Shown: in pieces, positions 1 through 64,000 of the stretch
How the letters are laid out: the number at the start of each line of letters is the position of its first letter
Numbering within the stretch: the stretch's first letter is position 1
Assembly: GCF_053078305.1 (NCBI RefSeq)
Contig: NZ_CP166879.1
Length of the DNA: 64,000 nt
Direction: 5' to 3' (one strand)
Position numbers and translations under genes: made by a program
Notes under the pieces: generated by a model
Databases searched by the model: none
Told to the model about the DNA's origin: nothing
The model's input: the letters and a program-made list of their open reading frames with translations, nothing else

Positions 1-935
1 GCCTTTAGCCAGGATTCAATAAAGTCGGCCTGGCTATAGATCTCCGCAAGCTGCTCAATGGTTAACAGAGGTACACGTGCGCTGGCATTGGTGATTATTT
101 CGCTGACAGGCTTTGTCAGATCTTCAAAATCGCTGGCCGCTGTTTGTAAATGCTGCATTTTCTGGGCAGTGCAAATAGCTTTTGCTTTACAGAAGCGGCA
201 CTGTTTTTCTCCAGGTATGAAGTTTTCCAGCGGTAGTGTCTCAATGCCTTCGCATTCAGCAATATTGAGAACAAGGATCGCACTGGTTGCGGCCTCCTGT
301 GCCCGTTCACCGAAAGACTGAAGTTCCTGTACGGTTAACGACCATTCTGAAACGTGGTTGAGCCTTGGCTGGTGAATAAATAATCTTACAGTCTCAAAGT
401 CATACAGCATGCTGAATTGTTCGAGCGCACCCAGAGCATACAGTTGTAGTTGCTCATTTTGTTCTGCATCAATGCGGACGCCTTTGCCATATTTCAGGTC
501 GTGGATTTGTAATTCGTTACCAGCGATGATTATGCCGTCGGCAGTTCCGAAAGATTCTTCCACCCCCGTTATATGTGAGAAATCAACACGTTGTTCAACC
601 AATAGTTCATTATTCTGTGCAAGAGTCCAGACCGTATCAACATACCGGCCAACGGCTTCGACCATTTCATCATCCACCTGTGGGCCAGATGTATCATCAG
701 GATTTTCGCGAAGGGGGTATGAGCCGAGAAACATAGAAACATTGCATCCGGCGTAGTGTTCCGGGTGGCTTTGCCTGTTTCGTAGAACTTTTTCAGCAAG
801 CGCGTGCGCTGCAGTGCCCTCGATTGCAAAAGTTGTTTCTTTATCCGGTTGTGTGGCCTCCAGCGCCAGACTTCCTGGGCAGCGCATCCATCGATGCGCT
901 GATGATGGAGAAAGTTGTGCATGAACGTCTGGCAT
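1..935 (-). CDS. PD-(D/E)XK exonuclease, Cas4-like with C-terminal Cys cluster; C-terminus runs off window start
   Basis: Manual minus-strand translation from ATG at 935-933 gives [23 protein letters not shown]... open to position 1; contains HDLKYGK and [10 protein letters not shown] (C-x2-C-x5-C); absent from ORF track because no stop lies in the window. Confidence 0.55.
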
Positions 936-937
936 GA

Positions 938-1840
938 TTAACCCTCCAGTGCTTTTTCAGCCAGGGTGATTACTTCAGCGAGATTTTCATCCGTTACTTC
1001 ACCAAGTTTCCTGGCTCCCTGTTTTTCCAGAATTGCAATAGCTTCTGCCCGGTAACCCCCTTTTGCTAACTGGAGGATCAACCCTTCAGCTTGTTTGCGT
1101 AGTGCCGCGAAATCAATTGTATGGTCATCTTTGGCGTCATTATTCTGGCTGGAATTTGCTGCGTCTCTGCGTGCAAATTCTTCCTGCAGCTGAAGGTACT
1201 CAACACGGTTGATCTCGATATGGCCTTTTTTAAGCATCTCGTTCAACTTGCGTAAGGTGTGGAGTTCACTGGCTGCTGTGCCGGATACATTTTTGACGTA
1301 AAACGGCCCCGTGCGTTCTCCATCTTTGTTACTGGCCTTTTTCGGCTTAACTTCATCACGCCCATCTGCAGGTGCATCAAGTAGTTGCTCGGCAAAAGCA
1401 CGTCGCTCGCCGATGGTTGGCAGGTCGTCCCAGAACTTAAGAATGTTACGGGACAGGTCCAGAAGAGCGGGTTTATGCAGTGCCCTGGCTCGTTTGACGC
1501 CCTGCAATGCGCTGTCGAGAGCATCAATCTGAACTACTCGTTTATCGCCTTCAGCATCACGGTAGGCAACAGCACGTTGCAGCATGTCTTCTGTGATAGG
1601 GGTGGCTACCGGGTAGAAACCAGCCAGTGCGATAACGTCGCTGAACTCCAGATCATCCAGTGTCATTGCCGCTGACATATTTTCAGTTTCAGTTGCTGTA
1701 TCCCGACATTCCTGCACTCGTGAAATCGTGTCAGGATGCATAACAATACCTGATGCCATTGTGCGGATAAGACGTTCAAGCAGCGCATTATGTTGTGCCA
1801 GAAGTTGATTATTAAGTTCGAGACTGGTTTCTAAACTCAT
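938..1840 (-). CDS. Hypothetical phage early protein (300 aa), immediately upstream of the nuclease; possibly replication or recombination associated
   Basis: ORF track; stop 2 nt before nuclease ATG; no family recognised. Confidence 0.55.
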
Positions 1841-1986
1841 ACTGTGGTCCTCGCAACAAGGAGAATGAAAGTGATGATCAGACCGAGCGCAGTGGCAACG
1901 GCCAGACCGGTCATCAAATCGAAGTTTTTACGGCGATAACGGAGAACATCGCGCCCCGTCAGTCGATAGAGGTGTTCAGGTTTCAT
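1838..1986 (-). CDS. Small predicted membrane protein (49 aa)
   Basis: Manual translation [49 protein letters not shown]; stop overlaps ATG of downstream gene (ATGA). Confidence 0.3.
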
Positions 1987-2102
1987 CGGTTGTATTCCTT
2001 TTTTCATATCGGGGAGCGCGCTGTTGCGAGTGCGCTTTCAGACATAAAAAAGCCCGTCACTTGCGGCGGGCAAAGACTACACACAGCAATTACATGGATG
2101 AT

Positions 2103-2297
2103 TCAGTTGGTATTGTGCGTACGTGGTACCACAAGGTTGAAGCGGACACGCCAGTGCGTTGCAATGGTATGCAGGAAAGCACCACATCCAGGGCAGTGCT
2201 CATAACATTCGTTGATTTGGTATCGTTTTGGCTTTGGTGTCTGAAGCTGTGTTTGGCAAGCAGGGCATTCACCTTTGAGCGGTTTATATGTTTTCAC
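2103..2297 (-). CDS. Small zinc-ribbon-like protein (two CxxC pairs: CPAC and CPGC)
   Basis: ORF track 64 aa; position in early-left operon. Confidence 0.35.
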   Translation of the reverse strand: MKTYKPLKGECPACQTQLQTPKPKRYQINECYEHCPGCGAFLHTIATHWRVRFNLVVPRTHNTN

Positions 2298-2580
2298 GCC
2301 GTTTCCTCATTCAGTTCACTTTGGTGGTTCGGCGGCTTCGACTTGTATCAGTAGGCAGTGCTTCGCCGCACCCCAAAGGGAACTTACTGACCCGTATTGC
2401 CGACATCCTGTCCCGCCACGGTCCCGACGCATGGTTTAGAGTCGCGCCGTTCGACTTGTGGCTAAAGATACAATTTGAGTTGTATTGTGTAAACCACAAA
2501 CGTGGTATTTTGTGGGGTGTGAATACTACTTTATTGATATTTAAGTGAATTTAATTTGTAAGACTTTACAAATGGGGTAA

Positions 2581-2600
2581 GGGAGGCTGTTACGCCTCCC
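2581..2600. terminator. GC-rich hairpin (GGGAGGC / GCCTCCC) 20 nt downstream of repressor stop; possible terminator or attenuator
   Basis: Inverted repeat read directly; flanking U-tract is weak. Confidence 0.3.
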
Positions 2601-2619
2601 GATATTTACGGTGGGAATA

Positions 2620-3243
2620 CTAACGTTTACGGCGGTAAATACGGTGTTCGATCATTACACCTATGATCTGTAAGTTCATATCTGCACTACGAAAAATAGG
2701 GTAATCAGGATTTAGGGGGATTAATTCAAAGTCGTCGATGCCGATTCCTAATGGACGGTATTTTTTAAATGTAGCTTCGTGACCGTCGTTTTTGGCGACA
2801 ACAAACTCCCCTGGTGCAGGACATAGTTCAGGATCGATGATAACAATGTCTCCTTCTTTAAACTCTGGTTGCATGCTGTCGCCATCAATACGTAATGCGA
2901 AGCATGTTTCTGGAATGTCAGAGTCTGCCAAAATATATTCAAATTCCCCTGTCAGATCTGTTATGTCTCTTGCTTCTGTAAGCTCTCCTGCCTGAACGTA
3001 ACTTAATATAGGTATGCGTCTGGTACTTATCTCCGCGAGAGGCATAATATTTTTACCGTTCAGTAGCCAGTCTGGGCTACATTTCAAGGCCTTAGCCAGA
3101 TCCAGAAGATTGCGTGGCTTTCTGGTTCGTCCACTTTCGATGGATTCTATGGATTGTTGGCTAACCCCTGCAGAATTCGCTACTTCCACTTGAGTCATTC
3201 CTAATTCCAAACGACGTGCTTTAAAACGGGCTGCGAGAGACAT
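2620..3243 (-). CDS. CI-like phage repressor (N-terminal HTH, C-terminal S24 LexA-type autopeptidase)
   Basis: HTH signature LGMTQVEVANSAGVSQQSIESIE; S24 motifs GDSM and FKKY; start taken at ATG 3243 (ORF track extends to 3294). Confidence 0.8.
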   Translation of the reverse strand: MSLAARFKARRLELGMTQVEVANSAGVSQQSIESIESGRTRKPRNLLDLAKALKCSPDWLLNGKNIMPLAEISTRRIPILSYVQAGELTEARDITDLTGEFEYILADSDIPETCFALRIDGDSMQPEFKEGDIVIIDPELCPAPGEFVVAKNDGHEATFKKYRPLGIGIDDFELIPLNPDYPIFRSADMNLQIIGVMIEHRIYRRKR

Positions 3244-3363
3244 GGGATTAGTCCTTCTGGGTTGTATTAATGTGTATACCCACATTAAAAACAATTTTTG
3301 TTGTATTTGACAAACCTCATTTGTTGTTGCTAAATACCACTAAAATTGTATGAGGTGAAAGCA
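3244..3363. promoter_or_regulatory. Divergent immunity control region: operator-like palindrome TTAATGTG-N6-CACATTAA (3267-3288), perfect -35 TTGACA (3307-3312), Shine-Dalgarno GAGGTG before cro
   Basis: Read directly from sequence; -10 element is weak. Confidence 0.45.
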
Positions 3364-3576
3364 ATGACCTTAGCGACCCGAGTAAAAGAACGACGTAAAG
3401 AACTCAAAATGACGCAAGTTACGTTGGCTGAGCTCACAGGAGTGAGCCAGCAGGCAATAAACAGAATTGAAAGTGGTGTTATTGCTCGGCCACGTTATCT
3501 TCTTGAAATGTCTATAGCATTGGATTGCGACCCTAATTGGCTGTTGTATGGCTCACAAAACGATAAAAAGGCTTAA
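3364..3576 (+). CDS. Cro-like HTH regulator
   Basis: HTH signature MTQVTLAELTGVSQQAINRIESG; divergent from repressor; start at ATG 3364 with SD. Confidence 0.7.
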   Translation: MTLATRVKERRKELKMTQVTLAELTGVSQQAINRIESGVIARPRYLLEMSIALDCDPNWLLYGSQNDKKA

Positions 3577-3579
3577 CCC

Positions 3580-5772
3580 ATGTCCGATAGCAAACCATGG
3601 GGAGCTACGCCTGATGAGTGGTTTCATTTCGACCTGGTATTGGGGAGAACTGATCATCTTCTCCCAGTTGTATGTAACCCCGGTGCGACCATATCCCCTG
3701 ATAGTAAACTGAAAGCGCTGGGTAAGACGCCAAGTCGCTATAACCGGGACCGCCAGGTCACCGGTATTGCTCAATGGACCGGGTATGTTGTTACTGAGCA
3801 TGATTTTGCCCGCTGGTCGAATGAACCGGATTATGGCATCTGCGTGCGTACAGGCCATGGCTGGCTGGCGCTGGACGGCGATAGCGAAGATGAAGACATT
3901 CAGGCAGATATTCGCAAAACGCTTGTGCAACTTCTGGGGGAGTTGCCGCCGCGACGCTGGCGAGCAAACAGTAATAAGTGTCTGTATCTGCTGGCCGTTG
4001 ATGGTGATTTCCGTAAGCGTATCCATCGCCTGGCGGGGGATATGGGCATTATCGAGTTGCTGGCGAACGGGCAGCAGTTCGTTGCCTGTGGTACGCACAG
4101 CAGCGGCGCGCGTATTGAATGGGACGGTGGTTTGCCGGATGAACCTCCGGCTATTACTGGTGAGCAGCTTGAAACGCTGTGGCAGCGCCTGGCTGAACAA
4201 CTCCCTGTGTCGGTAACCACCGAAGCGGGCAACACGAAGATGCGCGACCGATCAGCATTCACGCCCGGCGCGACGGATGATACAGCTGAATATCTTGATG
4301 CCAATGGCTGGACGCTGCTGGATGGCGCAAATGGTGAACGATATATCCGCTGTCCGTTTGAAGACGGCCACAGTAGCGGGGGCGATCCAACAAGCACAGC
4401 TTATTTTCCTGCGGGAACCGCGGGCTTTGAGCAGGGGCATTTTAAATGCCTGCATGCCAGTTGTGCGCATCGTGATGACGGAGATTTCCTTAATGCCATC
4501 GGGATCCGCAACGACGATTTCGAAGATCTGACCAGCACCGAAGTGGCGGAACCTTTACCGCTGCCTGCTTTCGAGCGTGATAAATGGGGGCGTATCGAGG
4601 CAACCATCAGCAACGCAGCCAAAGCAGTAGTACGCCCTGATTTTGTGGACATCGATATTCGCTTTGACCAGTTCCGCGACGAAATCATGTTTGCCTCTGC
4701 AGGATCCGGACAATGGCGAGCATTCACCGATGCGGATTATGCGCGCCTGCGCATCACGATGGAAAAGCGGGGATTTAAACCTGTTGGTCGTGAACTTATT
4801 CGCGATGTGGTGTTACTTGCAGCCGATGAACAACCATTCGATTCAGCGATTACCTGGCTGAACGGGCTGGAGTGGGATGGCGTGCCGCGCATCGAATGTT
4901 TCTACCATACGCACTTCGGTACAGCCGACACGCCTTATACCCGTGCGGTGTCTATGTACATGTGGACCGCGTTGGCGGGGCGAGTACTGGAGCCAGGCAT
5001 CAAAGCGGATATGGTGCCGATCCTCGTTGGTCCGCAGGGCTGCGGTAAGTCTTCCGGAGTGGAGGCACTGAGCCCTGATCCTGCGTTTTTTACTGAAATC
5101 TCTTTTGCCGAAAAAGACGATGATCTCGCTCGAAAAATGCGTGGTCGGCTGGTGGCAGAGATTGGTGAACTGCGCGGACTTAATACCAAAGAGCTGGAGT
5201 CAATCAAAGCGTTTGTGACGCGTACTCACGAAAACTGGATCCCGAAATACCGGGAGTTCGCCACCCAGTTTCCTCGTCGCCTGGTGTTCGTTGGTACCAC
5301 CAATGAGGACGAATTCCTTGCGGACAAGACTGGTAACCGTCGCTGGCTCCCCGTGGAAGTGTCGAAAGTCGACGTGAAAGCGATAAAAAGAGATCTCCTT
5401 TTACTTTGGGCTGAGGCTCGTGAGGTGTTTCAGCGTCTGGGGGGTATCCAGTTCCGTGAGGCTGAACAACTGGCAGCGAGTGTCCATGAACAGTACACCA
5501 TCAAGGATGCTTGGCTTGAAACGGTAGAGAAATGGCTCGACACGCCAGACCTGATGACTAATGAACTTCCGCGAAATTGCGAATTTTTACGCGCAAGTGA
5601 TGTTTTGCGTGATGCGATTGGGCTAAATCCTGACCGCATCGGAAAACGCGAAGAAATGCGAATTAGTAATGTTTTGCAAAATTGCGGGTATAAGCGTGTC
5701 CAAAGGCGAATTGGGGGGAAAATGACTCGAATTTTTGAGGCGGTGTCCCAACCTGTACCAGCCTCAAAATAG
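3580..5772 (+). CDS. Phage replication primase-helicase (N-terminal primase-polymerase-like region, C-terminal P4/VirE-type NTPase)
   Basis: 730 aa; Walker A GPQGCGKSS; family assignment from recall. Confidence 0.75.
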   Translation: MSDSKPWGATPDEWFHFDLVLGRTDHLLPVVCNPGATISPDSKLKALGKTPSRYNRDRQVTGIAQWTGYVVTEHDFARWSNEPDYGICVRTGHGWLALDGDSEDEDIQADIRKTLVQLLGELPPRRWRANSNKCLYLLAVDGDFRKRIHRLAGDMGIIELLANGQQFVACGTHSSGARIEWDGGLPDEPPAITGEQLETLWQRLAEQLPVSVTTEAGNTKMRDRSAFTPGATDDTAEYLDANGWTLLDGANGERYIRCPFEDGHSSGGDPTSTAYFPAGTAGFEQGHFKCLHASCAHRDDGDFLNAIGIRNDDFEDLTSTEVAEPLPLPAFERDKWGRIEATISNAAKAVVRPDFVDIDIRFDQFRDEIMFASAGSGQWRAFTDADYARLRITMEKRGFKPVGRELIRDVVLLAADEQPFDSAITWLNGLEWDGVPRIECFYHTHFGTADTPYTRAVSMYMWTALAGRVLEPGIKADMVPILVGPQGCGKSSGVEALSPDPAFFTEISFAEKDDDLARKMRGRLVAEIGELRGLNTKELESIKAFVTRTHENWIPKYREFATQFPRRLVFVGTTNEDEFLADKTGNRRWLPVEVSKVDVKAIKRDLLLLWAEAREVFQRLGGIQFREAEQLAASVHEQYTIKDAWLETVEKWLDTPDLMTNELPRNCEFLRASDVLRDAIGLNPDRIGKREEMRISNVLQNCGYKRVQRRIGGKMTRIFEAVSQPVPASK

Positions 5773-5773
5773 A

Positions 5774-5925
5774 GGTTGGTACATTTTAACTAATTGAATT
5801 TAAAGGTCAGTACCAACTGTACCAACTGTACCAACCTAATTACTAAGAACCCCATATATATATATAAGTCGCTTGGGGAAAAGGTTTGAAAAGAGCTGGT
5901 ACAGGTGGGTACAGGTTGGTACAGG
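5774..5925. repeat. Iteron cluster: GTTGGTACA once and TGTACCAAC x3 (5811-5835), AT-rich (TA)n core (5853-5866), inverted GTACAG-type repeats x3 (5896-5924); candidate replication origin
   Basis: Repeats read directly; sits immediately after the primase-helicase stop. Confidence 0.6.
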
Positions 5926-6053
5926 CCGAACAAGGAATTTTTTGCACATAACAGCGTGTAATAAGCGAATCGGAACTGCGTTATCCACACCCACGGATAA
6001 ACAGACGTGGTTCTCAGAAAATTTTTTCGTAGCAAAACGTAGAGGTCAGAGCT

Positions 6054-6476
6054 ATGCGTAATATTCAACAGGTTTTAGAGCGCTGGGGTGGCTGGGCAGC
6101 GAGTGAAGGTGGTAGCGTCTACTTTCCTCCTGTTGCAGCCGGGTTTAAGAATCTGCTACCCGCGACGCAGTCTGGAAGGCTGAAATGCAGTGACAATGAC
6201 GGTCTTATCATCAACTCCGCTATGAGCTGCCTGAAGAAAAAAGATCCGTATCTGTGCACGCTCCTTGAGTGGCATTACGTCCAGGCCATGCCCGTGCGGG
6301 CGATGGGTGAGAAGCTCGGCGTATCTCACACCCACGTTCTGAAGAGGCTTCAGGCGGCAGAGGGATTTATTGACGGTTGCTTAGCCATGCTGGATGTGGT
6401 GCTCGAAATGGATCAGTCGGTTCAGTCAAAGCCTCAGGCTATCAGGACTTTGCGTAGGAGCTGCTCGGCGGCATAA
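6054..6476 (+). CDS. Late-gene antiterminator, Q-like (putative)
   Basis: 140 aa; upstream of lysis cassette; resembles small Q-type antiterminators from recall. Confidence 0.45.
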   Translation: MRNIQQVLERWGGWAASEGGSVYFPPVAAGFKNLLPATQSGRLKCSDNDGLIINSAMSCLKKKDPYLCTLLEWHYVQAMPVRAMGEKLGVSHTHVLKRLQAAEGFIDGCLAMLDVVLEMDQSVQSKPQAIRTLRRSCSAA

Positions 6477-6507
6477 TATCCAGCAATCAATCACGTAAGG
6501 GAACCAG

Positions 6508-6684
6508 ATGGCTCTGATCAGCGTTCGCAACAGATTTGAAAGCTTCATGGAACAGAGGTACCCAGACCTGTCGTTGCAGGTCAAAGGTAATATTGGCGCA
6601 TCAATGAAGGCCCAACTTGGCATCGGATTGAACGAGAATTGTACAGTGAAGATGTTACTTACTGTGATTCAGCAGTTCAGTTGA
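6508..6684 (+). CDS. Small hypothetical protein (58 aa)
   Basis: Manual translation MALISVRNRFESFMEQRYPDL...; SD AAGGGA upstream; stop overlaps next start. Confidence 0.3.
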   Translation: MALISVRNRFESFMEQRYPDLSLQVKGNIGASMKAQLGIGLNENCTVKMLLTVIQQFS

Positions 6685-6848
6685 TGTGGACACTCTTTCA
6701 GGCAGGTGTTCTGGCCGAACGAAGAGCTACCAGCGTTACGCTTCCTGCGCTGAAGGCAAAGCCGGATAGCTTCTACGATGCGGGTTATAACGAAGGTATT
6801 CAGGACTGTCGTAAACATCTGACGGCATCAGGCATCAAGGTAAGATAA
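6684..6848 (+). CDS. Small hypothetical protein (54 aa), translationally coupled to upstream small ORF
   Basis: ATG at 6684 overlaps upstream TGA (TGATG); ORF track lists a longer form from 6639. Confidence 0.3.
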   Translation: MWTLFQAGVLAERRATSVTLPALKAKPDSFYDAGYNEGIQDCRKHLTASGIKVR

Positions 6849-6914
6849 AAAATAGTTGTGGAATTCCAAAAAGCCGATTAGCCTGATATCTGTTGAAAAC
6901 AGTTCATCACGAAG

Positions 6915-6940
6915 AGGCTTCCGCAAGGGGGCCTTTTTTA
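6915..6940 (+). terminator. Rho-independent terminator (stem AGGCTTCC / GGGGGCCT, GCAA loop, T-run)
   Basis: Hairpin plus TTTTT read directly. Confidence 0.5.
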
Positions 6941-7167
6941 TTGCCCCATTCTGGGGAAAAGTTAATAAAACAGGGCTTTCGCTGCGAAAAAACGCTATGC
7001 AGTTTTTGCCCTTTTTTATGCACCTTTTATTCACTCGAATTTCGTCATTCTGGACCACTTAAGTTGATTAAATAGGCCTTTCATCGCAAATCTATTGCGA
7101 GCGGGGATCGTGTGGTTCCTATAACGTACATTATGTTAAATAACTTCCTTTTTTAACAAATTTAACA

Positions 7168-7193
7168 AGGTTCGCTATGGCGAACTTTTTTTT
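7168..7193 (+). terminator. Rho-independent terminator (GTTCGC-TATG-GCGAAC then T8); possible tR'-like terminator ahead of the lysis genes
   Basis: Perfect 6-bp stem and 8 T read directly; tR' role is inference by analogy with lambda. Confidence 0.55.
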
Positions 7194-7294
7194 GTATTCA
7201 GGGCCCACCGAAGGACGGCTCATAACCCAATCCTACGGGCGTATACGCAGGGCCCGCCTTTCAACAACACCCCGTAATGGCGGAGGTGGGAAGT

Positions 7295-7636
7295 ATGAAA
7301 ATGCACAATGCTCCTCATTCCTGGCCTGACTTACTGGAACTCTTACAAAGTTGGTGGCGTGGAGATACGCCGTTGGGCGCAGTGGTTATGTCAATTGTTA
7401 TGGCTGGCTTGCGCATTGCCTATTTTGGCGGTGGCGGCGGCTGGAAACGAAAAACGCTTGAGATTTTGCTCTGTGGTGCTCTGACGCTGACCTTTGCATC
7501 CGCTCTTGAGTATGTTGGATGGCCTAAATCTCTTTCTGTTGCCATTGGTGGTGGTGTTGGGCTGATCGGTGTCGATGCTATTCGTGGGGCTGCAATGCGA
7601 GTAATCGGTAACAAGTTTGGTGGCTCTAAGGAGTAG
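7295..7636 (+). CDS. Holin, class I (three predicted TM segments) with dual-start Met-Lys-Met motif
   Basis: ATG AAA ATG at 7295-7303 after SD GGAGGTGGG; hydrophobic segments; directly upstream of endolysin. Confidence 0.7.
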   Translation: MKMHNAPHSWPDLLELLQSWWRGDTPLGAVVMSIVMAGLRIAYFGGGGGWKRKTLEILLCGALTLTFASALEYVGWPKSLSVAIGGGVGLIGVDAIRGAAMRVIGNKFGGSKE

Positions 7637-7639
7637 TTC

Positions 7640-8116
7640 ATGCAGACACTAAATTCCCAACGTAAAGCTTTCCTGGATATGGTGGCATGGTCAGAAGGAA
7701 CGGATAACGGGCGACAACCGACACGTAATCACGGTTATGACGTTATCGTCGGAGGTGAGTTGTTCACTGATTACTCCGATCACCCTCGCAAACTTGTCAC
7801 GCTAAACCCGAAGCTTAAATCAACAGCCGCAGGCCGGTATCAGCTTCTTTCACGCTGGTGGGATGCCTACCGCAAGCAGCTTGGCCTGAAAGATTTTTCG
7901 CCAGAAAGTCAGGACGCTGTGGCGCTGCAGCAGATTAAAGAGCGTGGCGCTTTACCGATGATTGACCGTGGCGATATTCGTCAGGCAATCGACCGTTGCA
8001 GCAATATCTGGGCGTCGTTACCTGGTGCAGGTTACGGTCAGTATGAACATAAAATCGGTGACCTGATTTCCAGGTTTAAAGATGCTGGTGGGGTGGTAAA
8101 TGAAGCTGACTTATAA
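7640..8116 (+). CDS. R: Endolysin, lambda R-type lytic transglycosylase
   Basis: Near-identical to recalled lambda R N-terminus (QRKAFLDM.AWSEGTDNGRQ.TRNHGYDVIVGGELFTDYSDHPRKLVTLNPKLKST). Confidence 0.9.
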   Translation: MQTLNSQRKAFLDMVAWSEGTDNGRQPTRNHGYDVIVGGELFTDYSDHPRKLVTLNPKLKSTAAGRYQLLSRWWDAYRKQLGLKDFSPESQDAVALQQIKERGALPMIDRGDIRQAIDRCSNIWASLPGAGYGQYEHKIGDLISRFKDAGGVVNEADL

Positions 8117-8624
8117 GATTGTTATCGCGGCATTTTTCTTCTCTGCCTTTGGGGCGCTCGTCTGGTCTGCAAACCATTACCACAGCAAGTATCAGGCAGA
8201 AAAGTTGCGGGCTGATAAAGCGGAAGGTGAAGCTGAATATCAAGGGAAAGTGATAGCTAATCAGGCATTAAACTTCAATCGTTTTAACCAGATAGCAGAA
8301 AAAGCAAGCCGATTAAATTCTCTGGTCGACATCGGTCACGAGAAGACAGTCATCAAATACCGTGAGGTTCTGCTCCGTGAAAAGAACTGTGATTTCCCTG
8401 TTCCTGTTGATATTGCTGTCGGGGTGCTCAACTACGCGAACCGTTTACGCGCCAGCGCATTGCACGCCGATTCCGGGGACATTGACTCAGCCGGTGATCG
8501 TGCCACTACCACCAGAACGTTGACATATTGCCAGGCTGTTCTGTGGATTAACCCACTGTTGGCAGCCATCGAGAAGGCGAATAACCAGTTGGCTGGTGTC
8601 CGACAAATAGAACAGTCCCGGTAA
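8100..8624 (+). CDS. Rz-like i-spanin
   Basis: N-terminal TM segment; follows and overlaps endolysin; contains embedded +1-frame lipoprotein ORF. Confidence 0.65.
   Translation: MKLTYKIVIAAFFFSAFGALVWSANHYHSKYQAEKLRADKAEGEAEYQGKVIANQALNFNRFNQIAEKASRLNSLVDIGHEKTVIKYREVLLREKNCDFPVPVDIAVGVLNYANRLRASALHADSGDIDSAGDRATTTRTLTYCQAVLWINPLLAAIEKANNQLAGVRQIEQSR
8377..8523 (+). CDS. Rz1-like o-spanin lipoprotein embedded in the +1 frame of Rz
   Basis: Manual translation (GTG start assumed) KRTVISLFLLILLSGC... with lipobox LSGC and proline-rich tail PVIVPLPPER; start codon uncertain. Confidence 0.5.
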   Translation: MKRTVISLFLLILLSGCSTTRTVYAPAHCTPIPGTLTQPVIVPLPPER

Positions 8625-8685
8625 TAGCATTACAGAAGCTCTTCCAGGAGGGGCTTCGATAATGACCTGATAACTGGAAAATAAA

Positions 8686-9258
8686 ATGACTAAGAAGCTG
8701 AAAGCAAAACACGAGGTGTTTTGTCGCGAGTTTCTTGTCGATCTGAATGCTACACAAGCAGCTATTCGCGCAGGCTACGTCTCCAGGCGAGCACATGTTA
8801 CGGGGGCTGAACTATACGGTAAACCTGAGATACGCGCCCGTATTAACGAGCTAAAGCAGGAGCGTATTGATCAACTGGGCATTGATGCGAATTATGTGCT
8901 GATGCGACTGGTTGAGATCGACAGGCTCGATGTGGCTGACATCCTGGAGGACGATTTAAGTATTAAGCCTCTGTCTGCGTGGCCGGAATCGTGGCGTCGG
9001 TACCTGAGTGGATTTAACCTCGCTGAAATGTTTGAGGGGCGAGGAGATGACAGAGAAATGGTCGGGATCCTTAAAAAGATTAAGTGGCCTGATAAGGTTA
9101 AAAACCTTGAGTTGCTTGGGCGTCATGTTTCTGTTCAGGCGTTTAAAGACAACGTCAAAAATGAAGTGACTGGCGCTGATGGAGGACCCGTCAGAACAGA
9201 AATTACCAACTTAACGCCGGAGCAGGCTGCAGAAGCGTATAAAAAAATGATGGGCTAA
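8686..9258 (+). CDS. Terminase small subunit (P27-type)
   Basis: 190 aa; position before large terminase; family from recall. Confidence 0.75.
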
Positions 9259-9260
9259 GT

Positions 9261-10883
9261 ATGCCGTTACCATTTCACTTCGATTTTAAACATCCTGATT
9301 ACCAGATGGTTTTTGAATGGCGGATGGAACGCTTACAGCGCATTCGCCAGAACCCTGAAATATTGCCCGTATTGAAGCAGTTTTACCGAACCAATCCGGC
9401 TCAGTTCATCATCGACTGGGGCATGACAACGGACCCGCGTAATATTGATTATGGCCTGCCGGTGACCATTCCGTTTTTACTCTTCCCTAAGCAGGAGGAG
9501 TGGATCCACTGGATTATGGAACGCTGGGGCAATCGGGAGAATGGTATTACCGAAAAATCCCGTGAAATGGGGCTCAGTTGGACCGCGATCGGACTGGCCT
9601 GCTCGCTTTGTCTCTTCAACAAAGAAATGGTTATCGGTTTCGGCTCCCGTAAAGAGGAATACGTCGACAGCACCGGTGACCCGAAAGCATTGTTCTGGAA
9701 GGCACGCAAGTTCGTGGAAACGCTACCTGTAGAGTTTCGCGGTTCGTGGAGCGAGAAGAAGCACGCGCCATATATGCGTGTTGAGTTTCCTGAAACTGGT
9801 GCCGTTATCAAAGGCGAGGCTGGCGATAATATTGGTCGTGGTGACCGTACCACGCTTTATCTGGTTGATGAGGCTGCATTCCTTCAGCGTCCTCTGCTGA
9901 TTGATGCGGCGTTGTCACAAACGACGCGTTGCCGTATCGACCTGAGTTCAGTTAACGGCATGGCTAACCCGTTCGCTCAGAAGCGTCATGGCGGGAAGAT
10001 ACCGGTATTCACATTCCACTGGCGGGATGATCCTCGCAAGGATGAAGAGTGGTATCGCAGGGAATGCGAGAAAATCGATAATCCGGTGGTGGTGGCACAG
10101 GAACTTGATCTGAACTACAGCGCATCAGCGGAAGGCGTTCTGATTCCATCCGAATGGGTACAGGCTGCCGTTGATGCGCATATCAAACTGGGTATCCAGC
10201 CAACAGGCAAACGACTTGGCGCGATGGATGTCGCCGACGAAGGCAGGGACAAAAATGCCTTTTCCACCCGTCATGGCTTCCTCCTGGAAAATGTGCGGGA
10301 ATGGTCCGGTGTGGGCAGCGACATTTATCAGTCCGTCGAGAAGGTTTTCGGCTTTTGCGAACAGGACAACCTCGAAGAGTTTCGCTTTGACGAGGACGGG
10401 CTGGGCGCTGGCGTTCGCGGCGATGCACGCGCTATCAACGAACTGCGTAACGCTGCGCGTCGACCGTCAATACTTGCCACACCGTTTCGAGGTAGTGGCG
10501 CGGTATTTGATCCGGATGATGAAGCTGTTCGCGGGGACAACGGGCAAGCCGCGCGTCTGAACAAGGACTTCTTCGCTAACGCCAAAGCCCAGAGCTGGTG
10601 GCGGTTACGTAAACTTTTTCAGAATACCTGGCGCGCCGTGGTTGAAGGTATGGCTTACAACCCGGACGAAATCATCTCAATCAGCAGTAGCATGGCACTC
10701 AAAGATCAACTCATCATCGAGCTTTCGCAGCCGACCTATTCCATTAATGGTGTGGGAAAAATCGTTATTGATAAACAGCCTGATGGGACCCGGTCGCCAA
10801 ATCTTGCCGACTCGGTGATGATCAACTATGCCCCAATGAATTCAGCCCTGAACATCTGGGAGTTGCTAGGGAGACAGGCCTGA
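9261..10883 (+). CDS. Terminase large subunit
   Basis: 540 aa; position and size; followed by portal. Confidence 0.8.
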
Positions 10884-12349
10884 TGGCACGAAACAAACAA
10901 GCCCTGCGGCGAACTGCGCAGGCCACAGCTGATGGTTATGAGAATTTTATCGCCCGCGTAGGGATGCAGACACCTAACCAGCACTCAGCATCCACCTACC
11001 GGGCTAATTTCACCAGTCGTAACCGCATGCTGGTGGAATGGTCCTATCGTTCTTCCTGGATCATCGGCGAAGCAGTCGATGCTATCCCGGATGATATGAC
11101 CCGCAAAGGCATTCGCATCACTTCGGAAATTGATGCAAAAGATCGTGGCATTCTCGAATCACAACTGGATGAGTTGCAAATCTGGGATGCGCTGAATGAC
11201 GTGCTGAAATGGTCGCGCCTCTACGGCGGCGCGGTGGGTTTCATCATGATTGAGGGGCAGGCACCAATGACCCCGCTGCGACCCGAAACCATCGGTAAGG
11301 GCAAGTTTAAGGGGATTCTCCCGCTCGACCGCTGGATGATTGACCCGGTACTGACCCGCCGCATTAAAGATATGGGGCCGGACCTGGGTAAACCTGAGTT
11401 TTATGATGTGGTGACCACAGCAACGGGAATTCCTGCCTGGCGCATTCATCACAGTCGCCTGATTCGCTTTGATGGCGTCACGCTGCCATTTCAGCAGAAG
11501 ATGACCGAGAACGAATGGGGAATGTCGGTTGTAGAGCGTATCTGGGATCGTCTTACCGCGTTCGACAGCGCTACTGTCGGTGCGGCGCAGCTGGTCTACA
11601 AGGCGCATTTGCGTACCTACAGCGTGGAGAAGCTACGCGAGCTTATCGCACTTGGTGGTCCTGCGTATGAAGCGTTGCTGAAGAATATTGACCTGATTCG
11701 ACAGTTCCAGAGCAATGAAGGCATGACTCTCATGGACTCGCGGGATAAGTTTGAAACCCATCAGTACAGCTTCAGTGGTCTGGATGACATCCTTTCACAG
11801 TTTGCAGAACAGATTAGTGGAGCTGTTGGTATCCCACTGGTGCGGTTGTTCGGACAGTCCCCGAAGGGATTTTCTACCGGCGATGCAGACCTTGCCAACT
11901 ATTACGACCGGGTAAGTTCGTTGCAGGAGAGGCGTTTACGTCTTCCGGTGCGGCGGATACTGGACATCATGCATCGTTCGGAACTTGGCAAGCCGCTCCC
12001 GGATGATTTCACATTTGAGTTTAACCCGCTCTGGCAAATGTCTGATGTCGATCGTTCAACGGTGGCATTAAATACCACCAACGCAATCAGTACAGCGCTG
12101 GGTGATGGTCTGATGACACTGAAAGCTGCTATGACTGATTTGCGCGAAAATTCTGACGTAACCGGCATCGGGGCATCCATTACCGACGAGGACATCGAGA
12201 ATGCCGAAGACGAAGCGCCGCCCGGCATCGGCGAACCTGATGACGAACCGCAGGAACCGTCAGGCGGAAATCCGCTATCGAACCAGCCTACGCAGGATAG
12301 CGCGGGCGGTCGGGGACATCGTAAATGGTCGCTACGATGGTTCAAATGA
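10883..12349 (+). CDS. Portal protein
   Basis: 488 aa with acidic low-complexity C-terminus; follows terminase. Confidence 0.75.
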   Translation: MARNKQALRRTAQATADGYENFIARVGMQTPNQHSASTYRANFTSRNRMLVEWSYRSSWIIGEAVDAIPDDMTRKGIRITSEIDAKDRGILESQLDELQIWDALNDVLKWSRLYGGAVGFIMIEGQAPMTPLRPETIGKGKFKGILPLDRWMIDPVLTRRIKDMGPDLGKPEFYDVVTTATGIPAWRIHHSRLIRFDGVTLPFQQKMTENEWGMSVVERIWDRLTAFDSATVGAAQLVYKAHLRTYSVEKLRELIALGGPAYEALLKNIDLIRQFQSNEGMTLMDSRDKFETHQYSFSGLDDILSQFAEQISGAVGIPLVRLFGQSPKGFSTGDADLANYYDRVSSLQERRLRLPVRRILDIMHRSELGKPLPDDFTFEFNPLWQMSDVDRSTVALNTTNAISTALGDGLMTLKAAMTDLRENSDVTGIGASITDEDIENAEDEAPPGIGEPDDEPQEPSGGNPLSNQPTQDSAGGRGHRKWSLRWFK

Positions 12350-12974
12350 CAGTATCACGGAAATTATTGAGACGCTGGAACGCTACAGTGAAATCATAAC
12401 CCCCTGGGCGACAAAGGTCGCGGAAAACTTTACCGCCGACATTGTACGCAAGAATGATGAGCAGTGGCGTAAACACAGCAAAACCATCAGCCGTGAGCTA
12501 CGCAATCTGGTAAACAGTGCCCCTCCAGGGCAGGTGATGAAATCCATCGTTGCTGAACAGGTTAAGTACATCAAATCGCTACCCCTCGAGGCGGCTGACA
12601 GGGTGTACGACATCCAGAATCGGGCGATAGAAGCTGTTGTTACCGGTGGGAGAGCGGAACATTTTGCTAAAGAAATAGCCGCATCGGGTGATATAGCAAA
12701 GTCCAGAGCTGACCTGATTGCCCGTACTGAACTTGGACGTGCAACCGGCGCGCTGGATCAGGCGCGTGCGCTGTCAATTGGTTCGAATGGTTATATCTGG
12801 CGTACAGCCGAAGATGGTGATGTCAGGCATTCTCATCGGGAAATGGAAGGTAAATTTGTCGAATGGGGCAAACCTCCAACGCTTGACGGCATGACAGGTC
12901 ACGCTGGCGAGCTCCCGAATTGTCGCTGTTATAAAGAAATTGTTTTTCCCACCTCCCATTCTTACCCCGCCTGA
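12201..12974 (+). CDS. Head morphogenesis protein (Mu F / SPP1 gp7 family)
   Basis: Motif region WRTAEDGDVRHSHREMEGKFVEWGKPP; start uncertain, the annotated ATG overlaps the portal gene by 149 nt. Confidence 0.65.
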   Translation: MPKTKRRPASANLMTNRRNRQAEIRYRTSLRRIARAVGDIVNGRYDGSNDSITEIIETLERYSEIITPWATKVAENFTADIVRKNDEQWRKHSKTISRELRNLVNSAPPGQVMKSIVAEQVKYIKSLPLEAADRVYDIQNRAIEAVVTGGRAEHFAKEIAASGDIAKSRADLIARTELGRATGALDQARALSIGSNGYIWRTAEDGDVRHSHREMEGKFVEWGKPPTLDGMTGHAGELPNCRCYKEIVFPTSHSYPA

Positions 12975-12988
12975 ATCGCAGGTAACAC

Positions 12989-14209
12989 ATGAAATATTTT
13001 TTCAATACCCGGCTGGGGGAAACCCGCTATCAGCTGGCTGACGGCTCGTTGCTGTGCAAAGACGTGCCGATAGGACGAACAGGTAAGCAGCTCTATGGTG
13101 CTGATGACCTGCCAAAACTGAAACCCGATAAGTTCGGTGAAATAGTCGTCACGCGTTCTCCTGAGCAGGTATTCCATCCCGCCACGCTTGCCTCATTCGA
13201 AGGAATGAGTATCACGGTGTTGCATCCCGAGGATGAAAACGGGGATGTGCGGCTGGTGAATCCAGAGAACTGGAAAGAGCTCGCGGTCGGGCATCTTCAG
13301 AATGTCCGGCGCGGGGCGGGTGTGCAGTCTGATTTGATGCTGGCTGACCTTATCGTCAAAGACGAAAACGCCATTCAGCTGATCGAAGATGGCCTGCGCG
13401 AAGTGTCGTGTGGCTATGACGCGGAATATAAACAGGCTGAGCCGGGTAAGGCTCAGCAGGTCGCTATTACCGGAAACCATGTGGCTCTTGTCCCTAAAGG
13501 CAGAGCCGGAAATCGTTGTGCAATTGGAGACAGAGACACAATGGCAAATCAAAAGAAAAGCTGGTGGACCCGCATGCGCACGGCCATCAAAACGGGTGAC
13601 GCTGACACCATGAACGAACTGGTGGAGTCGGCTCCCGCATCGGTTACAGGAGATGAGGGGGATTTGCCGCAGGGCGTTAATCTCAACATCAACCTGTCCC
13701 CGCAGCAACCGCTACCGGACAAAGCACCAGAGATGGGCGGAGGTCCAACCGGCGACAGTGATGATGACCTCAAAACATTACTGAAAGCCCTGCTGGCTAA
13801 GCTGGAAGGAAATGCGACGGGCGATAACGACAATAAGCCTGACGATAATCCGACCGGTGACGGCGAGGACGATGAAGAGGAAACCACGATTACTGGTGAC
13901 TCAGCCTGGCGTGCCGAAGTTATCGTTCCGGGTATCGATCTGAGCCGTAAGATGAAACCGACCGCGTTCAAACGTGAGGTTCTGGCTTCTGCTGACAAAA
14001 CGCTGGTTCGCCAGATAGTCGGTGATGCGGATATCCGCAAATTGCCGAAACAATCGGTCGACATGGCGTTTAATGCCGTGTCTGAGATTGCCAAAGGGCG
14101 AAACACCCGCGCCACCACCGGCGATGCACAGCGCCCAAACATGGGCATGACCAGTATCGCTTCCCTGAACAAACAAAACGCTGAATTCTGGGCAAACCGT
14201 AAAGGGTAA
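12989..14209 (+). CDS. Putative prohead protease/scaffold protein (Mu gpI-like)
   Basis: 406 aa with acidic low-complexity segment; gene order. Confidence 0.45.
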   Translation: MKYFFNTRLGETRYQLADGSLLCKDVPIGRTGKQLYGADDLPKLKPDKFGEIVVTRSPEQVFHPATLASFEGMSITVLHPEDENGDVRLVNPENWKELAVGHLQNVRRGAGVQSDLMLADLIVKDENAIQLIEDGLREVSCGYDAEYKQAEPGKAQQVAITGNHVALVPKGRAGNRCAIGDRDTMANQKKSWWTRMRTAIKTGDADTMNELVESAPASVTGDEGDLPQGVNLNINLSPQQPLPDKAPEMGGGPTGDSDDDLKTLLKALLAKLEGNATGDNDNKPDDNPTGDGEDDEEETTITGDSAWRAEVIVPGIDLSRKMKPTAFKREVLASADKTLVRQIVGDADIRKLPKQSVDMAFNAVSEIAKGRNTRATTGDAQRPNMGMTSIASLNKQNAEFWANRKG

Positions 14210-14212
14210 AAA

Positions 14213-14719
14213 ATGAATAATGTATTTCTGTACCGGATGCCTGTTGGCATTGCCGGGGCCGTCTCTCGCCCGCAGGACTTAACCGTCGAACCGGTGGTCC
14301 TTAAATCCGATAACGCCTTCGCTGCCTATGGCCTGGCTGGTAAATACGATGATGACGGTTTTTTCGTGCCGCTGGCAGATGGTGATACCGCAGACAAGGT
14401 GAAGGGGATCTACGTGCGCCCTTATCCGACCACTTCGCAGCCGGACATGGTTCGCCAGGTGGGGACTGGCAAGAACTTCCCGGGCGACGCCATGAAGCGT
14501 GGCTACGTGACCGTTAATCTCGGTTCTGATTTTGATGCCAGCACCATCAAAAAAGGCGACCCGGTATACGTTGTCGTCTCCACTGATGAATCCATCAAAG
14601 TGCCGCTGGGTGGATTCATGGCCACGTCAGTCAGTGGCAAAAACGTGGTGCTGACCAACGCTGAATTCACAGGTGCCGGAGATGCTGACGGCAATGCAGA
14701 AATTTCCTGGAAGATTTAA
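14213..14719 (+). CDS. Putative capsid structural or decoration protein
   Basis: 168 aa; between scaffold and major capsid. Confidence 0.4.
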   Translation: MNNVFLYRMPVGIAGAVSRPQDLTVEPVVLKSDNAFAAYGLAGKYDDDGFFVPLADGDTADKVKGIYVRPYPTTSQPDMVRQVGTGKNFPGDAMKRGYVTVNLGSDFDASTIKKGDPVYVVVSTDESIKVPLGGFMATSVSGKNVVLTNAEFTGAGDADGNAEISWKI

Positions 14720-14730
14720 GGAACAGACGA

Positions 14731-15672
14731 ATGATTACTTTTGATCAGGCAACCGTTGACAGCTCTGGTGCCTTTCTCATCGGGGAGCTGGAGCGACTCG
14801 ACCAGACGCTGAACCTGCCACTGGTGGGGTACACCTGGACCCGCGATATTCAGTTGCGTGAAGATGTCTCCATCGCAGATGACATTTCCAGCTGGACGAA
14901 TACCAGCTTCGCCGCTGCGGGTACTGGTGCAAATCCGAATGGCAAAAACTGGGTAGGCAAAGACTCAACCGCTATTGCTGGCGTGAACGTGGATATCGGC
15001 AAATCCGGTAACCCGATGAACCTGTGGGGGATGGAACTTGGCTGGACGGTCATAGAATTGCAGGCTGCTCAGCAGATCGGACGCCCGATTGATACGCAGA
15101 AGTATGACGGGATGCAACTGAAATGGCAGATGGATAACGATGAACAGGTATATGTTGGCGATTCCGCATTAAACCTGAAAGGTCTTGTTACCCTGGACGG
15201 CGTGCCTGTCAACAACGCTGCCAAAACGTGGGCAACCTCAACACCGGACGAAATCCGCGCAAGCATTAACCAGGTGCTGTCTGATGCGTGGGCCGCTTCC
15301 GGTTACTCTGTGGTTCCGCGTGATTTGCTGATCCCGCCTGAGCAGTTTGCTCTGTTGTCCAGCATCATCGTTTCATCTGCGGGTAACCAGTCCCTGTTGA
15401 CGTACCTTCAGACCAACACCATCAGCTATCACCAGAACGGTGTTCCGCTGAATATCCGCGCGGTTAAATGGCTGAAAGGCCGTGGTGTGGGGAATAAGGA
15501 TCGCATGGTTGCGTACACCAACGATAAAAAATACGTCCGCTACCCGCTGGTTCCGCTTCAGAGCGTGCCGGTGCAGTATCGCGGTCTGTATCAGATCGTC
15601 ACTTACTACGGCAAGCTGGGTGCGGTTGAGCCAGTGTACAAAGAAACCATTTCGTACGTTGATGGCATTTAA
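14731..15672 (+). CDS. Putative major capsid protein
   Basis: 313 aa; gene order in head module. Confidence 0.5.
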   Translation: MITFDQATVDSSGAFLIGELERLDQTLNLPLVGYTWTRDIQLREDVSIADDISSWTNTSFAAAGTGANPNGKNWVGKDSTAIAGVNVDIGKSGNPMNLWGMELGWTVIELQAAQQIGRPIDTQKYDGMQLKWQMDNDEQVYVGDSALNLKGLVTLDGVPVNNAAKTWATSTPDEIRASINQVLSDAWAASGYSVVPRDLLIPPEQFALLSSIIVSSAGNQSLLTYLQTNTISYHQNGVPLNIRAVKWLKGRGVGNKDRMVAYTNDKKYVRYPLVPLQSVPVQYRGLYQIVTYYGKLGAVEPVYKETISYVDGI

Positions 15673-15713
15673 CAGCCACATGGCCCCCTGGCGGGGCCAT
15701 TAAGGATGACCCG

Positions 15714-15935
15714 ATGGCAAAAAATAATGCAGTAATACACGTACATACCCCGTTTGTGCTCACGCTTCCCGACGGTTCACGGCGCGAGTTTGTTAAAGGC
15801 CGTCATGCTGTGGAGGAAGACGTTGCCACGCACTGGTTCACTCGTGCGCACGCGGAAGTATCCGTTGGCAAAGCCACAGACGCGCGTAACGAGGTAAAAA
15901 ATGCCAAAGAATCAAAGTCTGCCAGCGGTAAGTGA
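15714..15935 (+). CDS. Hypothetical phage protein
   Basis: ORF track 73 aa. Confidence 0.3.
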
Positions 15936-16308
15936 TTTTCGCCGCGACTTCCCGCAGTTTGCTGACCCTGCCAAATATCCCGAAGCGCAAATCCAGTTTC
16001 GTCTGAATCTGGCCGATGAACTGCTGAGCGAAAACGTCACCGGCAAAAAGTTGTTTCCGTACTTTGCCGGGTTGTTCGTTGCGCACTACATGACGCTCTG
16101 GGCGGCAGACAGCCGGGCGATGCTGGCTGGCGAGCCGGGCGGTTCAACCAATGGAGTTCAGTCCTCAAAGTCCGTGGATAAGGTAAGCGTCAGTTATGAC
16201 ACCAGCGCGACGCTGAATCCTGATGCAGGTTTCTGGAATAACACCCGATATGGCGCTGAATTTTATCAGTTGATCACGATGTTCGGTGCAGGTGGTCGCC
16301 AGCTATGA
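15901..16308 (+). CDS. Putative head-tail connector protein
   Basis: 135 aa; position after capsid gene. Confidence 0.4.
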
Positions 16309-16859
16309 GTTTCAAAAGCGGTGTAACAACGAGGGTGGATAACGCTAAGGCTATTCTGGATGCGCTCAGGTCGTTAACCAAAAAAGATGTGCTGGTCGGC
16401 ATCCCTTCGGAAGACAGCGAGCGGGATGATGTTCCGTTTGGTAATGCGGGCATCGGTTACCTCAACGAATACGGCTCACCAGAGCAGAACATCCCGCCAC
16501 GACCTCACCTGGTCCCCGGCGTTAAATCGGCAGAAGAGCAGACGGTGCCGCAGCTCAAAGCCGCGGCGCAGGCTGCACTTGATGGTAATGCTGCGGGAGC
16601 AGAAAGCGCACTCAACCGTGCCGGAACACTGGCCGCTAATGGCGTCAGGCGTTACATGACCATTACCGGCTTTACGCCGCTTGCTGACAGTACTGTTGAA
16701 GCCCGGGCTCGTCGGGGGCGCAAGGGGGCAACACTGGAACTTGCCCGGCGTGCTGCTGGCGAATCCCCGGGAACCGAACTGGCGAAACCATTAATTGACA
16801 CCGGGCAATATCGCAGAGCGATTACCCATGTTGTGAGGGATAAAAATGCCGACTCTTGA
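16305..16859 (+). CDS. Hypothetical phage structural protein
   Basis: ORF track 184 aa; overlapping start/stop with neighbours. Confidence 0.45.
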
Positions 16860-17235
16860 TGTAACAGATGTGCTTTTTGACCCCGATTTTTGCGACTTCA
16901 ATTTGTGGGTAACACGCCGTGTGCAAACGGTGGATGAGGACGGGATCGGCAGCGACAGCGAAGTTAAAAAGCAGTTTGCCGGAGTCGTAACTGTTGATCG
17001 CTCTCTGGAAAACCGTCGTATGCAGGCCGGGCAGGTAATCAGCGGTGCAATTCTGATTGTGACGACTGAGCGACTGACGCAGGGACAGACTGGCCGTGAT
17101 GCCGATATCGTGACGTATCAGGGCCGTGATTATCGTGTGACTTTCGTCGACCCGTATACAGCGTATGGTGCCGGATTCGTTCAGGCGCATTGTGAGTTGC
17201 TGCCGTTTGATGGGGGAATTCCGGTTGAGCAATAA
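16846..17235 (+). CDS. Hypothetical phage structural protein (head completion/neck)
   Basis: ORF track 129 aa. Confidence 0.45.
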   Translation: MPTLDVTDVLFDPDFCDFNLWVTRRVQTVDEDGIGSDSEVKKQFAGVVTVDRSLENRRMQAGQVISGAILIVTTERLTQGQTGRDADIVTYQGRDYRVTFVDPYTAYGAGFVQAHCELLPFDGGIPVEQ

Positions 17236-17773
17236 CACCAGCACAGAGCGCGGATGGCTGATACCAACCAGTGGCGATCCGGATTATGACGAAGCGCTCG
17301 ACAGGCTGTTAAGCCAGTGGATGCGTAACGTTTCCGGTCTGTCTGCCGGGATGGTTCGCCCGCGCTGGCAGAAAGAGCAGCCGCCACTGCTACCGGCTGA
17401 AACGAACTGGTGTGCGTTTGGGGTTATCGGATGGTCAGGTGATGACAGTCCGGCATTCACCAGACAGACTGATGATGGCTCTCAGCTCTGGCGGCATGAA
17501 ACGATTGAGTGTATGGCTTCGTTTTATGGTCCGGCGGGGATGGTGTATGCGTCCCGGTTTCGTGACGGTATATCTGTACCGCAGAACAACGCAGCACTGA
17601 ATGTGCTGGGGCTGTCTCTTGGCGATTACACAGGTCTGACTCCCTTCCCTGAACTTATTAATCAGCAATGGGTCCGCCGCTACGATATGACGGTGCGTCT
17701 GCGCCGGAAGGTTGTGCGCGAGTACGGTATTAAATCGCTGGTGGAAGCACCAGTCATCTTTTTCGGAGATTAA
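17165..17773 (+). CDS. Hypothetical phage structural protein; alternative start at 17210
   Basis: ORF track 202 aa. Confidence 0.4.
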   Translation: MVPDSFRRIVSCCRLMGEFRLSNNTSTERGWLIPTSGDPDYDEALDRLLSQWMRNVSGLSAGMVRPRWQKEQPPLLPAETNWCAFGVIGWSGDDSPAFTRQTDDGSQLWRHETIECMASFYGPAGMVYASRFRDGISVPQNNAALNVLGLSLGDYTGLTPFPELINQQWVRRYDMTVRLRRKVVREYGIKSLVEAPVIFFGD

Positions 17774-17776
17774 GCT

Positions 17777-18922
17777 ATGGCACAGGGCTTGCCTGTATCA
17801 AACGTTGTTAATGTTGATGTGATCATGTCGCCGCGTGCAGCATCAGGGCGAAATTTTGGTGCATTACTCATTCTCGGCCCGTCCACAATCATTCCGGTAA
17901 GTGAGCGCATTCGCCGTTATTCTGCCGCGGAAGATATTGGAAAAGATTTTGGCGTGGAATCACCAGAATATAAGGCTGCGCAGGTGTTTTTCTCTCAATC
18001 ACCGAAACCTCAGGAGGTTTTTGTTGGTCGTTGGGTGAAAACGAAGGGAGACAGCGAACAGGCCACGCCTGAGACGCTGGAGCAGGCTGTGAATGCCATG
18101 CTCGATTATACTTCATGGTATGGGCTGGGGATTGCAGACGATGCAGATATTCCGGATGCAGACTGGCTGAAAGTGGCTGCGGCGATCGAATCCTCTTCTG
18201 TAAGCCGTATTCTGGCGATTACGACAAGCGATGAGAAATGCCTGCAGACTGCATCCAGCGATGATTTGGCATCAAAACTGAAAACCGCCGGATATTCACG
18301 CAGTTTTATTCAGTATTCATCGGGTAATAAATACGCTGCGTTATCTGCATTTGGCCGGGCATTCACGGTTAATTTCAATGGCAGTAATACCGCGATTACG
18401 CTCAAGTTTAAGCAGGCGCCGGGCGTCGGGTATGAAACACTGACAGTCAGCCAGGCATCGGCACTTGATGCAAAAAACTGCAATGTGTTCGTGTACTACC
18501 AGAATGATACGGCTATCCTCCAGCAGGGAGTGATGGCTAACGGCGATTTCTTTGATGAACGCCACGGCCTGGACTGGTTACAGAATTATGTGCAGACCAA
18601 CCTCTATAACCTGCTTTATACCAGCACCACGAAAGTACCCCAGACTGAAGCCGGTATTACCAGACTGTTATCAAGTGTTGAAAAATCACTGGATCAGGCC
18701 GTTCAGAATGGACTGATTGCTCCGGGCGTATGGAACGGTGGCGACCTGGGTCAGTTGTCATCAGGTGACACGCTGCCCAAAGGTTATTACGTATACGCCC
18801 AGCCACTGGATGAACAGGCACAATCAGAACGTGAAGCCCGTAAGGCTCCGGTGATTCAGGCTGCAATAAAACTTGCAGGCGCGGTTCATTACGCTGACGT
18901 ACAGATTAACGTTGTTCGCTAA
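17777..18922 (+). CDS. Putative tail sheath protein
   Basis: 381 aa; precedes tube, chaperone and tape measure. Confidence 0.45.
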
Positions 18923-18932
18923 GGGGAAGTGA

Positions 18933-19373
18933 ATGTCTACCTATTCTTTTATGGATGTCACTGCGACGCTGACCGGGCCGACCGGTTCGATTGACCTCGG
19001 GTACGGTTCGGCAAGTTCTGAAGAGGGGATTGTGGTTGCGATGGGCGGTCCTAAAAACACCATGACCATCGGTGCTGATGGCGAAGTGATGCACAGTCTC
19101 CATGCAGATAAAAGCGGGACGATTACCGTTAACCTTCTGAAGACATCACCGACAAATAAAAAATTGTCGCTGGCGTATAACGCACAGAGCCAGTCTTCTG
19201 CCACATGGGGGAATAACGTTATCGTGATCCGCAACAAGGTCAGCGGCGACATCATCACGGCACGCAGTGTTGCGTTCCAGAAACAACCGGATAACGCCAA
19301 CGCTAAAACCGGTAATACGATGCCGTGGGTGTTTGACTGCGGCAAGATTGACCAGGTTCTCGGGGAGTTTTAA
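18933..19373 (+). CDS. Putative tail tube protein
   Basis: 146 aa; gene order. Confidence 0.45.
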   Translation: MSTYSFMDVTATLTGPTGSIDLGYGSASSEEGIVVAMGGPKNTMTIGADGEVMHSLHADKSGTITVNLLKTSPTNKKLSLAYNAQSQSSATWGNNVIVIRNKVSGDIITARSVAFQKQPDNANAKTGNTMPWVFDCGKIDQVLGEF

Positions 19374-19376
19374 TAC

Positions 19377-19829
19377 ATGGAGTTCGAAATCAAAGGCGTG
19401 AAATATCGCGTGGCAAAACTCAGCGTTTTTGACCAGCTGAAAGTGACCCGCAAACTTCTGCCGGTGCTGGCAGGAATGATGTCAGATTTCGGGAGCATTC
19501 GCTCCCGTTTGCCTGCTGATGGCAAAATCGACACCGTGAAATTCGAGCAGTTAAAACCGGTGTTTGAAACCATGCTCCCGCGTATCGCTGAGGAACTGTC
19601 TTCCCTGACCGAAGATGACACCAGTGCGATTATTCATCCCTGTCTTGCGGTGGTATCGCGGCGTCATATGGACGGATGGGTTCCGGTATTTACCCAGGGC
19701 GAACTGATGTTTGATGATATTGACTTGCTGGTCATGCTGCAGCTGGTGGCGCGGGTGGTCGCCGATTCGCTGGGAAATTTTTTGCCTACACCCCTTACCA
19801 GCACGACGCAGAGCCTGCAACAGGGCTGA
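19377..19829 (+). CDS. Tail assembly chaperone (G-like)
   Basis: 150 aa directly upstream of tape measure; -1 frame open from 19724 to 20017. Confidence 0.55.
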   Translation: MEFEIKGVKYRVAKLSVFDQLKVTRKLLPVLAGMMSDFGSIRSRLPADGKIDTVKFEQLKPVFETMLPRIAEELSSLTEDDTSAIIHPCLAVVSRRHMDGWVPVFTQGELMFDDIDLLVMLQLVARVVADSLGNFLPTPLTSTTQSLQQG

Positions 19830-20017
19830 CGTTTAACAGCCTGCCGGACGGGCTGTCCTACCTTCTCAATCCGGTTGACGCCGGGTTAATTCCTTATACA
19901 GCACTTAAAGATGGCTCTGTCGATTTGTACGATATTGCTCTTTTGAATGACCATCTGGCGGTAAAAGCGGATAACCAGCGGCGCATTGAGAAATGGAGAG
20001 AGGATAATGAACGCTGA
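19772..20017 (+). other. Candidate programmed -1 frameshift: slippery GGGAAAT TTTTTG (19772-19784) with 78-codon -1 frame extension ending at 20017 (GT-like product)
   Basis: Heptamer in X XXY YYZ register of the chaperone frame; -1 frame has no stop between 19724 and 20015. Confidence 0.45.
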
Positions 20018-21995
20018 AACTATTAAAGATTTCCTCGTCTCGCTTGGCTTCAGTGTGGATGATGCAGGAGCGAAAAAGTTCGGTTCTGTCCTCGCCGGTA
20101 CAACTGCAAATGTCATCAAAATGGGGCTGGCCGTTGAAGGAGCCGCGCTGTCCGTGGTGGCCTTCACGGCTAAGATCGCCTCCGGTCTGGATAATCTTTA
20201 CTGGGCGTCACAGCGCACTGGAGCGACAGTCCAGGGAATTCAGTCTATTGGCTATGCGGTTTCGCAGGTTGGCGGCAGCGTGGACGCTGCGCGATCTTCT
20301 CTGGAAAGCCTCTCCCGGTTTATTCGTAATAATCCCGGTGCAGAGGGATTTCTGAATCGCCTGGGGGTACAGACACGGGATGCCAGCGGTAACATGCGTG
20401 ACATGGCCGCTATTTTTACAGGTGTAGGCCAGAAGCTCAGCGGCATGCCGTATTACCGGGCTAACCAGTATGCGCAGATGCTGGGCATTGACGAAAATAC
20501 CCTTATGGCGATGCGTCGGGGTGTGGGTGGTTTCTCCGGGCAGTACAGCGCAATGGCGAAAGCTATCGGCTTCAATGCTGACGAGGCGGCCAGAAGCTCC
20601 AACAAATTTATGACCTCCCTGCGTGAGTTTAGCGCGATGGCAGGCATGGCCCGTGACAAAATCGGCTCTAATCTTGCGGGTGGACTTGCGGGGTCGCTGG
20701 ACACCCTGCGCCGCCATATCCTGGACAACTTCCCGCGCATCGAGCAGACTCTGACGAAAGCCATAAAAGGCATTCTGGCGCTCGGGGATATTATCGGGCG
20801 GCTGTTCTTCAGACTGATTGAGGGGACATCAGGCCTTATCACCTGGTGGCAATCGCTGGATAAGCAAACGCGGGAGTTGATCTCGCTGTTTGGCGCACTG
20901 ACGATTGCGCTGCGCATTCTGAACAGTACGTTCTGGATGTCGCCGATTGGCCTCATTACCGCGCTGGCGGCGGGGATTGCCCTCCTGTGGGAGGACTATC
21001 AGACCTGGAAGGAAGGCGGCGACAGCCTGATTGACTGGGGCAAGTGGAAACCGGAGGTCGATGCCGCGCTGAAGATGGTTCGTGACCTTAAAACAACCGT
21101 TAACGACCTGGTGAAAGCGCTGGCGAAACTGCTCAATATTGACCTCAAATCATGGTCCCTGAAGTGGGATTTCAGCAACTTCATCGACCAGATGGGCGAA
21201 TTCAGCAAAATGCTGAACATGATCGCCGACCTGCTCAACGCTATCAAAGATGGCCGCTGGGCTGATGCCGTCAGCATCGGCAAACAGATACTTAATCAGG
21301 GCAGCGAAAATCCGTCAGCGATGCCGATGGTTACAGACAGCGCTAACAGTACTGCCGACTGGATTAAAGAGCACTGGGGATTCGATCCCCGCAGCGTGGG
21401 CCGGACGGTACGCGGCTGGTTTGGTGATGATGAGCCGGAACAACATGCACAGGCTACGAAACGAGGAGAACGGAATAACAATCCGGGAAACCTTAATTTT
21501 GCTGGTCAGGCAGGGGCTTCTCTTGAACGCCCGGGCGGGCGATTTGCCAGATTTGAAACTGCCTTTGATGGATTACGGGCTCTTGCTCGTCAGTTAATGC
21601 TGTACGCCGGACGGGGAATAAACAGTGTGGAGAAAATTATCTCTACCTGGGCACCTGCGTCTGATAATAACAACACAACTGCGTATATCAGGGCTGTATC
21701 GCAACGACTGGGAGTGGATCCCCGGGCTGCCCTGAATATGAGCGATCCGCAAACCATGTCAGCATTGATGAGCAGCATTATCCAGCATGAAAATGGAAGA
21801 AATATCTATTCTCGAGAGCTGATTAATAAGGCTGCCGTGGCGGGAATTAGTGGCAAAATGACAGAGGTTAACCAGCAAAATACTTACCACATTTACGGTG
21901 GCGGAGATCCGCACGCTGTCGGTAATGAGGTTGCACGTCGGCAACAGTCTGCAAATGCTCAGGTCATGCGAAGTAATCAGGTGAGGGTGGGTTAG
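20007..21995 (+). CDS. Tail tape measure protein
   Basis: About 660 aa; ATG at 20007 with SD GGAGAGAGG (ORF track begins at TTG 19986). Confidence 0.75.
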   Translation: MNAETIKDFLVSLGFSVDDAGAKKFGSVLAGTTANVIKMGLAVEGAALSVVAFTAKIASGLDNLYWASQRTGATVQGIQSIGYAVSQVGGSVDAARSSLESLSRFIRNNPGAEGFLNRLGVQTRDASGNMRDMAAIFTGVGQKLSGMPYYRANQYAQMLGIDENTLMAMRRGVGGFSGQYSAMAKAIGFNADEAARSSNKFMTSLREFSAMAGMARDKIGSNLAGGLAGSLDTLRRHILDNFPRIEQTLTKAIKGILALGDIIGRLFFRLIEGTSGLITWWQSLDKQTRELISLFGALTIALRILNSTFWMSPIGLITALAAGIALLWEDYQTWKEGGDSLIDWGKWKPEVDAALKMVRDLKTTVNDLVKALAKLLNIDLKSWSLKWDFSNFIDQMGEFSKMLNMIADLLNAIKDGRWADAVSIGKQILNQGSENPSAMPMVTDSANSTADWIKEHWGFDPRSVGRTVRGWFGDDEPEQHAQATKRGERNNNPGNLNFAGQAGASLERPGGRFARFETAFDGLRALARQLMLYAGRGINSVEKIISTWAPASDNNNTTAYIRAVSQRLGVDPRAALNMSDPQTMSALMSSIIQHENGRNIYSRELINKAAVAGISGKMTEVNQQNTYHIYGGGDPHAVGNEVARRQQSANAQVMRSNQVRVG

Positions 21996-22582
21996 TGGAT
22001 ATTCTCTCTACACTTTTTCATCAGCAGAGCAGAAAAATAGGAATGATTGTTCCCAGTGTTGTTATTTCAGAGAAGCATACAGATATGCTTGAAATAACAG
22101 AGCATCCGGTAGAGGTTGGGGCCGCTGTCGCTGATCATGCCTATAAAAAACCGTCAGAAGTGGTGATGGAGGTTGGTTTCGCCGGTGGCGGCGCATTGCT
22201 GGATTTTGCCAGTAATCTGACGGCTACCAGCCTGCTCGGCCTGAGTCCTCAGCAGACGTATCAGGAGCTACTGGATCTGCAGGAAAGCCGTATCCCCTTC
22301 GATGTGGTAACCGGTAAACGACTGTACAGCAACATGTTGATCCGGGCGTTGGAAGTGACGACGGACAAGACAACCGAAAACGTCCTGTCCGCCGTCCTCA
22401 CCCTGAGGGAGGTCATTATCTCCCGGACACAGCAGATTACCGTCGCGGATAAAACCAACATGAAGGAAGGGGCCAGCACGTCGGCGGTACAGAACAGCGG
22501 CAACAAAACCACAAAGCCTCCAGATACTTCACTGCTGAAAAGCATCACGGGTAACGTGGCGTCATTACTGGGGGGCGGCTAA
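21995..22582 (+). CDS. Hypothetical tail protein
   Basis: ORF track 195 aa; GTG start overlapping tape-measure stop. Confidence 0.4.
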   Translation: MDILSTLFHQQSRKIGMIVPSVVISEKHTDMLEITEHPVEVGAAVADHAYKKPSEVVMEVGFAGGGALLDFASNLTATSLLGLSPQQTYQELLDLQESRIPFDVVTGKRLYSNMLIRALEVTTDKTTENVLSAVLTLREVIISRTQQITVADKTNMKEGASTSAVQNSGNKTTKPPDTSLLKSITGNVASLLGGG

Positions 22583-22884
22583 TGACAATTCAGGAAATTC
22601 CGCTGACAGCGGACAACCAGCAGTTCAGCATCGTCCTGGGGGGTGTCACCTGGCGGATTAGCATCATATGGCGCGATCTGTACTGGATTATGGACCTGCA
22701 GAACGACAGAGGGGAGCCGGTAATCTCCGGTATTCCTCTTGTCACTGGTGCTGACCTGCTGGCGCAGTACGCCTGTATGGGGCTTGGTTTTAAGCTGGTG
22801 GTGGTCTGTGATGACAACACACAGGATTACCCCACAAAAACTGACCTGGGCGGTCGCAGCCATTTACTGGTATCAACGGAGTAA
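22582..22884 (+). CDS. Hypothetical tail protein
   Basis: ORF track 100 aa. Confidence 0.4.
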   Translation: MTIQEIPLTADNQQFSIVLGGVTWRISIIWRDLYWIMDLQNDRGEPVISGIPLVTGADLLAQYACMGLGFKLVVVCDDNTQDYPTKTDLGGRSHLLVSTE

Positions 22885-22886
22885 GC

Positions 22887-23951
22887 ATGTCACAGAACTG
22901 GATGAGACATTTCGAGCTGCAGCTTGTGGACGGGAACGGTCAGGGAATTGAGCTAAGTGATTTCAAAGTCACCTTTACGATCGACTGGTTCAACATCAGC
23001 AGCGCGTCCCGGGTAGGGACTATCAAAATTTATAACCTCTCGGCAGATACTGTGAACCGAATTACCGGGCAGGAGTTTTCGAAAGTGCGTCTGATTGCCG
23101 GTTACGACGGTATCGCGCCGGAGGTGTCAGCAAGCGACGTAGGGACCGTGCGGGGAGTTGACGCGGCGGACGTGGGCCAGAGAGATGGCCGCAACTACGG
23201 ACTGATTTTCAGCGGTGAAATTCGCTACTCGGTCACAGGAAAAGACAGTCCGGTTGATACCTACGTCCTGATTCAGGCAGCAGATACTGATCTGGCTTTT
23301 GCCACCAGTATAACCTCACAGACGCTGGCTGCCGGTTACACGGTCGCTGATGTGAACCGTGCGCTGATGAAAGACTTCGAAGCCAAAGGCGCGACCGAAG
23401 GCCTGACGCCTGAAATGCCTGCTACTGTATTCCCCCGGGGGCGGGTACTCTTTGGCATGACGCGGCATCTAATGGATAACGTAGCCGGACAATGTGGCGC
23501 AACATGGCAATTCGTGGACGGTCAGCGCCAGATGGTGGCGAATAACGAATATGTTCACGAAGCGATTGTGCTCAACAGCGCTACCGGGCTTATTGGCATG
23601 CCGCAGCAGACTATCGGTAACGGCGTAAACGTCCGCGCGCTTATTAATCCGAACATCCGGGTTAACGGGCTCATTCAGCTGGATCAGGCTTCCGTCTATC
23701 GTACCGCGTTGTCGAACAACGATATTGCGATGGCTGGTGGTCAGATCACCGACCAGAACACGGACGGAAATATCACGCTCAGCGGCACCACATCGCAGCC
23801 TGCCTGCATCGCAACGGATGGCGTTTATATTGTGCGCGGGATTATGTACACTGGCGACACAAGGGGCCAGGCGTGGTACATGGATATGATGTGTGAAGCG
23901 CGTGGCGCGGCGGATCTTGTTTCCTCATCAGCGAGGGAAAGAGGGCTTTAA
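22887..23951 (+). CDS. Putative baseplate hub protein (P2 gpD / Mu gp44-like)
   Basis: 354 aa; gene order. Confidence 0.45.
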   Translation: MSQNWMRHFELQLVDGNGQGIELSDFKVTFTIDWFNISSASRVGTIKIYNLSADTVNRITGQEFSKVRLIAGYDGIAPEVSASDVGTVRGVDAADVGQRDGRNYGLIFSGEIRYSVTGKDSPVDTYVLIQAADTDLAFATSITSQTLAAGYTVADVNRALMKDFEAKGATEGLTPEMPATVFPRGRVLFGMTRHLMDNVAGQCGATWQFVDGQRQMVANNEYVHEAIVLNSATGLIGMPQQTIGNGVNVRALINPNIRVNGLIQLDQASVYRTALSNNDIAMAGGQITDQNTDGNITLSGTTSQPACIATDGVYIVRGIMYTGDTRGQAWYMDMMCEARGAADLVSSSARERGL

Positions 23952-24286
23952 TGAAACGGTTATGTTTGGCGTTAGTTATGATGGTTACTGCTCCGGCGAT
24001 GGCTGCAATTCAGTGCGGCAACTACACGATGACCGGTGACGGAATGACTGTTATTAACGGTGAAACTGTCACATCACAGAAGATAAAATTTCTGGGAAAA
24101 GATGGTGACTATTCAAACATGAAAATGGACATGGGCCTGATGCCTTCCCGTGATGGTAACAATTACGGCTTTGAGTTTGTGAAACGTAACGGAAAAGCTT
24201 TCCTGAACGTCCAGCTGCTGCAGAACAGCATGGACGCGCCGAAAATCATTGGATCTTTCCCGTGTAAAAAAGTGAGCAGCAAGTGA
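23951..24286 (+). CDS. Small secreted protein with signal peptide (moron, unknown function)
   Basis: N-terminus MKRLCLALVMMVTAPAMAA; two Cys; inserted between baseplate genes. Confidence 0.5.
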   Translation: MKRLCLALVMMVTAPAMAAIQCGNYTMTGDGMTVINGETVTSQKIKFLGKDGDYSNMKMDMGLMPSRDGNNYGFEFVKRNGKAFLNVQLLQNSMDAPKIIGSFPCKKVSSK

Positions 24287-24795
24287 CAGTTGATGATGAT
24301 CCTTTGAATTCATTTCAAGACCCTGACTTTCAGGAACTTCTCGGCGGAATTGATATTACTCTTGTTATAAGGTTTTTTAATTATTTTTCGCGTTTCGAAT
24401 ATGCGTTAAAAAGAATTAATTTCAAAAAAACTGATCGTAGAAATTATCTAATCGGTGCTGACTGGAGCCGCTACGCTACTGATGATACGCGGCCTTTATA
24501 TCCTACTGGAAATAGAAATGTCGATAGGGCAGTTGAGTATCTATGTCAGCAACCTGTGAAGCAGCAGAGGCATGATTTTTCGTGGGAGGATAAACCTCCA
24601 ATCGAACCTCATTCTCTTGCTGAAGCATTAAAGCAGATCCCGTATATAAGAAATAATCTCTTTCACGGCGGGAAGTATTTACGTCCCGACCCCGTTCGTG
24701 ATGAAAAGTTATTGAAATACTCTATTTATTTGATGCAGTTGTGTTTGATAACTGATAATCAGCTTTCTGAATACTTTAATACTATCCACCGATAG
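24283..24795 (+). CDS. Hypothetical protein with HEPN-like R-x4-H motif (RNNLFH); candidate abortive-infection/RNase-type moron
   Basis: GTG start overlaps upstream stop (GTGA); visibly AT-rich; motif at residues 123-128; followed by terminator. Confidence 0.45.
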   Translation: MTVDDDPLNSFQDPDFQELLGGIDITLVIRFFNYFSRFEYALKRINFKKTDRRNYLIGADWSRYATDDTRPLYPTGNRNVDRAVEYLCQQPVKQQRHDFSWEDKPPIEPHSLAEALKQIPYIRNNLFHGGKYLRPDPVRDEKLLKYSIYLMQLCLITDNQLSEYFNTIHR

Positions 24796-24815
24796 TCATT
24801 CTTCATGAGATAAAA

Positions 24816-24844
24816 CCTGCCACCCGGCGGGTTTTTTGCTTTTT
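24816..24844 (+). terminator. Rho-independent terminator after the moron pair (CCTGCC-ACCC-GGCGGG then TTTTTTGCTTTTT)
   Basis: Hairpin with one G-U pair and T-run read directly. Confidence 0.5.
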
Positions 24845-24855
24845 GGAGCCTAACA

Positions 24856-25608
24856 ATGGCAGTAACTGACCAGACCCGCAGTGGCGATCTTGCCGAAACA
24901 TTTAAATCTGAACGGGAAACAACAAAGAACCAGATCCGTGTCGCCTTGCCTGGCATTATTCAGTCATTCGATCCTGACGCGGTGACGGCGGTTGTGCAGC
25001 CAGCTATCCGGTCGGTTGAAAAGGATAACGACGGTAACCGCATTACCAAAAATTACCCATTGCTGGTGGATGTGCCAGTGGTATTCCCGCGCGGCGGAGG
25101 CTGTACGTTGACTTTTCCGGTAAAAGCTGGGGATGAGTGTCTTGTCGTTTTTGCCGATCGTTGTATTGATTTCTGGTGGCAGAGCGGCGGGATACAGGAG
25201 ACGGTTGATGACAGAATGCATGATTTATCGGATGCGTTTTGTATTGTCGGTCCCCAGTCGCAGGCAAGGAAGATTAGCGGTATTAATACCAGTGCCACAC
25301 AGTTGCGTAGTGACGACGGCAGCACCTATTTTGAGCTTAATCCTGATACCCGGAAAATTAAAATTGTCGCTCCGGGGGGGCTTGATGTGGTTGCCCCCCT
25401 GGCTGATTTTTCTGAGAAAGTAACCATTCATGGCCTGTTAACCTGGATGGGGGGCATGGTGGGGTCTGTTGTTTCTGGTGTGGCTTCAAAAATCACTGGT
25501 GCTGTTGAGTTTTTGGGTAGCGTGAAGGCTAACGGCAAGCCAATCGATGATACGCACACTCATGGTGGTGTTCAGCGCGGTGGAAGCAATACCGACGGAG
25601 TAAACTGA
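24856..25608 (+). CDS. Baseplate assembly/spike protein (gpV-like)
   Basis: 250 aa; gene order. Confidence 0.55.
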   Translation: MAVTDQTRSGDLAETFKSERETTKNQIRVALPGIIQSFDPDAVTAVVQPAIRSVEKDNDGNRITKNYPLLVDVPVVFPRGGGCTLTFPVKAGDECLVVFADRCIDFWWQSGGIQETVDDRMHDLSDAFCIVGPQSQARKISGINTSATQLRSDDGSTYFELNPDTRKIKIVAPGGLDVVAPLADFSEKVTIHGLLTWMGGMVGSVVSGVASKITGAVEFLGSVKANGKPIDDTHTHGGVQRGGSNTDGVN

Positions 25609-25961
25609 TGCGATACAGACGTGAAGACGCCGATGGCGATTACACCTTTGGCAGCGGTGATGACACCTGGCTGATTAACTCACCGGAGGCCGTGGCGCAG
25701 GCGGTAAAAACGCGATTCGAATTGTGGTATGGGCAATGGTTTCTCGACACCACCGAGGGGACTCCGTGGATCCAGTCCGTACTCGGTAAGCAGAAGCCGG
25801 AAACCTACAACCTGGCGATCCGTAAGCGCATCCTCGAAACGCGGGGCGTTAAATCAATCCTCTCTTTCAATACGACGGTGGATACCACGACCCGACGTGT
25901 CATGTTTTCCGCTGAAATCGACACTCTTTATGGAATAACGACTGTTACATCGGAGGCGTAA
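25608..25961 (+). CDS. Baseplate protein (gpW-like)
   Basis: 117 aa; gene order. Confidence 0.55.
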   Translation: MRYRREDADGDYTFGSGDDTWLINSPEAVAQAVKTRFELWYGQWFLDTTEGTPWIQSVLGKQKPETYNLAIRKRILETRGVKSILSFNTTVDTTTRRVMFSAEIDTLYGITTVTSEA

Positions 25962-27160
25962 TGGCTCTGAACCTTGATTCTCTCGGTTTATCTGCAAAGG
26001 TAACCGCGGAGGGGATCAGTGCGCCTGATTATCAGACGATACTCAGCACCCTGATTAGCTATTTTCAGCAGATTTATGGCAGTGATGCCTACCTCGAACC
26101 GGACAGCAAAGACGGCCAGATGGTGGCTCTGATGGCGCTGGCGATTCATGATGCCAATAATATGGCGATAACTGTCTACAACTGTTTTTCACCGGCAACC
26201 GGCTATGGGGCTGCACTGACCAGTAACGTGAAAATAAATGGTATTTCACGTAAAGGCGCGACGAACTCTACGGTTGATTTGCTTCTTACAGGAACTGCCG
26301 GAACAACCATCATTAATGGCAGCGTGAAAGACAGTAATAATGTGATATGGCGTTTGCCTGCTTCAGTAGTGGTCGGCGTGGATGGTACAGTGATGGCGAC
26401 CGCAACATGTTCCGTCAGTGGTGCAGTGGCGGCGCTGGCTGGAACTATCACTGAAATTAATACGCCAACCCGTGGCTGGGTTTCGGTAACTAATCCTGCT
26501 GCGGCTACTGTGGGCACTCTGGCAGAAACTGACGCGGAGTTACGTATCCGTCAGTCGCAAAGTGTTGCGTTGCCATCAATAACCCCATTTGAAGCACTGG
26601 ATGGTGCTGTTTCTAATGTTACCGGTGTAACCCGCCACAAACTCTATGAAAACGATACTGGTTCGGAGGACGGTAACGGGTTACCGCCACACTCTGTTGC
26701 TGTAATTGTGGATGGCGGTGATGTGACGGATATTGCTCAGGCTATCAGAGGGAATAAAGGCCAGGGGACAGCCACTCACGGTACAACATCCGTTACGGTT
26801 CCGGATAAATACGGCAATCCCCATGTAATCAAATTCTCGCGTTCCAGTGATGTGCCTGTTTATGCCCGGATTAAATTAAAAGTTTTTACGGGTTATACCT
26901 CACAGATAGGGCAGCAGATCCAGCAGGCTATTTCCGACTATATCAATAGTTTGACGATTGGTGATTCGGTCCTTTTAAGTCGCATTTACTCACCGGCGAA
27001 TCTTGGCGTGGTGAGTGGCGGGAATGCACGCTATTACGATATTCAGGAACTGACGATTGGGAAATCCCCGGGGGCTTTGTCGTCATCAAACATTGATATC
27101 AGATACAACGAATCTGCGTCCTGTACCCCGGAAAATATCGTTATAACGGTGGAGTCATGA
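25961..27160 (+). CDS. Baseplate protein (gpJ-like)
   Basis: 399 aa; gene order. Confidence 0.55.
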   Translation: MALNLDSLGLSAKVTAEGISAPDYQTILSTLISYFQQIYGSDAYLEPDSKDGQMVALMALAIHDANNMAITVYNCFSPATGYGAALTSNVKINGISRKGATNSTVDLLLTGTAGTTIINGSVKDSNNVIWRLPASVVVGVDGTVMATATCSVSGAVAALAGTITEINTPTRGWVSVTNPAAATVGTLAETDAELRIRQSQSVALPSITPFEALDGAVSNVTGVTRHKLYENDTGSEDGNGLPPHSVAVIVDGGDVTDIAQAIRGNKGQGTATHGTTSVTVPDKYGNPHVIKFSRSSDVPVYARIKLKVFTGYTSQIGQQIQQAISDYINSLTIGDSVLLSRIYSPANLGVVSGGNARYYDIQELTIGKSPGALSSSNIDIRYNESASCTPENIVITVES

Positions 27161-27837
27161 GCAAATACACCGAACTAATCACGAACTACCACGCCACCAA
27201 ACCTAAATTTCTTGCGCATGTTGATCTGATGACCCGGCCGCTTATTGATGTTGCGGCTGCCACCAGAGGGCTGATTACTGCATTTGATATTGACTCTGCG
27301 GTTGGTGTGCAACTTGACATTCTGGGATTGTGGATCGGACGTAGCCGTGTTGTCAGCCAGCCTATCTCAGGTGTCTATTTCAGCTGGGATACCGACGGGC
27401 TTGGATATGATCAGGGGGTATGGCAGGGACCATACGATCCTGATTCCGGATACATGTACCTCAGCGATGAAACTTATCGTGTCATTCTTAAAGCGAAGAT
27501 TGCGATTAATAACTGGGATGGACGGAATGATTCGCTTCCGGCAATTCTTGACGCTGCAACAGCAGGATCCGGGCTGCGAATGCAGATAGTCGATAACCAG
27601 GACATGACGATATCGGTCTGGGTCTTTCCTGATACTGATATTTCAGATGTATCGCGTGAGTTAATTGCGGCAATTAAACAGGGGTATCTCACAGTAAAAG
27701 CCGCCGGGGTATGGGCGGGTGGCATTGAAACACCTTCGGTGGAAACCCCATCGGAAGGCTCAAAATTTTTTGGTTTTGATATGGATAACGAATTCATCAG
27801 TGGTTTTGATGTAGGAGCATGGGGAGTATTACTCTGA
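27157..27837 (+). CDS. Tail/baseplate protein (gpI-like)
   Basis: 226 aa; gene order. Confidence 0.5.
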   Translation: MSKYTELITNYHATKPKFLAHVDLMTRPLIDVAAATRGLITAFDIDSAVGVQLDILGLWIGRSRVVSQPISGVYFSWDTDGLGYDQGVWQGPYDPDSGYMYLSDETYRVILKAKIAINNWDGRNDSLPAILDAATAGSGLRMQIVDNQDMTISVWVFPDTDISDVSRELIAAIKQGYLTVKAAGVWAGGIETPSVETPSEGSKFFGFDMDNEFISGFDVGAWGVLL

Positions 27838-28292
27838 TGGCGAAAAATGACTTTAAAGCGTTTGCAACGGATCGAAATGCCAATGTTATATCGCAGGAGG
27901 AATGGGAAGCGTTGCCCGCGCTTTTATCCGGATTTACAGCAGGGAAAGCCTCCAGTGCGCAAGTCAATAAGGTTATTCGGCAGGTCAGCTTTATTGCTGC
28001 AGCTCTGGCCCAGTTTGTAAGTGATAAAACGCAACGGGATGTGCTTGATAATGGTGATCTGCCCGGTTTTGTTGAATTGCTGGGATCGGGGTTTGCTGTT
28101 GAATACCTGAGCCGCAAGAATCCGTTTGGTGATATCAAATCGGATGGCACGGTGAAAACGGCTCTCGAAAACCTTGGTTTGGGAGAAGAGCACAGCGTTA
28201 AGCCGGGTTGTTTCTGCCTGCGTCAGCTTCCGCCCGGCCTGCAATTTCAGCTGAATCAGACTAATGGAAGCCATAGCCGCATCAATCAGTGA
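27837..28292 (+). CDS. Tail fibre, constant N-terminal part, fused in the present orientation to only 34 codons beyond the crossover site
   Basis: ATG 27837 overlaps gpI stop; reads through site at 28162-28187 (N-L-G-L-G-E) and stops at 28290. Confidence 0.6.
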   Translation: MAKNDFKAFATDRNANVISQEEWEALPALLSGFTAGKASSAQVNKVIRQVSFIAAALAQFVSDKTQRDVLDNGDLPGFVELLGSGFAVEYLSRKNPFGDIKSDGTVKTALENLGLGEEHSVKPGCFCLRQLPPGLQFQLNQTNGSHSRINQ

Positions 28293-28715
28293 CTGGCGCC
28301 GTACTTCTGCCGCGTCTACTGCGGCGTTATGCTGTGCCTCAGTGTCGGTCACCCATTTCTCACCATCCCATTTATCGTATGACGTTAACGGGGCGATAGT
28401 GGTTGTATTTTCAGGGTAATCACCCGGAACTGTGATTTCTTTTGATTCTCCTGTTTCGGTGCTATAGACGATTTCACCGCGATGGTCTGGCACATATTCC
28501 CATGAGTTAAAATCTGCAGAACGGCAAATTGCATAACCAGCTTTATATGAGCCAGGAGCATCTAAACAGGAACATGCCGGGATACCGACACCCACAGCAA
28601 GATATTCAGTTGATGTGGAAATATATTCCCGTGTTTCACCATCATAATTATAAACGGTAATGTCTCCGGCCTTTGTGGCGATGAGTTCATTATTTAATAC
28701 AGCTTTACTTATCAT
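27924..28715 (-). CDS. Tail fibre assembly protein (Tfa/U-like); in this orientation the frame reads through the crossover site into antisense of the fibre gene
   Basis: ATG at 28715 overlaps stop of variable fibre cassette (ATGA); native C-terminus probably near the site at 28187. Confidence 0.5.
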   Translation of the reverse strand: MISKAVLNNELIATKAGDITVYNYDGETREYISTSTEYLAVGVGIPACSCLDAPGSYKAGYAICRSADFNSWEYVPDHRGEIVYSTETGESKEITVPGDYPENTTTIAPLTSYDKWDGEKWVTDTEAQHNAAVDAAEVRRQSLIDAAMASISLIQLKLQAGRKLTQAETTRLNAVLFSQTKVFESRFHRAIRFDITKRILAAQVFNSKPRSQQFNKTGQITIIKHIPLRFITYKLGQSCSNKADLPNNLIDLRTGGFPCCKSG

Positions 28716-29196
28716 GCAGCCCTCACAATATAATTAAAGGCGATGTTACGGGAGCGGGTTTCAGATGCTGTGCGAACTGAGCGAGATGCGTCGAATGTCC
28801 AGTTATAAGCGCCATAACCCTCAATAATTTCGGCTTCCTTTAGACCTGTAGATAATACTTGCCCATGTTGACTAAATGGCCCTGAACTAAGTACGTCTCT
28901 AAAAAGCTGGGTACGCCCAAAAGAACCAACAATATTCTGAATTGCATCATTCTGTGCAGATAATAAGTTACGACCAGAGTCAATCCCGCGCCCATCATCC
29001 CAGCCACGAATAAATTCACCGCGTAAATCTGGTAATTTTAATGTTGGGTAAGCCTTTGCCAGATTTGGGTACTTTTCAGAAGAAAATACTGCTCCGTTAC
29101 ATTTTAGCCACCCCATTGGCGGAGTGGCTGAAGGCCACGGAACAGGCACACCAACCGGTAATGCAGAGCCTTCTCCCAAACCAACGTTTATGAAAA
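28162..29196. mobile_element. Invertible DNA segment (about 1 kb) flanked by inverted 26-bp Pin/Gin/Hin-type crossover sites at 28162-28187 and 29171-29196
   Basis: Perfect 14-bp inverted core TTCTCCCAAACCAA (29171-29184) and its reverse complement TTGGTTTGGGAGAA (28174-28187); invertase gene adjacent. Confidence 0.75.
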
Positions 29197-29224
29197 TGCA
29201 GAAATAACGAGCAAATGGCATCAT
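28712..29224 (-). CDS. Variable C-terminal tail-fibre cassette (receptor-binding part) in the silent orientation
   Basis: Same N-V-G-L-G-E junction frame across site 29171-29196 as the constant part; first 12 codons lie outside the segment. Confidence 0.6.
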   Translation of the reverse strand: MMPFARYFCIFINVGLGEGSALPVGVPVPWPSATPPMGWLKCNGAVFSSEKYPNLAKAYPTLKLPDLRGEFIRGWDDGRGIDSGRNLLSAQNDAIQNIVGSFGRTQLFRDVLSSGPFSQHGQVLSTGLKEAEIIEGYGAYNWTFDASRSVRTASETRSRNIAFNYIVRAA

Positions 29225-29250
29225 TCCTGCTTTTGTCAGGGAGATCTACC

Positions 29251-29805
29251 ATGCTTATTGGCTATGTACGCGTATCAACAAATGACCAGAATACCGATCT
29301 ACAACGTAATGCGTTGAACTGTGCAGGATGCGAGCTGATTTTTGAAGACAAGATAAGCGGTACAAAGTCCGAAAGGCCGGGACTGAAAAAACTGCTCAGG
29401 ACATTATCGGCAGGTGACACTCTGGTTGTCTGGAAGCTGGATCGGCTGGGGCGTAGTATGCGGCATCTGGTCATTCTGGTTGAGGAGTTGCGCGAACGTG
29501 GCGTTAATTTTCGCAGCCTGACGGATGCTATTGATACCAGCACACCGATGGGGCGTTTTTTCTTTCATGTGATGGGGGCCCTGGCTGAAATGGAACGAGA
29601 ACTGATTGTTGAACGAACAAAAGCTGGACTGGAAGCTGCTCGCGCACAGGGACGAATTGGTGGACGTCGTCCCAAACTTACACCAGAACAATGGGCGCAG
29701 GCCGGGCGACTAATTGCATCAGGAGTTCCTCGCCAGAAGGTGGCGATCATTTATGATGTTGGCGTATCGACTTTGTATAAGAAGTTTCCGGTCGGAGATA
29801 AATGA
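29251..29805 (+). CDS. pin: Serine DNA invertase, Pin/Gin/Cin/Hin family
   Basis: MLIGYVRVSTNDQ with catalytic Ser; C-terminal HTH; 184 aa; adjacent to crossover site. Confidence 0.9.
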   Translation: MLIGYVRVSTNDQNTDLQRNALNCAGCELIFEDKISGTKSERPGLKKLLRTLSAGDTLVVWKLDRLGRSMRHLVILVEELRERGVNFRSLTDAIDTSTPMGRFFFHVMGALAEMERELIVERTKAGLEAARAQGRIGGRRPKLTPEQWAQAGRLIASGVPRQKVAIIYDVGVSTLYKKFPVGDK

Positions 29806-29885
29806 AACCGTAGCACGTCGTATGCAAGAACGTGCCACGGCTGGCTGATAAGCTTGTAAAAATATTGAACAGGGAGTGGAGCATT

Positions 29886-30533
29886 CTATGAAGCTAATTT
29901 GTTTAATTTCATTTGTAGTGACTTTACTTCTTGGTCGATAATGTCGAATCCCTTATTGACAGCATCTCTTAGCTCTGCATCAATATTTTTTATCCCTTGA
30001 GCATAATCTACCATTATATTTATTTTTGCATCATGTAATCTCTTATACATGGTTTTATTTTTGTTATTGTCTGCCATGCCAATAAGGATTTTTTCATAAT
30101 CCTCAATGAGTTTGTTGTTTCCTTTAAATGATTGTATTAATGAGCGTGAATATGTGTATATGTTAATTATTGAGTCTCTAGCAGAATCATTTAGTTTTGC
30201 AATGACATTCGCATTTTGCTCATAGAATGTGAAATTATCATCCCCTACAGGGAATGTGAGAATCAACATTTGTCCCGGTTTTATATTATCAATGTGTGTT
30301 TTCATCCTTTTATTATATAAATTGATTAGGGTGAAAACTTCTCCCTTAACTCCTTTTAATACTGAAAGTTGTAATTCAAGGGATTCTCTTTCTGTCTCTA
30401 CTTTAGACAGCTTAGCTTGTTGGGTAACTCCTTTTAGGGTAAACCATCCGCCAATAAGAGTACCAACTAGAGCTGTGAGGGAGGAGGATAACCATCCAGG
30501 TATGCTATTTAAAAGATTACTAAATTCACTCAT
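29886..30533 (-). CDS. Hypothetical membrane-anchored protein (N-terminal TM helix, coiled-coil-like remainder); prophage cargo
   Basis: ORF track 215 aa; hydrophobic stretch WLSSSLTALVGTLIGGWFTL; strongly AT-rich. Confidence 0.5.
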   Translation of the reverse strand: MSEFSNLLNSIPGWLSSSLTALVGTLIGGWFTLKGVTQQAKLSKVETERESLELQLSVLKGVKGEVFTLINLYNKRMKTHIDNIKPGQMLILTFPVGDDNFTFYEQNANVIAKLNDSARDSIINIYTYSRSLIQSFKGNNKLIEDYEKILIGMADNNKNKTMYKRLHDAKINIMVDYAQGIKNIDAELRDAVNKGFDIIDQEVKSLQMKLNKLAS

Positions 30534-30593
30534 TATAAGTACTCGCTAATATTGAACGATATATATATATCAAATTATTATAAAACTCGTCAG

Positions 30594-30935
30594 CTACTGG
30601 AGAAGGCTACCTGAACTTCGATCTATTCCTGCATCCATATAGTTGATGGTCTTCTGGAGCTCTTCGATTAGGGCAACAGCTTTTGCTCGAGAAATGCATA
30701 TTAGTTGATCCGGAAATTCTTGTAAGGGCCAGTTTGGTATACAGGCCATGTTATCAATGAAGGATGCAGACAAGTAAACTTCATTGGTAACCAGAGAATA
30801 GCTTACCTCAAAATTGGTGAGTTCCGGCAAACTGCTAACGTTTGACTCTTTTCTGCGCATAATATTATCCATGACTGTAATTATGTACAGGTGATGGTCT
30901 TCAATTTCGAAGAGGGAGTCAAGGGGGAGTCTCAA
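30594..30935 (-). CDS. Hypothetical protein, upstream partner of the membrane protein; prophage cargo
   Basis: ORF track 113 aa from TTG; alternative ATG gives about 92 aa; AT-rich. Confidence 0.4.
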   Translation of the reverse strand: MRLPLDSLFEIEDHHLYIITVMDNIMRRKESNVSSLPELTNFEVSYSLVTNEVYLSASFIDNMACIPNWPLQEFPDQLICISRAKAVALIEELQKTINYMDAGIDRSSGSLLQ

Positions 30936-31174
30936 ATGAACCGTTATAGAAAAAGGGGGGGGATCTTTGTGTTGCTGAACTTATGCAAAATTTTTTTGCA
31001 CCATAAATCCAACAACACATTCAATAACACATTGCTGTATCACTATGAAAATAAATGTGTTTTTATTTGATTTCACACATATCACAATTGATGCATTTTT
31101 TAGTGATTAACAGCGCCATAAGGAAACTCTCAAAACAACACAAACCGGGCGGGCATTATACGCGCATTCTTTAC

Positions 31175-32023
31175 TCAGACCAGTTTTTTCACCAGCGCTT
31201 CACTATGACGAATACGTTCTGGTGCCAGTTCCAGATCCTGCTGAATCAGCGCAATGAACAGCAAATCCGTTAACATTCCCTGCGCGTGACAAGCAGAGAT
31301 TGAAGCACTGTTTGTCGCTTGTTCTTCGGCAATGGTATACAGGCAATGAGAAGCACGCTGTTGCAGGGCATTGGGAGTAAAGCCGGTAATCGCCAGCACT
31401 TTTCCGCCCACTCGCAGCATCTCATCTGCCGCCAGGTTTAACTCGCGTCGTACACCGGTGTAAGAAATGGCTAATAACAGATCGTCAGGGGACGACGCCT
31501 GTACGGTAGCGAGTAGCGCATGCATATCGCGCACTGCGGCAGCATTGAAGCCAATCTTCATCAGCTTCCAGGCAAAGTTTTGCGCCACCAGACCCGAAGC
31601 GCCAATACCGGTCAGAATTATCCGCCGCGCAGAGCGCAACATTGTTACGCATTCATGCAGTTTCTCTTCACTATTAACGTTTAGCGTTGCGTACATAGCG
31701 GCAGTATTTTCTTTAATCAGTTTTTCGCCGACCAGCCGTAACGGATCATCACCGCGGATTTGGTTATGAATGGGCACGGAGGGCGATTCCGGCTGGCTTG
31801 CCAGCGCTTCACTCAACGCCAACTTAAGCGCCGGAAAACCTTTATAGCCGAGTTTTTGCGCGAACTTCACGACGCTGGACTGACTGACTCCGGCTTCGTT
31901 GGCCAGTTGCTGAGAGCTTAAATGGCGCGCCGTATCAGGTTGTAGCAGCAGATAATCCGCCAGTTTTTTATCACTCTGGGCAAGCCCCTGGTAACGCTGA
32001 CGGATACGAAGTAAGCCGTTCAT
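31175..32023 (-). CDS. yfhH: RpiR/MurR-family transcriptional regulator YfhH
   Basis: HTH plus SIS-domain sequence; K-12 gene order; start taken at the ATG giving 282 aa. Confidence 0.85.
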   Translation of the reverse strand: MNGLLRIRQRYQGLAQSDKKLADYLLLQPDTARHLSSQQLANEAGVSQSSVVKFAQKLGYKGFPALKLALSEALASQPESPSVPIHNQIRGDDPLRLVGEKLIKENTAAMYATLNVNSEEKLHECVTMLRSARRIILTGIGASGLVAQNFAWKLMKIGFNAAAVRDMHALLATVQASSPDDLLLAISYTGVRRELNLAADEMLRVGGKVLAITGFTPNALQQRASHCLYTIAEEQATNSASISACHAQGMLTDLLFIALIQQDLELAPERIRHSEALVKKLV

Positions 32024-32231
32024 ATCTTTCCTCGCGATGAAATAGTGGCGACAACAGGCAATATGAGACACACGCGAGTGAATTTTATATTCCATTGCCG
32101 CTAATTGCCATGAATTAAAAATTCCAGTTAGCCATGATGCGGTCGATTGTTGCCGGAAAAGTGATGATCTATCTGTTAGGCTATGTAGTAGCGAAAATTA
32201 ATCAGGATGTTTCAGTCCAGAGGAGTATGGT

Positions 32232-32867
32232 TTGGCAACTCACGAGCGTCGTGTGGTGTTTTTTGACTTAGATGGAACATTGCATCAGCAGGATATGTTC
32301 GGCAGTTTTTTGCGTTATTTACTGCGTCGCCAGCCGCTGAATGCGTTACTTGTCCTGCCGTTGTTGCCGATCATAGCCATTGCGTTATTGATAAAAGGTC
32401 GTGCGGCACGCTGGCCGATGAGTCTGCTTCTGTGGGGATGCACTTTTGGTCACAATGAAGCGCGTTTGCAGGCGTTGCAGGCCGATTTCGTACGCTGGTT
32501 TCGTGACAATGTTACCGCCTTTCCGCTGGTTCAGGAGCGATTAACCACCTACCTGTTAAGTTCCGATGCTGATATCTGGTTGATTACCGGCTCTCCGCAG
32601 CCGCTGGTTGAAGCGGTTTATTTCGATACGCCCTGGCTGCCGCGGGTTAATCTTATCGCCAGCCAAATTCAGCGTGGCTATGGTGGTTGGGTATTGACGA
32701 TGCGTTGTCTGGGACATGAAAAGGTCGCACAACTGGAGCGCAAAATCGGCACGCCGCTGCGGCTGTACAGTGGCTATAGCGACAGTAATCAGGACAATCC
32801 GCTGCTTTATTTCTGTCAGCATCGTTGGCGAGTAACCCCGCGCGGTGAACTCCAGCAACTGGAATAG
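32232..32867 (+). CDS. pgpC: Phosphatidylglycerophosphatase C
   Basis: 211 aa; HAD-type N-terminus FFDLDGTL; K-12 gene order. Confidence 0.85.
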   Translation: MATHERRVVFFDLDGTLHQQDMFGSFLRYLLRRQPLNALLVLPLLPIIAIALLIKGRAARWPMSLLLWGCTFGHNEARLQALQADFVRWFRDNVTAFPLVQERLTTYLLSSDADIWLITGSPQPLVEAVYFDTPWLPRVNLIASQIQRGYGGWVLTMRCLGHEKVAQLERKIGTPLRLYSGYSDSNQDNPLLYFCQHRWRVTPRGELQQLE

Positions 32868-32879
32868 AGTAAAGCATAG

Positions 32880-34981
<2,102 letters not shown>

Positions 34982-35146
34982 TTAGTTAATTCTCTGTGTC
35001 GTGCGCGTCCCAGCTTGAAAAAACGTAATAATAGTGAAAGGTTTACTCATAAATGAGCGGCATTTTGCGTAAACCTGCGCCAGATGGCAACTTATTACAG
35101 CCATTGGCGGCACGCGTTGCTAATTCACGATGGTGATTTTATTTCC

Positions 35147-35185
35147 ACGCAAACGGTTTCGTCAGCGCATCAGATTCTTTATAAT
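35147..35185 (+). promoter_or_regulatory. purL promoter region: PurR box ACGCAAACGGTTTCGT (35147-35162) and -10 TATAAT (35180-35185)
   Basis: 16-bp match to recalled PurR operator consensus; consensus -10 read directly. Confidence 0.6.
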
Positions 35186-35242
35186 GACGCCCGTTTCCCC
35201 CCCCCCCTTGGGTACACCGAAAGCTTAGAAGACGAGAGACTT

Positions 35243-38200
35243 ATGATGGAAATTCTGCGTGGTTCGCCTGCACTGTCGGCATTCCGAATCAACAAACTGC
35301 TGGCACGTTTTCAGGCTGCCAGGCTCCCGGTTCACAATATTTACGCCGAGTATGTCCATTTTGCTGACCTCAATGCGCCGTTAAACGATGATGAGCACGC
35401 ACAACTTGAACGCCTGCTGAAATATGGCCCGGCACTCGCCAGCCACGCCCCGCAAGGCAAACTCCTGCTGGTGACCCCGCGTCCTGGCACCATCTCTCCC
35501 TGGTCTTCGAAAGCGACCGATATTGCCCATAACTGCGGGCTACAACAGGTAAACCGCCTTGAGCGCGGCGTTGCTTACTATATAGAAGCCGGTACGCTGA
35601 CCAATGAACAATGGCAGCAGGTTACCGCTGAACTGCACGACCGCATGATGGAAACGGTCTTTTTTGCTTTAGATGATGCAGAGCAGTTGTTTGCCCACCA
35701 TCAACCGACTCCGGTTACCAGCGTTGATTTGCTGGGGCAGGGCCGTCAGGCGCTGATCGACGCTAACCTGCGTCTTGGCTTGGCTCTGGCGGAAGATGAA
35801 ATTGACTATCTGCAGGATGCTTTCACAAAGCTTGGTCGTAACCCGAACGACATCGAGCTGTATATGTTCGCTCAGGCGAACTCTGAGCACTGCCGCCACA
35901 AAATTTTTAATGCCGACTGGATTATCGACGGTGAACAGCAGCCGAAATCGCTGTTCAAGATGATCAAAAATACTTTCGAAACCACGCCAGATCACGTTCT
36001 CTCTGCTTATAAAGATAACGCCGCCGTAATGGAAGGTTCTGAAGTGGGCCGCTACTTTGCTGACCACGAAACGGGCCGCTACGATTTCCATCAGGAACCG
36101 GCGCATATTCTGATGAAAGTCGAAACTCACAACCACCCGACGGCGATTTCTCCGTGGCCGGGCGCGGCGACCGGTTCCGGCGGCGAAATTCGTGATGAAG
36201 GCGCCACCGGACGCGGCGCGAAGCCGAAAGCGGGTTTGGTTGGTTTCTCCGTTTCCAACCTGCGAATTCCTGGCTTCGAACAGCCGTGGGAAGAAGATTT
36301 CGGTAAGCCTGAGCGCATTGTCACCGCGCTGGACATCATGACCGAAGGCCCGCTGGGCGGCGCGGCGTTTAACAACGAATTTGGTCGTCCGGCACTGAAT
36401 GGCTACTTCCGTACTTATGAAGAAAAAGTGAACAGCCACAACGGCGAAGAGCTGCGCGGTTATCACAAACCGATCATGCTGGCGGGCGGGATCGGCAACA
36501 TTCGCGCCGATCACGTACAAAAAGGCGAGATCAACGTCGGTGCGAAACTGGTCGTTCTCGGCGGCCCGGCAATGAACATCGGTCTTGGCGGCGGAGCGGC
36601 GTCTTCCATGGCGTCAGGTCAGTCTGATGCCGACCTCGACTTTGCTTCCGTACAGCGCGACAACCCGGAGATGGAGCGTCGCTGCCAGGAAGTGATCGAC
36701 CGTTGCTGGCAGCTTGGTGATGCCAACCCAATCCTGTTTATCCACGACGTCGGCGCTGGCGGTCTTTCTAACGCGATGCCGGAACTGGTGAGCGACGGCG
36801 GGCGCGGCGGTAAATTTGAACTGCGCGATATTCTAAGCGACGAACCGGGCATGAGCCCGCTGGAAATCTGGTGTAACGAATCCCAGGAACGCTACGTGCT
36901 GGCGGTTGCTGCCGATCAATTACCGCTGTTTGACGAACTGTGTAAGCGTGAGCGCGCACCCTACGCGGTGATTGGTGAAGCGACCGAAGAACTGCATCTT
37001 TCTCTGCACGATCGTCATTTTGATAATCAGCCGATCGATCTGCCGCTGGACGTCCTGCTTGGTAAAACGCCGAAGATGACCCGCGATGTACAAACGCTGA
37101 AAGCGAAGGGCGATGCGCTGGTCCGTGAAGGGATCACCATTGCAGACGCGGTGAAACGCGTACTGCATCTGCCGACCGTGGCGGAGAAAACTTTCCTGGT
37201 GACCATCGGTGACCGCAGCGTAACCGGCATGGTGGCGCGCGATCAGATGGTGGGGCCGTGGCAGGTGCCGGTCGCTAACTGCGCTGTCACTACCGCCAGC
37301 CTCGACAGCTACTACGGTGAAGCGATGGCGATTGGCGAGCGTGCGCCGGTTGCGCTGCTGGATTTCGCCGCCTCTGCCCGTCTGGCGGTCGGTGAAGCGT
37401 TAACCAATATTGCCGCAACACAGATTGGCGATATCAAACGCATTAAACTTTCCGCCAACTGGATGGCGGCGGCAGGCCACCCTGGTGAAGATGCGGGCCT
37501 GTATGAAGCCGTTAAAGCCGTGGGCGAAGAGCTTTGTCCGGCGCTGGGCCTGACGATCCCGGTGGGTAAAGACTCTATGTCGATGAAAACCCGCTGGCAG
37601 GAAGGTAACGAAGAGCGCGAAATGACGTCGCCGCTGTCGCTGGTGATTTCTGCATTTGCCCGCGTGGAAGATGTACGTCACACCATCACGCCGCAGCTTT
37701 CTACCGAAGATAACGCACTGCTGCTGATTGATTTGGGCAAAGGCAATAACGCGCTGGGCGCAACGGCGCTGGCGCAGGTTTATCGTCAGCTTGGCGATAA
37801 ACCGGCAGATGTACGCGATGTCGCGCAACTGAAAGGCTTCTATGACGCGATTCAGGCGCTGGTTGCACAGCGTAAGCTGCTGGCGTATCACGACCGCTCT
37901 GATGGCGGCCTGCTGGTAACGCTGGCGGAAATGGCCTTTGCTGGTCATTGTGGCATTGACGCTGATATCGCCACTCTGGGTGACGATCGCCTGGCGGCGT
38001 TGTTTAACGAAGAACTGGGTGCGGTGATTCAGGTTCGTGCCGCTGACCGTGAAGCGGTCGAATCCGTACTGGCACAGCATGGGCTTGCTGATTGCGTCCA
38101 TTATGTTGGGCAGGCGGTTTCCGGTGACCGTTTTGTGATTACCGCCAATGGGCAGACTGTATTCAGCGAAAGCCGCACTACGTTGCGTGTCTGGTGGGCA

Positions 38201-39130
38201 GAAACTACCTGGCAGATGCAGCGCCTGCGTGACAACCCGGAGTGTGCCGACCAGGAGCACCAGGCGAAATCAAACGACGCCGATCCTGGCCTGAATGTGA
38301 AACTGTCGTTCGATATCAACGAAGATGTGGCAGCACCGTATATTGCCACTGGCGCACGTCCGAAAGTTGCCGTGCTGCGTGAGCAGGGTGTGAACTCGCA
38401 TGTTGAAATGGCGGCAGCTTTCCACCGTGCGGGCTTTGATGCTATCGACGTGCATATGAGCGACCTGCTGGCTGGACGCACGGGCCTGGAGGATTTCCAC
38501 GCCCTGGTCGCGTGCGGTGGTTTCTCCTACGGTGATGTGCTGGGTGCCGGTGAAGGTTGGGCGAAGTCTATCCTGTTCAATGACCGTGTACGCGATGAGT
38601 TTGCAACCTTCTTCCACCGTCCGCAAACGCTGGCGCTGGGGGTATGTAACGGTTGCCAGATGATGTCTAATCTGCGTGAACTGATCCCAGGTAGTGAGTT
38701 GTGGCCACGTTTTGTGCGCAATACCTCCGATCGCTTTGAAGCGCGTTTCAGCCTGGTTGAAGTGACCCAAAGCCCGTCGCTGCTGTTGCAGGGGATGGTG
38801 GGCTCGCAAATGCCGATTGCTGTCTCTCATGGTGAAGGGCGCGTGGAAGTGCGTGATGCGGCGCATCTGGCGGCACTGGAAAGCAAAGGGCTGGTGGCAC
38901 TGCGCTATGTCGATAACTTCGGCAAAGTCACTGAAACCTACCCGGCTAACCCGAACGGTTCTCCGAATGGTATTACGGCGGTCACGACTGAAAGCGGTCG
39001 AGTCACCATTATGATGCCGCATCCGGAACGTGTTTTCCGTACTGTCAGCAACTCCTGGCATCCGGAAAACTGGGGCGAAGATGGCCCGTGGATGCGTATT
39101 TTCCGCAATGCGCGTAAGCAGTTGGGGTAA
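35243..39130 (+). CDS. purL: Phosphoribosylformylglycinamidine synthase
   Basis: 1295 aa from [12 protein letters not shown]; unmistakable large PurL. Confidence 0.95.
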
Positions 39131-39190
39131 GCCGTCAAACCCATTGGTTTTGCAACCCGCATCCGGCATTAAACACCAACCACTATTATA

Positions 39191-39216
39191 AGCTCCCAAC
39201 TCCGGGAGCTTTTTTG
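39191..39216 (+). terminator. purL rho-independent terminator (AGCTCCC / GGGAGCT then TTTTTT)
   Basis: Hairpin and T-run read directly. Confidence 0.55.
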
Positions 39217-39330
39217 TGTCTGTAAATCACGACAATGGGTGGTTTGGCGCGTCGCTTTTTGGCGACACTTAACTGATTGATTTAACTGAAATATAATAAG
39301 TTTATCTTAAGCTGTCTCTTTTTAGCGACA
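39217..39330 (+). promoter_or_regulatory. Three TGTC-N10-GACA activator sites (39217-39234, 39250-39267, 39313-39330) upstream of glmY; GlrR binding sites
   Basis: Inverted-repeat half-sites read directly; matches recalled GlrR site architecture. Confidence 0.55.
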
Positions 39331-39419
39331 CAGTGGCTGATTTACACCCAAATAGTGGAGAAGCCATAAACCCCTCAAAGCAACGTATAATCAGTACGTT
39401 ACCAAACTATTTTCTTTAT

Positions 39420-39439
39420 TGGCACAGTTACTGCATAAT
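39420..39439 (+). promoter_or_regulatory. glmY sigma-54 promoter (TGGCAC-N5-CTGCA) overlapping a sigma-70 -10 CATAAT
   Basis: -24/-12 elements read directly. Confidence 0.6.
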
Positions 39440-39446
39440 AGTAAGC

Positions 39447-39632
39447 AGTGGCTCATTCACCGACTTATGTCAGCCCCTTCGGGACGTGCTACATAAAATT
39501 CGAATGACGCACAACAAGGTGCCTGCCGTCCAACTTCTGATATCAGCGTAGCTATATCAACCATCGGGCGAAACGTCGAGTTAGGCACCGCCTTATTCCA
39601 TAACAAAGCCGGGTAATTCCCGGCTTTGTTGT
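39447..39632 (+). ncRNA. glmY: Small RNA GlmY
   Basis: Position between purL and glrK, sigma-54 promoter, terminal hairpin AAAGCCGGG / CCCGGCTTT plus U-run; sequence matches recall. Confidence 0.7.
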
Positions 39633-39688
39633 ATCTGAACTTCCCCTCGGTTAGCATCAGGCTATTCGCGTCTGACGAGAGTAACACC

Positions 39689-41116
39689 TTGAAACGCTGG
39701 CCCGTTTTTCCCCGCTCATTACGACAACTGGTAATGCTGGCATTTTTGCTGATTCTGCTACCCCTGTTGGTGCTGGCATGGCAAGCCTGGCAAAGCCTGA
39801 ATGCGCTTAGCGATCAGGCGGCGCTGGTTAACCGCACTACGCTTATTGATGCCCGGCGCAGTGAAGCGATGACCAACGCGGCACTGGAGATGGAGCGCAG
39901 CTACCGTCAGTATTGCGTGCTGGACGACCCTACGCTTGCGAAGGTTTATCAAAGCCAGCGCAAGCGTTACAGCGAAATGCTCGATGCTCACGCAGGCGTG
40001 CTGCCTGACGATAAACTTTACCAGGCATTGCGTCAGGACTTGAACAATCTGGCCCAACTTCAGTGTAACAACAGTGGTCCCGATGCTGCTGCCGCCGCGC
40101 GTCTTGAAGCCTTTGCCAGTGCCAATACCGAAATGGTGCAGGCCACGCGCACCGTGGTGTTCTCTCGTGGGCAGCAACTTCAGCGTGAAATCGCCGAACG
40201 TGGGCAATATTTTGGTTGGCAATCGCTGGTGCTATTTCTGGTGAGTCTGGTGATGGTGCTACTTTTCACGCGGATGATTATCGGTCCGGTGAAAAATATC
40301 GAGAGGATGATCAACCGGTTGGGGGAAGGGCGTTCACTGGGCAATAGCGTCTCGTTCAGTGGACCGAGCGAGTTACGCTCGGTTGGGCAACGTATTCTTT
40401 GGTTAAGTGAGCGCCTGTCATGGCTGGAATCCCAACGCCATCAATTTTTAAGACATTTATCTCATGAATTAAAAACGCCACTGGCGAGTATGCGCGAGGG
40501 CACTGAATTACTGGCTGACCAGGTTGTCGGGCCGCTTACGCCAGAGCAAAAAGAGGTGGTGAGCATTCTTGATAGCAGCAGCCGCAATTTGCAAAAGCTG
40601 ATCGAACAACTGCTTGATTACAACCGTAAACAGGCGGACAGTGCGGTGGAACTGGAGAATGTTGAGTTAGCACCGCTGGTGGAGACAGTAGTTTCTGCTC
40701 ATAGCCTGCCCGCACGGGCTAAAATGATGCATACCGACGTCGATCTCAAAGCAACAGCTTGCCTGGCGGAGCCAATGCTGCTGATGAGCGTACTGGATAA
40801 TCTTTACTCCAATGCGGTGAACTACGGGGCTGAATCCGGTAACATTTGCCTTCGCAGCAGTTTACATGGTGCGCGGGTTTATATTGATGTTATCAATACA
40901 GGCACGCCCATTCCGCAAGAGGAACGCGCCATGATCTTCGAACCCTTTTTTCAGGGAAGCCACCAGCGAAAAGGGGCGGTGAAGGGCAGCGGTCTGGGAT
41001 TAAGCATTGCCAGGGATTGTATTCGCCGTATGCAAGGGGAACTGTATCTGGTCGACGAGAGCGGGCAAGACGTTTGTTTCCGCATTGAATTACCGTCGTC
41101 GAAAAACACGAAATAA
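39689..41116 (+). CDS. glrK: Sensor histidine kinase GlrK
   Basis: TTG start gives 475 aa; histidine-kinase H-box and ATPase motifs; K-12 gene order. Confidence 0.85.
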   Translation: MKRWPVFPRSLRQLVMLAFLLILLPLLVLAWQAWQSLNALSDQAALVNRTTLIDARRSEAMTNAALEMERSYRQYCVLDDPTLAKVYQSQRKRYSEMLDAHAGVLPDDKLYQALRQDLNNLAQLQCNNSGPDAAAAARLEAFASANTEMVQATRTVVFSRGQQLQREIAERGQYFGWQSLVLFLVSLVMVLLFTRMIIGPVKNIERMINRLGEGRSLGNSVSFSGPSELRSVGQRILWLSERLSWLESQRHQFLRHLSHELKTPLASMREGTELLADQVVGPLTPEQKEVVSILDSSSRNLQKLIEQLLDYNRKQADSAVELENVELAPLVETVVSAHSLPARAKMMHTDVDLKATACLAEPMLLMSVLDNLYSNAVNYGAESGNICLRSSLHGARVYIDVINTGTPIPQEERAMIFEPFFQGSHQRKGAVKGSGLGLSIARDCIRRMQGELYLVDESGQDVCFRIELPSSKNTK

Positions 41117-41280
41117 TACTAACAGCCTATCCCATCAGGCTATTTTATTTGCCAGTTCGGCCCCGGGCAGTGCTCGAAATCCTCACGTACGACGTGTACG
41201 CTCCGGTTTCTCCGCGCTGTCCATGTCCAAACTGTCTGCAACAATTACGCCCACTGGGATAGGCTTTAAGTCTGGTGAAT

Positions 41281-41994
41281 ATGCGACACATTTTTCAACG
41301 ATTATTGCCCCGACGGCTGTGGCTGGCAGGGCTGCCATGTCTGGCATTGCTGGGTTGCGTGCAGAGTCACAATAAGCCAGCCATTGATACGCCAGCAGAA
41401 GAAAAAATTCCGGTTTATCAACTGGCTGACTATCTTTCTACTGAATGTAGCGACATCTGGGCGCTGCAAGGTAAATCAACTGAAACCAATCCGCTTTACT
41501 GGCTGCGGGCGATGGATTGTGCTGATCGTTTAATGCCTGCGCAGTCGCGTCAGCAAGCCCGCCAATATGACGACGGCAGCTGGCAAAATACCTTTAAACA
41601 AGGGATTTTGCTCGCCGACGCCAAAATTACGCCGTATGAGCGCCGCCAGCTGGTCGCGCGCATTGATGCGTTAAGTACCGAGATCCCGGCACAGGTTCGC
41701 CCACTGTATCAACTCTGGCGCGACGGTCAGGCGCTGCAACTGCAACTGGCGGAAGAGCGCCAACGCTACGGCAAACTCCAGCAGTCCAGTGACAGCGAGC
41801 TGGATACTTTGCGCCAGCAACATCACGTTCTACAACAGCAGCTGGAACTCACCACCCGCAAGCTGGAAAACCTGACCGATATTGAACGCCAGCTCTCGAC
41901 CCGCAAACCGGCTGGAAATTTCTCGCCGGATACGCCGCACGAGGGTGAAAAGCCCGCGCCATCCACCCATGAGGTCACTCCTGATGAGCCATAA
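41281..41994 (+). CDS. qseG: Lipoprotein QseG
   Basis: 237 aa with lipobox LLGC; between glrK and glrR. Confidence 0.85.
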   Translation: MRHIFQRLLPRRLWLAGLPCLALLGCVQSHNKPAIDTPAEEKIPVYQLADYLSTECSDIWALQGKSTETNPLYWLRAMDCADRLMPAQSRQQARQYDDGSWQNTFKQGILLADAKITPYERRQLVARIDALSTEIPAQVRPLYQLWRDGQALQLQLAEERQRYGKLQQSSDSELDTLRQQHHVLQQQLELTTRKLENLTDIERQLSTRKPAGNFSPDTPHEGEKPAPSTHEVTPDEP

Positions 41995-43318
41995 ACCTGC
42001 GCATTTATTATTGGTCGATGACGATCCGGGATTGCTGAAACTGCTTGGCCTGCGCCTGACCAGCGAAGGCTACAGTGTGGTCACGGCGGAAAGTGGCGCT
42101 GAAGGATTACGGGTACTGAATCGCGAAAAAGTAGATTTAGTTATCAGCGACCTGCGGATGGATGAAATGGACGGTATGCAGCTGTTTGCTGAAATCCAGA
42201 AAGTGCAGCCGGGAATGCCGGTAATTATTCTTACCGCGCATGGTTCTATTCCCGATGCCGTTGCTGCAACACAGCAGGGCGTTTTTAGTTTCCTCACCAA
42301 GCCAGTCGATAAAGACGCGCTATATCAGGCAATTGATGATGCGCTGGAACAATCCGCGCCAGCCACCGACGAACGCTGGCGCGAGGCGATTGTCACCCGC
42401 AGCCCGCTGATGCTGCGTTTGCTGGAACAGGCGCGGCTGGTGGCGCAATCAGACGTCAGCGTTTTGATTAATGGCCAGAGCGGCACCGGGAAAGAGATTT
42501 TCGCCCAGGCTATCCACAACGCCAGCCCGCGCAATAGCAAACCATTTATTGCTATTAACTGTGGTGCATTGCCTGAGCAATTGCTGGAGTCGGAGCTGTT
42601 TGGTCATGCGCGTGGCGCGTTTACTGGCGCTGTCAGCAATCGCGAAGGTTTATTCCAGGCGGCGGAAGGCGGAACGCTATTTCTCGATGAGATTGGCGAT
42701 ATGCCTGCGCCGTTGCAGGTCAAACTGTTGCGCGTGTTGCAGGAGCGTAAAGTGCGCCCGCTGGGCAGTAACCGCGATATTGATATCAATGTACGGATTA
42801 TTTCTGCCACTCACCGTGATCTGCCAAAAGCGATGGCGCGCGGGGAATTCCGCGAAGACCTCTATTACCGCCTCAACGTTGTCAGCCTGAAAATTCCGGC
42901 ACTGGCGGAGCGCACAGAAGACATTCCGCTACTGGCAAATCACCTGTTGCGCCAGGCGGCAGAGCGACATAAACCGTTTGTCCGCGCGTTCTCTACCGAT
43001 GCGATGAAACGCCTGATGACCGCGAGCTGGCCGGGTAATGTGCGCCAGTTGGTCAACGTGATTGAACAGTGCGTGGCGCTGACCTCATCTCCGGTGATTA
43101 GTGATGCATTAGTAGAGCAGGCGCTGGAGGGCGAAAACACGGCGCTGCCAACCTTTGTTGAGGCACGTAATCAGTTTGAACTCAACTATTTGCGTAAGCT
43201 GCTGCAAATTACCAAAGGCAACGTCACCCATGCGGCGAGAATGGCGGGGCGCAACCGGACAGAATTTTATAAACTGCTTTCCCGACACGAGCTGGATGCA
43301 AACGATTTCAAGGAATGA
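41984..43318 (+). CDS. glrR: Sigma-54-dependent response regulator GlrR
   Basis: Receiver domain, AAA+ sigma-54 activator motifs; 444 aa from [14 protein letters not shown]. Confidence 0.9.
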
Positions 43319-43342
43319 ATTGGCGTTATGTGTTACGTTTAG

Positions 43343-43717
<375 letters not shown>

Positions 43718-43729
43718 ACCGCGTCAAGG

Positions 43730-43755
43730 GTTGCCGGATGTTTCCATCCGGCAAC
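43730..43755. terminator. Bidirectional terminator hairpin between convergent glnB and hmp (GTTGCCGGATG-TTTC-CATCCGGCAAC)
   Basis: Perfect 11-bp stem read directly. Confidence 0.6.
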
Positions 43756-43761
43756 ATCAAA

Positions 43762-44952
43762 TCACAGCACCTTATGCGGGCCAAAGCATTCGTAATGAAT
43801 GTTTTCCTGCTTCACGCCCAGATCCACTAACTGTTTCGCGGCAAACTGCATGAAGCCAACCGGGCCGCAGAGATAGAACTGCATTGTCGGATCGCTGAAC
43901 GCACCTTCCAGTTTGCTCAAATCCATCAGACCTTCGCTATCAAACTGACCTTTAGCGCGATCGGCTTCGCTCGGCTGACGATACCAGGTGTGCGCGGTAA
44001 AGCGCGGCAGTGACTGCCCCAGTTCCTTAACTTCATCGGCAAAGGCGTGAACATCGCCATTTTCTGCCGCATGGAACCAGTTCACTTGTGCTGTGTGGCC
44101 TGCTTTTGCCAGCGTGTCGAGCATTGCCAGCATTGGCGTTTGACCAACACCGGCAGAGATTAACGTCACTGGTGTGTCATCTGCGACAGCCATAAAGAAA
44201 TCACCTGCCGGAGCGACCAGTTTCACGACATCGCCAACATTGGCGTGATTGTGCAACCAGTTGGATACCTGCCCACCCTCTTCGCGTTTCACCGCAATAC
44301 GATAGCCTTTGCCATCCGGTTTGCGAGTCAAAGAGTACTGACGAATTTCCTGATGCGGGAAACCTTCCGGCTTCAGCCAGACGCCGAGATATTGCCCCGG
44401 ACGGTATTCTGCCACTGCGCCACCGTCGACCGGCTCCAGTTCGAAGCTGGTGATAAGCGCGCTGCGCGGTGTTTTAGCCACAATGCGGAAATCGCGAGTA
44501 CCTTCCCAACCACCGGCTTTGCTGGCGTTTTCGTTATAGATTTCCGCCTCGCGATTGATAAATACATTAGCCAGTACACCATAGGCTTTACCCCACGCGT
44601 CCAGCACTTCCTGCCCCGGGCTGAACATTTCGTCCAGCGTTGCCAACAGGTGTTCACCGACGATGTTGTACTGTTCCGGTTTGATCTGGAAACTGGTGTG
44701 CTTCTGCGCGATTTTTTCTACCGCTGGCAGCAGCGCAGGCAGGTTTTCAATATTACTGGCGTAGGCGGCAATAGCGTTAAACAGGGCTTCACGTTGATCG
44801 CCATTACGCTGGTTACTCATGTTAAAAATTTCTTTGAGTTCTGGGTTATGAGTAAACATACGGTCGTAGAAATGGGCGGTTAACTTTGGCCCCGTTTCCA
44901 CCAGTAAAGGGATGGTGGCTTTTACTGTAGCGATGGTTTGAGCGTCAAGCAT
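43762..44952 (-). CDS. hmp: Flavohaemoglobin (nitric oxide dioxygenase)
   Basis: 396 aa from [17 protein letters not shown]; ORF track begins 21 nt upstream. Confidence 0.95.
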
Positions 44953-44968
44953 ATGGTCTTCCTTTTTT

Positions 44969-45001
44969 TGCATCTTAATTGATGTATCTCAAATGCATCT
45001 T
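44969..45001 (-). promoter_or_regulatory. NsrR operator in the hmp promoter (AAGATGCATTTGAGATACATC on the hmp strand)
   Basis: Match to recalled NsrR 11-1-11 inverted-repeat consensus, immediately upstream of hmp. Confidence 0.5.
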
Positions 45002-45279
45002 ATAAAAAATAGCCCTGCAATGTAAATGGTTCTTTGGTGTTTTTCAGAAAGAATGTGATGAAGTGAAAAATTTGCATCACAAACCTGAAAAGAAATCCGT
45101 TTCCGGTTGCAAGCTCTTTATTCTCCAAAGCCTTGCGTAGCCTGAAGGTAATCGTTTGCGTAAATTCCTTTGTCAAGACCTGTTATCGCACAATGATTCG
45201 GTTATACTGTTCGCCGTTGTCCAACAGGACCGCCTATAAAGGCCAAAAATTTTATTGTTAGCTGAGTCAGGAGATGCGG

Positions 45280-46533
45280 ATGTTAAAGCGTGAAATGAAC
45301 ATTGCCGATTATGATGCCGAACTGTGGCAGGCTATGGAGCAGGAAAAAGTACGTCAGGAAGAGCACATCGAACTGATCGCCTCCGAAAACTACACCAGCC
45401 CGCGCGTAATGCAGGCGCAGGGTTCTCAGCTGACCAACAAATATGCTGAAGGTTATCCGGGCAAACGCTACTACGGCGGTTGCGAGTATGTTGATATCGT
45501 TGAACAACTGGCGATCGATCGTGCGAAAGAACTGTTCGGCGCTGACTACGCTAACGTCCAGCCGCACTCCGGCTCCCAGGCTAACTTTGCGGTCTACACC
45601 GCGCTGCTGGAACCAGGTGATACCGTTCTGGGTATGAACCTGGCGCATGGCGGTCACCTGACTCACGGTTCTCCGGTTAACTTCTCCGGTAAACTGTACA
45701 ACATCGTTCCTTACGGTATTGATGCTACCGGTCATATCGACTACGCCGATCTGGAAAAACAAGCCAAAGAACACAAACCGAAAATGATTATCGGTGGCTT
45801 CTCTGCATATTCCGGCGTGGTGGACTGGGCGAAAATGCGTGAAATCGCTGACAGCATCGGCGCTTACCTGTTCGTTGATATGGCGCACGTTGCGGGCCTG
45901 GTTGCTGCTGGCGTCTACCCGAACCCGGTTCCTCATGCTCACGTTGTTACTACCACCACTCACAAAACCCTGGCGGGTCCGCGCGGCGGCCTGATCCTGG
46001 CGAAAGGTGGTAGCGAAGAGCTGTACAAAAAACTGAACTCTGCCGTTTTCCCTGGTGGTCAGGGCGGTCCGTTGATGCACGTAATCGCCGGTAAAGCGGT
46101 TGCTCTGAAAGAAGCGATGGAGCCTGAGTTCAAAACTTACCAGCAGCAGGTCGCTAAAAACGCTAAAGCGATGGTAGAAGTGTTCCTGGAACGCGGCTAC
46201 AAAGTGGTTTCCGGCGGTACTGATAACCATCTGTTCCTGGTTGATCTGGTCGATAAAAACCTGACCGGTAAAGAAGCAGACGCCGCTCTGGGCCGTGCTA
46301 ACATCACCGTCAACAAAAACAGCGTACCGAACGATCCGAAGAGCCCGTTTGTGACCTCCGGTATTCGCGTGGGTACTCCGGCAATTACGCGTCGCGGCTT
46401 CAAAGAAGCAGAAGCGAAAGAACTGGCTGGCTGGATGTGTGACGTGCTGGACAGCATCAATGATGAAGCCGTTATCGAGCGCATCAAAGGTAAAGTTCTC
46501 GACATCTGCGCACGTTACCCGGTTTACGCATAA
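45280..46533 (+). CDS. glyA: Serine hydroxymethyltransferase
   Basis: 417 aa from [17 protein letters not shown]. Confidence 0.95.
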
Positions 46534-46564
46534 GCGAAACGGTGATTTGCTGACAATGTGCCCG

Positions 46565-46671
46565 TTGTTCATGTTGGATGCGACATGAACACCTTCTCAG
46601 GCCTACAAAATCTTGCAAATTCAATATATTGCAATCTCCGTGTAGGCCTGATAAGCGTAGCGCATCAGGCA
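46565..46671. repeat. REP/BIME-type extragenic palindromic repeats (AGGCCTACA ... TGTAGGCCTGATAAGCGTAGCGCATCAGGC)
   Basis: Inverted palindromic units read directly in the glyA-yphH spacer. Confidence 0.5.
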
Positions 46672-46691
46672 ATTTTTCGCTTATGATCATC

Positions 46692-46713
46692 AAGGCTTCC
46701 TTCGGGAAGCCTT
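46692..46713. other. Stable hairpin (AAGGCTTCC-TTCG-GGAAGCCTT) between glyA and yphH; possible terminator or transcript stabiliser
   Basis: Perfect 9-bp stem with UUCG loop; no clear U-tract. Confidence 0.4.
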
Positions 46714-46730
46714 TCTACGTTATCGTGCCA

Positions 46731-47924
46731 TCAAATCTGTCGTAACTGCGCCTCAACATACAAATAGCCAATTCCCAGCACCTGTTGTGCGCGGCTTAAT
46801 TGCCCGAAGCCAATTTGCGTCGCTTTCACGCTCGGTCCTTCGTCGCGGTCGAACGGGTTAAATCCTGTCTGGCGAATAATAGTATTAAGCCAGTTCTCAC
46901 CAAAGGCACAACTGCGACCGTACAACCAAATCTGATTAATATTGAGGATGTTGAGGAAGTTATACAGACTCAAACCAATGGCATTGGCAGAGCGATCAAC
47001 CCAGCTGGTGATCCACGGTTCTCCACTTTGCCAGGCAGCGATTAACTGCGCTGTAGTCAGTTTTTCAGGATCAAGCTGAGTATTAACCGGTTGTGATTTT
47101 AGCCATACCCGCGCCTGTTTTTTTAATGCGCTTAACGAGGCGACGGTTTCCAGGCAGCCGTAACGTCCACAGTCGCAGACGACGCCATCCGGATTAACGA
47201 TGGTGTGACCAATCTGTCCGCTACCATACAAACTGCCGCGATAAATTTGCTCGTTAATCACGAACGACGAGCCAATGCCGTAATCAACGTTGATCACGCA
47301 GAAATCCCGTTCCTGCGAATTATTTTGCCATTTTTCCGCCAGCGCCAGCATCACGCAGTCATTATCGACCATCACCCGAATGCCGAGCTTCTCTTCCAGC
47401 AGATACTTCACCTCAACCGGCGTTGTCCAGGGCGCTTGCGGCATGGTTTGCGACACTCCGGTCACAGGATCAACCTGACCGTGGATTGCCAGCGCCAGAT
47501 TGATGGTGCGGTCCGGCCACAATTTACGGTGGCGATGCCAGCATTTTTCGATTTCGGACAGCAGCGCCTGCGGCGTCGGTGCATCAATCTGTAAATACTC
47601 AAATTCACCTTTCGGACTTAAACAAGCATTAGCAACCTGACACTCAATACTGGTGGGCGTCACGTTCAGACACAGCGTCCAGTCACCCTCCGGCGCAATC
47701 AGCCATGTACCGCTACTATGCCCGCGCGTCTGGCTTTCATCGTCGATATTCACCACCCGTTTTTCGCTTTCCAGTTCCTGCAAAATATTACTGACTGCCG
47801 GAATCGAAATTTGCGCCAGCCGGGCCAGCGTTGATTTATTGGCGCGCTTTTGCCGGTACAGCAGTTCCAGAATCACGCATTTGTTATGGTGGCGAATCTG
47901 TTGATTGTTAATGCAGGCTCTCAT
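46731..47924 (-). CDS. yphH: ROK-family (NagC-like) transcriptional regulator YphH
   Basis: 397 aa from ATG 47924; K-12 gene order. Confidence 0.85.
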   Translation of the reverse strand: MRACINNQQIRHHNKCVILELLYRQKRANKSTLARLAQISIPAVSNILQELESEKRVVNIDDESQTRGHSSGTWLIAPEGDWTLCLNVTPTSIECQVANACLSPKGEFEYLQIDAPTPQALLSEIEKCWHRHRKLWPDRTINLALAIHGQVDPVTGVSQTMPQAPWTTPVEVKYLLEEKLGIRVMVDNDCVMLALAEKWQNNSQERDFCVINVDYGIGSSFVINEQIYRGSLYGSGQIGHTIVNPDGVVCDCGRYGCLETVASLSALKKQARVWLKSQPVNTQLDPEKLTTAQLIAAWQSGEPWITSWVDRSANAIGLSLYNFLNILNINQIWLYGRSCAFGENWLNTIIRQTGFNPFDRDEGPSVKATQIGFGQLSRAQQVLGIGYLYVEAQLRQI

Positions 47925-48041
47925 CTTCACTAAACCTTGTTTAGTTAATTGCGTGATTATTCCGCGAAAACATTGCCAGATTGTTCAATACACTGCCACA
48001 AATCTTTTAATTCAGTATGTCTTGTTAATATTGAGGGCACC

Positions 48042-51000
48042 ATGACTCCAGTAAAAGTGTGGCAAGAGCGCGTTGAGATCCCGACCTATGAAACCGGGCC
48101 GCAGGATATACATCCCATGTTCCTCGAAAATCGCGTTTATCAGGGATCGTCCGGCGCGGTTTATCCCTACGGCGTGACCGATACGCTGAGCGAGCAGAAA
48201 ACCCTGAAATCCTGGCAGGCGGTGTGGCTGGAAAACGACTACATCAAAGTGATGATCCTGCCGGAATTGGGCGGTCGGGTGCATCGCGCATGGGATAAAG
48301 TGAAACAGCGCGATTTTGTCTATCACAATGAAGTCATTAAACCTGCGCTGGTGGGGCTGCTGGGACCGTGGATCTCCGGCGGGATTGAGTTTAACTGGCC
48401 GCAACACCATCGCCCGACCACCTTTATGCCCGTTGATTTCACCCTCGAAGCCCATGAAGACGGCGCACAGACGGTGTGGGTAGGCGAAACGGAGCCGATG
48501 CATGGTTTACAGGTGATGACAGGTTTCACCCTGCGCCCTGACCGGGCGGCGCTGGAAATCGCCAGCCGCGTCTATAACGGCAACGCCACGCCGCGTCATT
48601 TCTTGTGGTGGGCCAACCCGGCAGTGAAAGGGGGGGAAGGGCATCAGAGCGTCTTTCCGCCGGATGTAACGGCGGTGTTTGATCACGGCAAACGGGCCGT
48701 CTCCGCTTTCCCTATCGCCACCGGCACTTACTACAAAGTGGACTACTCCGCTGGAGTGGACATTTCTCGCTATAAAAATGTGCCCGTTCCAACCTCATAT
48801 ATGGCTGAAAAATCACAGTACGATTTTGTCGGCGCGTGGTGTCACGATGAAGATGGCGGTTTGCTACACGTTGCCAACCACCATATTGCGCCAGGTAAAA
48901 AGCAGTGGAGCTGGGGACACAGTGAATTTGGCCAGGCGTGGGATAAGAGCCTAACTGATAATAACGGCCCGTATATCGAACTGATGACCGGTATTTTTGC
49001 CGATAACCAGCCCGATTTTACCTGGCTTGATGCTTACGAAGAGAAGCGTTTCGAGCAGTATTTCCTGCCTTATCATTCTTTGGGCATGGTGCAAAATGCC
49101 TCCCGCGATGCGGTGATAAAACTCCAGCGTAGTGAGCGGGGGATTGAGTGGGGGCTGTATGCCATCTCTCCGTTGAACGGATACCGCCTGGCGATCCGCG
49201 AAATCGGCAAATGCAACGCGTTACTTGATGATGCCGTGGCACTGATGCCTGCGACCGCTATCCAGGGCGTGTTGCACGGTATCAATCCTGAAAGGCTGAC
49301 CATTGAGCTCTCCGATGCCGACGGCAATATTGTACTGAGTTATCAGGAACATCAGCCGCAAGAGTTGCCGTTGCCGGACGTCGCCAAAGCGCCACTGGCA
49401 GCACAAGACATTACCAGTACAGATGAAGCCTGGTTTATCGGTCAGCATCTGGAGCAATATCATCACGCCAGCCGTTCACCGTTCGATTACTACCTGCGCG
49501 GCGTGGCGCTGGATCCGCTGGATTACCGCTGTAATCTGGCGCTGGCGATGCTGGAGTATAACCGCGCAGATTTCCCGCAAGCGGTGGCGTATGCCACTCA
49601 GGCTCTGAAACGCGCACATGCGCTGAACAAAAATCCGCAGTGCGGACAGGCGAGTTTGATTCGCGCCAGTGCTTACGAACGTCAGGGACAATATCAACAA
49701 GCCGAAGAGGATTTCTGGCGTGCGGTCTGGAGCGGCAACAGTAAAGCCGGAGGCTATTATGGTCTGGCACGACTGGCGGCGCGTAATGGTAACTTCGACG
49801 CGGGTCTGGATTTTTGCCAACAAAGTCTTCGCGCCAGCCCAACCAATCAGGAAGTGCTTTGCCTGCATAATCTGCTGCTGGTGTTAAGTGGTCGTCAGGA
49901 CAACGCGCGTTTGCAGCGCGAGAAACTGCTGCGCGATTATCCGCTGAACGCCACTCTGTGGTGGCTGAACTGGTTCGATGGTCGTAGCGAATCAGCTCTC
50001 GCGCAGTGGCGCGGTCTGTGTCAGGGACGCGACGTTAACGCCCTGATGACCGCCGGGCAACTGATTAACTGGGGAATGCCCACCCTGGCGGCAGAGATGC
50101 TGAACGCACTGGACTGCCAGCGCACGCTGCCGCTTTACCTGCAAGCCAGCTTGCTGCCGAAAGCCGAACGTGGCGAACTGGTCGCAAAAGCCATTGATGT
50201 CTTCCCGCAGTTTGTCCGTTTCCCGAATACGCTGGAAGAAGTGGCGGCGCTGGAGAGTATTGAAGAGTGCTGGTTTGCTCGCCATTTACTGGCCTGCTTC
50301 TACTACAACAAACGTAGCTACAACAAAGCCATTGCCTTATGGCAACGTTGCGTAGAGATGTCGCCGGAGTTTGCCGACGGCTGGCGCGGGTTAGCGATCC
50401 ATGCGTGGAATAAGCAACACGATTATGAGCTGGCCGCGCGTTATCTTGATAATGCTTATCAGCTTGCGCCGCAGGATGCACGTCTGCTTTTCGAACGGGA
50501 TTTGCTTGATAAGTTAAGTGGAGCCACACCGGAGAAACGACTGGCGCGTCTGGAAAATAATCTGGAAATTGCGCTGAAACGCGACGACATGACCGCAGAA
50601 CTGCTCAATTTGTGGCATCTCACGGGGCAGGCAGACAAAGCGGCGGACATTCTCGCCACGCGCAAATTCCACCCGTGGGAAGGCGGGGAAGGGAAGGTCA
50701 CCAGTCAGTTTATCCTCAACCAGTTATTACGCGCCTGGCAGCATCTTGATGCCAGACAGCCGCAGCAGGCCAGCGAACTGCTTCATGCCGCGCTGCATTA
50801 TCCGGAGAATTTAAGCGAAGGCCGTTTACCGGGGCAAACTGATAACGACATCTGGTTCTGGCAGGCGATATGCGCCAACGCGCAGGGCGATGAAACTGAA
50901 GCGACGCGTTGTTTACGTCTGGCGGCGACCGGCGATCGCACCATTAACATCCACAGTTATTACAACGATCAGCCGGTTGATTATCTCTTCTGGCAAGGAA

Positions 51001-51323
51001 TGGCGCTACGACTGCTGGGCGAACAACACACCGCACAGCAACTGTTTAGTGAAATGAAACAGTGGGCGCAAGAGATGGCGAAAACCAGTATTGAGGCGGA
51101 TTTCTTTGCTGTTTCACAACCTGATCTGTTGTCGCTGTATGGCGATTTACAACAGCAGCATAAAGAAAAATGCCTGATGGTGGCGATGCTGGCGTCCGCG
51201 GGACTCGGGGAGGTTGCGCAATATGAGTCTGCTCGCGCTGAATTGACGGCGATTAATCCGGCCTGGCCGAAAGCGGCATTATTCACCACTGTGATGCCTT
51301 TTATTTTTAACTACGTTCGCTAA
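48042..51323 (+). CDS. yphG: Large TPR-repeat protein YphG
   Basis: ATG 48042 with SD GAGGG; upstream TTG at 47949 would give the 1124-aa form in the ORF track. Confidence 0.8.
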   Translation: MTPVKVWQERVEIPTYETGPQDIHPMFLENRVYQGSSGAVYPYGVTDTLSEQKTLKSWQAVWLENDYIKVMILPELGGRVHRAWDKVKQRDFVYHNEVIKPALVGLLGPWISGGIEFNWPQHHRPTTFMPVDFTLEAHEDGAQTVWVGETEPMHGLQVMTGFTLRPDRAALEIASRVYNGNATPRHFLWWANPAVKGGEGHQSVFPPDVTAVFDHGKRAVSAFPIATGTYYKVDYSAGVDISRYKNVPVPTSYMAEKSQYDFVGAWCHDEDGGLLHVANHHIAPGKKQWSWGHSEFGQAWDKSLTDNNGPYIELMTGIFADNQPDFTWLDAYEEKRFEQYFLPYHSLGMVQNASRDAVIKLQRSERGIEWGLYAISPLNGYRLAIREIGKCNALLDDAVALMPATAIQGVLHGINPERLTIELSDADGNIVLSYQEHQPQELPLPDVAKAPLAAQDITSTDEAWFIGQHLEQYHHASRSPFDYYLRGVALDPLDYRCNLALAMLEYNRADFPQAVAYATQALKRAHALNKNPQCGQASLIRASAYERQGQYQQAEEDFWRAVWSGNSKAGGYYGLARLAARNGNFDAGLDFCQQSLRASPTNQEVLCLHNLLLVLSGRQDNARLQREKLLRDYPLNATLWWLNWFDGRSESALAQWRGLCQGRDVNALMTAGQLINWGMPTLAAEMLNALDCQRTLPLYLQASLLPKAERGELVAKAIDVFPQFVRFPNTLEEVAALESIEECWFARHLLACFYYNKRSYNKAIALWQRCVEMSPEFADGWRGLAIHAWNKQHDYELAARYLDNAYQLAPQDARLLFERDLLDKLSGATPEKRLARLENNLEIALKRDDMTAELLNLWHLTGQADKAADILATRKFHPWEGGEGKVTSQFILNQLLRAWQHLDARQPQQASELLHAALHYPENLSEGRLPGQTDNDIWFWQAICANAQGDETEATRCLRLAATGDRTINIHSYYNDQPVDYLFWQGMALRLLGEQHTAQQLFSEMKQWAQEMAKTSIEADFFAVSQPDLLSLYGDLQQQHKEKCLMVAMLASAGLGEVAQYESARAELTAINPAWPKAALFTTVMPFIFNYVR

Positions 51324-51419
51324 ACCCTATTAACTGTAATATTTGAGCGGCACGTGCTGCCGCTCATCACAAAATAATTAGAATAAGCCGTTGTTAATAA
51401 AAACCCTACAGGAGGCTCT

Positions 51420-52403
51420 ATGCCTAAAAAAATGAGAACAACCCGTAATCTATTATTAATGGCTACGCTATTAGGTAGCGCACTATTTGCCAGAGCTGCG
51501 GATAAAGAAATGACCATTGGCGCAATATACCTTGATACTCAGGGATATTACGCTGGAGTGCGTCAGGGCGTTCAGGATGCGGCAAAAGATTCTTCAGTAC
51601 AGGTACAGTTAATTGAAACTAACGCCCAGGGTGATATTTCGAAAGAAAGTACCTTTGTTGATACCCTCGTGGCGCGTAATGTCGATGCTATTATTTTATC
51701 GGCAGTGTCTGAAAATGGCAGTAGCCGTACCGTTCGTCGCGCCAGTGAAGCGGGTATTCCGGTGATTTGCTACAACACCTGTATTAATCAAAAGGGGGTC
51801 GATAAATATGTCTCGGCGTATCTGGTCGGCGATCCGCTGGAATTTGGTAAAAAACTGGGTAACGCTGCCGCCGATTATTTTATTGCCAATAAAATTGACC
51901 AGCCGAAAATTGCCGTCATCAATTGCGAAGCCTTTGAAGTTTGTGTGCAGCGACGTAAAGGATTTGAAGAAGTATTAAAATCCCGCGTTCCCGGCGCGCA
52001 AATTGTCGCTAATCAGGAAGGGACTGTTTTAGATAAAGCGATTTCCGTTGGTGAAAAACTGATTATCTCCACGCCGGATCTCAACGCCATTATGGGGGAA
52101 TCGGGCGGTGCGACACTCGGCGCGGTAAAAGCGGTACGTAATCAAAATCAGGCCGGAAAAATTGCTGTTTTCGGTTCGGATATGACAACCGAAATTGCTC
52201 AGGAGCTGGAAAACAATCAGGTGCTGAAAGCGGTAGTGGATATTTCCGGTAAGAAAATGGGCAATGCTGTTTTCGCGCAAACATTGAAGGTTATCAATAA
52301 ACAAGCCGACGGTGAAAAAGTGATTCAGGTGCCAATCGATCTCTATACCAAAACGGAAGACGGTAAACAGTGGCTGGCAACGCACGTTGATGGTCTGCCC
52401 TAA
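51420..52403 (+). CDS. yphF: ABC sugar transporter periplasmic binding protein YphF
   Basis: 327 aa with signal peptide; K-12 gene order. Confidence 0.85.
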   Translation: MPKKMRTTRNLLLMATLLGSALFARAADKEMTIGAIYLDTQGYYAGVRQGVQDAAKDSSVQVQLIETNAQGDISKESTFVDTLVARNVDAIILSAVSENGSSRTVRRASEAGIPVICYNTCINQKGVDKYVSAYLVGDPLEFGKKLGNAAADYFIANKIDQPKIAVINCEAFEVCVQRRKGFEEVLKSRVPGAQIVANQEGTVLDKAISVGEKLIISTPDLNAIMGESGGATLGAVKAVRNQNQAGKIAVFGSDMTTEIAQELENNQVLKAVVDISGKKMGNAVFAQTLKVINKQADGEKVIQVPIDLYTKTEDGKQWLATHVDGLP

Positions 52404-52425
52404 TCGCTGATTCGCAGAGGTCCCT

Positions 52426-53937
52426 ATGTTCACGGCAACAGAGGCAGTCCCGGTAGCAAAAGTGGTGGCAGGAAATAAGCGTTATCCCGGCGTCGTTGCG
52501 TTGGATAACGTTAACTTCACGCTCAATAAAGGCGAGGTTCGTGCGCTGTTAGGCAAAAACGGCGCGGGCAAATCGACCCTCATTCGAATGCTTACCGGTA
52601 GCGAACGTCCGGATAGCGGTGATATCTGGATTGGCGAGACGCGACTGGAAGGCGACGAAGCTACGCTGACTCGCCGTGCCGCTGAACTGGGGGTTCGTGC
52701 GGTTTATCAGGAGTTAAGTCTGGTGGAAGGGCTGACGGTGGCGGAAAACCTCTGCCTCGGTCAGTGGCCCCGCCACAACGGCATGATTGATTACCTGCAA
52801 ATGGCGCAGGATGCCCAACGTTGCTTACAGGCGCTGGGCGTTGACGTTAGTCCTGAACAACTTGTTTCAACACTAAGCCCGGCGCATAAGCAGCTGGTGG
52901 AAATTGCGCGGGTGATGAAGGGCGAGCCGCGCGTGGTCATTCTTGATGAACCTACCAGTTCGCTTGCGAGTGCGGAAGTTGAACTGGTGATCAGCGCGGT
53001 GAAAAAGATGTCGGCACTGGGCGTGGCGGTGATTTATGTCAGCCACCGGATGGAAGAAATTCGCCGCATTGCCTCCTGTGCCACCGTTATGCGCGACGGG
53101 CAGGTGGCTGGCGATGTGATGCTCGAAAACACTTCCACGCATCATATTGTGTCGCTAATGCTAGGGCGCGATCACGTTGATATTGCGCCGGTTGCCCCTC
53201 AGGAAATTGTGGATCAGGCCGTGCTGGAAGTCCGTGCGTTACGCCATAAGCCCAAGCTGGAGGATATCAGTTTTACGCTACGTCGTGGCGAAGTGCTCGG
53301 CATTGCTGGTCTGCTGGGGGCAGGGCGCAGTGAATTGCTGAAAGCGATTGTTGGGCTGGAGACGTATGAACAGGGCGAAATTGTTATCAACGGCGAGAAA
53401 ATCATGCGCCCCGATTACGGCGACATGCTGAAACGCGGCATTGGCTATACGCCAGAAAACCGCAAAGAAGCGGGGATCATTCCCTGGCTGGGCGTTGACG
53501 AAAATACAGTGCTGACCAATCGGCAAAAAATCAGCGCCAACGGTGTGCTGCAATGGTCCACCATCCGCCGCCTGACCGAAGAGGTGATGCAGCGGATGAC
53601 GGTCAAGGCCGCCAGTAGCGAAACACCCATCGGCACGCTTTCTGGCGGCAATCAGCAAAAAGTGGTGATCGGTCGTTGGGTCTATGCCGCCAGCCAGATT
53701 TTGTTGCTCGACGAGCCAACGCGCGGCGTCGATATCGAAGCCAAACAGCAGATTTACCGTATTGTCCGTGAGCTGGCTGCCGAAGGAAAAAGCGTGGTGT
53801 TTATCTCCAGTGAAGTGGAGGAGTTACCGCTGGTGTGCGACCGCATTCTGTTGTTACAGCACGGTACGTTCTCGCAGGAGTTTCACGCTCCGGTCAATGT
53901 GGATGAGCTGATGTCCGCCATTCTGTCTGTGCACTGA
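52426..53937 (+). CDS. yphE: ABC transporter ATP-binding protein YphE (tandem ATPase domains)
   Basis: 503 aa; Walker A GKNGAGKST and LSGG signature. Confidence 0.85.
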   Translation: MFTATEAVPVAKVVAGNKRYPGVVALDNVNFTLNKGEVRALLGKNGAGKSTLIRMLTGSERPDSGDIWIGETRLEGDEATLTRRAAELGVRAVYQELSLVEGLTVAENLCLGQWPRHNGMIDYLQMAQDAQRCLQALGVDVSPEQLVSTLSPAHKQLVEIARVMKGEPRVVILDEPTSSLASAEVELVISAVKKMSALGVAVIYVSHRMEEIRRIASCATVMRDGQVAGDVMLENTSTHHIVSLMLGRDHVDIAPVAPQEIVDQAVLEVRALRHKPKLEDISFTLRRGEVLGIAGLLGAGRSELLKAIVGLETYEQGEIVINGEKIMRPDYGDMLKRGIGYTPENRKEAGIIPWLGVDENTVLTNRQKISANGVLQWSTIRRLTEEVMQRMTVKAASSETPIGTLSGGNQQKVVIGRWVYAASQILLLDEPTRGVDIEAKQQIYRIVRELAAEGKSVVFISSEVEELPLVCDRILLLQHGTFSQEFHAPVNVDELMSAILSVH

Positions 53938-53960
53938 TGAATTTTACCGAGGAACCTAAG

Positions 53961-54959
53961 ATGTCTGCTTCGTCATTACCATTGCCGCAGGGCAAGAGCG
54001 TCTCGCTCAAACAATTTGTCAGTCGCCATATTAATGAGATCGGTTTGCTGGTGGTGATTGCCATTCTTTATCTGGTCTTCTCCCTGAACGCGCCTGGCTT
54101 TATCTCATTGAATAACCAGATGAACGTGCTGCGCGATGCCGCCACCATTGGGATTGCCGCCTGGGCGATGACGCTGATTATTATCTCCGGTGAAATTGAT
54201 GTCAGCGTTGGGCCGATGGTGGCTTTTGTCTCGGTGTGCCTGGCATTTTTGCTGCAATTTGAAGTTCCGCTGGCGGTGGCGTGTCTGCTGGTGTTGCTGT
54301 TAGGCGCGCTGATGGGAACGCTGGCCGGGGTGCTGCGCGGCGTGTTTAACGTACCAAGTTTCGTTGCCACACTGGGGCTGTGGAGCGCCCTGCGCGGAAT
54401 GGGGCTGTTTATGACCAACGCACTGCCAGTGCCGATTGACGAAAACGAGGTGCTGGACTGGCTGGGCGGACAATTTCTCGGTGTGCCGGTATCCGCGCTG
54501 ATCATGATGGTGCTGTTTGCGCTGTTTGTGTTCATTAGCCGAAAAACCGCCTTCGGGCGCTCGGTTTTTGCCGTTGGCGGTAATGCCACGGCGGCGCAGT
54601 TGTGCGGTATTAACGTTCGTCGGGTACGCATTCTTATCTTTACCCTTTCGGGATTATTAGCGGCGGTGACCGGCATTTTGTTGGCGGCGCGCCTCGGTTC
54701 TGGTAACGCAGGTGCGGCAAACGGTCTGGAGTTTGACGTCATCGCCGCGGTCGTGGTCGGCGGTACGGCACTTTCCGGCGGTCGCGGTTCCCTGTTCGGT
54801 ACATTGCTTGGTGTGCTGGTGATTACGCTAATCGGTAACGGTCTGGTGCTGCTCGGTATTAACTCCTTTTTCCAGCAGGTGGTACGCGGCGTCATCATCG
54901 TGGTGGCGGTGCTGGCGAATATCTTGCTGACCCAGCGAAGCAGTAAAGCGAAACGCTAA
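53961..54959 (+). CDS. yphD: ABC transporter permease YphD
   Basis: Multi-pass hydrophobic protein; start at the ATG giving 332 aa. Confidence 0.8.
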   Translation: MSASSLPLPQGKSVSLKQFVSRHINEIGLLVVIAILYLVFSLNAPGFISLNNQMNVLRDAATIGIAAWAMTLIIISGEIDVSVGPMVAFVSVCLAFLLQFEVPLAVACLLVLLLGALMGTLAGVLRGVFNVPSFVATLGLWSALRGMGLFMTNALPVPIDENEVLDWLGGQFLGVPVSALIMMVLFALFVFISRKTAFGRSVFAVGGNATAAQLCGINVRRVRILIFTLSGLLAAVTGILLAARLGSGNAGAANGLEFDVIAAVVVGGTALSGGRGSLFGTLLGVLVITLIGNGLVLLGINSFFQQVVRGVIIVVAVLANILLTQRSSKAKR

Positions 54960-55024
54960 ACCTTAACGCCCCTGGCGCGGGTGCGGCAGGGATGAAAATT
55001 AATCGTATTGTTAATGAGGGATTT

Positions 55025-56086
55025 ATGAAAACGATGCTGGCAGCTTATTTACCAGGAAATTCGACCGTCGATCTGCGGGAAGTTGCGGTGCCGACGCCGG
55101 GGATTAACCAGGTACTGATCAAAATGAAATCCTCCGGGATTTGCGGAAGCGATGTCCACTATATCTACCATCAACACCGCGCCACGGCGGCGGCGCCCGA
55201 TAAACCGTTATACCAGGGCTTTATCAACGGTCATGAGCCGTGCGGGCAAATTGTGGCGATGGGGCAAGGCTGTCGCCATTTTAAAGAGGGTGATCGCGTG
55301 CTGGTGTATCACATTTCTGGCTGTGGTTTTTGCCCGAACTGCCGCCGCGGCTTTCCTATCTCTTGTACTGGCAAAGGAAAAGCGGCTTACGGCTGGCAGC
55401 GTGACGGCGGTCATGCCGAATATCTGCTGGCGGAAGAAAAAGATCTGATCCTCCTGCCGGATGCGCTGAGCTACGAAGATGGTGCGTTTATCAGTTGCGG
55501 CGTTGGCACGGCCTATGAAGGGATTTTGCGCGGCCAAGTTTCCGGCAGCGATAACGTGCTGGTGGTCGGTCTGGGGCCGGTCGGCATGATGGCGATGATG
55601 CTGGCGAAAGGTCGCGGTGCAAAACGGATCATCGGCGTTGATATGCTGCCGGAACGTCTGGCGATGGCAAAACAGTTAGGGGTGATGGATCACGGTTATT
55701 TAGCGACCACCGAAGGTCTGCCGCAGATAATTGCTGAACTTACCCACGGTGGCGCGGATGTTGCGCTCGATTGTTCCGGTAATGCCGCAGGTCGCTTGCT
55801 GGCACTGCAATCCACTGCTGACTGGGGGCGGGTGGTTTACATTGGTGAAACCGGAAAAGTGGAATTCGAGGTCAGCGCCGATCTGATGCACCATCAACGG
55901 CGGATTATTGGCTCCTGGGTGACCAGTCTGTTCCATATGGAAAAATGCGCCCACGATTTGACTGACTGGAAGCTGTGGCCGCGTAACGCCATTACTCATC
56001 GCTTCTCGCTGGAACAGGCAGGTGATGCCTATGCGCTGATGGCGAGCGGCAAATGCGGGAAAGTTGTGATTAACTTCCCGGATTAA
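55025..56086 (+). CDS. yphC: Zinc-dependent alcohol/sugar dehydrogenase YphC
   Basis: 353 aa; GHEP and Rossmann GLGPVG motifs. Confidence 0.85.
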   Translation: MKTMLAAYLPGNSTVDLREVAVPTPGINQVLIKMKSSGICGSDVHYIYHQHRATAAAPDKPLYQGFINGHEPCGQIVAMGQGCRHFKEGDRVLVYHISGCGFCPNCRRGFPISCTGKGKAAYGWQRDGGHAEYLLAEEKDLILLPDALSYEDGAFISCGVGTAYEGILRGQVSGSDNVLVVGLGPVGMMAMMLAKGRGAKRIIGVDMLPERLAMAKQLGVMDHGYLATTEGLPQIIAELTHGGADVALDCSGNAAGRLLALQSTADWGRVVYIGETGKVEFEVSADLMHHQRRIIGSWVTSLFHMEKCAHDLTDWKLWPRNAITHRFSLEQAGDAYALMASGKCGKVVINFPD

Positions 56087-56097
56087 GGAGTTAGCGG

Positions 56098-56970
56098 ATG
56101 ACCATCTATACCTTATCTCACGGGGGGCTCACGCTGGACGTTTCTGACCAGGGCGGCGTAATCGAAGGCTTCTGGCGCGATACGACGCCGCTCTTACGTC
56201 CTGGTAAAAAAAGCGGTGTGGCAACCGATGCCTCCTGTTTTCCGCTGGTGCCATTTGCAAACCGGGTGAGCGGCAACCGTTTTGTCTGGCAGGGGCGTGA
56301 GTATCAACTGCAACCGAATGTTGAATGGGATGCGCACTATCTACACGGCGATGGCTGGCTGAGCGAGTGGCAATGTGTCTCGCACAGCGATGATAGTTTG
56401 TGTCTGGTGTATGAACATCGCAGCGGTGTCTATCACTATCGGGTAAGTCAGGCGTTTCATTTAACGGCGGATACGCTGACGGTGACGCTCTCTGTCACCA
56501 ATCAAGGGGCAGAGACGCTGCCATTTGGTACCGGCTGGCATCCTTATTTTCCGTTGTCGCCGCAAACGCGGATTCAGGCACAGGCGAGCGGTTACTGGCT
56601 GGAGCGGGAGCAGTGGCTGGCGGGTGAGTTTTGCGAGCAGCTACCGCAAGAACTGGATTTTAACCAGCTCGCGCCGTTGCCGCGCCAGTGGGTGAACAAT
56701 GGTTTTGCCGGATGGAATGGTCAGGCCCGCATCGAGCAGCCGCAGGAGGGTTATGCCATCATCATAGAAACGACGCCACCTGCACCGTGTTATTTCATCT
56801 TTGTTTCCGACCCGGCGTTTGATAAAGGATATGCGTTTGATTTCTTCTGTCTGGAGCCGATGAGCCATGCGCCGGATGACCATCATCGCCCGGAAGGGGG
56901 GGACCTCATTGCGCTTGCGCCGGGGGAATCAACAACCTCAGAGATGTCGTTGCGGGTAGAGTGGCTGTAA
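56098..56970 (+). CDS. yphB: Aldose 1-epimerase family protein YphB
   Basis: 290 aa; K-12 gene order. Confidence 0.8.
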   Translation: MTIYTLSHGGLTLDVSDQGGVIEGFWRDTTPLLRPGKKSGVATDASCFPLVPFANRVSGNRFVWQGREYQLQPNVEWDAHYLHGDGWLSEWQCVSHSDDSLCLVYEHRSGVYHYRVSQAFHLTADTLTVTLSVTNQGAETLPFGTGWHPYFPLSPQTRIQAQASGYWLEREQWLAGEFCEQLPQELDFNQLAPLPRQWVNNGFAGWNGQARIEQPQEGYAIIIETTPPAPCYFIFVSDPAFDKGYAFDFFCLEPMSHAPDDHHRPEGGDLIALAPGESTTSEMSLRVEWL

Positions 56971-56980
56971 TTTATAAAAT

Positions 56981-57010
56981 GCCGGATAAGGCGTTCACGC
57001 CGCATCCGGC
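56981..57010. repeat. REP element (GCCGGATAAGGCGTTCACGCCGCATCCGGC)
   Basis: Canonical REP palindrome read directly. Confidence 0.65.
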
Positions 57011-57017
57011 ATCTTTC

Positions 57018-57440
57018 CTAACGGCGATCGAGAGAAATTGCCCCCGGCCCGGTAATTGCCAATAGCAAGAACGCGCCAGCGATACTGACATTCTTCCAGA
57101 AATTAATCATATTTGGCCCGACGGCATCGCCGGTCATATCCCAGTAATGGTGACCAATCACCGCCGTACCCAGCGTGTAGAAAATAAACAGTACCGCCAG
57201 CGGACGGGTGAAAAAGCCAAGCACGATTAATATCGCGGCGGGCACTTCCATAACTACCGCAATAATCGCTGCCAGCATCGGCATTGGTGCGCCCAGCGAG
57301 GCCATATATTGGACCGTACCGTCAAAGCCCATCATTTTGGGAAAACCAAAAATAATGAAAATTAGGACCACGGCGATACGGGCAATTAATAACAAAACGG
57401 GGCGGGCAGCACCAAAATCAAAATAACGTAGTGAGTTCAT
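57018..57440 (-). CDS. yphA: DoxX-family inner membrane protein YphA
   Basis: 140 aa hydrophobic protein; ORF track begins 45 nt upstream. Confidence 0.8.
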
Positions 57441-57536
57441 AACCAATCCCTTTGCAAGATAATGTGATTTAAACGTAATACACACTCTGGTACCTCGCCA
57501 CGCCCCAGGCGTTGAGATATTCGCTAATTATCCTGG

Positions 57537-58748
<1,212 letters not shown>

Positions 58749-59561
58749 TTAAAGATCCAACCCAGCCGCTACGTGGCGAATGCCGCGAATCGCTAAACCC
58801 GCATCAGCGTTGATCATCACACCGCTTAATGCGCGATTATTGCGCCGCGATGCCAACATCACATACGGACCCGTAAAATCAGCCGGTTGCGGGAAAAATT
58901 GCAGCGGTAAAATGGCGGCAATTTTCTCCGGCGTCAGAGACTGCATTATCGAGGTTTCACTTTGCCCGAGCGCCTGTGGGCCGCGCAGGTCGCTGGCCAT
59001 ACCACACGGGCCGACGCCATTCACCCGCACTTTCGGTGCCAGTTCATAAGCCAGTTGGCGAATAAGTCCGGTTGCGGCATGTTTACTGGCGGTGTACAGC
59101 GGGCCACCGCCGCCGGGATACCAGGCGGCATTTGATAGTGTGAAAATCATGCTGCCTTCACCGGCGATTAACGCCGGAGCGCAGGCTTTTGCACCCAGCA
59201 GGTAACCGAGTACGTTGACGTTAAACAGCTCGTGGAAGCCGGTTTCGAGCGTCTCTGCGGGAGTATTAACCAGTGAGGCATTGTGATCCCAGATGCCCGC
59301 ATTGCCGATAAAACAATCCAGCTTGCCGGAACGAGTCAGGATCTGATCGACCGCGCGTTGATAATCGGCATAACAGGTCACGTTACCTTCCACCGCCAGA
59401 ATATGTTCGCCAAATCGCTGACGCAGACTGGCGACTTTTGCCGCCGACAGTTCCAACGTGGCAACCTGCGCGCCTTCTTCGATAAATCGCTCGACCAGCG
59501 CCAGGCCTAATCCCGATCCGCCGCCGGTAATAAAAATGGACTCGTTATGCAGATCGCTCAT
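58749..59561 (-). CDS. hcaB: Dihydrodiol dehydrogenase (short-chain dehydrogenase)
   Basis: 270 aa; TGGGSGLG motif. Confidence 0.9.
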
Positions 59562-59877
59562 GGCTGCGCCTCCGGTAAGTCGATGAAAATGTCACCACCT
59601 TCAACGTGTACTGGATAAGTGGTGAGCGGATCGGTAGCGGGCAGGCATAACGCTTTCCCCGTTTTCAGGCAAAAACTGGCGGCGTGTAGCGGGCACTCCA
59701 CCGTGGCGTCATCTTCCAGATACCCTTCTGACATCGACGCATTACCATGGCTGCAACGATCGTTAATGGCATAAAACTCGCCGCCAACGTTGAACAGGGC
59801 GATGACGGGCGAGGTATCGATCCGGAGAGCCTCACCCTCCGGCACATCCGCAACGGGACACGCATAAATTCGATTCA

Positions 59878-59878
<1 letters not shown>
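59558..59878 (-). CDS. hcaC: Rieske ferredoxin of 3-phenylpropionate dioxygenase
   Basis: 106 aa; Rieske CxH...CxxH. Confidence 0.9.
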
Positions 59879-61790
<1,912 letters not shown>

Positions 61791-61889
61791 CTATTTTTGT
61801 GCCATAAGGATGTTGCTGGTTGGTTGCTAATATGTGAAATAGTTAATTTCTACCAGCTGAGACGTTTTTTCGATAACAAGGGGAAGGTG

Positions 61890-62780
61890 ATGGAACTACG
61901 GCATTTACGCTATTTCGTCGCAGTGGCGCAGGCACTGAACTTTACCCGTGCGGCGGAAAAACTGCATACCTCACAGCCTTCGTTAAGCAGCCAGATCCGC
62001 GATCTTGAAAACTGTGTCGGTGTTCCGTTACTGGTGAGGGATAAGCGTAAAGTCGCGTTGACGGCGGCGGGAGAATGTTTTCTCCAGGACGCGCTGGCAA
62101 TCCTCGAACAAGCGGAAAATGCCAAATTACGGGCGCGGAAAATTGTTCAGGAAGACAGACAATTAACCATTGGCTTTGTGCCATCGGCGGAAGTGAATTT
62201 ACTGCCAAAAGTATTACCGATGTTTCGTCTCAGACAGCCAGACACCTTGATTGAGCTGGTGAGTTTAATCACCACGCAACAGGAGGAAAAAATTCGCCGT
62301 GGTGAACTCGACGTCGGCTTAATGCGCCATCCTGTTTATAGCCCGGAGATTGATTATCTGGAGCTTTTTGACGAACCATTAGTGGTGGTGTTACCGGTTG
62401 ATCACCCTTTAGCACATGAAAAAGAGATCACCGCCGCGCAACTGGATGGCGTGAATTTCGTCAGTACCGATCCGGCGTATTCCGGTTCGCTTGCGCCGAT
62501 CGTTAAAGCGTGGTTTGCACAAGAAAACAGCCAGCCAAATATCGTCCAGGTGGCAACGAATATTCTGGTGACCATGAATCTGGTGGGCATGGGGCTGGGC
62601 GTCACTTTGATACCCGGTTATATGAATAATTTTAATACCGGGCAGGTTGTTTTTCGTCCCATTGCCGGAAATGTGCCTTCCATTGCTTTACTGATGGCGT
62701 GGAAGAAAGGGGAGATGAAGCCGGCATTACGCGATTTCATCGCCATTGTGCAGGAACGTTTGGCAAGCGTAACGGCATAA
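61890..62780 (+). CDS. hcaR: LysR-family activator of the hca operon
   Basis: 296 aa from MELRHLRYFVAVAQ; divergent from hcaE. Confidence 0.9.
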   Translation: MELRHLRYFVAVAQALNFTRAAEKLHTSQPSLSSQIRDLENCVGVPLLVRDKRKVALTAAGECFLQDALAILEQAENAKLRARKIVQEDRQLTIGFVPSAEVNLLPKVLPMFRLRQPDTLIELVSLITTQQEEKIRRGELDVGLMRHPVYSPEIDYLELFDEPLVVVLPVDHPLAHEKEITAAQLDGVNFVSTDPAYSGSLAPIVKAWFAQENSQPNIVQVATNILVTMNLVGMGLGVTLIPGYMNNFNTGQVVFRPIAGNVPSIALLMAWKKGEMKPALRDFIAIVQERLASVTA

Positions 62781-62939
62781 TTACGCATTATCTTTGCAAC
62801 ATGCGTCACGGATCGCAGTTTTTGAGTGCTTGTGAACTGGCGTTACGGACATCGGGAAGCAGGCTCGAATATTCTTATTTTTCAACTTGCACCAACATTC
62901 GATTAACTCCAGACTAACGCCTCCTGACGGGAGGGACTC

Positions 62940-64000
62940 ATGGTTTTGCAATCCACGCGCTGGTTGGCGCTCGGCTATTTCACATACTTTTTTAGTTACG
63001 GCATTTTTCTACCTTTCTGGAGCGTCTGGCTTAAAGGGATTGGTTTAACGCCAGAAACCATCGGCCTGTTATTGGGGGCAGGTCTGGTTGCCCGTTTTCT
63101 CGGGAGTTTGCTCATCGCGCCCCGCGTCAGCGATCCTTCTCGCCTGATTTCCGCCTTGCGCGTGCTGGCACTGCTGACACTTCTCTTTGCTGTCGCCTTC
63201 TGGGCGGGGGCGCACGTAGCGTGGCTGATGCTGGTGATGATTGGCTTTAACCTCTTTTTCTCACCGCTGGTACCGTTGACCGATGCACTGGCGAATACGT
63301 GGCAAAAGCAGTTCCCGCTTGATTACGGCAAAGTGCGACTGTGGGGCTCGGTGGCGTTTGTCATTGGCTCGGCGCTGACGGGCAAACTGGTCACTATGTT
63401 TGATTATCGGGTGATCCTCGTGCTGTTGACGTTGGGCGTGGCATCCATGCTGCTCGGCTTTCTCATCCGTCCGACGATTCAGCCACAAGGGGCAAGCCGC
63501 CAACAGGAGAGCACCGGTTGGTCAGCGTGGTTGGCGCTGGTTCGCCAGAACTGGCGCTTTCTGGCCTGCGTTTGTTTATTGCAGGGGGCGCATGCGGCCT
63601 ATTACGGTTTTAGCGCCATTTACTGGCAGGCAGCTGGCTACTCGGCCTCGGCGGTGGGGTATTTGTGGTCGCTGGGCGTGGTGGCGGAAGTCATTATCTT
63701 TGCACTGAGTAATAAACTTTTCCGCCGTTGTAGTGCACGCGATATGCTGTTGATCTCGGCGATTTGCGGCGTAGTGCGCTGGGGCATTATGGGAGCAACT
63801 ACGGCGTTGCCGTGGTTGATAGTGGTGCAAATTCTGCATTGCGGCACCTTCACGGTCTGCCACCTGGCCGCCATGCGCTATATTGCCGCTCGCCAGGGTA
63901 GCGAAGTCATCCGTTTACAGGCGGTTTACTCTGCCGTCGCGATGGGCGGCAGTATCGCTATCATGACCGTTTTCGCCGGTTTCCTGTATCAATATCTGGG
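62940..64000 (+). CDS. hcaT: MFS transporter HcaT (3' end beyond window)
   Basis: ATG 62940; hydrophobic multi-pass sequence open to window end. Confidence 0.8.
   Translation, partial: MVLQSTRWLALGYFTYFFSYGIFLPFWSVWLKGIGLTPETIGLLLGAGLVARFLGSLLIAPRVSDPSRLISALRVLALLTLLFAVAFWAGAHVAWLMLVMIGFNLFFSPLVPLTDALANTWQKQFPLDYGKVRLWGSVAFVIGSALTGKLVTMFDYRVILVLLTLGVASMLLGFLIRPTIQPQGASRQQESTGWSAWLALVRQNWRFLACVCLLQGAHAAYYGFSAIYWQAAGYSASAVGYLWSLGVVAEVIIFALSNKLFRRCSARDMLLISAICGVVRWGIMGATTALPWLIVVQILHCGTFTVCHLAAMRYIAARQGSEVIRLQAVYSAVAMGGSIAIMTVFAGFLYQYL

What the first reader, a model, noticed from the sequence alone, without database searches (positions are those of the whole stretch)
1..2297. Early-left operon: Cas4-like nuclease cut by the window edge, with unknown partners
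A minus-strand operon runs from a zinc-ribbon miniprotein through a 49-aa membrane peptide and a 300-aa unknown protein into a PD-(D/E)XK nuclease with a Cas4-type cysteine cluster that continues past position 1. The nuclease is invisible in the ORF track because it lacks a stop in the window. This is likely a phage recombination or anti-restriction module.
Basis: partly seen in the sequence, partly recalled or inferred. Interest (0 to 1): 0.3.

Follow-up and report, generated by a model that had tools for sequence, protein, structure and literature searches.

The report
Put-controlled prophage early-left replication operon
This is the repressor-controlled "early-left" operon of an E. coli prophage, carrying a well-known phage replication/recombination gene set led by an intact RecB/Cas4-like nuclease; it is ordinary, except that its internal terminator copies the 3' half of the host regulatory RNA RprA.

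Summary
On the minus strand of 1-2297 lie a 64-aa zinc-ribbon ORF, a 49-aa membrane peptide, a 300-aa protein and the first 311 codons of a DUF2800 PD-(D/E)XK nuclease. In a 99.9% identical E. coli prophage the nuclease is an intact 433-aa gene.

This is the start of the known phage duf2800-gp2.5(DUF2815)-polA replication/recombination module. I found no support for anti-restriction. The 300-aa protein has no single-strand-annealing or SSB fold. It is a module-specific accessory protein of unknown activity.

- A CI-operator-covered pL promoter at 2465-2493.
- A homologue of the HK022 putL antiterminator RNA at 2384-2458.
- An intrinsic terminator at 2046-2071 between the zinc-ribbon ORF and the membrane peptide.

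The 24 nt ending in that terminator's 5' arm are identical to nt 59-82 of chromosomal RprA. This is the single-stranded part of the RNase E-processed form RprAproc. The same 19-nt core followed by a terminator recurs in at least 92 distinct viral contexts. I found no paper describing it.

The main finding is a new member of a known kind. The RprA-like cassette is the part worth following up.

The parts
1..935 (-). First 311 codons of the DUF2800 PD-(D/E)XK nuclease. The full gene is 433 aa; its last 122 codons lie left of the window.
938..1840 (-). 300-aa accessory protein of the module. Layout: N-terminal helix, all-alpha domain 58-165, optional beta/alpha insert 177-234, C-terminal three-helix bundle 244-299.
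   Evidence: PHROG 6784 4e-180; C-terminus matches PHROG 408. 588 homologues; the 120 listed are Enterobacteriaceae or unnamed metagenomic, all 'hypothetical'. AF2 pLDDT 87.6. No informative fold match. Lies directly upstream of DUF2800 in relatives of 25-30% identity. The C-terminal domain also exists alone, upstream of DUF2800 or DUF2815.
1837..1986 (-). 49-aa peptide with a basic N-terminus and a C-terminal transmembrane helix. Its stop overlaps the start of the 300-aa gene (ATGA).
   Evidence: PHROG 11981 1.4e-36. RefSeq CDS WP_000801676. Two of three distant relatives (L020, L021) carry a small TM peptide in the same position; the L022 peptide has no TM stretch.
2046..2071 (-). Intrinsic-terminator-like element (candidate tL): hairpin 2052-2071 (GCCCGCCGCAAGUGACGGGC) followed by U6 (2046-2051).
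   Evidence: Sequence. Rfam structure line. Fold of 2040-2100. The simple terminator scan missed it because the loop is longer than 8 nt.
2068..2091 (-). RprA-like core AAUUGCUGUGUGUAGUCUUUGCCC, identical to nt 59-82 of chromosomal RprA. Together with the terminator it corresponds to processed RprA (the last 47 nt).
   Evidence: Rfam RF00034 hit at 2042-2151, 48.2 bits (gathering score 70), E 7e-5. BLAST hits annotated rprA in 5420 of 5426 E. coli genomes. Alignment to rprA. RprAproc defined as the last 47 nt (PMC9262595). Recurs in phages.
2103..2297 (-). 64-aa zinc-ribbon ORF (GTG start, stop UGA 2105-2103). It occupies a variable slot between put and the terminator.
   Evidence: Five Cys are invariant in an Enterobacter bugandensis homologue of 76% identity. 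dN/dS is 0.24 and 0.15. Weak, sub-threshold zinc-finger Pfam hits. Not annotated in RefSeq. The slot holds an unrelated 33-aa ORF in L004; in phage 606R2 it instead holds two genes annotated on the opposite strand.
2384..2458 (-). putL-like cis-acting antiterminator RNA (HK022 put family).
   Evidence: blastn gives 82% identity to the putL region of HK022 and to putL as annotated in HK75 and O276, and 84% to the 'putL-like antiterminator RNA' of HK639. Two stem-loops, 7 pairs with compensatory changes. Spacing from the -10 hexamer is 13 nt, as in HK022. The -10-like AACCAT is present. 100% identical in an Enterobacter prophage whose neighbouring ORF has dS 0.58.
2465..2493 (-). pL-like sigma-70 promoter (TTTACA-17-TATCTT), overlapped by the operator palindrome ATACAA-N6-TTGTAT (2468-2485).
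   Evidence: Promoter scan. The palindrome is unique in 64 kb, expected 0.01. Related copies at 3291-3308 and 3333-3351 between cI and cro. A different palindrome sits at the same place in a hetero-immune relative.

Best explanation
Window 1-2493 (minus strand) is the proximal part of the CI-repressed early-left (pL) operon of an E. coli prophage. In a sequenced strain this prophage sits next to yfhL.

Proposed sequence of events:
1. When the repressor is inactivated, sigma-70 RNA polymerase starts at about 2458.
2. It immediately transcribes a putL-like RNA. As in phage HK022, this RNA is expected to bind the beta' zinc-binding domain of the polymerase that made it and make it resistant to terminators.
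3. The modified polymerase reads through the terminator at 2046-2071. It then expresses the membrane peptide, the 300-aa accessory protein and the DUF2800 nuclease.
4. Beyond the window it expresses DUF2815 (a T7 Gp2.5-like ssDNA-binding/annealing protein), a family A DNA polymerase, a TIR protein, VRR-NUC, a helicase, an excisionase-like regulator and the integrase.

The nuclease is a RecB/AddB/AdnA/Cas4-type enzyme with a four-cysteine (probably 4Fe-4S) cluster. It most likely resects DNA ends for Gp2.5-type annealing and recombination-dependent replication.

Transcripts that do stop at the terminator end in a copy of processed RprA.

Shown here: the gene content, the homologies, the conserved RNA structure, the operators and the synteny. 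Inferred: antitermination activity, nuclease polarity and role, and any sRNA activity.
For: Genes and families.

Intact nuclease and downstream genes in the 99.9% identical L001.

Same order (small peptide, this family, DUF2800, Enc34_ssDNA-bd, PolA) in relatives of 25-30% identity.

Published 'duf2800-gp2.5-polA module': PMC8093625.

A DUF2800 protein of phage Bas14 described as AdnA/RecB-like: bioRxiv 10.64898/2026.07.14.737667.

Invariant catalytic residues and Cys cluster.

Promoter and operators.

put homology, covariation and position.

put mechanism: PMC9378689.

Terminator.
Against: - No expression or activity data exist for any part.
- The promoter is only a 9/12 consensus match, and such matches are not enriched in the region (6 found against 4.2 expected).
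- The terminator stem is weak (5 G-C pairs plus an irregular extension) and the local fold is no better than shuffles (z 0.03).
- The bulged nucleotide in lower stem II, which is U68 in HK022 and needed there for antitermination, is G here.
- No putR was found for the right operon.
- The DUF2800 model is poor outside the core (mean pLDDT 57.7).
- The functions of the 300-aa protein, the peptide and the zinc-ribbon protein remain unknown.
Confidence: 0.82

Rival explanations
1. The RprA-like 3' cassette is a functional phage small RNA. Transcripts ending at the pL terminator are cut by RNase E just upstream of AAUUGCUG. This releases a roughly 47-nt Hfq-binding mimic of processed RprA, which acts on RprA targets or competes with host RprA. 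It would be analogous to StxS, made from the terminated pR' transcript of Shiga-toxin phages. This adds to the best explanation rather than replacing it.
For: - 24 of 24 nt are identical to RprA nt 59-82, followed by a terminator of different sequence.
- In L016 and L004 the terminator loop (UCCCA) also matches RprA.
- The shared part equals RprAproc, the last 47 nt.
- The 19-nt core is invariant across a lambdoid E. coli phage (LLS), a temperate Cronobacter phage (phiES15), Erwinia N4-like phages and a large plasmid, with differing terminator stems.
- At least 92 non-redundant viral contexts carry it, and 84 have a hairpin plus T-run within 69 nt.
- The core stays identical where the neighbouring ORF has dS 0.58.
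- The StxS precedent.
Against: - There are no expression, Hfq-binding or target data.
- The 19-mer was searched as an exact word, so its invariance in the viral set is by construction.
- The Rfam score is below the gathering score (48 against 70).
- The region that pairs with rpoS is not conserved (the extent of that pairing region is from my own knowledge).
- The mosaic junction falls exactly at the core edge (2099/2100). The sequence could therefore persist as a recombination linker or simply as a good terminator module.
Confidence: 0.4
2. The similarity to RprA has no regulatory meaning. The segment is only an efficient terminator module, or a conserved recombination joint, that has spread among phages and plasmids by mosaic exchange. 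RprA and this module merely share ancestry.
For: - Mosaic boundaries at 2099/2100 in many genomes and in phage 606R2.
- The cassette is attached to unrelated upstream ORFs.
- In 57 of 64 viral loci the next large ORF downstream is co-directional, as expected for an internal operon terminator.
Against: - A terminator needs only a hairpin and a U-run, yet the hairpins vary freely while the 19 nt upstream stay fixed.
- That 19-nt stretch is also the most conserved part of the Rfam RprA consensus.
Confidence: 0.4
3. One reading: an anti-restriction or anti-defence module in which the nuclease and its partners counter host restriction.
For: - Early-left operons of lambdoid phages often carry such genes (own knowledge).
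- A TIR-domain protein matching a PADLOC candidate defence family (PDC-S35, E 7e-109) lies in the same operon outside the window.
Against: - No Pfam, PHROG, NCBIfam or PADLOC match to any anti-restriction family for the four proteins.
- The conserved partners are an SSB-like protein and a DNA polymerase.
- A DUF2800 protein is reported as a trigger of a retron defence, not an inhibitor.
Confidence: 0.05
4. The nuclease is a true phage-borne Cas4 that acts on CRISPR spacer acquisition.
Against: - The best family is DUF2800, not Cas_Cas4.
- AdnA, Dna2 and AddA score as well or better.
- It has a 180-residue C-terminal extension absent from Cas4.
- There is no CRISPR array or cas gene nearby.
- Synteny is with replication genes.
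Confidence: 0.03

Closest known systems
duf2800-gp2.5(DUF2815)-polA replication/recombination module of phages (Steczkiewicz et al. 2012, as cited in PMC8093625; DUF2815 is the Pfam family named Enc34_ssDNA-bd)
   Same: Same gene order: DUF2800 nuclease, DUF2815, then a family A polymerase. A VapE/Prim-Pol primase-helicase lies nearby and there is no separate ssb gene.
   Different: Here the module is embedded in a lambdoid-style immunity region and is preceded by a 300-aa protein and a small membrane peptide. These are specific to the enterobacterial branch, although their C-terminal domain also occurs as smaller stand-alone proteins in the same position upstream of the module. A TIR (PDC-S35) gene is inserted downstream.
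HK022 pL-putL antitermination system (King et al. 1996; cryo-EM structure in PMC9378689)
   Same: A 75-nt RNA starts 13 nt after the -10 hexamer of a repressor-controlled leftward promoter. It is 82% identical to putL and has two stem-loops with compensatory changes. It carries the conserved -10-like AACCAT and is followed by a small variable gene and a terminator.
   Different: - The inner stem II is one base pair shorter through a symmetric deletion.
- The bulged stem-II nucleotide is G, not U.
- No putR was detected; HK639's record, in the stretch examined, likewise annotates only one put-like RNA.
- The operon it serves encodes a PolA-type replication module rather than Nun and Red/Erf-type functions.
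RecB-family nucleases with an iron-sulfur cluster (AdnA/AdnB, AddB, Dna2, Cas4)
   Different: It is a stand-alone protein without a helicase domain, with a conserved C-terminal extension of about 180 residues ending in an acidic tail. It is not CRISPR-associated, and Pfam places it in DUF2800 rather than Cas_Cas4.
RprA (Rfam RF00034), specifically its RNase E-processed form RprAproc
   Same: 24 nt are identical to RprA nt 59-82. The architecture is the same: a small hairpin, CUUU, then a GC-rich terminator and a U-run. There is partial similarity back to CUGA(A/G)U.
   Different: It lacks the 5' stem-loop and the rpoS-pairing sequence. The Rfam score is below gathering (48 against 70). It lies in the 3' UTR of a phage ORF inside an operon, not at the ydiK-ydiL locus under the Rcs-controlled promoter reported for rprA. 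The terminator sequence differs.
StxS, the sRNA made from the terminated pR' leader of Shiga-toxin phages (PMC7547250)
   Same: A lambdoid-phage transcript that stops at a terminator normally overcome by antitermination could yield an RNase E-processed, Hfq-type sRNA resembling core sRNAs.
   Different: StxS comes from the late promoter and is experimentally shown to act on rpoS. The element here comes from the early-left promoter, has no experimental support, and copies a different part of RprA.

Membership tests
Pfam DUF2800 (PF10926) phage nuclease | Significant match to the family profile above its gathering score | tested here: met
   274.7 bits against a cutoff of 21, E 1.7e-81. Residues 5-311 align to profile positions 1-273 of 368. 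The rest of the profile is covered by the part of the gene outside the window (L001).
Pfam DUF2800 (PF10926) phage nuclease | Gene context duf2800-gp2.5/DUF2815-polA | tested here: met
   L001 annotation. L016, L020, L021, L022 and L145. Literature.
RecB-like PD-(D/E)XK nucleases with Fe-S cluster (AddB/AdnA/Dna2/Cas4 type) | Catalytic motifs D...(D/E)xK and QxxxY | tested here: met
   D133, D146-L-K148 and Q162-x3-Y166 are invariant in 6 sequences down to 49% identity.
RecB-like PD-(D/E)XK nucleases with Fe-S cluster (AddB/AdnA/Dna2/Cas4 type) | Four cysteines: one N-terminal plus C-x2-C-x5-C at the C-terminal side of the nuclease core | tested here: met
   C19 is present in 5 of 6 sequences; the sixth is an N-terminally truncated gene call. 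C246, C249 and C255 are invariant.
RecB-like PD-(D/E)XK nucleases with Fe-S cluster (AddB/AdnA/Dna2/Cas4 type) | Fold similarity to solved members | tested here: met
RecB-like PD-(D/E)XK nucleases with Fe-S cluster (AddB/AdnA/Dna2/Cas4 type) | Bound 4Fe-4S cluster and nuclease activity | not testable with these tools
   Requires purified protein.
Cas4 proper (CRISPR-associated, Pfam Cas_Cas4) | Best match to the Cas4 profile and association with cas genes or a CRISPR array | tested here: not met
   No Pfam Cas_Cas4 hit. The PADLOC Cas4 match is only E 0.003. No cas genes in the 27.6 kb around the gene in L001.
HK022 put antiterminator RNA | Sequence homology to putL/putR | tested here: met
   82% identity over 72 nt to the putL region of HK022 and to putL as annotated in HK75 and O276; 84% over 61 nt to the 'putL-like antiterminator RNA' of HK639.
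HK022 put antiterminator RNA | Two stem-loops supported by covariation | tested here: met
   RNAalifold on 9 sequences gives 19 pairs, 7 of them with changes on both sides. The window copy keeps all helices, with a symmetric 1-bp deletion in inner stem II. The covariance model scores 84.8 bits, but the sequence was in the training set.
HK022 put antiterminator RNA | Location just downstream of the early-left promoter; conserved -10-like AACCAT | tested here: met
   GAACGG starts 13 nt after the -10 hexamer both here and in HK022/O276. AACCAT is present.
HK022 put antiterminator RNA | Bulged U (U68) in lower stem II, required for antitermination | tested here: inconclusive
   A bulged nucleotide is present at the equivalent place, but it is G (my reading of alignment A5; requirement from PMC9378689).
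HK022 put antiterminator RNA | Cis-acting suppression of terminators, dependent on the beta' zinc-binding domain | not testable with these tools
   Needs reporter assays and rpoC mutants.
RprA sRNA (Rfam RF00034) | Score at or above the family gathering score over the full model | tested here: not met
   48.2 bits against a gathering score of 70. The 5' stem-loop region aligns poorly.
RprA sRNA (Rfam RF00034) | Conserved 3' core plus terminator (the RprAproc part) | tested here: met
   24 of 24 nt are identical to rprA nt 59-82, and the secondary structure is the same. RprAproc is the last 47 nt.
RprA sRNA (Rfam RF00034) | Stable Hfq-dependent transcript with regulatory activity | not testable with these tools
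   Needs Northern blots, RIL-seq and reporter assays.
Lambdoid CI-controlled early-left operon | Repressor gene with S24 peptidase domain, divergent cro, and shared operators at both early promoters | tested here: met
   CI has HTH_3 plus Peptidase_S24, and Cro has HTH_3. The palindrome ATACAA-N6-TTGTAT lies at 2468-2485, with related copies at 3291-3308 and 3333-3351.

The most novel reading that the evidence does not exclude
The first terminator of the early-left operon is a phage-borne copy of processed RprA. On induction or infection, transcripts that stop there (or are cut there) would release an Hfq-dependent mimic of a core host sRNA. This would let the phage rewire or jam the RprA regulon. 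RprA targets reported in the literature include biofilm genes csgD and ydaM, lrhA (recently linked to CRISPR-Cas expression), narP, and the Salmonella conjugation inhibitor ricI. The same 19-nt core plus a terminator occurs in at least 92 distinct viral contexts. These include lambdoid and other temperate phages (LLS, phiES15), N4-like Erwinia phages and large plasmids. It would therefore be a widespread, undescribed class of phage sRNA mimics.
Probability: 0.35. Interest if true: 0.7.

Novelty: new member of a known kind. Interest (0 to 1): 0.4.

Why it matters
The operon itself adds little. It shows that the known duf2800-gp2.5-polA replication module can be placed under HK022-type, RNA-mediated (put) antitermination in a prophage present in about 3% of complete E. 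coli genomes (153 of 5426). It also defines two conserved, uncharacterised companions of that module, the small membrane peptide and the 300-aa protein with a three-helix C-terminal domain.

The potentially important part is the RprA-like cassette. If it is active, phages and plasmids widely carry a copy of the most conserved part of a core stress sRNA. That would be a new example of phage mimicry of host riboregulation. It would also give a handle on the still unclear function of processed RprA.

Tried and rejected
- **300-aa protein as annealing protein, SSB or Gam-like.** Rejected. No profile or PDB sequence match. No informative fold match despite a confident model. The afdb50 library was unavailable.
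- **Zinc-ribbon ORF as a chance ORF.** Rejected. dN/dS is 0.15-0.24 and the five Cys are invariant in an Enterobacter homologue.
- **Zinc-ribbon protein as an N-like antiterminator essential for the operon.** Rejected. The slot holds an unrelated 33-aa ORF in L004, and phage 606R2 has no such ORF there, while put and the terminator stay.
- **A second put (putR) in the right operon.** Not found by blastn or by a covariance model with filters off over 1-12000.
- **The conserved leader as a short ORF (SNGATLNHASG).** Rejected. The window copy lacks the start codon, and an indel shifts the frame relative to L007.
- **The conserved leader as an Rfam family.** No hit.
- **The RprA-like hits in viral contigs as chromosomal rprA caught in mis-bounded prophages.** Rejected. 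None of 79 variants has the rprA 5' half.
- **The known prophage sRNAs PasA-D of EPEC as the same element.** The core sequence is absent from that paper's supplementary files.
- **Literature searches for a phage RprA-like element.** Nothing found. The key RprA paper (Papenfort 2015) is not held, so which targets the 3' core pairs with rests on my memory only.
Full report
**1. Observation**

- The nuclease reading frame starts with ATG at 935-933 and stays open for 311 codons down to base 1. It is absent from the ORF list only because ORFs that run off the source are not listed.
- It matches Pfam DUF2800 (E 1.7e-81) and PDDEXK_1 (E 1.2e-10), and PHROG 69 'exonuclease'.
- The 300-aa ORF (938-1840) is PHROG 6784 and the 49-aa ORF (1837-1986) is PHROG 11981, both of unknown function. 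The two overlap by ATGA.
- The 64-aa ORF (2103-2297) has a GTG start, a GAGGA ribosome-binding site, and the cysteine pattern CPAC...CxxxCxxC.

**2. Extending leftwards**

- The first 3600 bases match 153 of 5426 complete E. coli genomes, always on chromosomes.
- In strain FDAARGOS_1059 (99.9% identical) the nuclease is an intact 433-aa gene.
- It is followed by DUF2815, a plus-strand hypothetical gene, a family A DNA polymerase, a TIR-domain gene, a frameshifted ANR regulator, VRR-NUC, a DEAD/DEAH helicase, an HTH regulator and a tyrosine integrase next to yfhL.
The gene is not a pseudogene.
- Three sequenced E. coli phages (vB_EcoM-606R2 and relatives) share 1-2099 at 99%.

**3. The nuclease**

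- An alignment with homologues down to 49% identity shows these residues invariant: E39-G-T and H44, D133, D146-L-K148, Q162...Y166 and C246-x2-C249-x5-C255. C19 is present in all properly called genes.
- This is the motif set of RecB-family nucleases that carry an iron-sulfur cluster.
- An AlphaFold model built from only six sequences is weak overall (pLDDT 57.7) but acceptable in the core.
- 'Cas4-like' is a fair description of the fold and the cysteine cluster. Membership of Cas4 proper is not met: the family is DUF2800, there is no CRISPR context, and a conserved C-terminal extension of about 180 residues is present.
- The literature describes a 'duf2800-gp2.5-polA module' in phages of both Gram-positive and Gram-negative hosts (PMC8093625).
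- A 2026 preprint describes a DUF2800 protein of phage Bas14 as AdnA/RecB-like and as the trigger of a type IX retron.

**4. The 300-aa protein and the peptide**

- The 300-aa family has 588 members, all 'hypothetical'; the 120 listed carry Enterobacteriaceae names or none. It has 69 representatives at 50% clustering.
- The AlphaFold model is confident (pLDDT 87.6) but multi-domain (pTM 0.49). It shows an N-terminal helix, a disordered linker, an all-alpha domain (58-165), a small beta/alpha insert that many homologues lack (177-234), and a C-terminal three-helix bundle (244-299).
- What is informative is synteny. In relatives of 25-30% identity the gene always sits directly upstream of DUF2800, Enc34_ssDNA-bd and PolA. 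In two of those three relatives it is preceded by a small membrane peptide.
- The C-terminal domain also exists as stand-alone proteins of 100-126 aa. These sit directly upstream of DUF2800, or upstream of DUF2815 in a module that lacks the nuclease.
- I therefore read it as a module-specific accessory or adaptor protein. Its activity is unknown, and a protein-protein docking role for the C-terminal bundle is only a guess.

**5. The zinc-ribbon ORF**

- RefSeq does not annotate it, and only three clusters exist in a 5.8-billion-protein collection.
- It is nevertheless under purifying selection. Against an Enterobacter bugandensis prophage copy (76% identity), all five cysteines are invariant and dN/dS is 0.24. 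A second pair gives 0.15.
- It occupies a variable slot. Strain Sx181 carries an unrelated acidic 33-aa ORF there. In phage 606R2 the slot instead holds two genes annotated on the opposite strand.
- It is thus a real but dispensable, moron-like gene of unknown role.

**6.

Promoter and operators:
- Downstream of the cI-type repressor gene (HTH_3 plus Peptidase_S24), the minus strand has a promoter-like site TTTACA-17-TATCTT at 2493-2465.
- It is overlapped by a palindrome, ATACAA-N6-TTGTAT (2468-2485), that is unique in the 64-kb window, with 0.01 expected by chance.
- Related copies lie at 3291-3308 and 3333-3351 between cI and cro.
- A hetero-immune relative has a different palindrome at the same spot.

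The put RNA:
- Beginning at about 2458, the next 100 bases or so are identical even in prophages that are otherwise about 83% identical, and in the Enterobacter prophage.
- blastn shows this leader is 82% identical to the putL region of phage HK022 and to putL as annotated in HK75 and O276. It is 84% identical to the 'putL-like antiterminator RNA' of HK639.
- Homologues sit between the repressor gene and the first leftward gene in classical lambdoid prophages.
- An alignment of nine put sequences folds into the two known stem-loops, with seven pairs showing compensatory changes. The window copy keeps every helix and has a symmetric one-base-pair deletion in inner stem II.
- The GAACGG motif starts 13 nt after the -10 hexamer, as in HK022. 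The -10-like AACCAT that all putL share is present.
- The bulged stem-II nucleotide, U68 in HK022, is G here.
- No second put was found in the right operon.

Mechanism known from HK022:
- The nascent put RNA binds the beta' zinc-binding domain of RNA polymerase.
- This suppresses pausing and both intrinsic and Rho-dependent termination over many kilobases, with no phage protein needed (PMC9378689).
- This explains how transcription can pass the terminator described next.

**7. The terminator and its resemblance to RprA**

In the window:
- Immediately after the stop codon of the zinc-ribbon ORF, Rfam reports a full-length but sub-threshold match to RprA at 2042-2151 (48.2 bits, gathering score 70, E 7e-5).
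- The match is driven by 24 nt, AAUUGCUGUGUGUAGUCUUUGCCC (2091-2068), identical to nt 59-82 of the annotated chromosomal rprA. A GC-rich hairpin of different sequence and U6 follow.
- BLAST of this stretch hits annotated rprA in 5420 of 5426 E. coli genomes, plus about 187 further places, 29 of them on plasmids.
- The shared part is what the literature calls RprAproc, the last 47 nt that coexist with full-length RprA in vivo (PMC9262595).
- In two relatives the terminator loop (UCCCA) also matches RprA. This argues for common descent rather than convergence.
- The mosaic junction between this prophage and phage 606R2-type genomes lies exactly at the 5' edge of the core (2099/2100).

Elsewhere:
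- The 19-nt core is invariant in phage LLS (between the repressor gene and the first leftward gene) and in Cronobacter phage phiES15 (upstream of kil).
- It is also invariant in N4-like Erwinia phages. A copy with one mismatch (AAUAGCUG...) lies behind an 86-aa ORF on a 280-kb plasmid. Each has its own terminator stem.
- These give 92 non-redundant contexts. None contains the rprA 5' half, and 84 have a hairpin plus T-run within 17-69 nt.
- In 57 of 64 loci with enough flank, the next large ORF downstream is co-directional.
- Nine of 100 loci also carry a put RNA upstream.
- No Rfam family reaches its gathering score over the motif in twelve sample loci.
- I found no paper describing such an element.

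**8. Interpretation of the cassette**

- The safe statement is that this is the first intrinsic terminator of the left operon and that it shares ancestry with the 3' half of RprA.
- The more interesting reading is that terminated or processed transcripts act as an RprAproc mimic. StxS of Shiga-toxin phages is a precedent. RprA targets such as lrhA, csgD and narP are possible stakes.
- Two observations favour a sequence-specific role. The terminator stems vary freely while the upstream 19 nt do not. That stretch is also the most conserved part of the RprA family consensus.
- Several points count against it. There are no expression data. Invariance in the viral set is by construction. The junction position fits a recombination-linker role.
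- I give the functional-mimic reading about 0.35-0.4.

**9. Verdict**

It is a replication/recombination module, the nuclease is an intact RecB/Cas4-type enzyme, there is no sign of anti-restriction, and the 300-aa protein is not an annealing protein.
- The operon is a new member of known kinds: the duf2800-gp2.5-polA module under HK022-type put antitermination.
- Interest for the operon itself is low.
- The RprA-like terminator cassette raises the overall score to moderate and deserves an experiment.

Noticed in passing
window 2042-2099 (minus strand): The terminator cassette has 24 nt identical to chromosomal RprA nt 59-82 (the processed RprA part). The same 19-nt core plus a terminator recurs in at least 92 distinct viral contexts, and a copy with one mismatch lies on a large plasmid. 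I found no description in the literature searched.
   Followed up: partly
window 2384-2458 (minus strand): A homologue of the HK022 putL antiterminator RNA lies at the start of the left operon. It is 100% conserved in an Enterobacter bugandensis prophage. It has a symmetric 1-bp deletion in stem II and a bulged G where HK022 has U68.
   Followed up: yes
window 2468-2485, 3291-3308, 3333-3351: Three copies of an operator-like palindrome (ATACAA-N6-TTGTAT and variants) lie at the leftward promoter and between cI and cro. Hetero-immune relatives carry other palindromes at the same positions.
   Followed up: partly
window 2337-2346 and 2450-2459: An exact 10-nt direct repeat (minus strand ACAAGUCGAA) occurs at the 5' end of put and again just upstream of the zinc-ribbon ribosome-binding site. 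The second copy continues GCCGCCGAACC. It may be a remnant of a duplicated put stem I. Unexplained.
   Followed up: no
window 2576-2596: A perfect 7-bp GC-rich hairpin (GGGAGGC-tgttac-GCCTCCC) lies just downstream of the cI stop codon and upstream of the pL promoter. It is probably the terminator of the repressor transcript.
   Followed up: no
window 2099/2100, about 2340 and about 2461: These are sharp mosaic boundaries shared by many E. coli prophages. One group of genomes matches only from 2099/2100 leftwards, a second only from about 2340 leftwards, and a third only from about 2461 leftwards. The zinc-ribbon ORF with its RBS, and the put leader, therefore behave as separate exchangeable modules.
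   Followed up: partly
L001 7452-8213 (outside the window, same operon): A TIR-domain protein matching the PADLOC candidate defence family PDC-S35 (E 7e-109) is inserted between the DNA polymerase and VRR-NUC genes of the prophage. It is also present in phage vB_EcoM-606R2.
   Followed up: no
L004 about 3300-3400 (E. coli Sx181 prophage): In place of the zinc-ribbon ORF there is an unrelated acidic 33-aa ORF (VDDYEAYFDSLKEGEEALSYEDYRATLAVSPIP). It ends in the same CUGAAUCAU context, and its cassette has CCCCUGA as in RprA nt 41-47.
   Followed up: no
L023 2744-3060 (280-kb plasmid of E. coli ATCC BAA-196): An 86-aa hypothetical ORF ends in ...CUGAAUCAUCCUGUAAUAGCUGUGUGUAGUCUUUGCCC plus a terminator. 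The RprA-like 3' cassette is therefore also attached to plasmid genes, here next to a RES/Xre toxin-antitoxin pair and umuDC.
   Followed up: no
window 3580-5772 and about 6054-6476: The right operon encodes a 730-aa VapE primase-helicase-type protein (Pfam VapE-like domain; PHROG DNA helicase/primase families; Prim-Pol in the Enterobacter homologue) directly after cro. In the near-identical genome a Q-family antiterminator follows. No putR was found, so left and right operons seem to use different antitermination strategies.
   Followed up: partly

Follow-up and report, generated by a model that had tools for sequence, protein, structure and literature searches.

How is lysogeny controlled at a locus where a cI-like repressor gene and a Cro-like gene diverge from a short spacer, and does the perfect palindrome within this spacer serve as the operator? 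The locus lies near one end of a 64,000-nucleotide stretch of DNA, referred to here as the window, and is best explained as the immunity module of a SEN34-like temperate myovirus of ~40 kb that is integrated in E. coli yfhL. With a probability of roughly 85%, we favor a reading in which the module would operate as a cI/Cro switch homologous to that of phage 434, with six 14-bp operators and RecA-stimulated cleavage of cI, and in which the palindrome is not an operator.

A repressor with a LexA-type protease domain and its Cro paralogue

The cI-like repressor gene occupies 2620–3243 on the minus strand (ATG at 3243, stop codon at 2620–2622), is preceded by the ribosome-binding site AAGGA (3252–3256), and encodes 207 amino acids. 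An N-terminal HTH_3 domain (48 bits) is combined with a C-terminal Peptidase_S24 domain (PF00717), which scores 77.4 bits against a cutoff of 23.3 bits and spans profile positions 1–116 of 116. The GDSM motif and lysine partner proposed in the initial annotation are borne out: G121-D122-S123-M124 is encoded at 2872–2883, with S123 (2875–2877, minus strand) at the S24 nucleophile position, and K160 (2764–2766, minus strand) takes the position of the dyad partner. The predicted cleavage site, A85-G86, is encoded at 2986–2991 on the same strand. In an alignment of cI with 434 cI, lambda cI, and LexA, A85-G86, S123, and K160 form invariant columns; the lambda pairing was seen independently in a PDB search. 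Moreover, the Ala-Gly site and the Ser/Lys dyad are kept across all lineages compared. These sequence features support a complete LexA-type self-cleavage apparatus in cI, and homology makes RecA/SOS-dependent induction via cI a reasonable prediction. RefSeq labels the ORF as “LexA family protein”.

On the plus strand, the Cro-like gene (3364–3576, ribosome-binding site GAGGTG at 3352–3357) encodes a 70-residue, all-α HTH protein that matches HTH_3 with 54 bits. Its similarity to residues 1–63 of cI (57% identity, E = 2e-22) identifies it as a paralogue of the cI N-terminal domain. Immediately after cro follows a VapE primase-helicase gene, and no CII-like gene is present after cro.

In PDB sequence searches, the best matches of cI were the N-domain of the 434 repressor (1per/2or1, E = 6e-16) and full-length lambda cI, and Cro matched 434 Cro (3cro/2cro, E = 9e-15). 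Judged by sequence, the 434 repressor and 434 Cro are the closest characterized relatives of the pair, with 38% identity over the full length of cI and 54% identity for Cro. Gene order and divergent layout are shared with the 434 immunity region, as are the Ala-Gly, Ser, and Lys residues. The original description of divergent repressor and Cro genes forming an immunity switch stands. Lambda cI and LexA share a homologous C-terminal domain with cI, whose Ala-Gly and Ser/Lys residues align with A111-G112, S149, and K192 of lambda. In contrast, lambda uses 17-bp operators and a Cro that is not an HTH paralogue of cI, and LexA has a winged-helix N-domain and binds CTGT-N8-ACAG boxes.

A megablast search of 2400–3700 against deposited phage genomes gave no match, and relatives were identified through a protein search and a pattern scan across viral contigs. 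Conservation of the immunity module, with purifying patterns, extends to 43 genomes of E. coli and to 49 viral contigs. Among deposited phage genomes, the closest repressors (58–60% identity) belong to Enterobacter phage CobraSix, Klebsiella phage ST16-OXA48phi5.2, and Yersinia phage vB_YenM_29.18, hereafter the CobraSix group.

Two predicted control regions with 434-style operator sites

The spacer between cI and cro (3244–3363) measures exactly 120 bp, as initially reported, and is 67.5% A+T. Its blocks, namely OR3, the 9-mer ATTTGACAA, OR2, an 8-bp -10 region, and OR1, align position for position with 434 OR, so that each of the three 14-bp sites has a positional homologue of the same name in 434. 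OR1 (ACCACTAAAATTGT, 3336–3349) lies between the PR -10 element and the cro ribosome-binding site, differs from ACAA-N6-TTGT by one mismatch, and is identical in 46 of the 49 viral contigs. OR2 (ACCTCATTTGTTGT, 3314–3327) abuts the -35 hexamers of PR and PRM and occupies most of the PR spacer; across relatives its outer AC...TTGT bases are invariant, while the inner bases vary. OR3 (ACAATTTTTGTTGT, 3291–3304) is placed inside the spacer of a PRM-like leftward promoter and matches the 434 consensus exactly. The half-sites of the OR core read AC[A/C][A/T] and are of the 434 type, ACAA/ACCA-N6-TTGT/TGGT.

These operators are interleaved with two divergent promoters. A PR-like promoter for cro (3307–3335, plus strand) combines the -35 hexamer TTGACA (3307–3312) with a 17-bp spacer and the -10 element CTAAAT (3330–3335), which may alternatively be read as TAAATA with an 18-bp spacer. 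The consensus TTGACA, already recognized in the initial annotation, sits within ATTTGACAA, which is identical to the -35 region of 434 PR and located at the same position; it is therefore not a chance match. The -10 block is co-positioned with GAAAAT in 434 and CAGAAT in CobraSix, and is too weak for PR to be reported by a consensus promoter scan. For cI, we infer a PRM-like promoter (3284–3313, minus strand) from sequence and from homology with 434 and CobraSix. It comprises the -35 hexamer TTGTCA (3313–3308), an 18-bp spacer holding OR3, and the -10 element TTTAAT (3289–3284). The two -35 hexamers overlap back to back (TTGACA/TTGTCA, 3307–3313), as they do in 434. Beside OR3, [T]ATTAA[A] is the sole part of the cI leader common to unrelated leader types.

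A second set of sites lies beyond the cI stop codon and carries the same motif. OL1 (ACAATTTGAGTTGT, 2470–2483), an exact ACAA-N6-TTGT, is located in the spacer of a PL-like promoter and is the positional homologue of 434 OL1. OL2 (ACCACAAACGTGGT, 2493–2506) is a symmetric ACCA-N6-TGGT that abuts the PL -35 hexamer and shares base 2493 with it; its outer 4 + 4 bp are conserved with one exception (ACCG), and its central bases vary. OL3 (ACTACTTTATTGAT, 2525–2538), the positional homologue of 434 OL3, has a weak right half and appears as AC[C/T]A-N6-TGAT in 36 of 42 viral contigs. Conservation of the OL/PL set was likewise seen in 36 of 42 viral contigs. The gap of 9 bp between OL1 and OL2 and the further 17–18 bp to OL3 agree with 434. 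PL itself (TTTACA-17-TATCTT, 2465–2493, minus strand) has the layout of its counterparts in 434 and CobraSix and is the sole σ70-like site reported by the promoter scan between 2400 and 3700. Downstream of it lies the leftward early operon, with a small Zn-ribbon ORF and then replication genes. Between cI and OL, 20 nt past the cI stop codon, the GC-rich hairpin GGGAGGC-TGTTAC-GCCTCCC (2581–2600) is a probable terminator or insulator of cI. It has no clear U-tract and was not reported by a terminator scan; relatives carry different hairpins at this position, and that of CobraSix is followed by a T8 run.

Exact ACAA-N6-TTGT sites occur twice in the 64 kb, as OR3 and OL1 and thus once per predicted control region, with 1.57 expected window-wide. 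Across the 49 viral contigs and divergent E. coli prophages, most variation in the operator region affects central, non-contacted bases, with conservation of the outer operator bases, both -35 hexamers (PR and PRM), and the -10 block of PR. Backed by this conservation pattern, the six 14-bp 434-style sites are predicted to bind the repressor and Cro. The A/T tracts at the operator centers fit the indirect readout described for the 434 repressor (PMC3317979). OR2 and OL3 are poor matches to the half-site consensus, and the PR -10 element is weak. The perfect-consensus site of OR is OR3 rather than OR1, the reverse of a simple expectation based on 434. A candidate for a fourth operator, TCCTTCTGGGTTGT (3252–3265, over the cI ribosome-binding site), is not kept in other leader types and was treated as a chance occurrence.

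While the architecture follows 434 with identical block lengths across OR, the specificity elements have diverged. Positions 3 and 4 of the half-sites are relaxed here (ACCA, ACCT, ACTA), and at residue 33 of the recognition helix, cI has Ser and Cro has Arg, where the 434 proteins have Gln and Leu, respectively. In contrast, the Gln-Gln pair of this helix is invariant in an alignment of cI and Cro with the 434 proteins. In 434, this pair is responsible for recognition of the A and C base pairs at operator positions 1 and 2. Replacement of Gln33 by Ser in cI and by Arg in Cro fits the relaxation of the third and fourth half-site positions. With regard to homoimmunity, OR3 and OL1 conform to the 434 consensus, OR1, OR2, and OL2 use ACCA or ACCT, and helix residues 27 and 33 differ; we infer that the module is probably heteroimmune to 434. 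Further differences from 434 are a cI leader of 47 nt containing the palindrome instead of 31 nt, the lack of an N gene or a rexA/B-like gene in the interval from cI to PL, VapE in place of CII after cro, and a SEN34-like myovirus rather than a lambdoid siphovirus as carrier of the module. The CobraSix group shares the architecture and spacing of OR and OL, but has ACAG/CTGT half-sites, the recognition helix RQQSW(Q/G), a cI leader of 30 nt devoid of a palindrome, and a CII gene after cro.

The palindrome over the predicted PRM start

The palindrome highlighted in the initial annotation, TTAATGTG-TATACC-CACATTAA, is present at 3267–3288 with perfect 8 + 8 arms around an N6 center. It overlaps the -10 element and the transcription start of the predicted PRM, the latter expected near 3277–3279, and its right arm supplies the -10 hexamer TTTAAT. 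Since 2.9% of shuffled spacers contain a perfect inverted repeat (arms of at least 8 nt, loop of 0–10 nt) and the window contains 31 repeats of this kind, the palindrome is only mildly unexpected. Scans of the 64-kb window and of the left arm of a near-identical prophage, with three mismatches allowed, revealed no other copy of the palindrome or of a half-site.

Comparison with relatives separates the palindrome from the operators. It occurs in 10 of the 49 viral contigs, while the other 39 have the same OR core without it, among them contigs in which the cI DNA-binding domain is 100% identical and the recognition helix of Cro is unchanged. In L024, the one homologous leader variant, the two arms are not complementary. 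Neither 434 nor the CobraSix group has a counterpart, and the operators of the latter sit at the positions of the 14-bp sites. Among the carriers, the 16 arm bases are invariant, and the sole polymorphisms of the 47-bp cI leader, amounting to three alleles, lie in the 6-bp center. As the carriers are 97.5–100% identical over the compared 201-bp segment, the invariance of the arms is weak evidence.

Invariant arms around a variable center are the pattern of a real dimer-binding site, and our main explanation does not account for this pattern. At the same place, E. coli B379 carries a different inverted repeat, AATAAT-N8-ATTATT, which is not retained in most contigs of that leader type; a conserved hairpin position is therefore not indicated.

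The initial proposal, in which the palindrome acts as the operator for control of the switch by the S24 repressor (and Cro), draws on its perfect symmetry, its location in the right spacer, its uniqueness in the window, its overlap with the -10 element and start of the leftward promoter, and the invariant arms and variable center of the carriers. However, it is positioned upstream of the PR -35 hexamer and consequently cannot occlude PR, and no second copy or half-site, with three mismatches allowed, accompanies PL or any other part of the prophage. Moreover, the site-for-site alignment of the spacer with 434 OR, the recurrence of the 14-bp motif in the OL/PL set, and the absence of the palindrome from prophages and viral contigs that share the operators, and in some cases even have an identical cI DNA-binding domain, all speak against the proposal. 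Noncomplementary arms in L024 and the missing counterpart in 434 and the CobraSix group point in the same direction. We consider an operator role highly improbable; the palindrome is very probably not a repressor binding site.

It is less improbable, yet still unlikely, that the palindrome serves as an auxiliary site at which a dimeric regulator of host or prophage lowers maintenance transcription of cI solely in this lineage. The predicted PRM -10/+1 region is a classical position for repression, the three alleles spare both the arms and the remaining leader, and shuffling rarely yields such a repeat. On the other hand, we found no candidate binder. The CRP consensus is TGTGA-N6-TCACA and the LexA box CTGT-N8-ACAG; TGTG and CACA are 6 nt apart in the palindrome versus 8 in the CRP consensus, and no CTGT-N8-ACAG occurs anywhere in the immunity region. 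A LacI/GalR-type site or one for Zur, Fur, or TyrR likewise appears unlikely from the spacing or the central bases. Further, the prophage contains no additional copy, most immunity regions with the same operators lack the palindrome, and the near-identity of the carriers devalues the constancy of the arms. Alternatively, an RNA hairpin in the cI leader might act on mRNA stability or processing: The cI-sense strand forms a stem of 8 bp, extendable to 12 pairs, that lies 11 nt ahead of the ribosome-binding site. Yet, the folding energy is ordinary (z = -1.4; 20 of 200 shuffles fold as well), the hairpin is not conserved in relatives, and the predicted PRM -10 element places the start within the palindrome, so that the hairpin would not be part of the PRM transcript. 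An Rfam search returned no meaningful match for the palindrome, and we regard this hairpin role as very unlikely. Beyond supplying the PRM -10 hexamer, the palindrome is most likely a lineage-specific sequence without a conserved role.

Prophage integrity and the predicted switch

The window begins inside the prophage, and the integrase gene lies outside of it; in a 98.8–99.8% identical prophage, an integrase gene and a small HTH gene are located ~11 kb to the left of cI. An 18-bp att core (TTCACACATATCACAATT) is repeated at both prophage ends, the right one at 31072–31089. Within the window, the structural ORFs, including 12989–14209 and 22887–23951, are intact, and the structural block of phage SEN34 is 83.6% identical to that of this prophage. 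SEN34 itself was induced with mitomycin C (PMC5261728). Taken together with the features of the repressor, inducibility of the element is plausible.

Conversely, the switch could be a relic, belonging to a cryptic prophage or depending on a repressor that RecA cannot cleave, and thus not be SOS-inducible. A close relative in strain FDAARGOS_1059 has three frameshifted genes, two of them structural, and the missing CII-like gene would likewise be compatible with decay. We deem this unlikely, as the corresponding structural ORFs are intact here, the cleavage site and catalytic dyad are conserved in all lineages, the att repeats and, in the near-identical prophage, the integrase are present, the module is maintained in E. 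coli genomes and viral contigs alike, and the related SEN34 responds to mitomycin C. The GenBank “phage” records of vB_EcoM-606R2 and relatives, whose structural genes are 98% identical, were rejected as evidence for virions, because they represent prophage regions retaining host tadA, pgpC, and yfhH. Literature searches found no paper on vB_EcoM-606R2 and its relatives and nothing specific on this prophage or its immunity region.

By analogy with 434 and lambda, the 434-homologous switch would operate as follows. Dimers of cI bound to OR1/OR2 and OL1/OL2 would silence both PR and PL and would probably stimulate PRM, while Cro would bind the same sites and shut PRM by occupying OR3. Upon DNA damage, RecA filaments would stimulate self-cleavage of cI at A85-G86 via the S123/K160 dyad. 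Loss of cI would free PR, allowing expression of cro, the VapE primase-helicase, Q, and the lysis and virion genes, and would free PL with the replication and recombination genes and the excision functions.

For binding studies, this reading implies that an EMSA on the palindrome would probably be negative and that the six 14-bp sites (3291–3349 and 2470–2538) are the likelier targets. We give only a small chance to the palindrome being a lineage-specific fourth control element, a dimeric-regulator site over the PRM -10 and start. If it were, a signal other than cI, Cro, or RecA could stop repressor maintenance, and spontaneous induction would be tuned in the ~20% of these immunity regions that carry the palindrome. 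The module represents a naturally occurring specificity variant of the repressor/operator pair of phage 434, the one best understood structurally, and is otherwise a routine prophage immunity region for which RefSeq annotation at the protein level already exists. With the Gln-Gln pair kept, residue 33 changed, and half-site positions 3 and 4 relaxed, this variant may offer a comparison case for HTH recognition.

The cI and Cro proteins

The 120-bp control region described by the initial annotation separates the start codons of a 207-aa cI-like ORF on the minus strand (ATG at 3243, stop at 2620) and a 70-aa Cro-like ORF on the plus strand (3364-3576). Pfam places HTH_3 at residues 8-60 of the former and also in the latter, and confirms the proposed S24 peptidase at full length (Peptidase_S24, 77 bits versus a cutoff of 23); RefSeq names the two proteins 'LexA family protein' and 'helix-turn-helix domain-containing protein'. 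Among solved structures, the sequences nearest to this pair are the N-terminal domain of the 434 repressor (E 6e-16), 434 Cro (E 9e-15), and lambda cI at full length (E 2e-15). The Cro-like protein shows 57% identity to repressor residues 1-63 and 54% to 434 Cro, which by sequence comparison marks the two proteins as a 434/P22-style pair, with Cro paralogous to the DNA-binding domain of the repressor. The expected GDSM motif and lysine correspond to G121-M124 and K160. An alignment with LexA and the cI proteins of 434 and lambda shows no variation at the scissile bond (Ala85-Gly86), at the nucleophilic Ser123, or at Lys160 as the base, and the lambda columns recur independently in the structure-database sequence match. 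By homology, the predicted self-cleavage machinery of cI is complete.

Predicted operators in the right and left control regions

As an independent probe for operators, the 434 consensus ACAA-N6-TTGT matches perfectly at just two places in the 64-kb window, against 1.57 expected anywhere in it. The cI/cro spacer has one (3291-3304), and the second (2470-2483) lies ~135 bp past the cI stop, where OL and the leftward early promoter PL are expected. We aligned the spacers of the window, the 434 immunity region, and three phages with repressors at 58-60% identity to the window cI (CobraSix, Klebsiella ST16-OXA48phi5.2, and Yersinia vB_YenM_29.18), and found that they correspond block for block. 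OR3 (3291-3304; ACAATTTTTGTTGT in the window, ACAAGAAAAACTGT in 434) is followed by a 9-mer with the -35 of the cro promoter PR (ATTTGACAA in both), where the anticipated TTGACA lies at 3307-3312, by OR2 (3314-3327; ACCTCATTTGTTGT versus ACAAGATACATTGT), by the 8-bp -10 block (TGCTAAAT versus ATGAAAAT), and by OR1 (3336-3349; ACCACTAAAATTGT versus ACAAGAAAGTTTGT), after which a ribosome-binding site and cro come in both. The CobraSix group shares this layout but has the half-sites ACAG/CTGT. Invariant across the alignment are the outer AC and TGT of every operator, TTGACAAAC, and the AATAC junction between the PR -10 block and OR1.

The left control region likewise aligns with 434 OL/PL, comprising OL1 (2470-2483), a 9-bp linker (ATTGTGTAA in the window, ATGTTGTAA in 434), OL2 (2493-2506, ACCACAAACGTGGT), and OL3 (2525-2538). 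The three sites overlap TTTACA-17-TATCTT on the minus strand, the sole sigma-70-like promoter reported by a scan of 2400-3700. Just downstream of the predicted PL start lies a 33-nt element (CCCGACGCATGGTTTAGAGTCGCGCCGTTCGAC, 2423-2455) that matches part of the Enterobacter phage CobraSix PL leader at 94% identity within otherwise unrelated DNA; a nut/put-like or other RNA signal is one possible role, and no N gene is recognisable in the window's phage. A second perfect 8+8 inverted repeat, ATTTGTAA-GACT-TTACAAAT, occupies 2554-2573, with OL3 on one side and the GC hairpin that follows cI on the other; the related prophage of strain B379 retains it in part, and that of LH50-c lacks it.

The palindrome and the leftward promoter

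The palindrome proposed as the operator is present as TTAATGTG-TATACC-CACATTAA at 3267-3288; it occurs once only in the window, and the prophage holds no second copy. Taken alone it is only mildly surprising, as perfect inverted repeats with arms of at least 8 nt appear in 2.9% of shuffles of the AT-rich spacer and number 31 in the window. Its region contributes no conserved column to the alignment of the window, 434, and the CobraSix group. The B379 and LH50-c prophages, ~78-79% identical to the window in DNA over the cI/cro spacer, have cI and Cro with DNA-binding domains essentially like those of the window and retain OR1-3, the -35, the -10 block, and OL1-3; their stretch of 43-47 bp from OR3 to the cI start bears no relation to that of the window and lacks the palindrome. 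A viral-contig scan with the OR3 plus PR -35 core as probe returned 49 contigs, 46 of them with an identical OR1. OR2 keeps AC...TTGT with varying inner bases, and 36 of 42 testable contigs have recognisable OL1-3 sites that vary mostly in the central six bases, the pattern expected of 434-type sites, since their centres are read indirectly (PMC3317979). The palindrome is present in only 10 of the 49 and missing from the other 39, among them L013 (5 copies), L024, and L056, whose cI residues 1-65 are 100% identical to the window's. The L024 leader is recognisably homologous to that of the window, yet its two 'arms' are non-complementary. As the same DNA-binding domain occurs in contigs with the palindrome and in contigs that lack it, cI cannot require this sequence. 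The palindrome is very probably not the operator; conservation identifies the 14-bp sites as the predicted operators.

The palindrome overlaps the predicted leftward cI promoter PRM, placed by homology to 434 and CobraSix and by direct sequence reading. Its predicted -35 (TTGTCA, 3313-3308, minus strand) overlaps the PR -35 back to back, the 18-bp spacer includes OR3, and the predicted -10 (TTTAAT, 3289-3284, minus strand) forms the outer end of the right arm, so that the palindrome would span the PRM -10 and the predicted start. The sole leader element common to all leader types is [T]ATTAA[A] adjoining OR3. All palindrome carriers have the same 47-bp leader, arms included, except in the central spacer, where three alleles occur (TATACC, TATCCC, TATCTC). 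Fixed arms around a variable centre recall a dimer-binding site, but the evidence is weak because the carriers are 97.5-100% identical over the compared 201-bp segment. We consider a genuine auxiliary site unlikely, and no protein could be put forward as its binder. The palindrome has the wrong spacing for a CRP site, does not match a LexA box, and as an RNA hairpin folds no better than shuffles.

The predicted switch, its prophage, and neighbouring elements

To the demonstrated anatomy of the switch we add a sequence of events inferred from 434 and lambda. Dimers of cI on OR1/OR2 and OL1/OL2 would repress PR and PL, with OR2-bound cI probably activating PRM, and Cro would occupy the same sites and shut PRM via OR3. 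RecA filaments would promote cI self-cleavage at Ala85-Gly86, freeing PR for cro, the VapE-type primase-helicase (3580-5772), Q (6054-6476), and then lysis and virion genes, and freeing PL for the replication and recombination arm. The recognition-helix Gln-Gln is invariant and matches the invariant half-site AC. Residue 33 is Ser in the window cI and Arg in its Cro, in contrast to Gln and Leu in 434, a change that matches the variable half-site positions 3 and 4 (ACAA, ACCA, ACCT, ACTA); speculatively, it might let cI and Cro favour different site subsets. The perfect-consensus right operator here is OR3, not OR1. Within 3576-5772, cro is followed after a 3-nt gap by a 730-aa VapE-domain protein (PF05272), in our reading a primase-helicase, with no CII-like gene downstream of cro; Q comes after a further 280-bp gap.

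The window begins within the prophage, and the integrase lies outside it. In strain FDAARGOS_1059, whose prophage is 98.8% identical over window positions 1-15647 and 99.8% over the immunity region, a tyrosine integrase and a small HTH gene adjoin yfhL, ~11 kb to the left of cI. An att core of 18 bp, TTCACACATATCACAATT, is found at the left junction there (L001 8216-8233) and at 31072-31089 in the window, in the first (5') codons of yfhL (ferredoxin), which sets the right boundary at ~31.09 kb and bounds an element of ~40.5 kb. The prophage provides a replacement yfhL 5' end at its left junction; beyond the right boundary lie yfhH, pgpC, tadA, mltF, purL, and the GlmY sRNA (39447-39594). Structural genes frameshifted in FDAARGOS_1059 are intact ORFs in the window, and the virion module is 83.6% identical to that of Salmonella phage SEN34, a likeness covering this module. 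SEN34 is a myovirus with lambda-like regulation whose production is raised by mitomycin C (PMC5261728). Given the integrase and att sites of the relative, the intact structural ORFs, and the likeness to SEN34, inducibility appears plausible and is not contradicted. One end of GenBank ON470579.1 ('Escherichia phage vB_EcoM-606R2') consists of host DNA with tadA, pgpC, and yfhH; the integrase end is missing, and the repressor differs from the window's. The record has the look of a prophage excised by computation, belonging to the same family and yfhL site and seemingly heteroimmune to the window's.

Towards the right prophage end, the sole LexA-box-like CTGT-N8-ACAG match in the window (CTGTAATTATGTACAG, 30875-30890) directly precedes the ATG of a 92-aa ORF (30594-30872, minus strand; phrog_17793, unknown function), a possible moron under SOS control. 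Oppositely oriented tail-fibre and tail-fibre-assembly ORFs adjoin a Hin/Pin-type DNA invertase (29215-29805), and 27800-29810 is probably an invertible host-range segment. The first ORF after PL, in the position of N in lambda and 434, is unannotated (2103-2297, minus strand, 64 aa, GTG start, GAGGA ribosome-binding site); its two CxxC pairs form a zinc-ribbon-like pattern with weak Pfam matches to zf-IS66 and Zn_ribbon_TFIIB and no PHROG match, and it is intact in LH50-c with one substitution. In its last 16 codons begins an RprA look-alike that continues through the 3' UTR (2042-2151, minus strand, in the PL leader; Rfam RF00034, 48.2 bits against a gathering threshold of 70, E 5e-5). The match is confined to the 3' half, where it is near-perfect and takes in the terminator (AAUUGCUGUGUGUAGUCUUUGCCCG...CGGGCUUUUUU); this half corresponds to RprAproc, the 47-nt processed form of RprA that is active alone (PMC9262595). 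B379 conserves a 40-nt core at 100% identity between flanks that are ~74% identical. The element is present in 178 of 5426 E. coli genomes, 27 of its places being on plasmids, and carries an annotation in none; our literature search turned up no account of an RprA mimic in a phage.

This module shows all the defining features of 434-type immunity regions and of S24 repressors that sequence can test. It differs from 434 in its relaxed half-sites, the changed recognition-helix residue 33, a longer cI leader, the lack of rex, N, and cII, and its carriage by a SEN34-like myovirus. The useful outcome is the reassignment of the operators to the 14-bp sites and the demotion of the palindrome; the RprA look-alike may hold more interest than the immunity switch itself.

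Follow-up and report, generated by a model that had tools for sequence, protein, structure and literature searches.

The Rep proteins of SaPIs are helicases as well as initiators and recognize short iterons through a C-terminal winged helix, and the complex of SaPI1 Rep1 with DNA has been determined by cryo-EM (7PDS) (PMC9371898). SaPI origins contain 6 to 12 iterons immediately downstream of the rep open reading frame, divided equally between the flanks of a central AT-rich region, with at least two iterons per flank and the two flanks in opposite orientation; binding and melting take place without ATP or a loader (PMC9371898). The origins of E. coli PICIs have the same organization, and the function of the pri-rep-ori segment has been tested on plasmids (PMC6092414). 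In satellite phage P4, the alpha protein unites a primase of the DnaG type, a superfamily-3-type helicase, and a C-terminal winged-helix origin-binding domain in one polypeptide (PMC2777425). Among Shiga-toxin phages, the "Eru10" type has been described as having nothing but a Prim-Pol protein and Q in the interval from cI to stx, with no mention of an origin or iterons (PMC8951638), and a comparative-genomics paper on APSE placed the origin only by a skew-based program; we found no origin description for APSE or Eru10 phages in the literature that was searched, and absence there is no proof of absence.

Here we describe an array of 9-nt repeats in an APSE-like temperate prophage of E. coli, located at approximately 5744-5925 of the window, by which we mean the whole 64-kb stretch of DNA that was analyzed, and probably constituting an origin of the SaPI/PICI type that is bound by the prophage's own helicase. 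The array has the position of a SaPI/PICI origin, immediately 3' of the open reading frame of the putative initiator, and its design, with opposed iteron sets around an AT-rich center (5809-5835 / 5836-5894 / 5895-5923); the initiator belongs by homology to the Rep-family helicases (phmmer and Foldseek matches to 7PDS), and comparison of 88 loci in at least nine classes points to cognate initiator/origin pairs. PICIs and other satellites lack virion and lysis genes and depend on a helper, but the prophage has genes for holin, lysozyme, terminase, portal, head, and DNA polymerase; the layout of a SaPI/PICI origin in an element with virion and lysis genes thus indicates a PICI-type origin in a true phage.

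The repeat array and its surroundings

The array begins within the last codons of a long replication gene and extends into the intergenic region beyond it. Its components, and the features that overlap it, are as follows.

3580-5772, plus strand: replication gene, 730 aa; Prim-Pol, VapE/SaPI-Rep-type helicase, and C-terminal winged-helix-like domain
5744-5752, plus strand: outer repeat copy TGTCCCAAC, inside the last codons of the primase-helicase gene
5754-5762, plus strand: outer repeat copy TGTACCAGC, inside the last codons of the primase-helicase gene
5754-5787, plus strand: terminator-like RNA hairpin with a 12-bp stem and a 6-nt loop, followed by TTTTAA; comprises two repeat copies
5775-5783, minus strand: outer repeat copy GTTGGTACA, beyond the stop codon (5770-5772)
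5809-5817, plus strand: left inner copy AGTACCAAC, beginning with A rather than T
5818-5826, plus strand: left inner copy TGTACCAAC
5827-5835, plus strand: left inner copy TGTACCAAC
5836-5894: AT-rich spacer of 59 bp, GC 32-37%, probable DNA-unwinding element
5895-5903, minus strand: right inner copy GCTGGTACA, reverse complement
5905-5913, minus strand: right inner copy GTGGGTACA, reverse complement
5915-5923, minus strand: right inner copy GTTGGTACA, reverse complement

Nine copies of the 9-nt repeat TGTACCAAC, with at most one mismatch, thus lie within 5744-5923, in the order [+ + -] over the stop codon of the primase-helicase gene, then [+ + +], the 59-bp AT-rich spacer, and [- - -]. The left inner set (5809-5835) is a threefold tandem of (A/T)GTACCAAC with a period of 9, the right inner set (5895-5923) is an inverted threefold tandem with a period of 10, and both point at the spacer. 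The outer [+ + -] set (5744-5783) straddles the stop codon, and its copies at 5754-5762 and 5775-5783 together form a palindrome with 12-bp arms; because the second in-gene copy pairs in this way with the copy beyond the stop codon, the feature begins at approximately 5744 and not at 5774, and the repeats span from 28 nt before the stop codon to 151 nt past it. The initial annotation had correctly recognized three tandem copies on the left (although the first starts with A), three tandem inverse copies on the right, one further inverted copy near 5774-5783, and the position of the array directly 3' of the replication protein gene, which ends at 5772 and is in fact overlapped by the repeats. 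Its inventory of seven copies stands as far as it goes, but the count was incomplete at seven instead of nine, the two in-gene copies at 5744-5762 having been missed, and the start has been moved accordingly.

The concentration of repeats is far beyond chance. When GTACCAAC was searched for on both strands of the whole 64-kb window with at most one mismatch, 9 of the 48 matches fell inside 5745-5922, so that the 180-bp repeat region holds nine matches where the background rate of the remaining DNA predicts 0.11 (Poisson P ~6e-15); in 200 shufflings of the window, no 180-bp span held more than 4. Single exact matches at 30460 and 60476 were dismissed as being at chance level, and GTTGGTACCACC at 5290-5301 was rejected as a tenth repeat, the same letters being present in a locus of another repeat class and falling within a conserved coding motif.

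The AT-rich spacer with a (TA)n run, also reported in the initial annotation, has a G+C content of about 35% and contains an (AT)6.5 run (ATATATATATATA, 13 nt, 5854-5866) between CCCC and GGGG. Judged by nearest-neighbor free energy, the 30 bp from 5837 onward rank within the least stable 0.04% of all 30-bp stretches in the 64 kb. The spacer core CTACTA..AACCCC(AT)nAAGTCG is unchanged across repeat classes in an alignment of nine loci, and the offset of the (TA) run is fixed in almost every close relative. The length of the run varies from 8 to 18 nt, mostly 13, among otherwise near-identical prophages (window 5854-5866 and loci L001-L093); this looks like microsatellite-type slippage and shifts the spacing of the two inner triplets by as much as 10 bp. 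Duplex stability reaches its minimum for the 64 kb elsewhere, at 30524-30600, an AT-rich stretch with GATATATATATATC at approximately 30559-30572.

The replication gene stops with TAG at 5770-5772, the next gene, encoding the Q antiterminator, begins at 6054, and the Prim-Pol/VapE fusion is the only gene between cro and Q. In a regulatory explanation, the repeats would bind the C-terminal domain of the helicase but serve mainly autoregulation, a roadblock, or terminator control over transcription passing from the early operon into Q, with the origin located elsewhere. Iteron-binding initiators often autoregulate as well, as in iteron plasmids, and the outer palindrome yields a strong RNA hairpin with a T-run between the replication gene and Q (terminator scan positive; RNA fold -23.5 kcal/mol, z -3.6). 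The palindrome is kept in all repeat classes, but the T-run is absent from the GGAACCAC class in the nine-locus alignment; termination is therefore not the conserved function of the hairpin, the conserved role would lie at the DNA level, probably in paired binding, and termination may be a secondary extra in some variants. A promoter scan found no plus-strand promoter-like site in the repeat region and a single site on the minus strand, no more than in shuffled sequence. The layout is, moreover, retained in phages without Q downstream, and convergent triplets around a conserved, unstable spacer have no obvious regulatory logic and match the SaPI/PICI origins that have been tested; we consider a mainly regulatory role unlikely and an origin the better reading of the array.

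A perfect DnaA box (TTATCCACA, 5981-5989), the sole exact copy in the 64 kb, is situated between the repeats and Q, approximately 60 bp beyond the right inner set. E. coli loci of two repeat classes have the box, but most other relatives that retain the repeats and the spacer lack it, and it was rejected as a core part of the origin for this reason; DnaA-dependent origins have a cluster of conserved boxes beside the unwinding element, and here there is one perfect box only. The box lies inside an imperfect inverted repeat, GTTATCC..GGATAAAC, at approximately 5980-6003.

The primase-helicase and its C-terminal domain

Pfam assigns aa 76-188 of the 730-residue protein to Prim-Pol (PF09250, E 5e-9) and aa 427-639 to a VapE-like ATPase domain (E 2e-60). 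The helicase portion (aa ~384-657) matched SaPI1 Rep1 (7PDS_A) with a phmmer E value of 7e-34, the sole match among all PDB sequences. An AF2 model of aa 321-730 (mean pLDDT, 90.5) likewise found 7PDS as its best PDB fold match (Foldseek E 2.5e-27; TM 0.77, query normalized, over ~450 columns), followed by the NrS-1 primase-helicase, poxvirus D5/E5, the African swine fever virus (ASFV) PrimPol, and SaPI5 PriRep5. To the left of its repressor gene, the prophage also encodes a DNA polymerase of its own, together with DUF2800 and DUF2815 proteins.

Beyond the ATPase domain, aa ~660-721 form a C-terminal domain modeled with a pLDDT of ~90, in which DSSP gave the order helix, helix, helix, beta-hairpin; helices at aa 672-680 and 689-701 precede a hairpin made of aa 704-711 and 714-721. 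The corresponding DNA, assigned by DSSP on AF2 models, is as follows.

5644-5682, plus strand: predicted recognition helix, aa 689-701
5689-5742, plus strand: beta-hairpin wing, aa 704-711 and 714-721

Of these elements, it is the second wing strand (K714-M-T-R-I-F) that differs from one repeat class to another. A fold search with the isolated last 100 aa returned weak matches (best E, 0.03), nearly all of them winged-helix proteins, and included no known origin-binding domain and not the P4 alpha domain 1KA8; no Pfam family was found in these 100 aa, and no NCBIfam family was found for the whole protein. As the fold matches of the isolated domain are weak, we regard a winged helix as likely from the model and assign the domain to no family of origin-binding domains.

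Repeat class and helicase wing in related phages

Megablast against phage records gave matches in the Q and primase flanks only and nothing across the repeats, and loci for comparison were therefore taken from E. coli genomes and IMG/VR contigs. The segment was found in 139 of 5,426 complete E. coli genomes, in all of them on the chromosome, and the comparative set comprised 88 loci, 80 of which were IMG/VR contigs. In the alignment of nine loci, three repeat types (TGTACCAAC, TGGAACCAC, and TGTTACCAC) each replaced the others at all nine positions. The proteins of the aligned loci were 93-99% identical over 706 residues and differed essentially in the last ~20, where three tail variants were present (..KRVQRRIGGKMTRIFEAVSQPVPASK, ..KRAQRRIGGKKCKVWEPLEPRGTT, and ..KRETRRVEGKLMKVWRRA). 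Across the 88 loci, the [+ + -][+ + +][- - -] pattern was kept at almost fixed offsets, the repeat sequence fell into at least nine classes, and the 7 residues from the conserved GK of the wing predicted the repeat class one to one.

Wing GKMTRIF: repeat TGTACCAAC, 19 loci
Wing GKKMRIF: repeat TGTCCCAAC, 5 loci
Wing GKK[CS]K[VLI]W: repeat TGGAACCAC, 32 loci
Wing GK[LS]MKVW: repeat TGTTACCAC, 10 loci
Wing GKVLKVW: repeat TGTATCCAC, 5 loci
Wing GKVQRVW: repeat TGTAACCAC, 6 loci
Wing GKQQR[VI]F: repeat AGACAACCT, 7 loci
Wing GKQIRVW: repeat AGACCACCT, 3 loci
Wing GKVCRVW (APSE-1): repeat GTAACAACC, 1 locus

In the one apparent exception, the reading frame is shifted where the gene ends, and the repeats of this locus were those of the expected class. 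Both the recognition helix, EEMRISNVLQNC, and the 3' terminus of the repeat, C[A/C]AC, change very little from class to class, which suggests that the helix recognizes the constant part of the repeat and the wing the variable part. Relatives differ in whether the stop codon precedes or follows the outer copies (its offset to the first repeat is -25 in the window and -1 in L046 and L047), so that the tail peptide SQPVPASK is translated repeat DNA and not a conserved feature of the protein. Taken as a comparison of sequences, the co-variation proves a specific protein-DNA partnership and not the role of that partnership in initiation.

The exchange of repeat class involves one short segment, which contains the wing-coding gene end and the whole of the predicted origin.

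5700-5975, about 270 bp: specificity cassette

Between the window and locus L002, identity was 65% across 5690-5960, compared with 98.4% upstream and 99.2% downstream, and within the cassette, the spacer was 81% identical and the repeat blocks were 60% identical. Such pairs of loci bear directly on the possibility that the repeats are an operator or promoter array, whether for the antiterminator Q, the alternative raised in the initial annotation, or for the immunity proteins CI and Cro. The repeats do lie upstream of Q, and repeated inverted sites look like operators, but an identical Q protein (WP_001244506.1) occurs in L001, of the TGTACCAAC class, and in L002, L003, and L008, of the TGGAACCAC class, with DNA that is 99% identical from 5961 onward; similarly, L001 and L004 have identical repressor and Cro proteins, and L009 and L003 have a second repressor/Cro pair in common, in each case with different repeat classes. 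Since repeat class is uncoupled from Q, CI, and Cro, these proteins can be removed as candidates for binding the repeats, and of the genes compared, only the helicase wing tracks repeat class. The operator explanation is contradicted by these pairs and already largely refuted, and we give it almost no credence.

Linkage deserves separate consideration, given that the repeats could be a pac or partition site recognized by another phage protein and could match the wing merely by residing in the same recombination cassette. Wing-coding DNA adjoins the repeats, and linkage alone would keep the two together in recent recombinants; however, the pairing is held in at least nine independent classes, in backbones that are 80-100% identical, and in distant phages as well. 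The terminase genes are located ~3 kb away, outside the cassette, the C-terminal domain binds iterons of this kind in the homologous SaPI system, and a small plasmid without packaging genes has the same design. We regard a packaging or partition site as highly improbable and recognition of the repeats by the helicase itself as the preferred reading.

Distant relatives extend the comparison. The prophage groups with Hamiltonella phage APSE-1 and Yersinia phages YeP4-6, whose homologous proteins are 71% identical in the helicase half and 73% identical in full length, respectively; Caulobacter and Acidovorax phages are more distant relatives. In Yersinia phage YeP4, AGACAACCT appears in the same layout, [+ + -][+ + +] AT/TATATATA [- - -]; in APSE-1, GTAACAACC is found in both orientations around a (TA) run, together with another palindrome; in Acidovorax phage ACF1, three copies of TGTTCCTAC are followed by inverted GGGAACA-type copies; and in Caulobacter phage Jess A (Rauchvirus), copies of the GTAACCAC type lie downstream of the homologous gene, where a right-hand inverted set is not evident. 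The next annotated gene in YeP4, Jess A, and ACF1 encodes a hypothetical protein and not the Q antiterminator, from which we conclude that the repeats travel with the helicase gene. A circular 12.9-kb Serratia plasmid with no typed replicon has a helicase-only homologue (38% identity), the gene for which is followed by at least 10 copies of GTTCCACCC in both orientations around an AT-rich stretch of ~100 bp; this would be natural, if indirect, support for such a module being a replicon.

Several further observations were made at these loci. The annotated APSE-1 ORF "P4" (73 aa, L011 3361-3582) lies wholly within the spacer and right-hand repeats of the predicted origin and may be a spurious gene call. 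In Jess A (L012 3720-3770), the in-gene repeat copies fall inside the wing-coding region, and the wing appears to hold an insertion (..KRVPTSKKPVTTGVYPPSKVWVDG..), so that part of the DNA-binding domain is encoded by repeat DNA. A prophage of E. coli SMBL (L009 3717-4952) has the module and repeat class of the window, with stx2b directly after Q and a tRNA-Arg, and this Stx2b prophage matches the "Eru10" Shiga-toxin phage type (PMC8951638). Enterobacter sp. E76 "plasmid" pE76_003 (L095, CP042502.1, 76.9 kb) is circular with no typed replicon and shares with the prophage the repressor, Cro, the primase-helicase (92% identity), Q, and the lysis block; the record may represent a phage-plasmid, a phage genome that is excised or dimeric (~2x 38 kb), or an assembly artifact.

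A predicted origin of the SaPI/PICI type

The initial annotation interpreted the array as initiator-binding iterons around a DNA-unwinding element beside the gene for the replication protein, and this interpretation gains support from several directions: the homology of the protein to SaPI Reps, the layout of SaPI origins, the co-variation of repeats and helicase wing over 88 loci, the persistence of the layout behind the helicase gene where Q is missing, and the uncoupling of repeat class from Q, repressor, and Cro; the comparative evidence is the strongest. We propose that the Prim-Pol/helicase fusion would use its C-terminal winged-helix domain to recognize the 9-nt repeats; the 3' part that the classes have in common (C[A/C]AC, then CT after the last copy) is probably contacted by the conserved recognition helix, and the 5' part that distinguishes them is probably contacted by the variable second wing strand. 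Once bound to the two convergent triplets, the protein would assemble as helicase rings on either side of the 59-bp spacer, and these rings would melt the spacer without a separate loader and then unwind outward; the protein's own Prim-Pol domain would lay primers, which the phage-encoded DNA polymerase would extend. The outer set over the stop codon is probably an auxiliary binding site. We infer DNA binding, melting, ring assembly, and origin activity, and also self-loading by the prophage helicase, from these comparisons.

The resemblance to SaPIs and PICIs, including EcCICFT073, is the closest among the systems considered. They and the prophage have homologous initiator-helicases, with a C-terminal domain of the winged-helix type that in the prophage is predicted, and an origin, in the prophage a probable one, immediately 3' of the gene, and in both, initiator and origin pair class by class; the fused primase-helicase of SaPI5, PriRep5, parallels the Prim-Pol/helicase fusion of the prophage. 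There are also differences. The repeats of the prophage are 9 nt long, whereas SaPI iterons are described as being 5-6 nt, and the prophage, unlike SaPIs and PICIs, has a fixed 3+3 arrangement with an extra [+ + -] set over the gene end and a specificity difference that maps to a few residues of the wing. In addition, SaPIs and PICIs are satellites and the prophage is a complete temperate phage.

Phage P4 alpha has the same functional organization in one polypeptide, but its primase is of the DnaG type and that of the prophage is a Prim-Pol, and neither a PDB sequence search nor the isolated-domain fold search matched the prophage protein to the P4 alpha domain 1KA8. The short iterons of P4, TGTTCACC, resemble some prophage classes, such as TGTTACCAC, and P4 requires two separate sites, ori and crr, neither of which is known to abut the gene end directly. 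Phage lambda also has iterons beside an AT-rich region, with initiator/origin specificity types that have been exchanged among related phages, and its ori, like the prophage array, belongs to the early rightward operon, where the iterons come after the immunity region and before Q. In contrast to lambda, the prophage has no O or P homologue, its predicted initiator being itself helicase and primase, and its predicted origin follows the gene with inverted sets, whereas the lambda origin is inside the O gene with four direct 19-bp iterons. In SV40 and papillomaviruses, inverted initiator sites by AT-rich DNA seed two helicase rings of large T antigen or E1; these SF3 initiators are only distant relatives of the prophage protein, with origin-binding domains of a different fold. 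ORF904 of the archaeal plasmid pRN1 is again only a distant relative, which, like the prophage protein, combines Prim-Pol, helicase, and winged helix and has an essential region 3' of its gene but, unlike the prophage, has no discernible iterons. The module of the prophage is that of the nonlambdoid "Eru10" type of Stx phage (PMC8951638).

A broader proposal, which we put forward tentatively and with somewhat less than even confidence, is that SaPI/PICI-type origins occur in true temperate phages (APSE-like, Eru10-type, and, less fully, Jess A) and in small plasmids and that, in the lineage of the prophage, the choice of origin is set by only 2-4 residues on one wing strand, swapped together with the repeats as a cassette of ~270 bp. 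Specialists may find two details of interest: the additional repeats over the gene end, and the localization of specificity to a few residues of the wing within the 270-bp cassette. If the proposal is correct, initiators and origins of these phages would make up at least nine natural pairs, each orthogonal to the others, and the code by which the wing recognizes DNA would be readable. Near-isogenic prophages distinguished solely by the wing-plus-repeat cassette amount to a natural experiment on change of initiator specificity, and the cassette variants could supply orthogonal replicons. The loci compared here indicate that the design of SaPI/PICI origins is not confined to satellites, and a concrete, testable origin can be proposed for widespread enterobacterial prophages, including the Stx2b-converting "Eru10" phages and the aphid-symbiont phage APSE. 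Shiga-toxin output after induction is affected by the level of replication, and knowledge of the origin would be useful there.

Follow-up and report, generated by a model that had tools for sequence, protein, structure and literature searches.

A probable psi/cer-type Xer recombination site between two terminators in the late region of a tailed prophage

Layout of the locus

Between the Q antiterminator gene and the lysis genes of this prophage, which lies in a 64,000-nucleotide stretch of DNA (hereafter the window), there is a frameshifted small gene, a candidate late promoter and two intrinsic terminators, T1 and T2, that bracket an interval of conserved DNA (Table 1). The Q protein belongs to the family of Stx-phage Q, to which it is 42–46 per cent identical (tblastn), and it resembles the Q21 structure 6jnx only weakly and below significance (E = 0.13). 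The holin starts at 7277 or 7295, downstream of a hairpin in the lysis-operon leader; this hairpin shows a compensatory change (GGGCTC/GAGCCC) in two relatives and is deleted in a third. No tRNA or tmRNA was found.

Table 1. Features of the Q–lysis region (positions are those of the window).
Feature	Position	Strand	Details
Q antiterminator gene, PF06530 Phage_antitermQ	6054–6476	+	Pfam E = 5e-42
phiTE_015-family gene (PF26207; 113 aa when intact)	6508–6848	+	split by 1-bp deletion between 6624 and 6625
Candidate late promoter PR'	6856–6884	+	aligned with Stx-phage PR' mapped by experiment
T1, intrinsic terminator	6911–6940	+	12-bp stem, GCAA loop, U6; -17.1 kcal/mol, z = -2.6
Proposed Xer accessory sequences, XerC side	6947–7113		conserved without indels; collinear with pSC101 psi
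Three TATGCA-type repeats	6996–7033		6996–7001, 7017–7022, 7028–7033 (the last is TATTCA in the window)
Proposed XerC/XerD core, 28 bp	7114–7141		XerD arm as in dif
Minus-strand promoter-like site	7130–7159	-	TTGTTA 7159–7154, 18-nt spacer, CATAAT 7135–7130
T2, second intrinsic terminator	7167–7193	+	9-bp stem, U8; -11.4 kcal/mol, z = -4.4
GGGCCC...GGGCCC hairpin, lysis-operon leader	7201–7255	+	-25 kcal/mol, z = -2.5

A probable psi-type Xer site in the interval between the terminators

The interval from 6941 to 7166 is the most conserved DNA of the region. An earlier note on this DNA had described it as about 220 bp of non-coding sequence; this holds insofar as no conserved ORF was found in 7141–7166 or in 6941–7166 as a whole, but the interval is no featureless spacer and appears to be filled by a psi/cer-type Xer recombination site at 6947–7141, an assignment that is very probable on the sequence comparisons below.

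The core is composed of a XerC arm (GGTTCCTATAA, 7114–7124), the central hexamer CGTACA (7125–7130) and a XerD arm (TTATGTTAAAT, 7131–7141), and one match to it was found in the 64-kb window against 0 expected. Set beside the dif site of Escherichia coli, GGTGCGCATAA-TGTATA-TTATGTTAAAT (PMC2731167), the XerD arm is identical at 11/11 positions and the XerC arm at 8/11, its inner ATAA pairing with TTAT; the psi site of pSC101 reads GGTGCGCGCAA-GATCCA-TTATGTTAAAC. Across the family of related loci information content falls from the XerD arm, near-invariant in 54 diverse loci, through the XerC arm, whose consensus (A/G)GTGCGGGTAA is of intermediate information content and agrees with dif at 8–9 of 11 positions, to the central region, which is always 6 bp long and takes 29 different forms among 94 loci. 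When loci were found via the accessory pattern alone, exact TTATGTTAAA was present in 94/102 unique loci, at 125 or 135 nt from that pattern and hence in two classes that lie one helical turn apart; in loci found by the core pattern alone, the TATGCA repeats are invariant. The conserved XerD arm, the variable central region and the accessory flank of the window site fit the rules for recognizing Xer recombination sites (xrs), in which the XerD arm is best conserved, the central 6–8 bp vary and about 200 bp of accessory sequence lies beside the XerC arm (PMC11724359).

The accessory sequences, about 170 bp that are conserved on the XerC side only and at the fixed core distance of 125 or 135 nt, are free of indels while the flanking Q proteins drop to 30–44 per cent identity. 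They are collinear with pSC101 psi and with pSCU-204-5, and a profile built from the accessory sequences only finds both plasmids, in each case at the collinear position (E = 3e-4 and 0.07, respectively). Within them lie an imperfect inverted repeat, AAAACAGGGC (6967–6976) and GCCCTTTTTT (7008–7017), and the TATGCA-type repeats, spaced by 21 and 11 bp, the last two being centred some 87 bp away from the XerC arm. In psi and pSCU-204-5 it is the ArcA direct repeats that centre 88 bp upstream, and as controls both scored 1 mismatch to the ArcA box at 88 bp; the best repeat in the window site has 2–3 mismatches to that box and the best match to an ARG box has 4, neither better than shuffles. A different conserved direct repeat of 11-bp period occupies the ArcA-box position. 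ARG, ArcA, CpxR, PhoP and CreB boxes were all considered for the TATGCA repeats (ARG and ArcA formally), and none gave a convincing match. The absence of an ARG or ArcA box at the expected position runs counter to a Xer identity, as does a XerC arm that matches dif at only 8 of its 11 positions.

The element is found in more than 150 prophage loci across the Enterobacterales (hosts include Pantoea, Photorhabdus, Serratia, Citrobacter, Enterobacter, Rahnella and others), always in or beside late or packaging genes. It lies between a DUF2280 terS and terL in 54 loci and elsewhere after terL or just upstream of a lysis–terminase block, and it adjoins at least three unrelated types of terminase. 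In the window the site lies inside the prophage, with Q on one side and the lysis genes on the other. The prophage is chromosomal at 138/138 places in E. coli, and the counterpart in E. coli O103:H2 has a large replication module; both observations count against the Xer reading. A search of open-access full text returned no published description of tailed-phage Xer sites that have accessory sequences.

The terminators and a candidate late promoter

Both terminators called in the earlier note, T1 with its GNRA loop and a strong second one at T2, were borne out. At T1 the relatives keep the hairpin and T-run on stems of differing sequence, with compensatory changes in four of them, and a hairpin and T-run also occupy this position in an Stx phage and at loci L194 and L195. 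T2 begins 26 nt past the XerD arm, is also called by the terminator scan and folds better than every shuffle (0/200 fold as well), and four Q-linked relatives carry other hairpins and T-runs at its position. A T2-like terminator follows the core in 4/83 family loci, a count on which a family-wide terminator behind the core was rejected.

Upstream of T1, the candidate PR' comprises a -35 element TTGTGG (6856–6861), a 17-nt spacer and a -10 element TAGCCT (6879–6884), with a start predicted at about 6888–6892. Its hexamers are weak (3/6 and 3/6 against consensus), and a competing candidate, CTGACG-16-TAAGAT at 6819–6846, has the higher consensus score. The T, the A and the final T of the -10 element are nevertheless invariant in an alignment of six diverged phages, one of them an Stx2a phage whose TATCAT in the same column puts its start about 258 nt before tR'; the PR' start of Stx phage has been mapped by dRNA-seq at 258 nt from tR' (PMC7547250). 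The PR' region also holds a palindrome, GGAATTCC, at 6860–6867 and an A5 run in the spacer. The spacer motif varies with the Q subfamily: the window Q is 63 and 60 per cent identical to Qs whose loci share GGAATTCC, and 39, 44 and 31 per cent identical to Qs whose loci carry other motifs. The palindrome is a possible Q-binding element, and AACAGT at 6898–6903, picked out by eye, a possible -10-like pause element.

Because the promoter candidate aligns with the mapped Stx-phage PR', T1 is probably the first tR' of the late leader, at about +20 to +50 from the predicted start. We lean slightly towards the whole arrangement, namely a late promoter PR' at 6856–6884, upstream of T1, with T1 as the first tR'. 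In the absence of Q, transcription from PR' would stop at T1, yielding a leader about 50 nt long; in its presence, polymerase would continue past T1. The analogy to a PR'/qut/tR' region drawn in the earlier note therefore stands in its outline, with a PF06530 Q gene upstream and lysis genes behind terminators that Q-modified polymerase would have to pass, and gives way in its placement: the short leader, which the note had tentatively ended at T2, would end at T1 because the PR'-aligned promoter lies upstream of it.

The arrangement read from the note, which would put the late promoter and qut into the interval between the two terminators and make T2 the tR' at which the short leader stops, is improbable. 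T2 is strong and sits about 100 nt before the holin, and the stable short PR' RNA of Stx phages ends at a terminator 258 nt from its start (PMC7547250), close to the distance of about 305 nt that separates the predicted start from T2 here. Yet no sigma-70 promoter was found on the plus strand of 6941–7166, even at relaxed thresholds, and the promoter that aligns with Stx PR' sits upstream of T1. The interval is moreover unchanged beside Qs that are only 30 per cent identical, and it recurs beside a non-Q protein of 89 aa (no Pfam match) and between terminase genes, settings in which a Q-specific qut would not be expected. The conserved block as late promoter plus qut was dropped on this point, its occurrence without Q. 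One part of the note's arrangement may still apply: the main short PR' RNA of Stx phages passes a first hairpin and ends at a terminator at +258 (PMC7547250), and T1 may for that reason be leaky, with T2 mattering as a tR' after all. HK97, a possible annotated example of a PF06530-type PR', has an antitermination protein of about 207 aa, against about 140 aa here, and no annotated promoter or terminator.

RNA and packaging readings of the conserved block

There is some reason to consider a structured non-coding RNA, either a plus-strand late leader like lambda 6S or StxS or an Rcd-like RNA read from the minus-strand promoter-like site at 7159–7130. That site overlaps the core, points into the accessory sequences and outscores every other sigma-70 match of the region on both strands, and ColE1 cer offers a precedent, since it encodes Rcd from a promoter within the site (PMC4393325). 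The inverted repeat at 6967–7017 also shows some two-sided changes, and many T/G combinations that by eye would suit a plus-strand RNA. The hairpins, however, fold no better than shuffles (z = 0.2 and -1.4), and Rfam, searched with both strands of 5000–9000, returned only a sub-threshold, terminator-like match at T1. The minus-strand -35 element is poorly conserved, reaching 4/6 in only 27/83 family members, and a Pcer-like promoter as a family-wide feature was rejected on this count. Since the strongest conservation tracks the pattern of a Xer site and not that of a helix, an RNA has a small chance of being the explanation of the block.

It is very unlikely that the block is a packaging site (cos or pac), with the TATGCA repeats as sites for the small terminase and the near-palindrome ACATTATGT as the nick site. 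The repeats are phased, and the neighbouring terminase genes, which had prompted the idea of a cos site, are as such a site would have them: the block often lies between terS and terL, after terL or upstream of a lysis–terminase block. Three observations point the other way. The sequence that would be nicked agrees with a XerD arm at 11/11 positions and has a dif-like XerC arm 6 bp away, the canonical distance; the flank runs collinear with psi sites of plasmids, which have no part in packaging; and the terminases that the element adjoins are of several unrelated types. The cos reading was dropped upon the dif and psi matches.

A frameshifted phiTE_015-family gene behind Q

Between Q and the candidate promoter the earlier note had seen a coupled pair of small ORFs, perhaps a moron such as a small toxin–antitoxin or regulator. 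The ORFs, 58 aa (6508–6684) and 54 aa (6684–6848), exist as described and overlap in TGATG at 6682–6686, but they look like a pair only because one gene has lost a single base. The aligned reference (L002/L003) has one extra A and translates as a single protein of 113 aa; RefSeq genomes have one 342-bp CDS (WP_001174014.1) where the window has two ORFs, and the intact gene is present in about 60 complete E. coli genomes. The homologues are single ORFs of 106–113 aa in 14/14 cases. The start of the second ORF is the internal methionine of a conserved VQLMW motif, and the final 19 residues of the first are out-of-frame sequence. The frameshift allele is genuine and no read error in the window, because E. 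coli FDAARGOS_1059 is annotated with the same two fragments and the exact 58- and 54-aa products occur on 85 and 95 contigs, respectively; the intact protein occurs on at least 1000 contigs.

The gene is always found after a PF06530 Q gene. The two adjoin in a phage of RusA/DUF968 type and also in one of DnaB/DnaC type, and since the gene accompanies Q in lambdoid phages that are unrelated, as a conserved partner, it is not a free moron. Most of it is deleted in phage 689R2, and viable induced phages exist in which it is largely missing. The 113-aa protein is modelled by AlphaFold as three helices (pLDDT 72.7), and Foldseek of this model against the PDB gave no match at E ≤ 0.001; a PDB sequence search with the protein gave nothing useful, NCBIfam has no family for it or its fragments, and PHROGs gave families of unknown function only, plus a doubtful "head closure" label.

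Almost certainly, 6508–6848 is one early gene that belongs to the phiTE_015 family, normally placed after Q and here inactivated by a 1-bp deletion. That the two ORFs instead work together, as translationally coupled halves or as a toxin and antitoxin, is highly improbable, even though the allele persists on 85–95 contigs and the TGATG overlap would permit reinitiation. The pair exists only in the frameshift allele, each homologue being one ORF; the small ORFs matched no toxin, antitoxin or defence family in Pfam, NCBIfam or PHROGs; and the out-of-frame end of the first ORF and the viability of induced phages that lack most of the gene argue in the same direction. Where RefSeq annotates pairs of small ORFs here (WP_157912310.1, WP_000269847.1), each member is half of a pseudogene.

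Proposed function and implications

Taken together, a broken gene, a late promoter with T1, a Xer site and T2 form an overall explanation of the region that we regard as likely. In textbooks, Xer sites that have accessory sequences belong to small multicopy plasmids, and the use of Xer by phages is known mainly from filamentous phages that integrate at dif. A conserved psi-type site in the late region of tailed prophages, in many genera and beside unrelated regulators and terminases, points to something new.

By sequence, the identity of the site is shown; the catalysis at the site, its accessory proteins and its benefit to the phage are what we infer. In the most likely mechanism, two copies of the site, directly repeated on one supercoiled circle, would be synapsed by the XerC and XerD of the host together with PepA and a further accessory protein on the TTTATGCA direct repeat, and recombination would turn circular dimers or tandem copies of the phage genome into monomers. 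Because T1 and T2 bracket the site, no rightward transcription would reach it before Q-dependent late transcription crosses it, and it might be speculated that this passage switches the site off at the time when concatemers are needed. That the site serves to resolve circular dimers of the phage genome is an even call. Against dimer resolution stands the fact that concatemers are what tailed phages package, so that no need for them to resolve multimers is obvious.

A wider conjecture, doubtful at present, is that many temperate tailed phages of the Enterobacterales carry a psi-like, transcription-gated XerCD site whose accessory protein on TTTATGCA is neither ArgR nor ArcA, and that such a site would resolve dimers and tandem prophages while the late operon is silent and be turned off by late transcription, Q-dependent or other, leaving multimers for packaging. 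The presence of the site in so many genera would imply that these phages depend on host XerCD and PepA at some stage of circular life, candidate stages being the establishment of single-copy lysogeny, a plasmid-like carrier state and the removal of tandem copies. The site could also provide a natural third class of accessory box with which to study how the topological filter is built, and it could recombine with related sites on plasmids, which may connect phages with plasmids. As to annotation, the late promoter may be placed upstream of the first terminator, and the "spacer" between Q and the lysis genes can contain a recombination site.

Comparison with known systems

The transcriptional arrangement resembles the PR'–qut–tR' regions of lambdoid phages, and especially PR'/StxS of Stx phages, in its PF06530 Q gene, in a candidate promoter whose -10 element keeps the conserved TA...T and which comes right behind the Q block, in a hairpin and T-run about 25–50 nt past the start and in a further terminator 250–300 nt downstream, before the late genes. 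The candidate promoter here follows the phiTE_015 gene and not Q itself, and between the two terminators lies a putative Xer site in place of an StxS-type RNA. The Stx PR' start has been mapped, whereas the start and the Q-binding site here are predicted from sequence.

CTX-phi, VGJ-phi, TLC-phi and the gonococcal island likewise are phage or island DNA with a dif-like XerCD site, which once integrated is an attachment site at the ends of the element and lacks accessory sequences of the cer or psi type; the site here is internal and has them. A function of this kind, integration at or recombination with host dif, is scarcely credible despite a dif-like core with a 6-bp central region, the kind that can recombine under FtsK control (PMC11724359), since the site is not at a prophage end, CGTACA differs from the TGTATA of dif at 2/6 positions (the commonest family variants differ more) and Xer sites with accessory sequences act within one molecule.

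The cer site of ColE1 is similar in its core and its roughly 180 bp of accessory sequence, which in cer is bound by PepA and a second protein, and in a promoter-like site (Pcer, for Rcd) that lies partly on the core and is directed towards the accessory sequences. It differs in having an 8-bp central region and an ARG box, against 6 bp and no ARG box here, and the promoter-like site here is not conserved across the family.

The closest resemblance is to pSC101 psi, with which the window site shares a 28-bp core, a 6-bp central region and a XerD arm that differs at the last base only (TTATGTTAAAT here, TTATGTTAAAC in psi), as well as a XerC arm that is of the GGTGCG type in the prophage-family consensus. 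In both, the XerC side is flanked by about 170–200 bp of accessory sequence, with shared blocks beside the XerC arm (GAGTG..TGTTCGGG) and about 165 bp upstream (AAAYAGSGCTTTC), and both have a direct repeat of 11-bp period centred about 88 bp from the XerC arm. That repeat is of the TTTATGCA type here and a TGTTA-type ArcA box in psi. Finally, psi lies on a small plasmid, whereas the family described here occurs in integrated tailed prophages, in or beside the late operon, and the site in the window is bracketed by two terminators.

Xer site between the terminators

The window carries the early-to-late junction of a temperate phage. Among 5426 complete E. coli genomes, 138 have the same phage in the chromosome, and it was also found in four induced E. 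coli phages. The roughly 220 bp between T1 and T2, the two intrinsic terminators ahead of the holin gene, had been described as non-coding, which falls short: the interval very probably carries a psi/cer-type Xer site. It is also much better conserved than the DNA around it, with 96 per cent identity to a prophage in which Q reaches 30 per cent, and 79 per cent where Q is 44 per cent identical and the lysis genes are different.

Features of the early-to-late junction, in window coordinates
Feature	Position	Remark
LexA-like repressor gene	2620-3294	minus strand
Cro-like gene		next after the repressor gene
VapE-type primase gene	3580-5772	
Repeat-rich gap		between primase gene and Q
Iteron-like repeats	5754-5930	between primase gene and Q
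Q	6054-6476	PF06530, E = 5e-42
58-aa ORF	6508-6684	
Missing A	between 6624 and 6625	
TGATG overlap	6682-6686	
54-aa ORF	6684-6848	
Second promoter candidate	6819-6846	
Predicted PR' -10, TAGCCT	6879-6884	
T1	6911-6940	
Xer accessory sequence	6947-7113	XerC side
Xer core	7114-7141	
TTGTTA-18-CATAAT	7130-7159	minus strand
T2	7167-7193	
GGGCCC hairpin	7201-7255	T2 to holin start
Holin upstream ATG	7277	
Holin Met-Lys-Met	7295-7303	RefSeq start
Holin (lambda family), endolysin, Rz		in this order after the studied interval
Terminase_2 small, then large subunit genes		beyond Rz

IMG/VR was scanned with two patterns, a right-hand block (60 loci) and a left-hand block (at least 120 loci). The string TATGTTAAA was invariant in 54 diverse sequences, though absent from the left-hand pattern, and a search for it in open-access literature made the connection to dif. 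The window core reads GGTTCCTATAA-CGTACA-TTATGTTAAAT and E. coli dif GGTGCGCATAA-TGTATA-TTATGTTAAAT (PMC2731167). The psi site of pSC101 reads GGTGCGCGCAA-GATCCA-TTATGTTAAAC. Across the family the XerC arm has the consensus (A/G)GTGCGGGTAA, 29 different central hexamers occur, and information content falls from XerD arm to XerC arm to centre, a pattern that matches published recognition rules for Xer sites (PMC11724359).

The ~170 bp left of the core can be aligned collinearly with the accessory region of psi and with a site on 47-kb E. coli plasmids, and a core-free profile of the phage accessory region matches both plasmids at the corresponding position (E = 3e-4 and 0.07). An exact XerD arm is present in 94 of the 102 unique loci chosen by accessory pattern alone; the arm lies 125 or 135 nt from that pattern, two classes one helical turn apart. 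In psi and the 47-kb plasmid, the point 88 bp from the XerC arm is the centre of an ArcA-type direct repeat. Members of the phage family have another conserved direct repeat here, TTTATGCA-N3-TTTATGCA, whose period is 11 bp; a third copy of this type lies 21 bp further left. Compared with the ARG and ArcA boxes, the repeat matches neither better than chance. Given the dif/psi-like core, the collinear accessory region and this non-ARG, non-ArcA repeat, we conclude on sequence grounds that the element belongs to the psi/cer type of Xer site and that its accessory box is of a new kind.

The site follows Q in 31 loci, a phiTE_015 gene in 21, an 89-aa protein without a Pfam match that replaces Q in 30, and a PBSX-type large terminase gene in 9; in 54 it separates a DUF2280 small terminase gene from the large terminase gene, and in Klebsiella phage Mulock its neighbours are the large terminase gene on one side and the portal gene on the other. 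The accessory side is always upstream relative to the late genes in annotated examples, and the site is carried by species representatives of Pantoea, Photorhabdus, Serratia, Trabulsiella, Citrobacter, Enterobacter, Rahnella, Kosakonia and others. A packaging site is very unlikely in view of this distribution and the dif match, and the occurrence in both Q and non-Q settings rules out a Q-specific qut.

Several observations accompany the Xer site. On the minus strand, the promoter-like TTGTTA-18-CATAAT shares bases with both the XerD arm and the central region and is directed into the accessory sequences, an arrangement that resembles Pcer/Rcd of ColE1 cer; its -35 is kept in only about one third of family members. 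A related psi-like site with an ArcA-type repeat lies on non-mobilizable 47-kb plasmids (E. coli pSCU-204-5, 2833-3068), and Enterobacter plasmid pE76_003 (76.9 kb) contains an entire phage like that of the window, with its Q and Xer site, and is possibly a phage-plasmid or else a plasmid with a prophage in it. In E. coli FDAARGOS_943 (locus L006, 1301-2457) an IS600 copy that reaches the edge of T1 replaces Q and all that lay to its left and leaves the Xer site and lysis genes, which marks a decaying prophage.

Probable late promoter and terminators

A promoter scan of the interval found no plus-strand promoter between T1 and T2, and we infer that PR' lies upstream of T1. The sequence GTTGTGGAATTCCAAA recurs 3' of phiTE_015 genes in Rahnella and metagenomic phages, and the DNA after it shows homology to TGATAAGAGTGGTTAC...hairpin-T7 of Stx phages. 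Mapping in Stx phages has placed the PR' start 258 nt before tR' (PMC7547250), which in the Stx2a record is 7-8 nt after TATCAT. One column of a six-phage alignment holds TAGCCT (window), TAATCT, TATTCT, TATCAT, TACGCT and TATGGT, with T, A and the last T invariant in all six and a TTG-type -35 located 16-18 nt upstream. The spacer motif varies with Q subfamily, being GGAATTCC in the window and in two loci whose Q proteins are 60-63 per cent identical to that of the window, and CGATCG, GCGCTACGC or TGCGCAC with more distant Q, as expected of a candidate Q-binding element. T1 would lie at about +20 to +50 from the predicted start, as does the first Stx-phage hairpin. The window PR' hexamers are weak, and a second candidate lies further upstream.

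T1 and T2 fold as first described, and better than shuffled controls. Relatives keep the T1 hairpin and T-run on differing stems (GGCTCTC/GAGGGCC in L037, GCTCCAA/TTGGGGC in L045, GGCTCCG/CGGAGCC in L004). Beyond T2, a long GGGCCC...GGGCCC hairpin (-25 kcal/mol, z = -2.5), with a compensatory GGGCTC/GAGCCC pair in relatives L056 and L037 and absent from L006, is a possible 5'UTR element for the lysis operon. The holin frame has two starts, an arrangement like lambda S105/S107.

The phiTE_015 gene

Both small ORFs described after Q, with their TGATG overlap, are present, yet the proposed coupled pair becomes a single 342-bp CDS once one missing A is restored. That A is one of three differences in 801 bases from E. 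coli EL361 and O103:H2 12009, and the restored CDS is RefSeq WP_001174014.1, "phiTE_015 family protein". The 54-aa ORF starts at the Met of an invariant VQLMW motif, and in the 58-aa ORF the final 19 residues are read in the wrong frame. A search of 5.8 billion proteins gave 14 homologues, every one a single ORF of 106-113 aa with PF26207. The frameshift allele represents a genuine minority lineage: FDAARGOS_1059 has it as two annotated CDS, and the exact fragments occur on 85 and 95 contigs, while at least 1000 contigs have the intact protein.

Nor is the gene a random insert, since a PF06530 Q again directly precedes it in two other phages, a Rahnella prophage that has RusA and DUF968 and a metagenomic phage that has DnaB and DnaC. 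This adjacency in otherwise unrelated lambdoid phages (loci L194, 3569-4330, and L195, 3582-4324, where the phiTE_015 start overlaps with the stop of Q) suggests that the gene and Q are functionally connected. In phage 689R2 the first ~290 bp are gone, so the gene is dispensable for induction. The predicted structure shows three helices at pLDDT 72.7, and a structure search with it found no match.

Three CTGTACC-type repeats and three oppositely oriented GGTACAG repeats between the primase gene and Q surround an AT-rich run, atatatatatataag, and look like iterons of a replication origin. The counterpart prophage of O103:H2 12009 encodes its own family-A DNA polymerase, DUF2800, DUF2815, VRR-NUC and cytosine methyltransferase, which is a large set of replication genes for a phage whose late switch is of the Q type.

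Proposed working order

Sequence comparison establishes what the parts are (Q, phiTE_015 gene, T1, Xer site and T2), and they may work in the following order. Early PR transcription would supply Q and, when intact, the phiTE_015 protein; PR' would fire constitutively, with polymerase stopping at T1, until Q, loaded at PR', takes polymerase past T1, the Xer site and T2 and on into the genes for lysis and morphogenesis. Before this read-through the Xer site would be shielded by T1 and T2, and XerCD, PepA and a second factor could assemble there; late transcription, we speculate, inactivates it. By analogy, the assembled site would reduce circular dimers or tandem copies to monomers, the same resolution that psi performs on plasmids (PMC11724359).

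Follow-up and report, generated by a model that had tools for sequence, protein, structure and literature searches.

A lambda-family class I holin gene with a probable holin/antiholin dual start in an Escherichia coli prophage

Does the holin gene of this Escherichia coli prophage give rise to one protein or to two? The question is raised by its first three codons. In the window, that is, the whole stretch of 64,000 nucleotides analysed here (contig NZ_CP166879.1 of NCBI RefSeq assembly GCF_053078305.1), the gene opens with ATG AAA ATG at positions 7295–7303 (+), in frame with a stop codon at 7634–7636. Direct reading of the open reading frame at 7295–7636 (+) gives 113 codons from the first ATG (ATG1) and 111 from the second (ATG3). 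The initial annotation had drawn attention to ATG AAA ATG as the start of a holin, and that arrangement is present as described.

Comparison with protein family profiles indicated that the gene (7295–7636, +) is a class I holin gene, S, of the phage-lambda family, with three predicted transmembrane domains (TMDs). The protein matched PF05106 (Phage_holin_3_1; phage holin family, lysis protein S) over profile positions 2–99 of 99 (E=1e-27; 96.9 bits against a cutoff of 23.8) and PHROG 126, “holin/anti-holin” (E=3e-39). It also matched the NCBIfam equivalog TIGR01594, holin_lambda, over positions 1–105 of 107, with a score of 135.8 bits (cutoff 55.05) that exceeds the 127.3 bits of lambda S itself. 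In a BLASTP comparison with lambda S (from J02459) the two proteins were 26% identical over 109 aligned columns (E=2e-6), and the alignment was full length and colinear from residue 1. Only eight columns were invariant in a multiple alignment that included lambda S, Met3 and the single Cys being among them. The holin call of the initial annotation is therefore borne out by all three profiles, but it was wrong at the family level in taking the protein to be otherwise unlike lambda S, given the PF05106 match, a TIGR01594 score above that of lambda S and the colinear full-length alignment.

The charge layout of the protein implies a three-TMD topology with the N-terminus out and the C-terminus in. 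Kyte-Doolittle peaks delimit three hydrophobic segments at approximately residues 27–44, 54–74 and 79–100. The N-tail is net negative (D, E, R and D counted from Met3, for a net charge of −2, with R22 as the first basic residue), loop 1 reads GGGGGWKRK, and the C-tail is net positive. By the positive-inside rule, an acidic N-tail together with a basic KRK loop 1 and a basic C-tail would produce the N-out/C-in arrangement, as in lambda S105, whose topology is three TMDs, N-out/C-in (PMC6116005). The first of the segments, TMD1, is weakly hydrophobic and carries a charged pair in mid-segment, R22/D24, where lambda has K17/E18. A separate 58-aa hydrophobic open reading frame lies in the +1 frame within the holin gene (7308–7484, +), beginning at the third ATG of ATGAAAATGCACAATG, and probably arises incidentally from the sequence that encodes the TMDs.

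The genes around the holin were those expected of a gene S, and their predicted identities place it at the head of a late lysis cassette (S, R, Rz/Rz1) that depends on Q, within an E. coli prophage. Upstream lies a Q-type late-gene antiterminator at 6054–6476 (+) (PF06530, Phage_antitermQ, E=5e-42; PHROG 79), which PGAP labels “antiterminator Q family protein” in a near-identical prophage. The interval between Q and the holin contains an intrinsic-terminator-like hairpin with a T-run at 7167–7198 (+), found by a consensus scan as a 9-pair stem with a 4-nt loop. It occupies a tR'-like position and would be expected to function as a terminator; the SfV record has a putative rho-independent terminator annotated at the equivalent place. 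Immediately downstream of the holin is a lambda-type, cytoplasmic endolysin R (7640–8116, +; PHROG 90), 88% identical to lambda R over 158 aa (E=3e-109). No export signal, SAR sequence or N-terminal hydrophobic segment was found in this endolysin, and a lambda-R-like endolysin without an export signal needs a large-hole holin. An Rz-like i-spanin follows at 8100–8624 (+) (PHROG 214, E=8e-58), and embedded in its +1 frame is an Rz1-like o-spanin at 8362–8523 (+) (PHROG 456, E=8.5e-7) with a lipobox-like LLSGC in its translation. The match of the Rz1-like frame to PF23793 (LysC) was weak, below the Pfam cutoff.

The gene has also been named in database records. Four induced E. coli prophages in GenBank (vB_EcoM-606R2, -689R2, -611R5 and -683R1; ON4705xx) are 99.3% identical to the window over 7000–8700, and their records already label the gene “holin/antiholin component S”. 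In E. coli 2011C-4251, PGAP calls it “phage holin, lambda family”. The coding sequence is begun at ATG1 both by PGAP and in the GenBank phage records. Some form of the holin gene was found in 1,234 of 5,426 complete E. coli genomes.

Several other features of the region were noted. Relative to the near-identical prophage of E. coli 2011C-4251, the window is one base short near 6624/6625 and has one additional T in the terminator T-run (~7186). The indel at ~6624 breaks a 113-aa hypothetical protein of PGAP (6508–6849) into open reading frames 6508–6684 and 6639–6848, which points to a pseudogene or, alternatively, to an error in sequencing. A direct repeat, CAGGGCCC(A/G)CC, lies downstream of the terminator and upstream of the holin SD hairpin, with copies at 7199–7209 and 7248–7258 (+) that are identical at 10 of 11 positions; both copies contain the palindrome GGGCCC, for which no function is suggested. 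A GlmY sRNA gene at 39447–39594 (+) (Rfam RF00128, 147 bits) indicates that the window passes from the prophage into the E. coli chromosome. No tRNA genes were found anywhere in the window.

Attention was then given to where translation of the holin would begin. Direct reading places a Shine-Dalgarno (SD) sequence, GGAGGTG, at 7282–7288 (+), −13 to −7 relative to ATG1, and (G)GAGGTG is kept in all relatives compared. The SD is followed by ATG1 (7295–7297, +) after 6 nt and by ATG3 (7301–7303, +) after 12 nt. ATG1 is the predicted start of a longer, antiholin-like product of 113 aa, and ATG3 the predicted start of a 111-aa effector holin. The AAA codon between them (7298–7300, +) encodes Lys2, which would add a positive charge to the N-terminus of the longer product only.

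The nine-nucleotide motif was rejected as evidence by itself. The window has six copies of ATGAARATG, every one on the + strand, where shuffled sequence would give 1.8, and the five other than the holin start (21787, 24119, 29190, 48847 and 59583, +) are internal or out of frame, none lying at a plausible gene start. The copy at the holin start is set apart from chance by its place, since it follows an SD and opens a holin gene, and by having been conserved while the nucleotides just before it diverge.

Another in-frame ATG lies further upstream, at 7277, and would yield a 119-aa protein beginning MAEVGSMKM. The open reading frame list extends to this codon, and some gene callers go further still in variants that lack the upstream stop (P0001). 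However, the codon is 5' of the SD, within the loop of the hairpin that contains the SD, and has no SD of its own. In relatives whose leaders differ, the codon is missing, and the residues upstream of ATG1 vary (L006, L047, L039). We rejected ATG 7277 as a start, and consider its use so improbable that it hardly enters into the choice.

Evidence on ATG1 was sought among relatives. Homologues were grouped into 120 clusters, 102 of them intact, and the start motif was scored at the homologous position in those 102. DNA of the distant relatives was obtained through exact-protein look-ups, as a scan of IMG/VR yielded only relatives at least 91% identical. An M-[K/R]-M start was present in 81 of the 102 intact clusters (79 MKM and two MRM), down to ~58% identity and across about 11 genera: Escherichia, Salmonella, Klebsiella, Citrobacter, Enterobacter, Pantoea, Erwinia, Serratia, Shimwellia, Izhakiella and Mixta. 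Codon 2 was AAA, AAG (in Klebsiella) or CGT, encoding Arg (in Serratia and Erwinia), while the 6–7 nt spacer and all sequence 5' of the SD varied freely. Codon 2 is translated only from ATG1, and its synonymous or charge-conserving changes thus argue for use of ATG1 and for a role of the basic residue.

The relatives also differed in the company that the holin keeps. The same holin subfamily occurs with three unrelated types of endolysin (L088–L106), indicative of modular shuffling of the lysis cassette: the lambda-R-like endolysin that is the partner here, a GH19 endolysin (PF00182) in Klebsiella, Pantoea, Salmonella and Shimwellia relatives, and a PF00959 lysozyme in Serratia, Enterobacter, Klebsiella and Mixta relatives. 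In three genera the holin is directly preceded by a hicA/hicB toxin-antitoxin pair encoded on the other strand (Erwinia, L094, 1–451; Shimwellia, L100, 1–415; Mixta, L106, 1–425).

Evidence on ATG3 came from natural alleles that lack ATG1. The alleles of phages SfV, SfII, SfIV and mEp460 share about 89% nucleotide and about 90% amino acid identity with the window gene and have a single ATG (MPHNPN...) at the Met3 position, with ATG1-Lys absent. In two further relatives (L061 and L062) the start reads ATA AAA ATG, ATG1 having mutated to ATA, and in two others (L053 and L060; TATGAAATG) the loss of one A shifts ATG1 out of frame; in all four the holin frame from ATG3 is intact. Met3 is thus a competent start from the same SD, because alleles without ATG1 but with intact holin frames begin there. 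These alleles bear on the possibility that ATG1 alone is used, giving a single 113-aa holin in which Met3 is merely a conserved internal residue. The better SD spacing of ATG1 (6 nt after GGUG; 12 nt in the case of ATG3) and the choice of the annotators to begin the coding sequence there would fit such a gene. Yet Met3 is alone among the N-terminal residues in being invariant throughout the subfamily and in lambda S, it is the sole start in the intact SfV/SfII-type, ATA-AAA-ATG and frameshift variants, and in lambda the Met1 form is the inhibitor and not the effector (PMC6116005). We regard exclusive use of ATG1 as improbable.

An additional feature was seen in the SfV-type alleles (SfV itself, L003, 972–982; L007; L071–L087), which have a further ATG, in another frame, that precedes the true start by 8 nt in the arrangement GAGGTGAGAG-ATG-ACGAA-ATG. 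Its spacing from the SD is better than that of the real start, and gene callers sometimes begin there (P0011, P0075; “MTKCLITQI...”). This codon could be a vestigial or decoy start.

The frequencies of the alleles affect how far the dual start can be called conserved. A count over complete E. coli genomes gave 383 with the dual-start 5' end, 265–375 with the SfV-type end and 603–659 with the SfII-type end, the latter two counts overlapping. Going by these counts, single-start alleles seem no rarer in E. coli than those with the dual start, which predominates in genera other than Escherichia. The suggestion in the initial annotation of conserved lysis-timing control therefore holds in part: the dual start is widespread across genera, but the SfV, SfII, SfIV and mEp460 alleles, apparently at least as frequent in E. 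coli, have a single start. SfV, SfII and SfIV are the nearest phages with this holin to have been characterised. The SfIV paper states that control of lysis timing in these single-start relatives is unknown. Overall, the distribution suggests that the antiholin start is widespread across genera yet repeatedly dispensable, consistent with the non-essential, fine-tuning role that it has in lambda.

The mRNA around the two starts was compared with that of lambda S, in which four elements of initiation have been described: an SD for Met1 (GGGGG, −12 to −7), an unusual SD for Met3 (UAAG, −6 to −3), an upstream stem-loop (−21 to −7) that gates the SD, and an intragenic stem-loop (+31 to +47) (bioRxiv 10.1101/2025.05.14.654169). 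In the window, a hairpin is predicted at 7268–7288 (+; −27 to −7), CACCCCGU-AAUG-GCGG(A)GGUG, the 3' arm of which is the SD, and it likely represents the counterpart of the lambda upstream (sdi) stem-loop. It folds at −11.9 kcal/mol, compared with −9.4 kcal/mol for the lambda stem-loop, and both stems end at −7. The hairpin accounts for 94% of the ensemble and was matched by 3 of 200 shuffles. The fold of the whole 110-nt initiation region was not significant (z=+0.67); only the local hairpin stands out. No stable or conserved lambda-like intragenic stem-loop emerged when +10 to +71 of the window gene and five relatives were searched (z 0.1 to 1.3), and the same search recovered that of lambda. 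The spacer before ATG1, where lambda has the UAAG that serves Met3, reads GGAAGU here and AGAGAYY in most relatives; it is purine-rich and has no clear anti-SD complementarity. Two of the four lambda elements, namely the SD for Met1 and the upstream stem-loop, thus have clear predicted counterparts in this gene.

The SD was again located within the 3' arm of a hairpin in 25 distinct leaders. Since the arms were out of register in a MAFFT alignment of the initiation regions, base pairs were tabulated instead by a strict SD-anchored rule, which favours the structure and misses hairpins with internal loops (Serratia, Erwinia and Pantoea). By this rule, 7–9 pairs were formed in 14 of 17 representative initiation regions, the sequences of the inner stems differing. 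There were compensatory flips at position 6 of the 3' arm (C-G nine times, G-C four times) and at position 7 (G-C eight times, C-G six times). When controls were folded with RNAfold, a median of 13% (0.135) of composition-preserving shuffles paired the SD equally well, a weak result because the leaders are C-rich. The strict local-hairpin rule was adopted in place of that control and was still modestly significant: the window hairpin has 8 pairs compared with 4.6 in shuffled controls (p=0.016), and the combined p across representatives, which are not independent sequences, was ~6e-4.

The hairpin and the alleles without ATG1 both bear on the converse possibility, that ATG3 alone is used and ATG1-AAA is an untranslated leader that resembles a start. 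Many close alleles do without ATG1, and the SD is held in part by the hairpin, an arrangement that works against Met1 in lambda (bioRxiv 10.1101/2025.05.14.654169). An untranslated leader, however, would not be expected to keep an ATG and a Lys/Arg codon in frame in 81 of 102 clusters and ~11 genera while the adjacent leader nucleotides vary; AAA/AAG synonymous changes and the charge-conserving CGT amid such a varying leader point to selection at the protein level. ATG1 is, moreover, optimally spaced from a strong SD. We consider sole use of ATG3 unlikely, if marginally less so than sole use of ATG1. That both starts are used is the best reading of these comparisons, and it is well supported, if not proved. 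The lambda-style dual-start motif proposed in the initial annotation has in this way gained comparative support: both Met codons and the basic residue are kept across genera, and an SD-occluding hairpin is in the position that it has in lambda. We found no experiments on the present allele or its subfamily in the literature that was searched.

If both starts are used, one mRNA would be translated in one frame into two proteins, a 111-aa effector holin from ATG3 (7301) and a 113-aa antiholin from ATG1 (7295) that carries the additional Met-Lys. In lambda, the positive charge of this extension blocks insertion of TMD1, and S107 remains inhibitory and dimerises with S105; loss of the proton-motive force allows TMD1 to insert, and the inhibitor becomes an effector (PMC6116005; PMC9636201). 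Lambda making only the holin lyses about 5 minutes earlier than lambda with both products, at 43.8 compared with 48.8 min (PMC7276437). By analogy with S107/S105, the extra N-terminal charge of the window protein would hinder passage of the acidic N-tail and the weak TMD1 across the energised membrane. The longer form would be held in an inhibitory two-TMD topology, paired with the holin, and triggering would occur a few minutes later. Upon membrane depolarisation the longer form would flip and join in hole formation, making lysis a sharper event. The split of initiations between ATG1 and ATG3 would probably be set by the hairpin at 7268–7288, in which the SD GGAGGUG is occluded and whose stem stops 6 nt short of ATG1, as does the lambda upstream stem-loop. 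The hairpin is, however, also present in single-start alleles, and its role may be no more than to restrain translation in general, with no part in apportioning initiations between two starts.

The acidic N-tail, the marginal TMD1 with its charged pair and the basic loop 1 correspond to what the lambda model requires, and it is on this basis that a 113-aa antiholin and a 111-aa holin are predicted. Two properties of the protein would instead suit a dual start in which the Met-Lys extension makes no antiholin and, for example, tunes expression level or stability. The N-tail is longer and more hydrophilic than that of lambda S, with about 24 residues before the hydrophobic core compared with about 8, so that the lambda topology-switch model need not transfer unchanged, and the identity to lambda S is only 26%. 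Against this, the K-to-R substitutions among relatives keep charge specifically, the TMD1 charged pair (R22/D24; K17/E18 in lambda) and the overall charge layout are conserved, and the same motif has antiholin behaviour in holins of class I (lambda) as well as of class II (phage 21) (PMC9636201). We think it quite unlikely that the extension lacks an antiholin role, more so than that only one of the two starts is used. Our preferred reading, that the 113-aa antiholin and the 111-aa holin are both made and act in the manner of lambda, has by analogy a probability that we place at roughly 80%. What was observed are the sequence features, the family of the protein, and the conservation of the two starts, the basic residue and the SD hairpin; we infer the use of both starts, their ratio, the topology switch and the effect on timing.

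These data indicate that the gene is a known kind of element from a known family that has already been annotated as a holin/antiholin. An appropriate label would be lambda-family class I holin, probable holin/antiholin dual start, with the coding sequence beginning at ATG1 (7295), the likely effector start at ATG3 (7301) and ATG 7277 left out of account. Beyond correct annotation the gene is of little importance. A more speculative thought, which we hold only tentatively and regard as doubtful, is that the subfamily represents a natural allelic series bearing on what antiholins are for. The E. coli prophages contain ~90%-identical genes with the same endolysin, spanins and SD hairpin in dual-start, ATG1-to-ATA, ATG1 out-of-frame and single-start alleles, and the SD-occluding hairpin is retained even in alleles that have lost the dual start. 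If these alleles differ in lysis time or in timing noise, the antiholin start would be a tuning knob that has been gained and lost repeatedly, and the SD hairpin would work independently of it. Such near-identical natural cassettes with and without the antiholin start would be ready material on the adaptive value of antiholins, a question that published work describes as open (PMC9636201; PMC7276437).

Comparison with known systems places the gene closest to its own allele in phages vB_EcoM-606R2, -689R2, -611R5 and -683R1, from which it has essentially no difference. The holins of SfV, SfII, SfIV and mEp460 (annotated “holin/anti-holin” or “class I holin”) resemble it in their R and Rz/Rz1 partners, SD and SD hairpin, and differ in having one ATG, at the Met3 position, without ATG1-Lys. 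With lambda S (S107/S105) it shares its family, the Met-Lys-Met start, the three TMDs in an N-out/C-in layout, the TMD1 charged pair, the single Cys, an SD at about −13 to −7 in a hairpin ending at −7, a following R endolysin and Rz/Rz1, and a Q antiterminator. It differs from lambda S in that the identity is only 26%, the N-tail is longer, Trp-rich and acidic (HNAPHSWPDLLELLQSWWRGDTP), loop 1 is the glycine-rich GGGGGWKRK, and the SD is the consensus GGAGGUG rather than GGGGG; in the window we detected no UAAG-like second SD and no +31 to +47 intragenic stem-loop, and the Q protein is of a different type (PF06530). The holin of phage 21 (S21-71 antiholin/S21-68 pinholin) belongs to an unrelated class II family with two TMDs, forms pinholes and is paired with a SAR endolysin, whereas the endolysin here is cytoplasmic and lambda-R-like. 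It nevertheless has, like the present gene, a dual start that adds a basic residue, and its antiholin is made from the same frame (PMC9636201).
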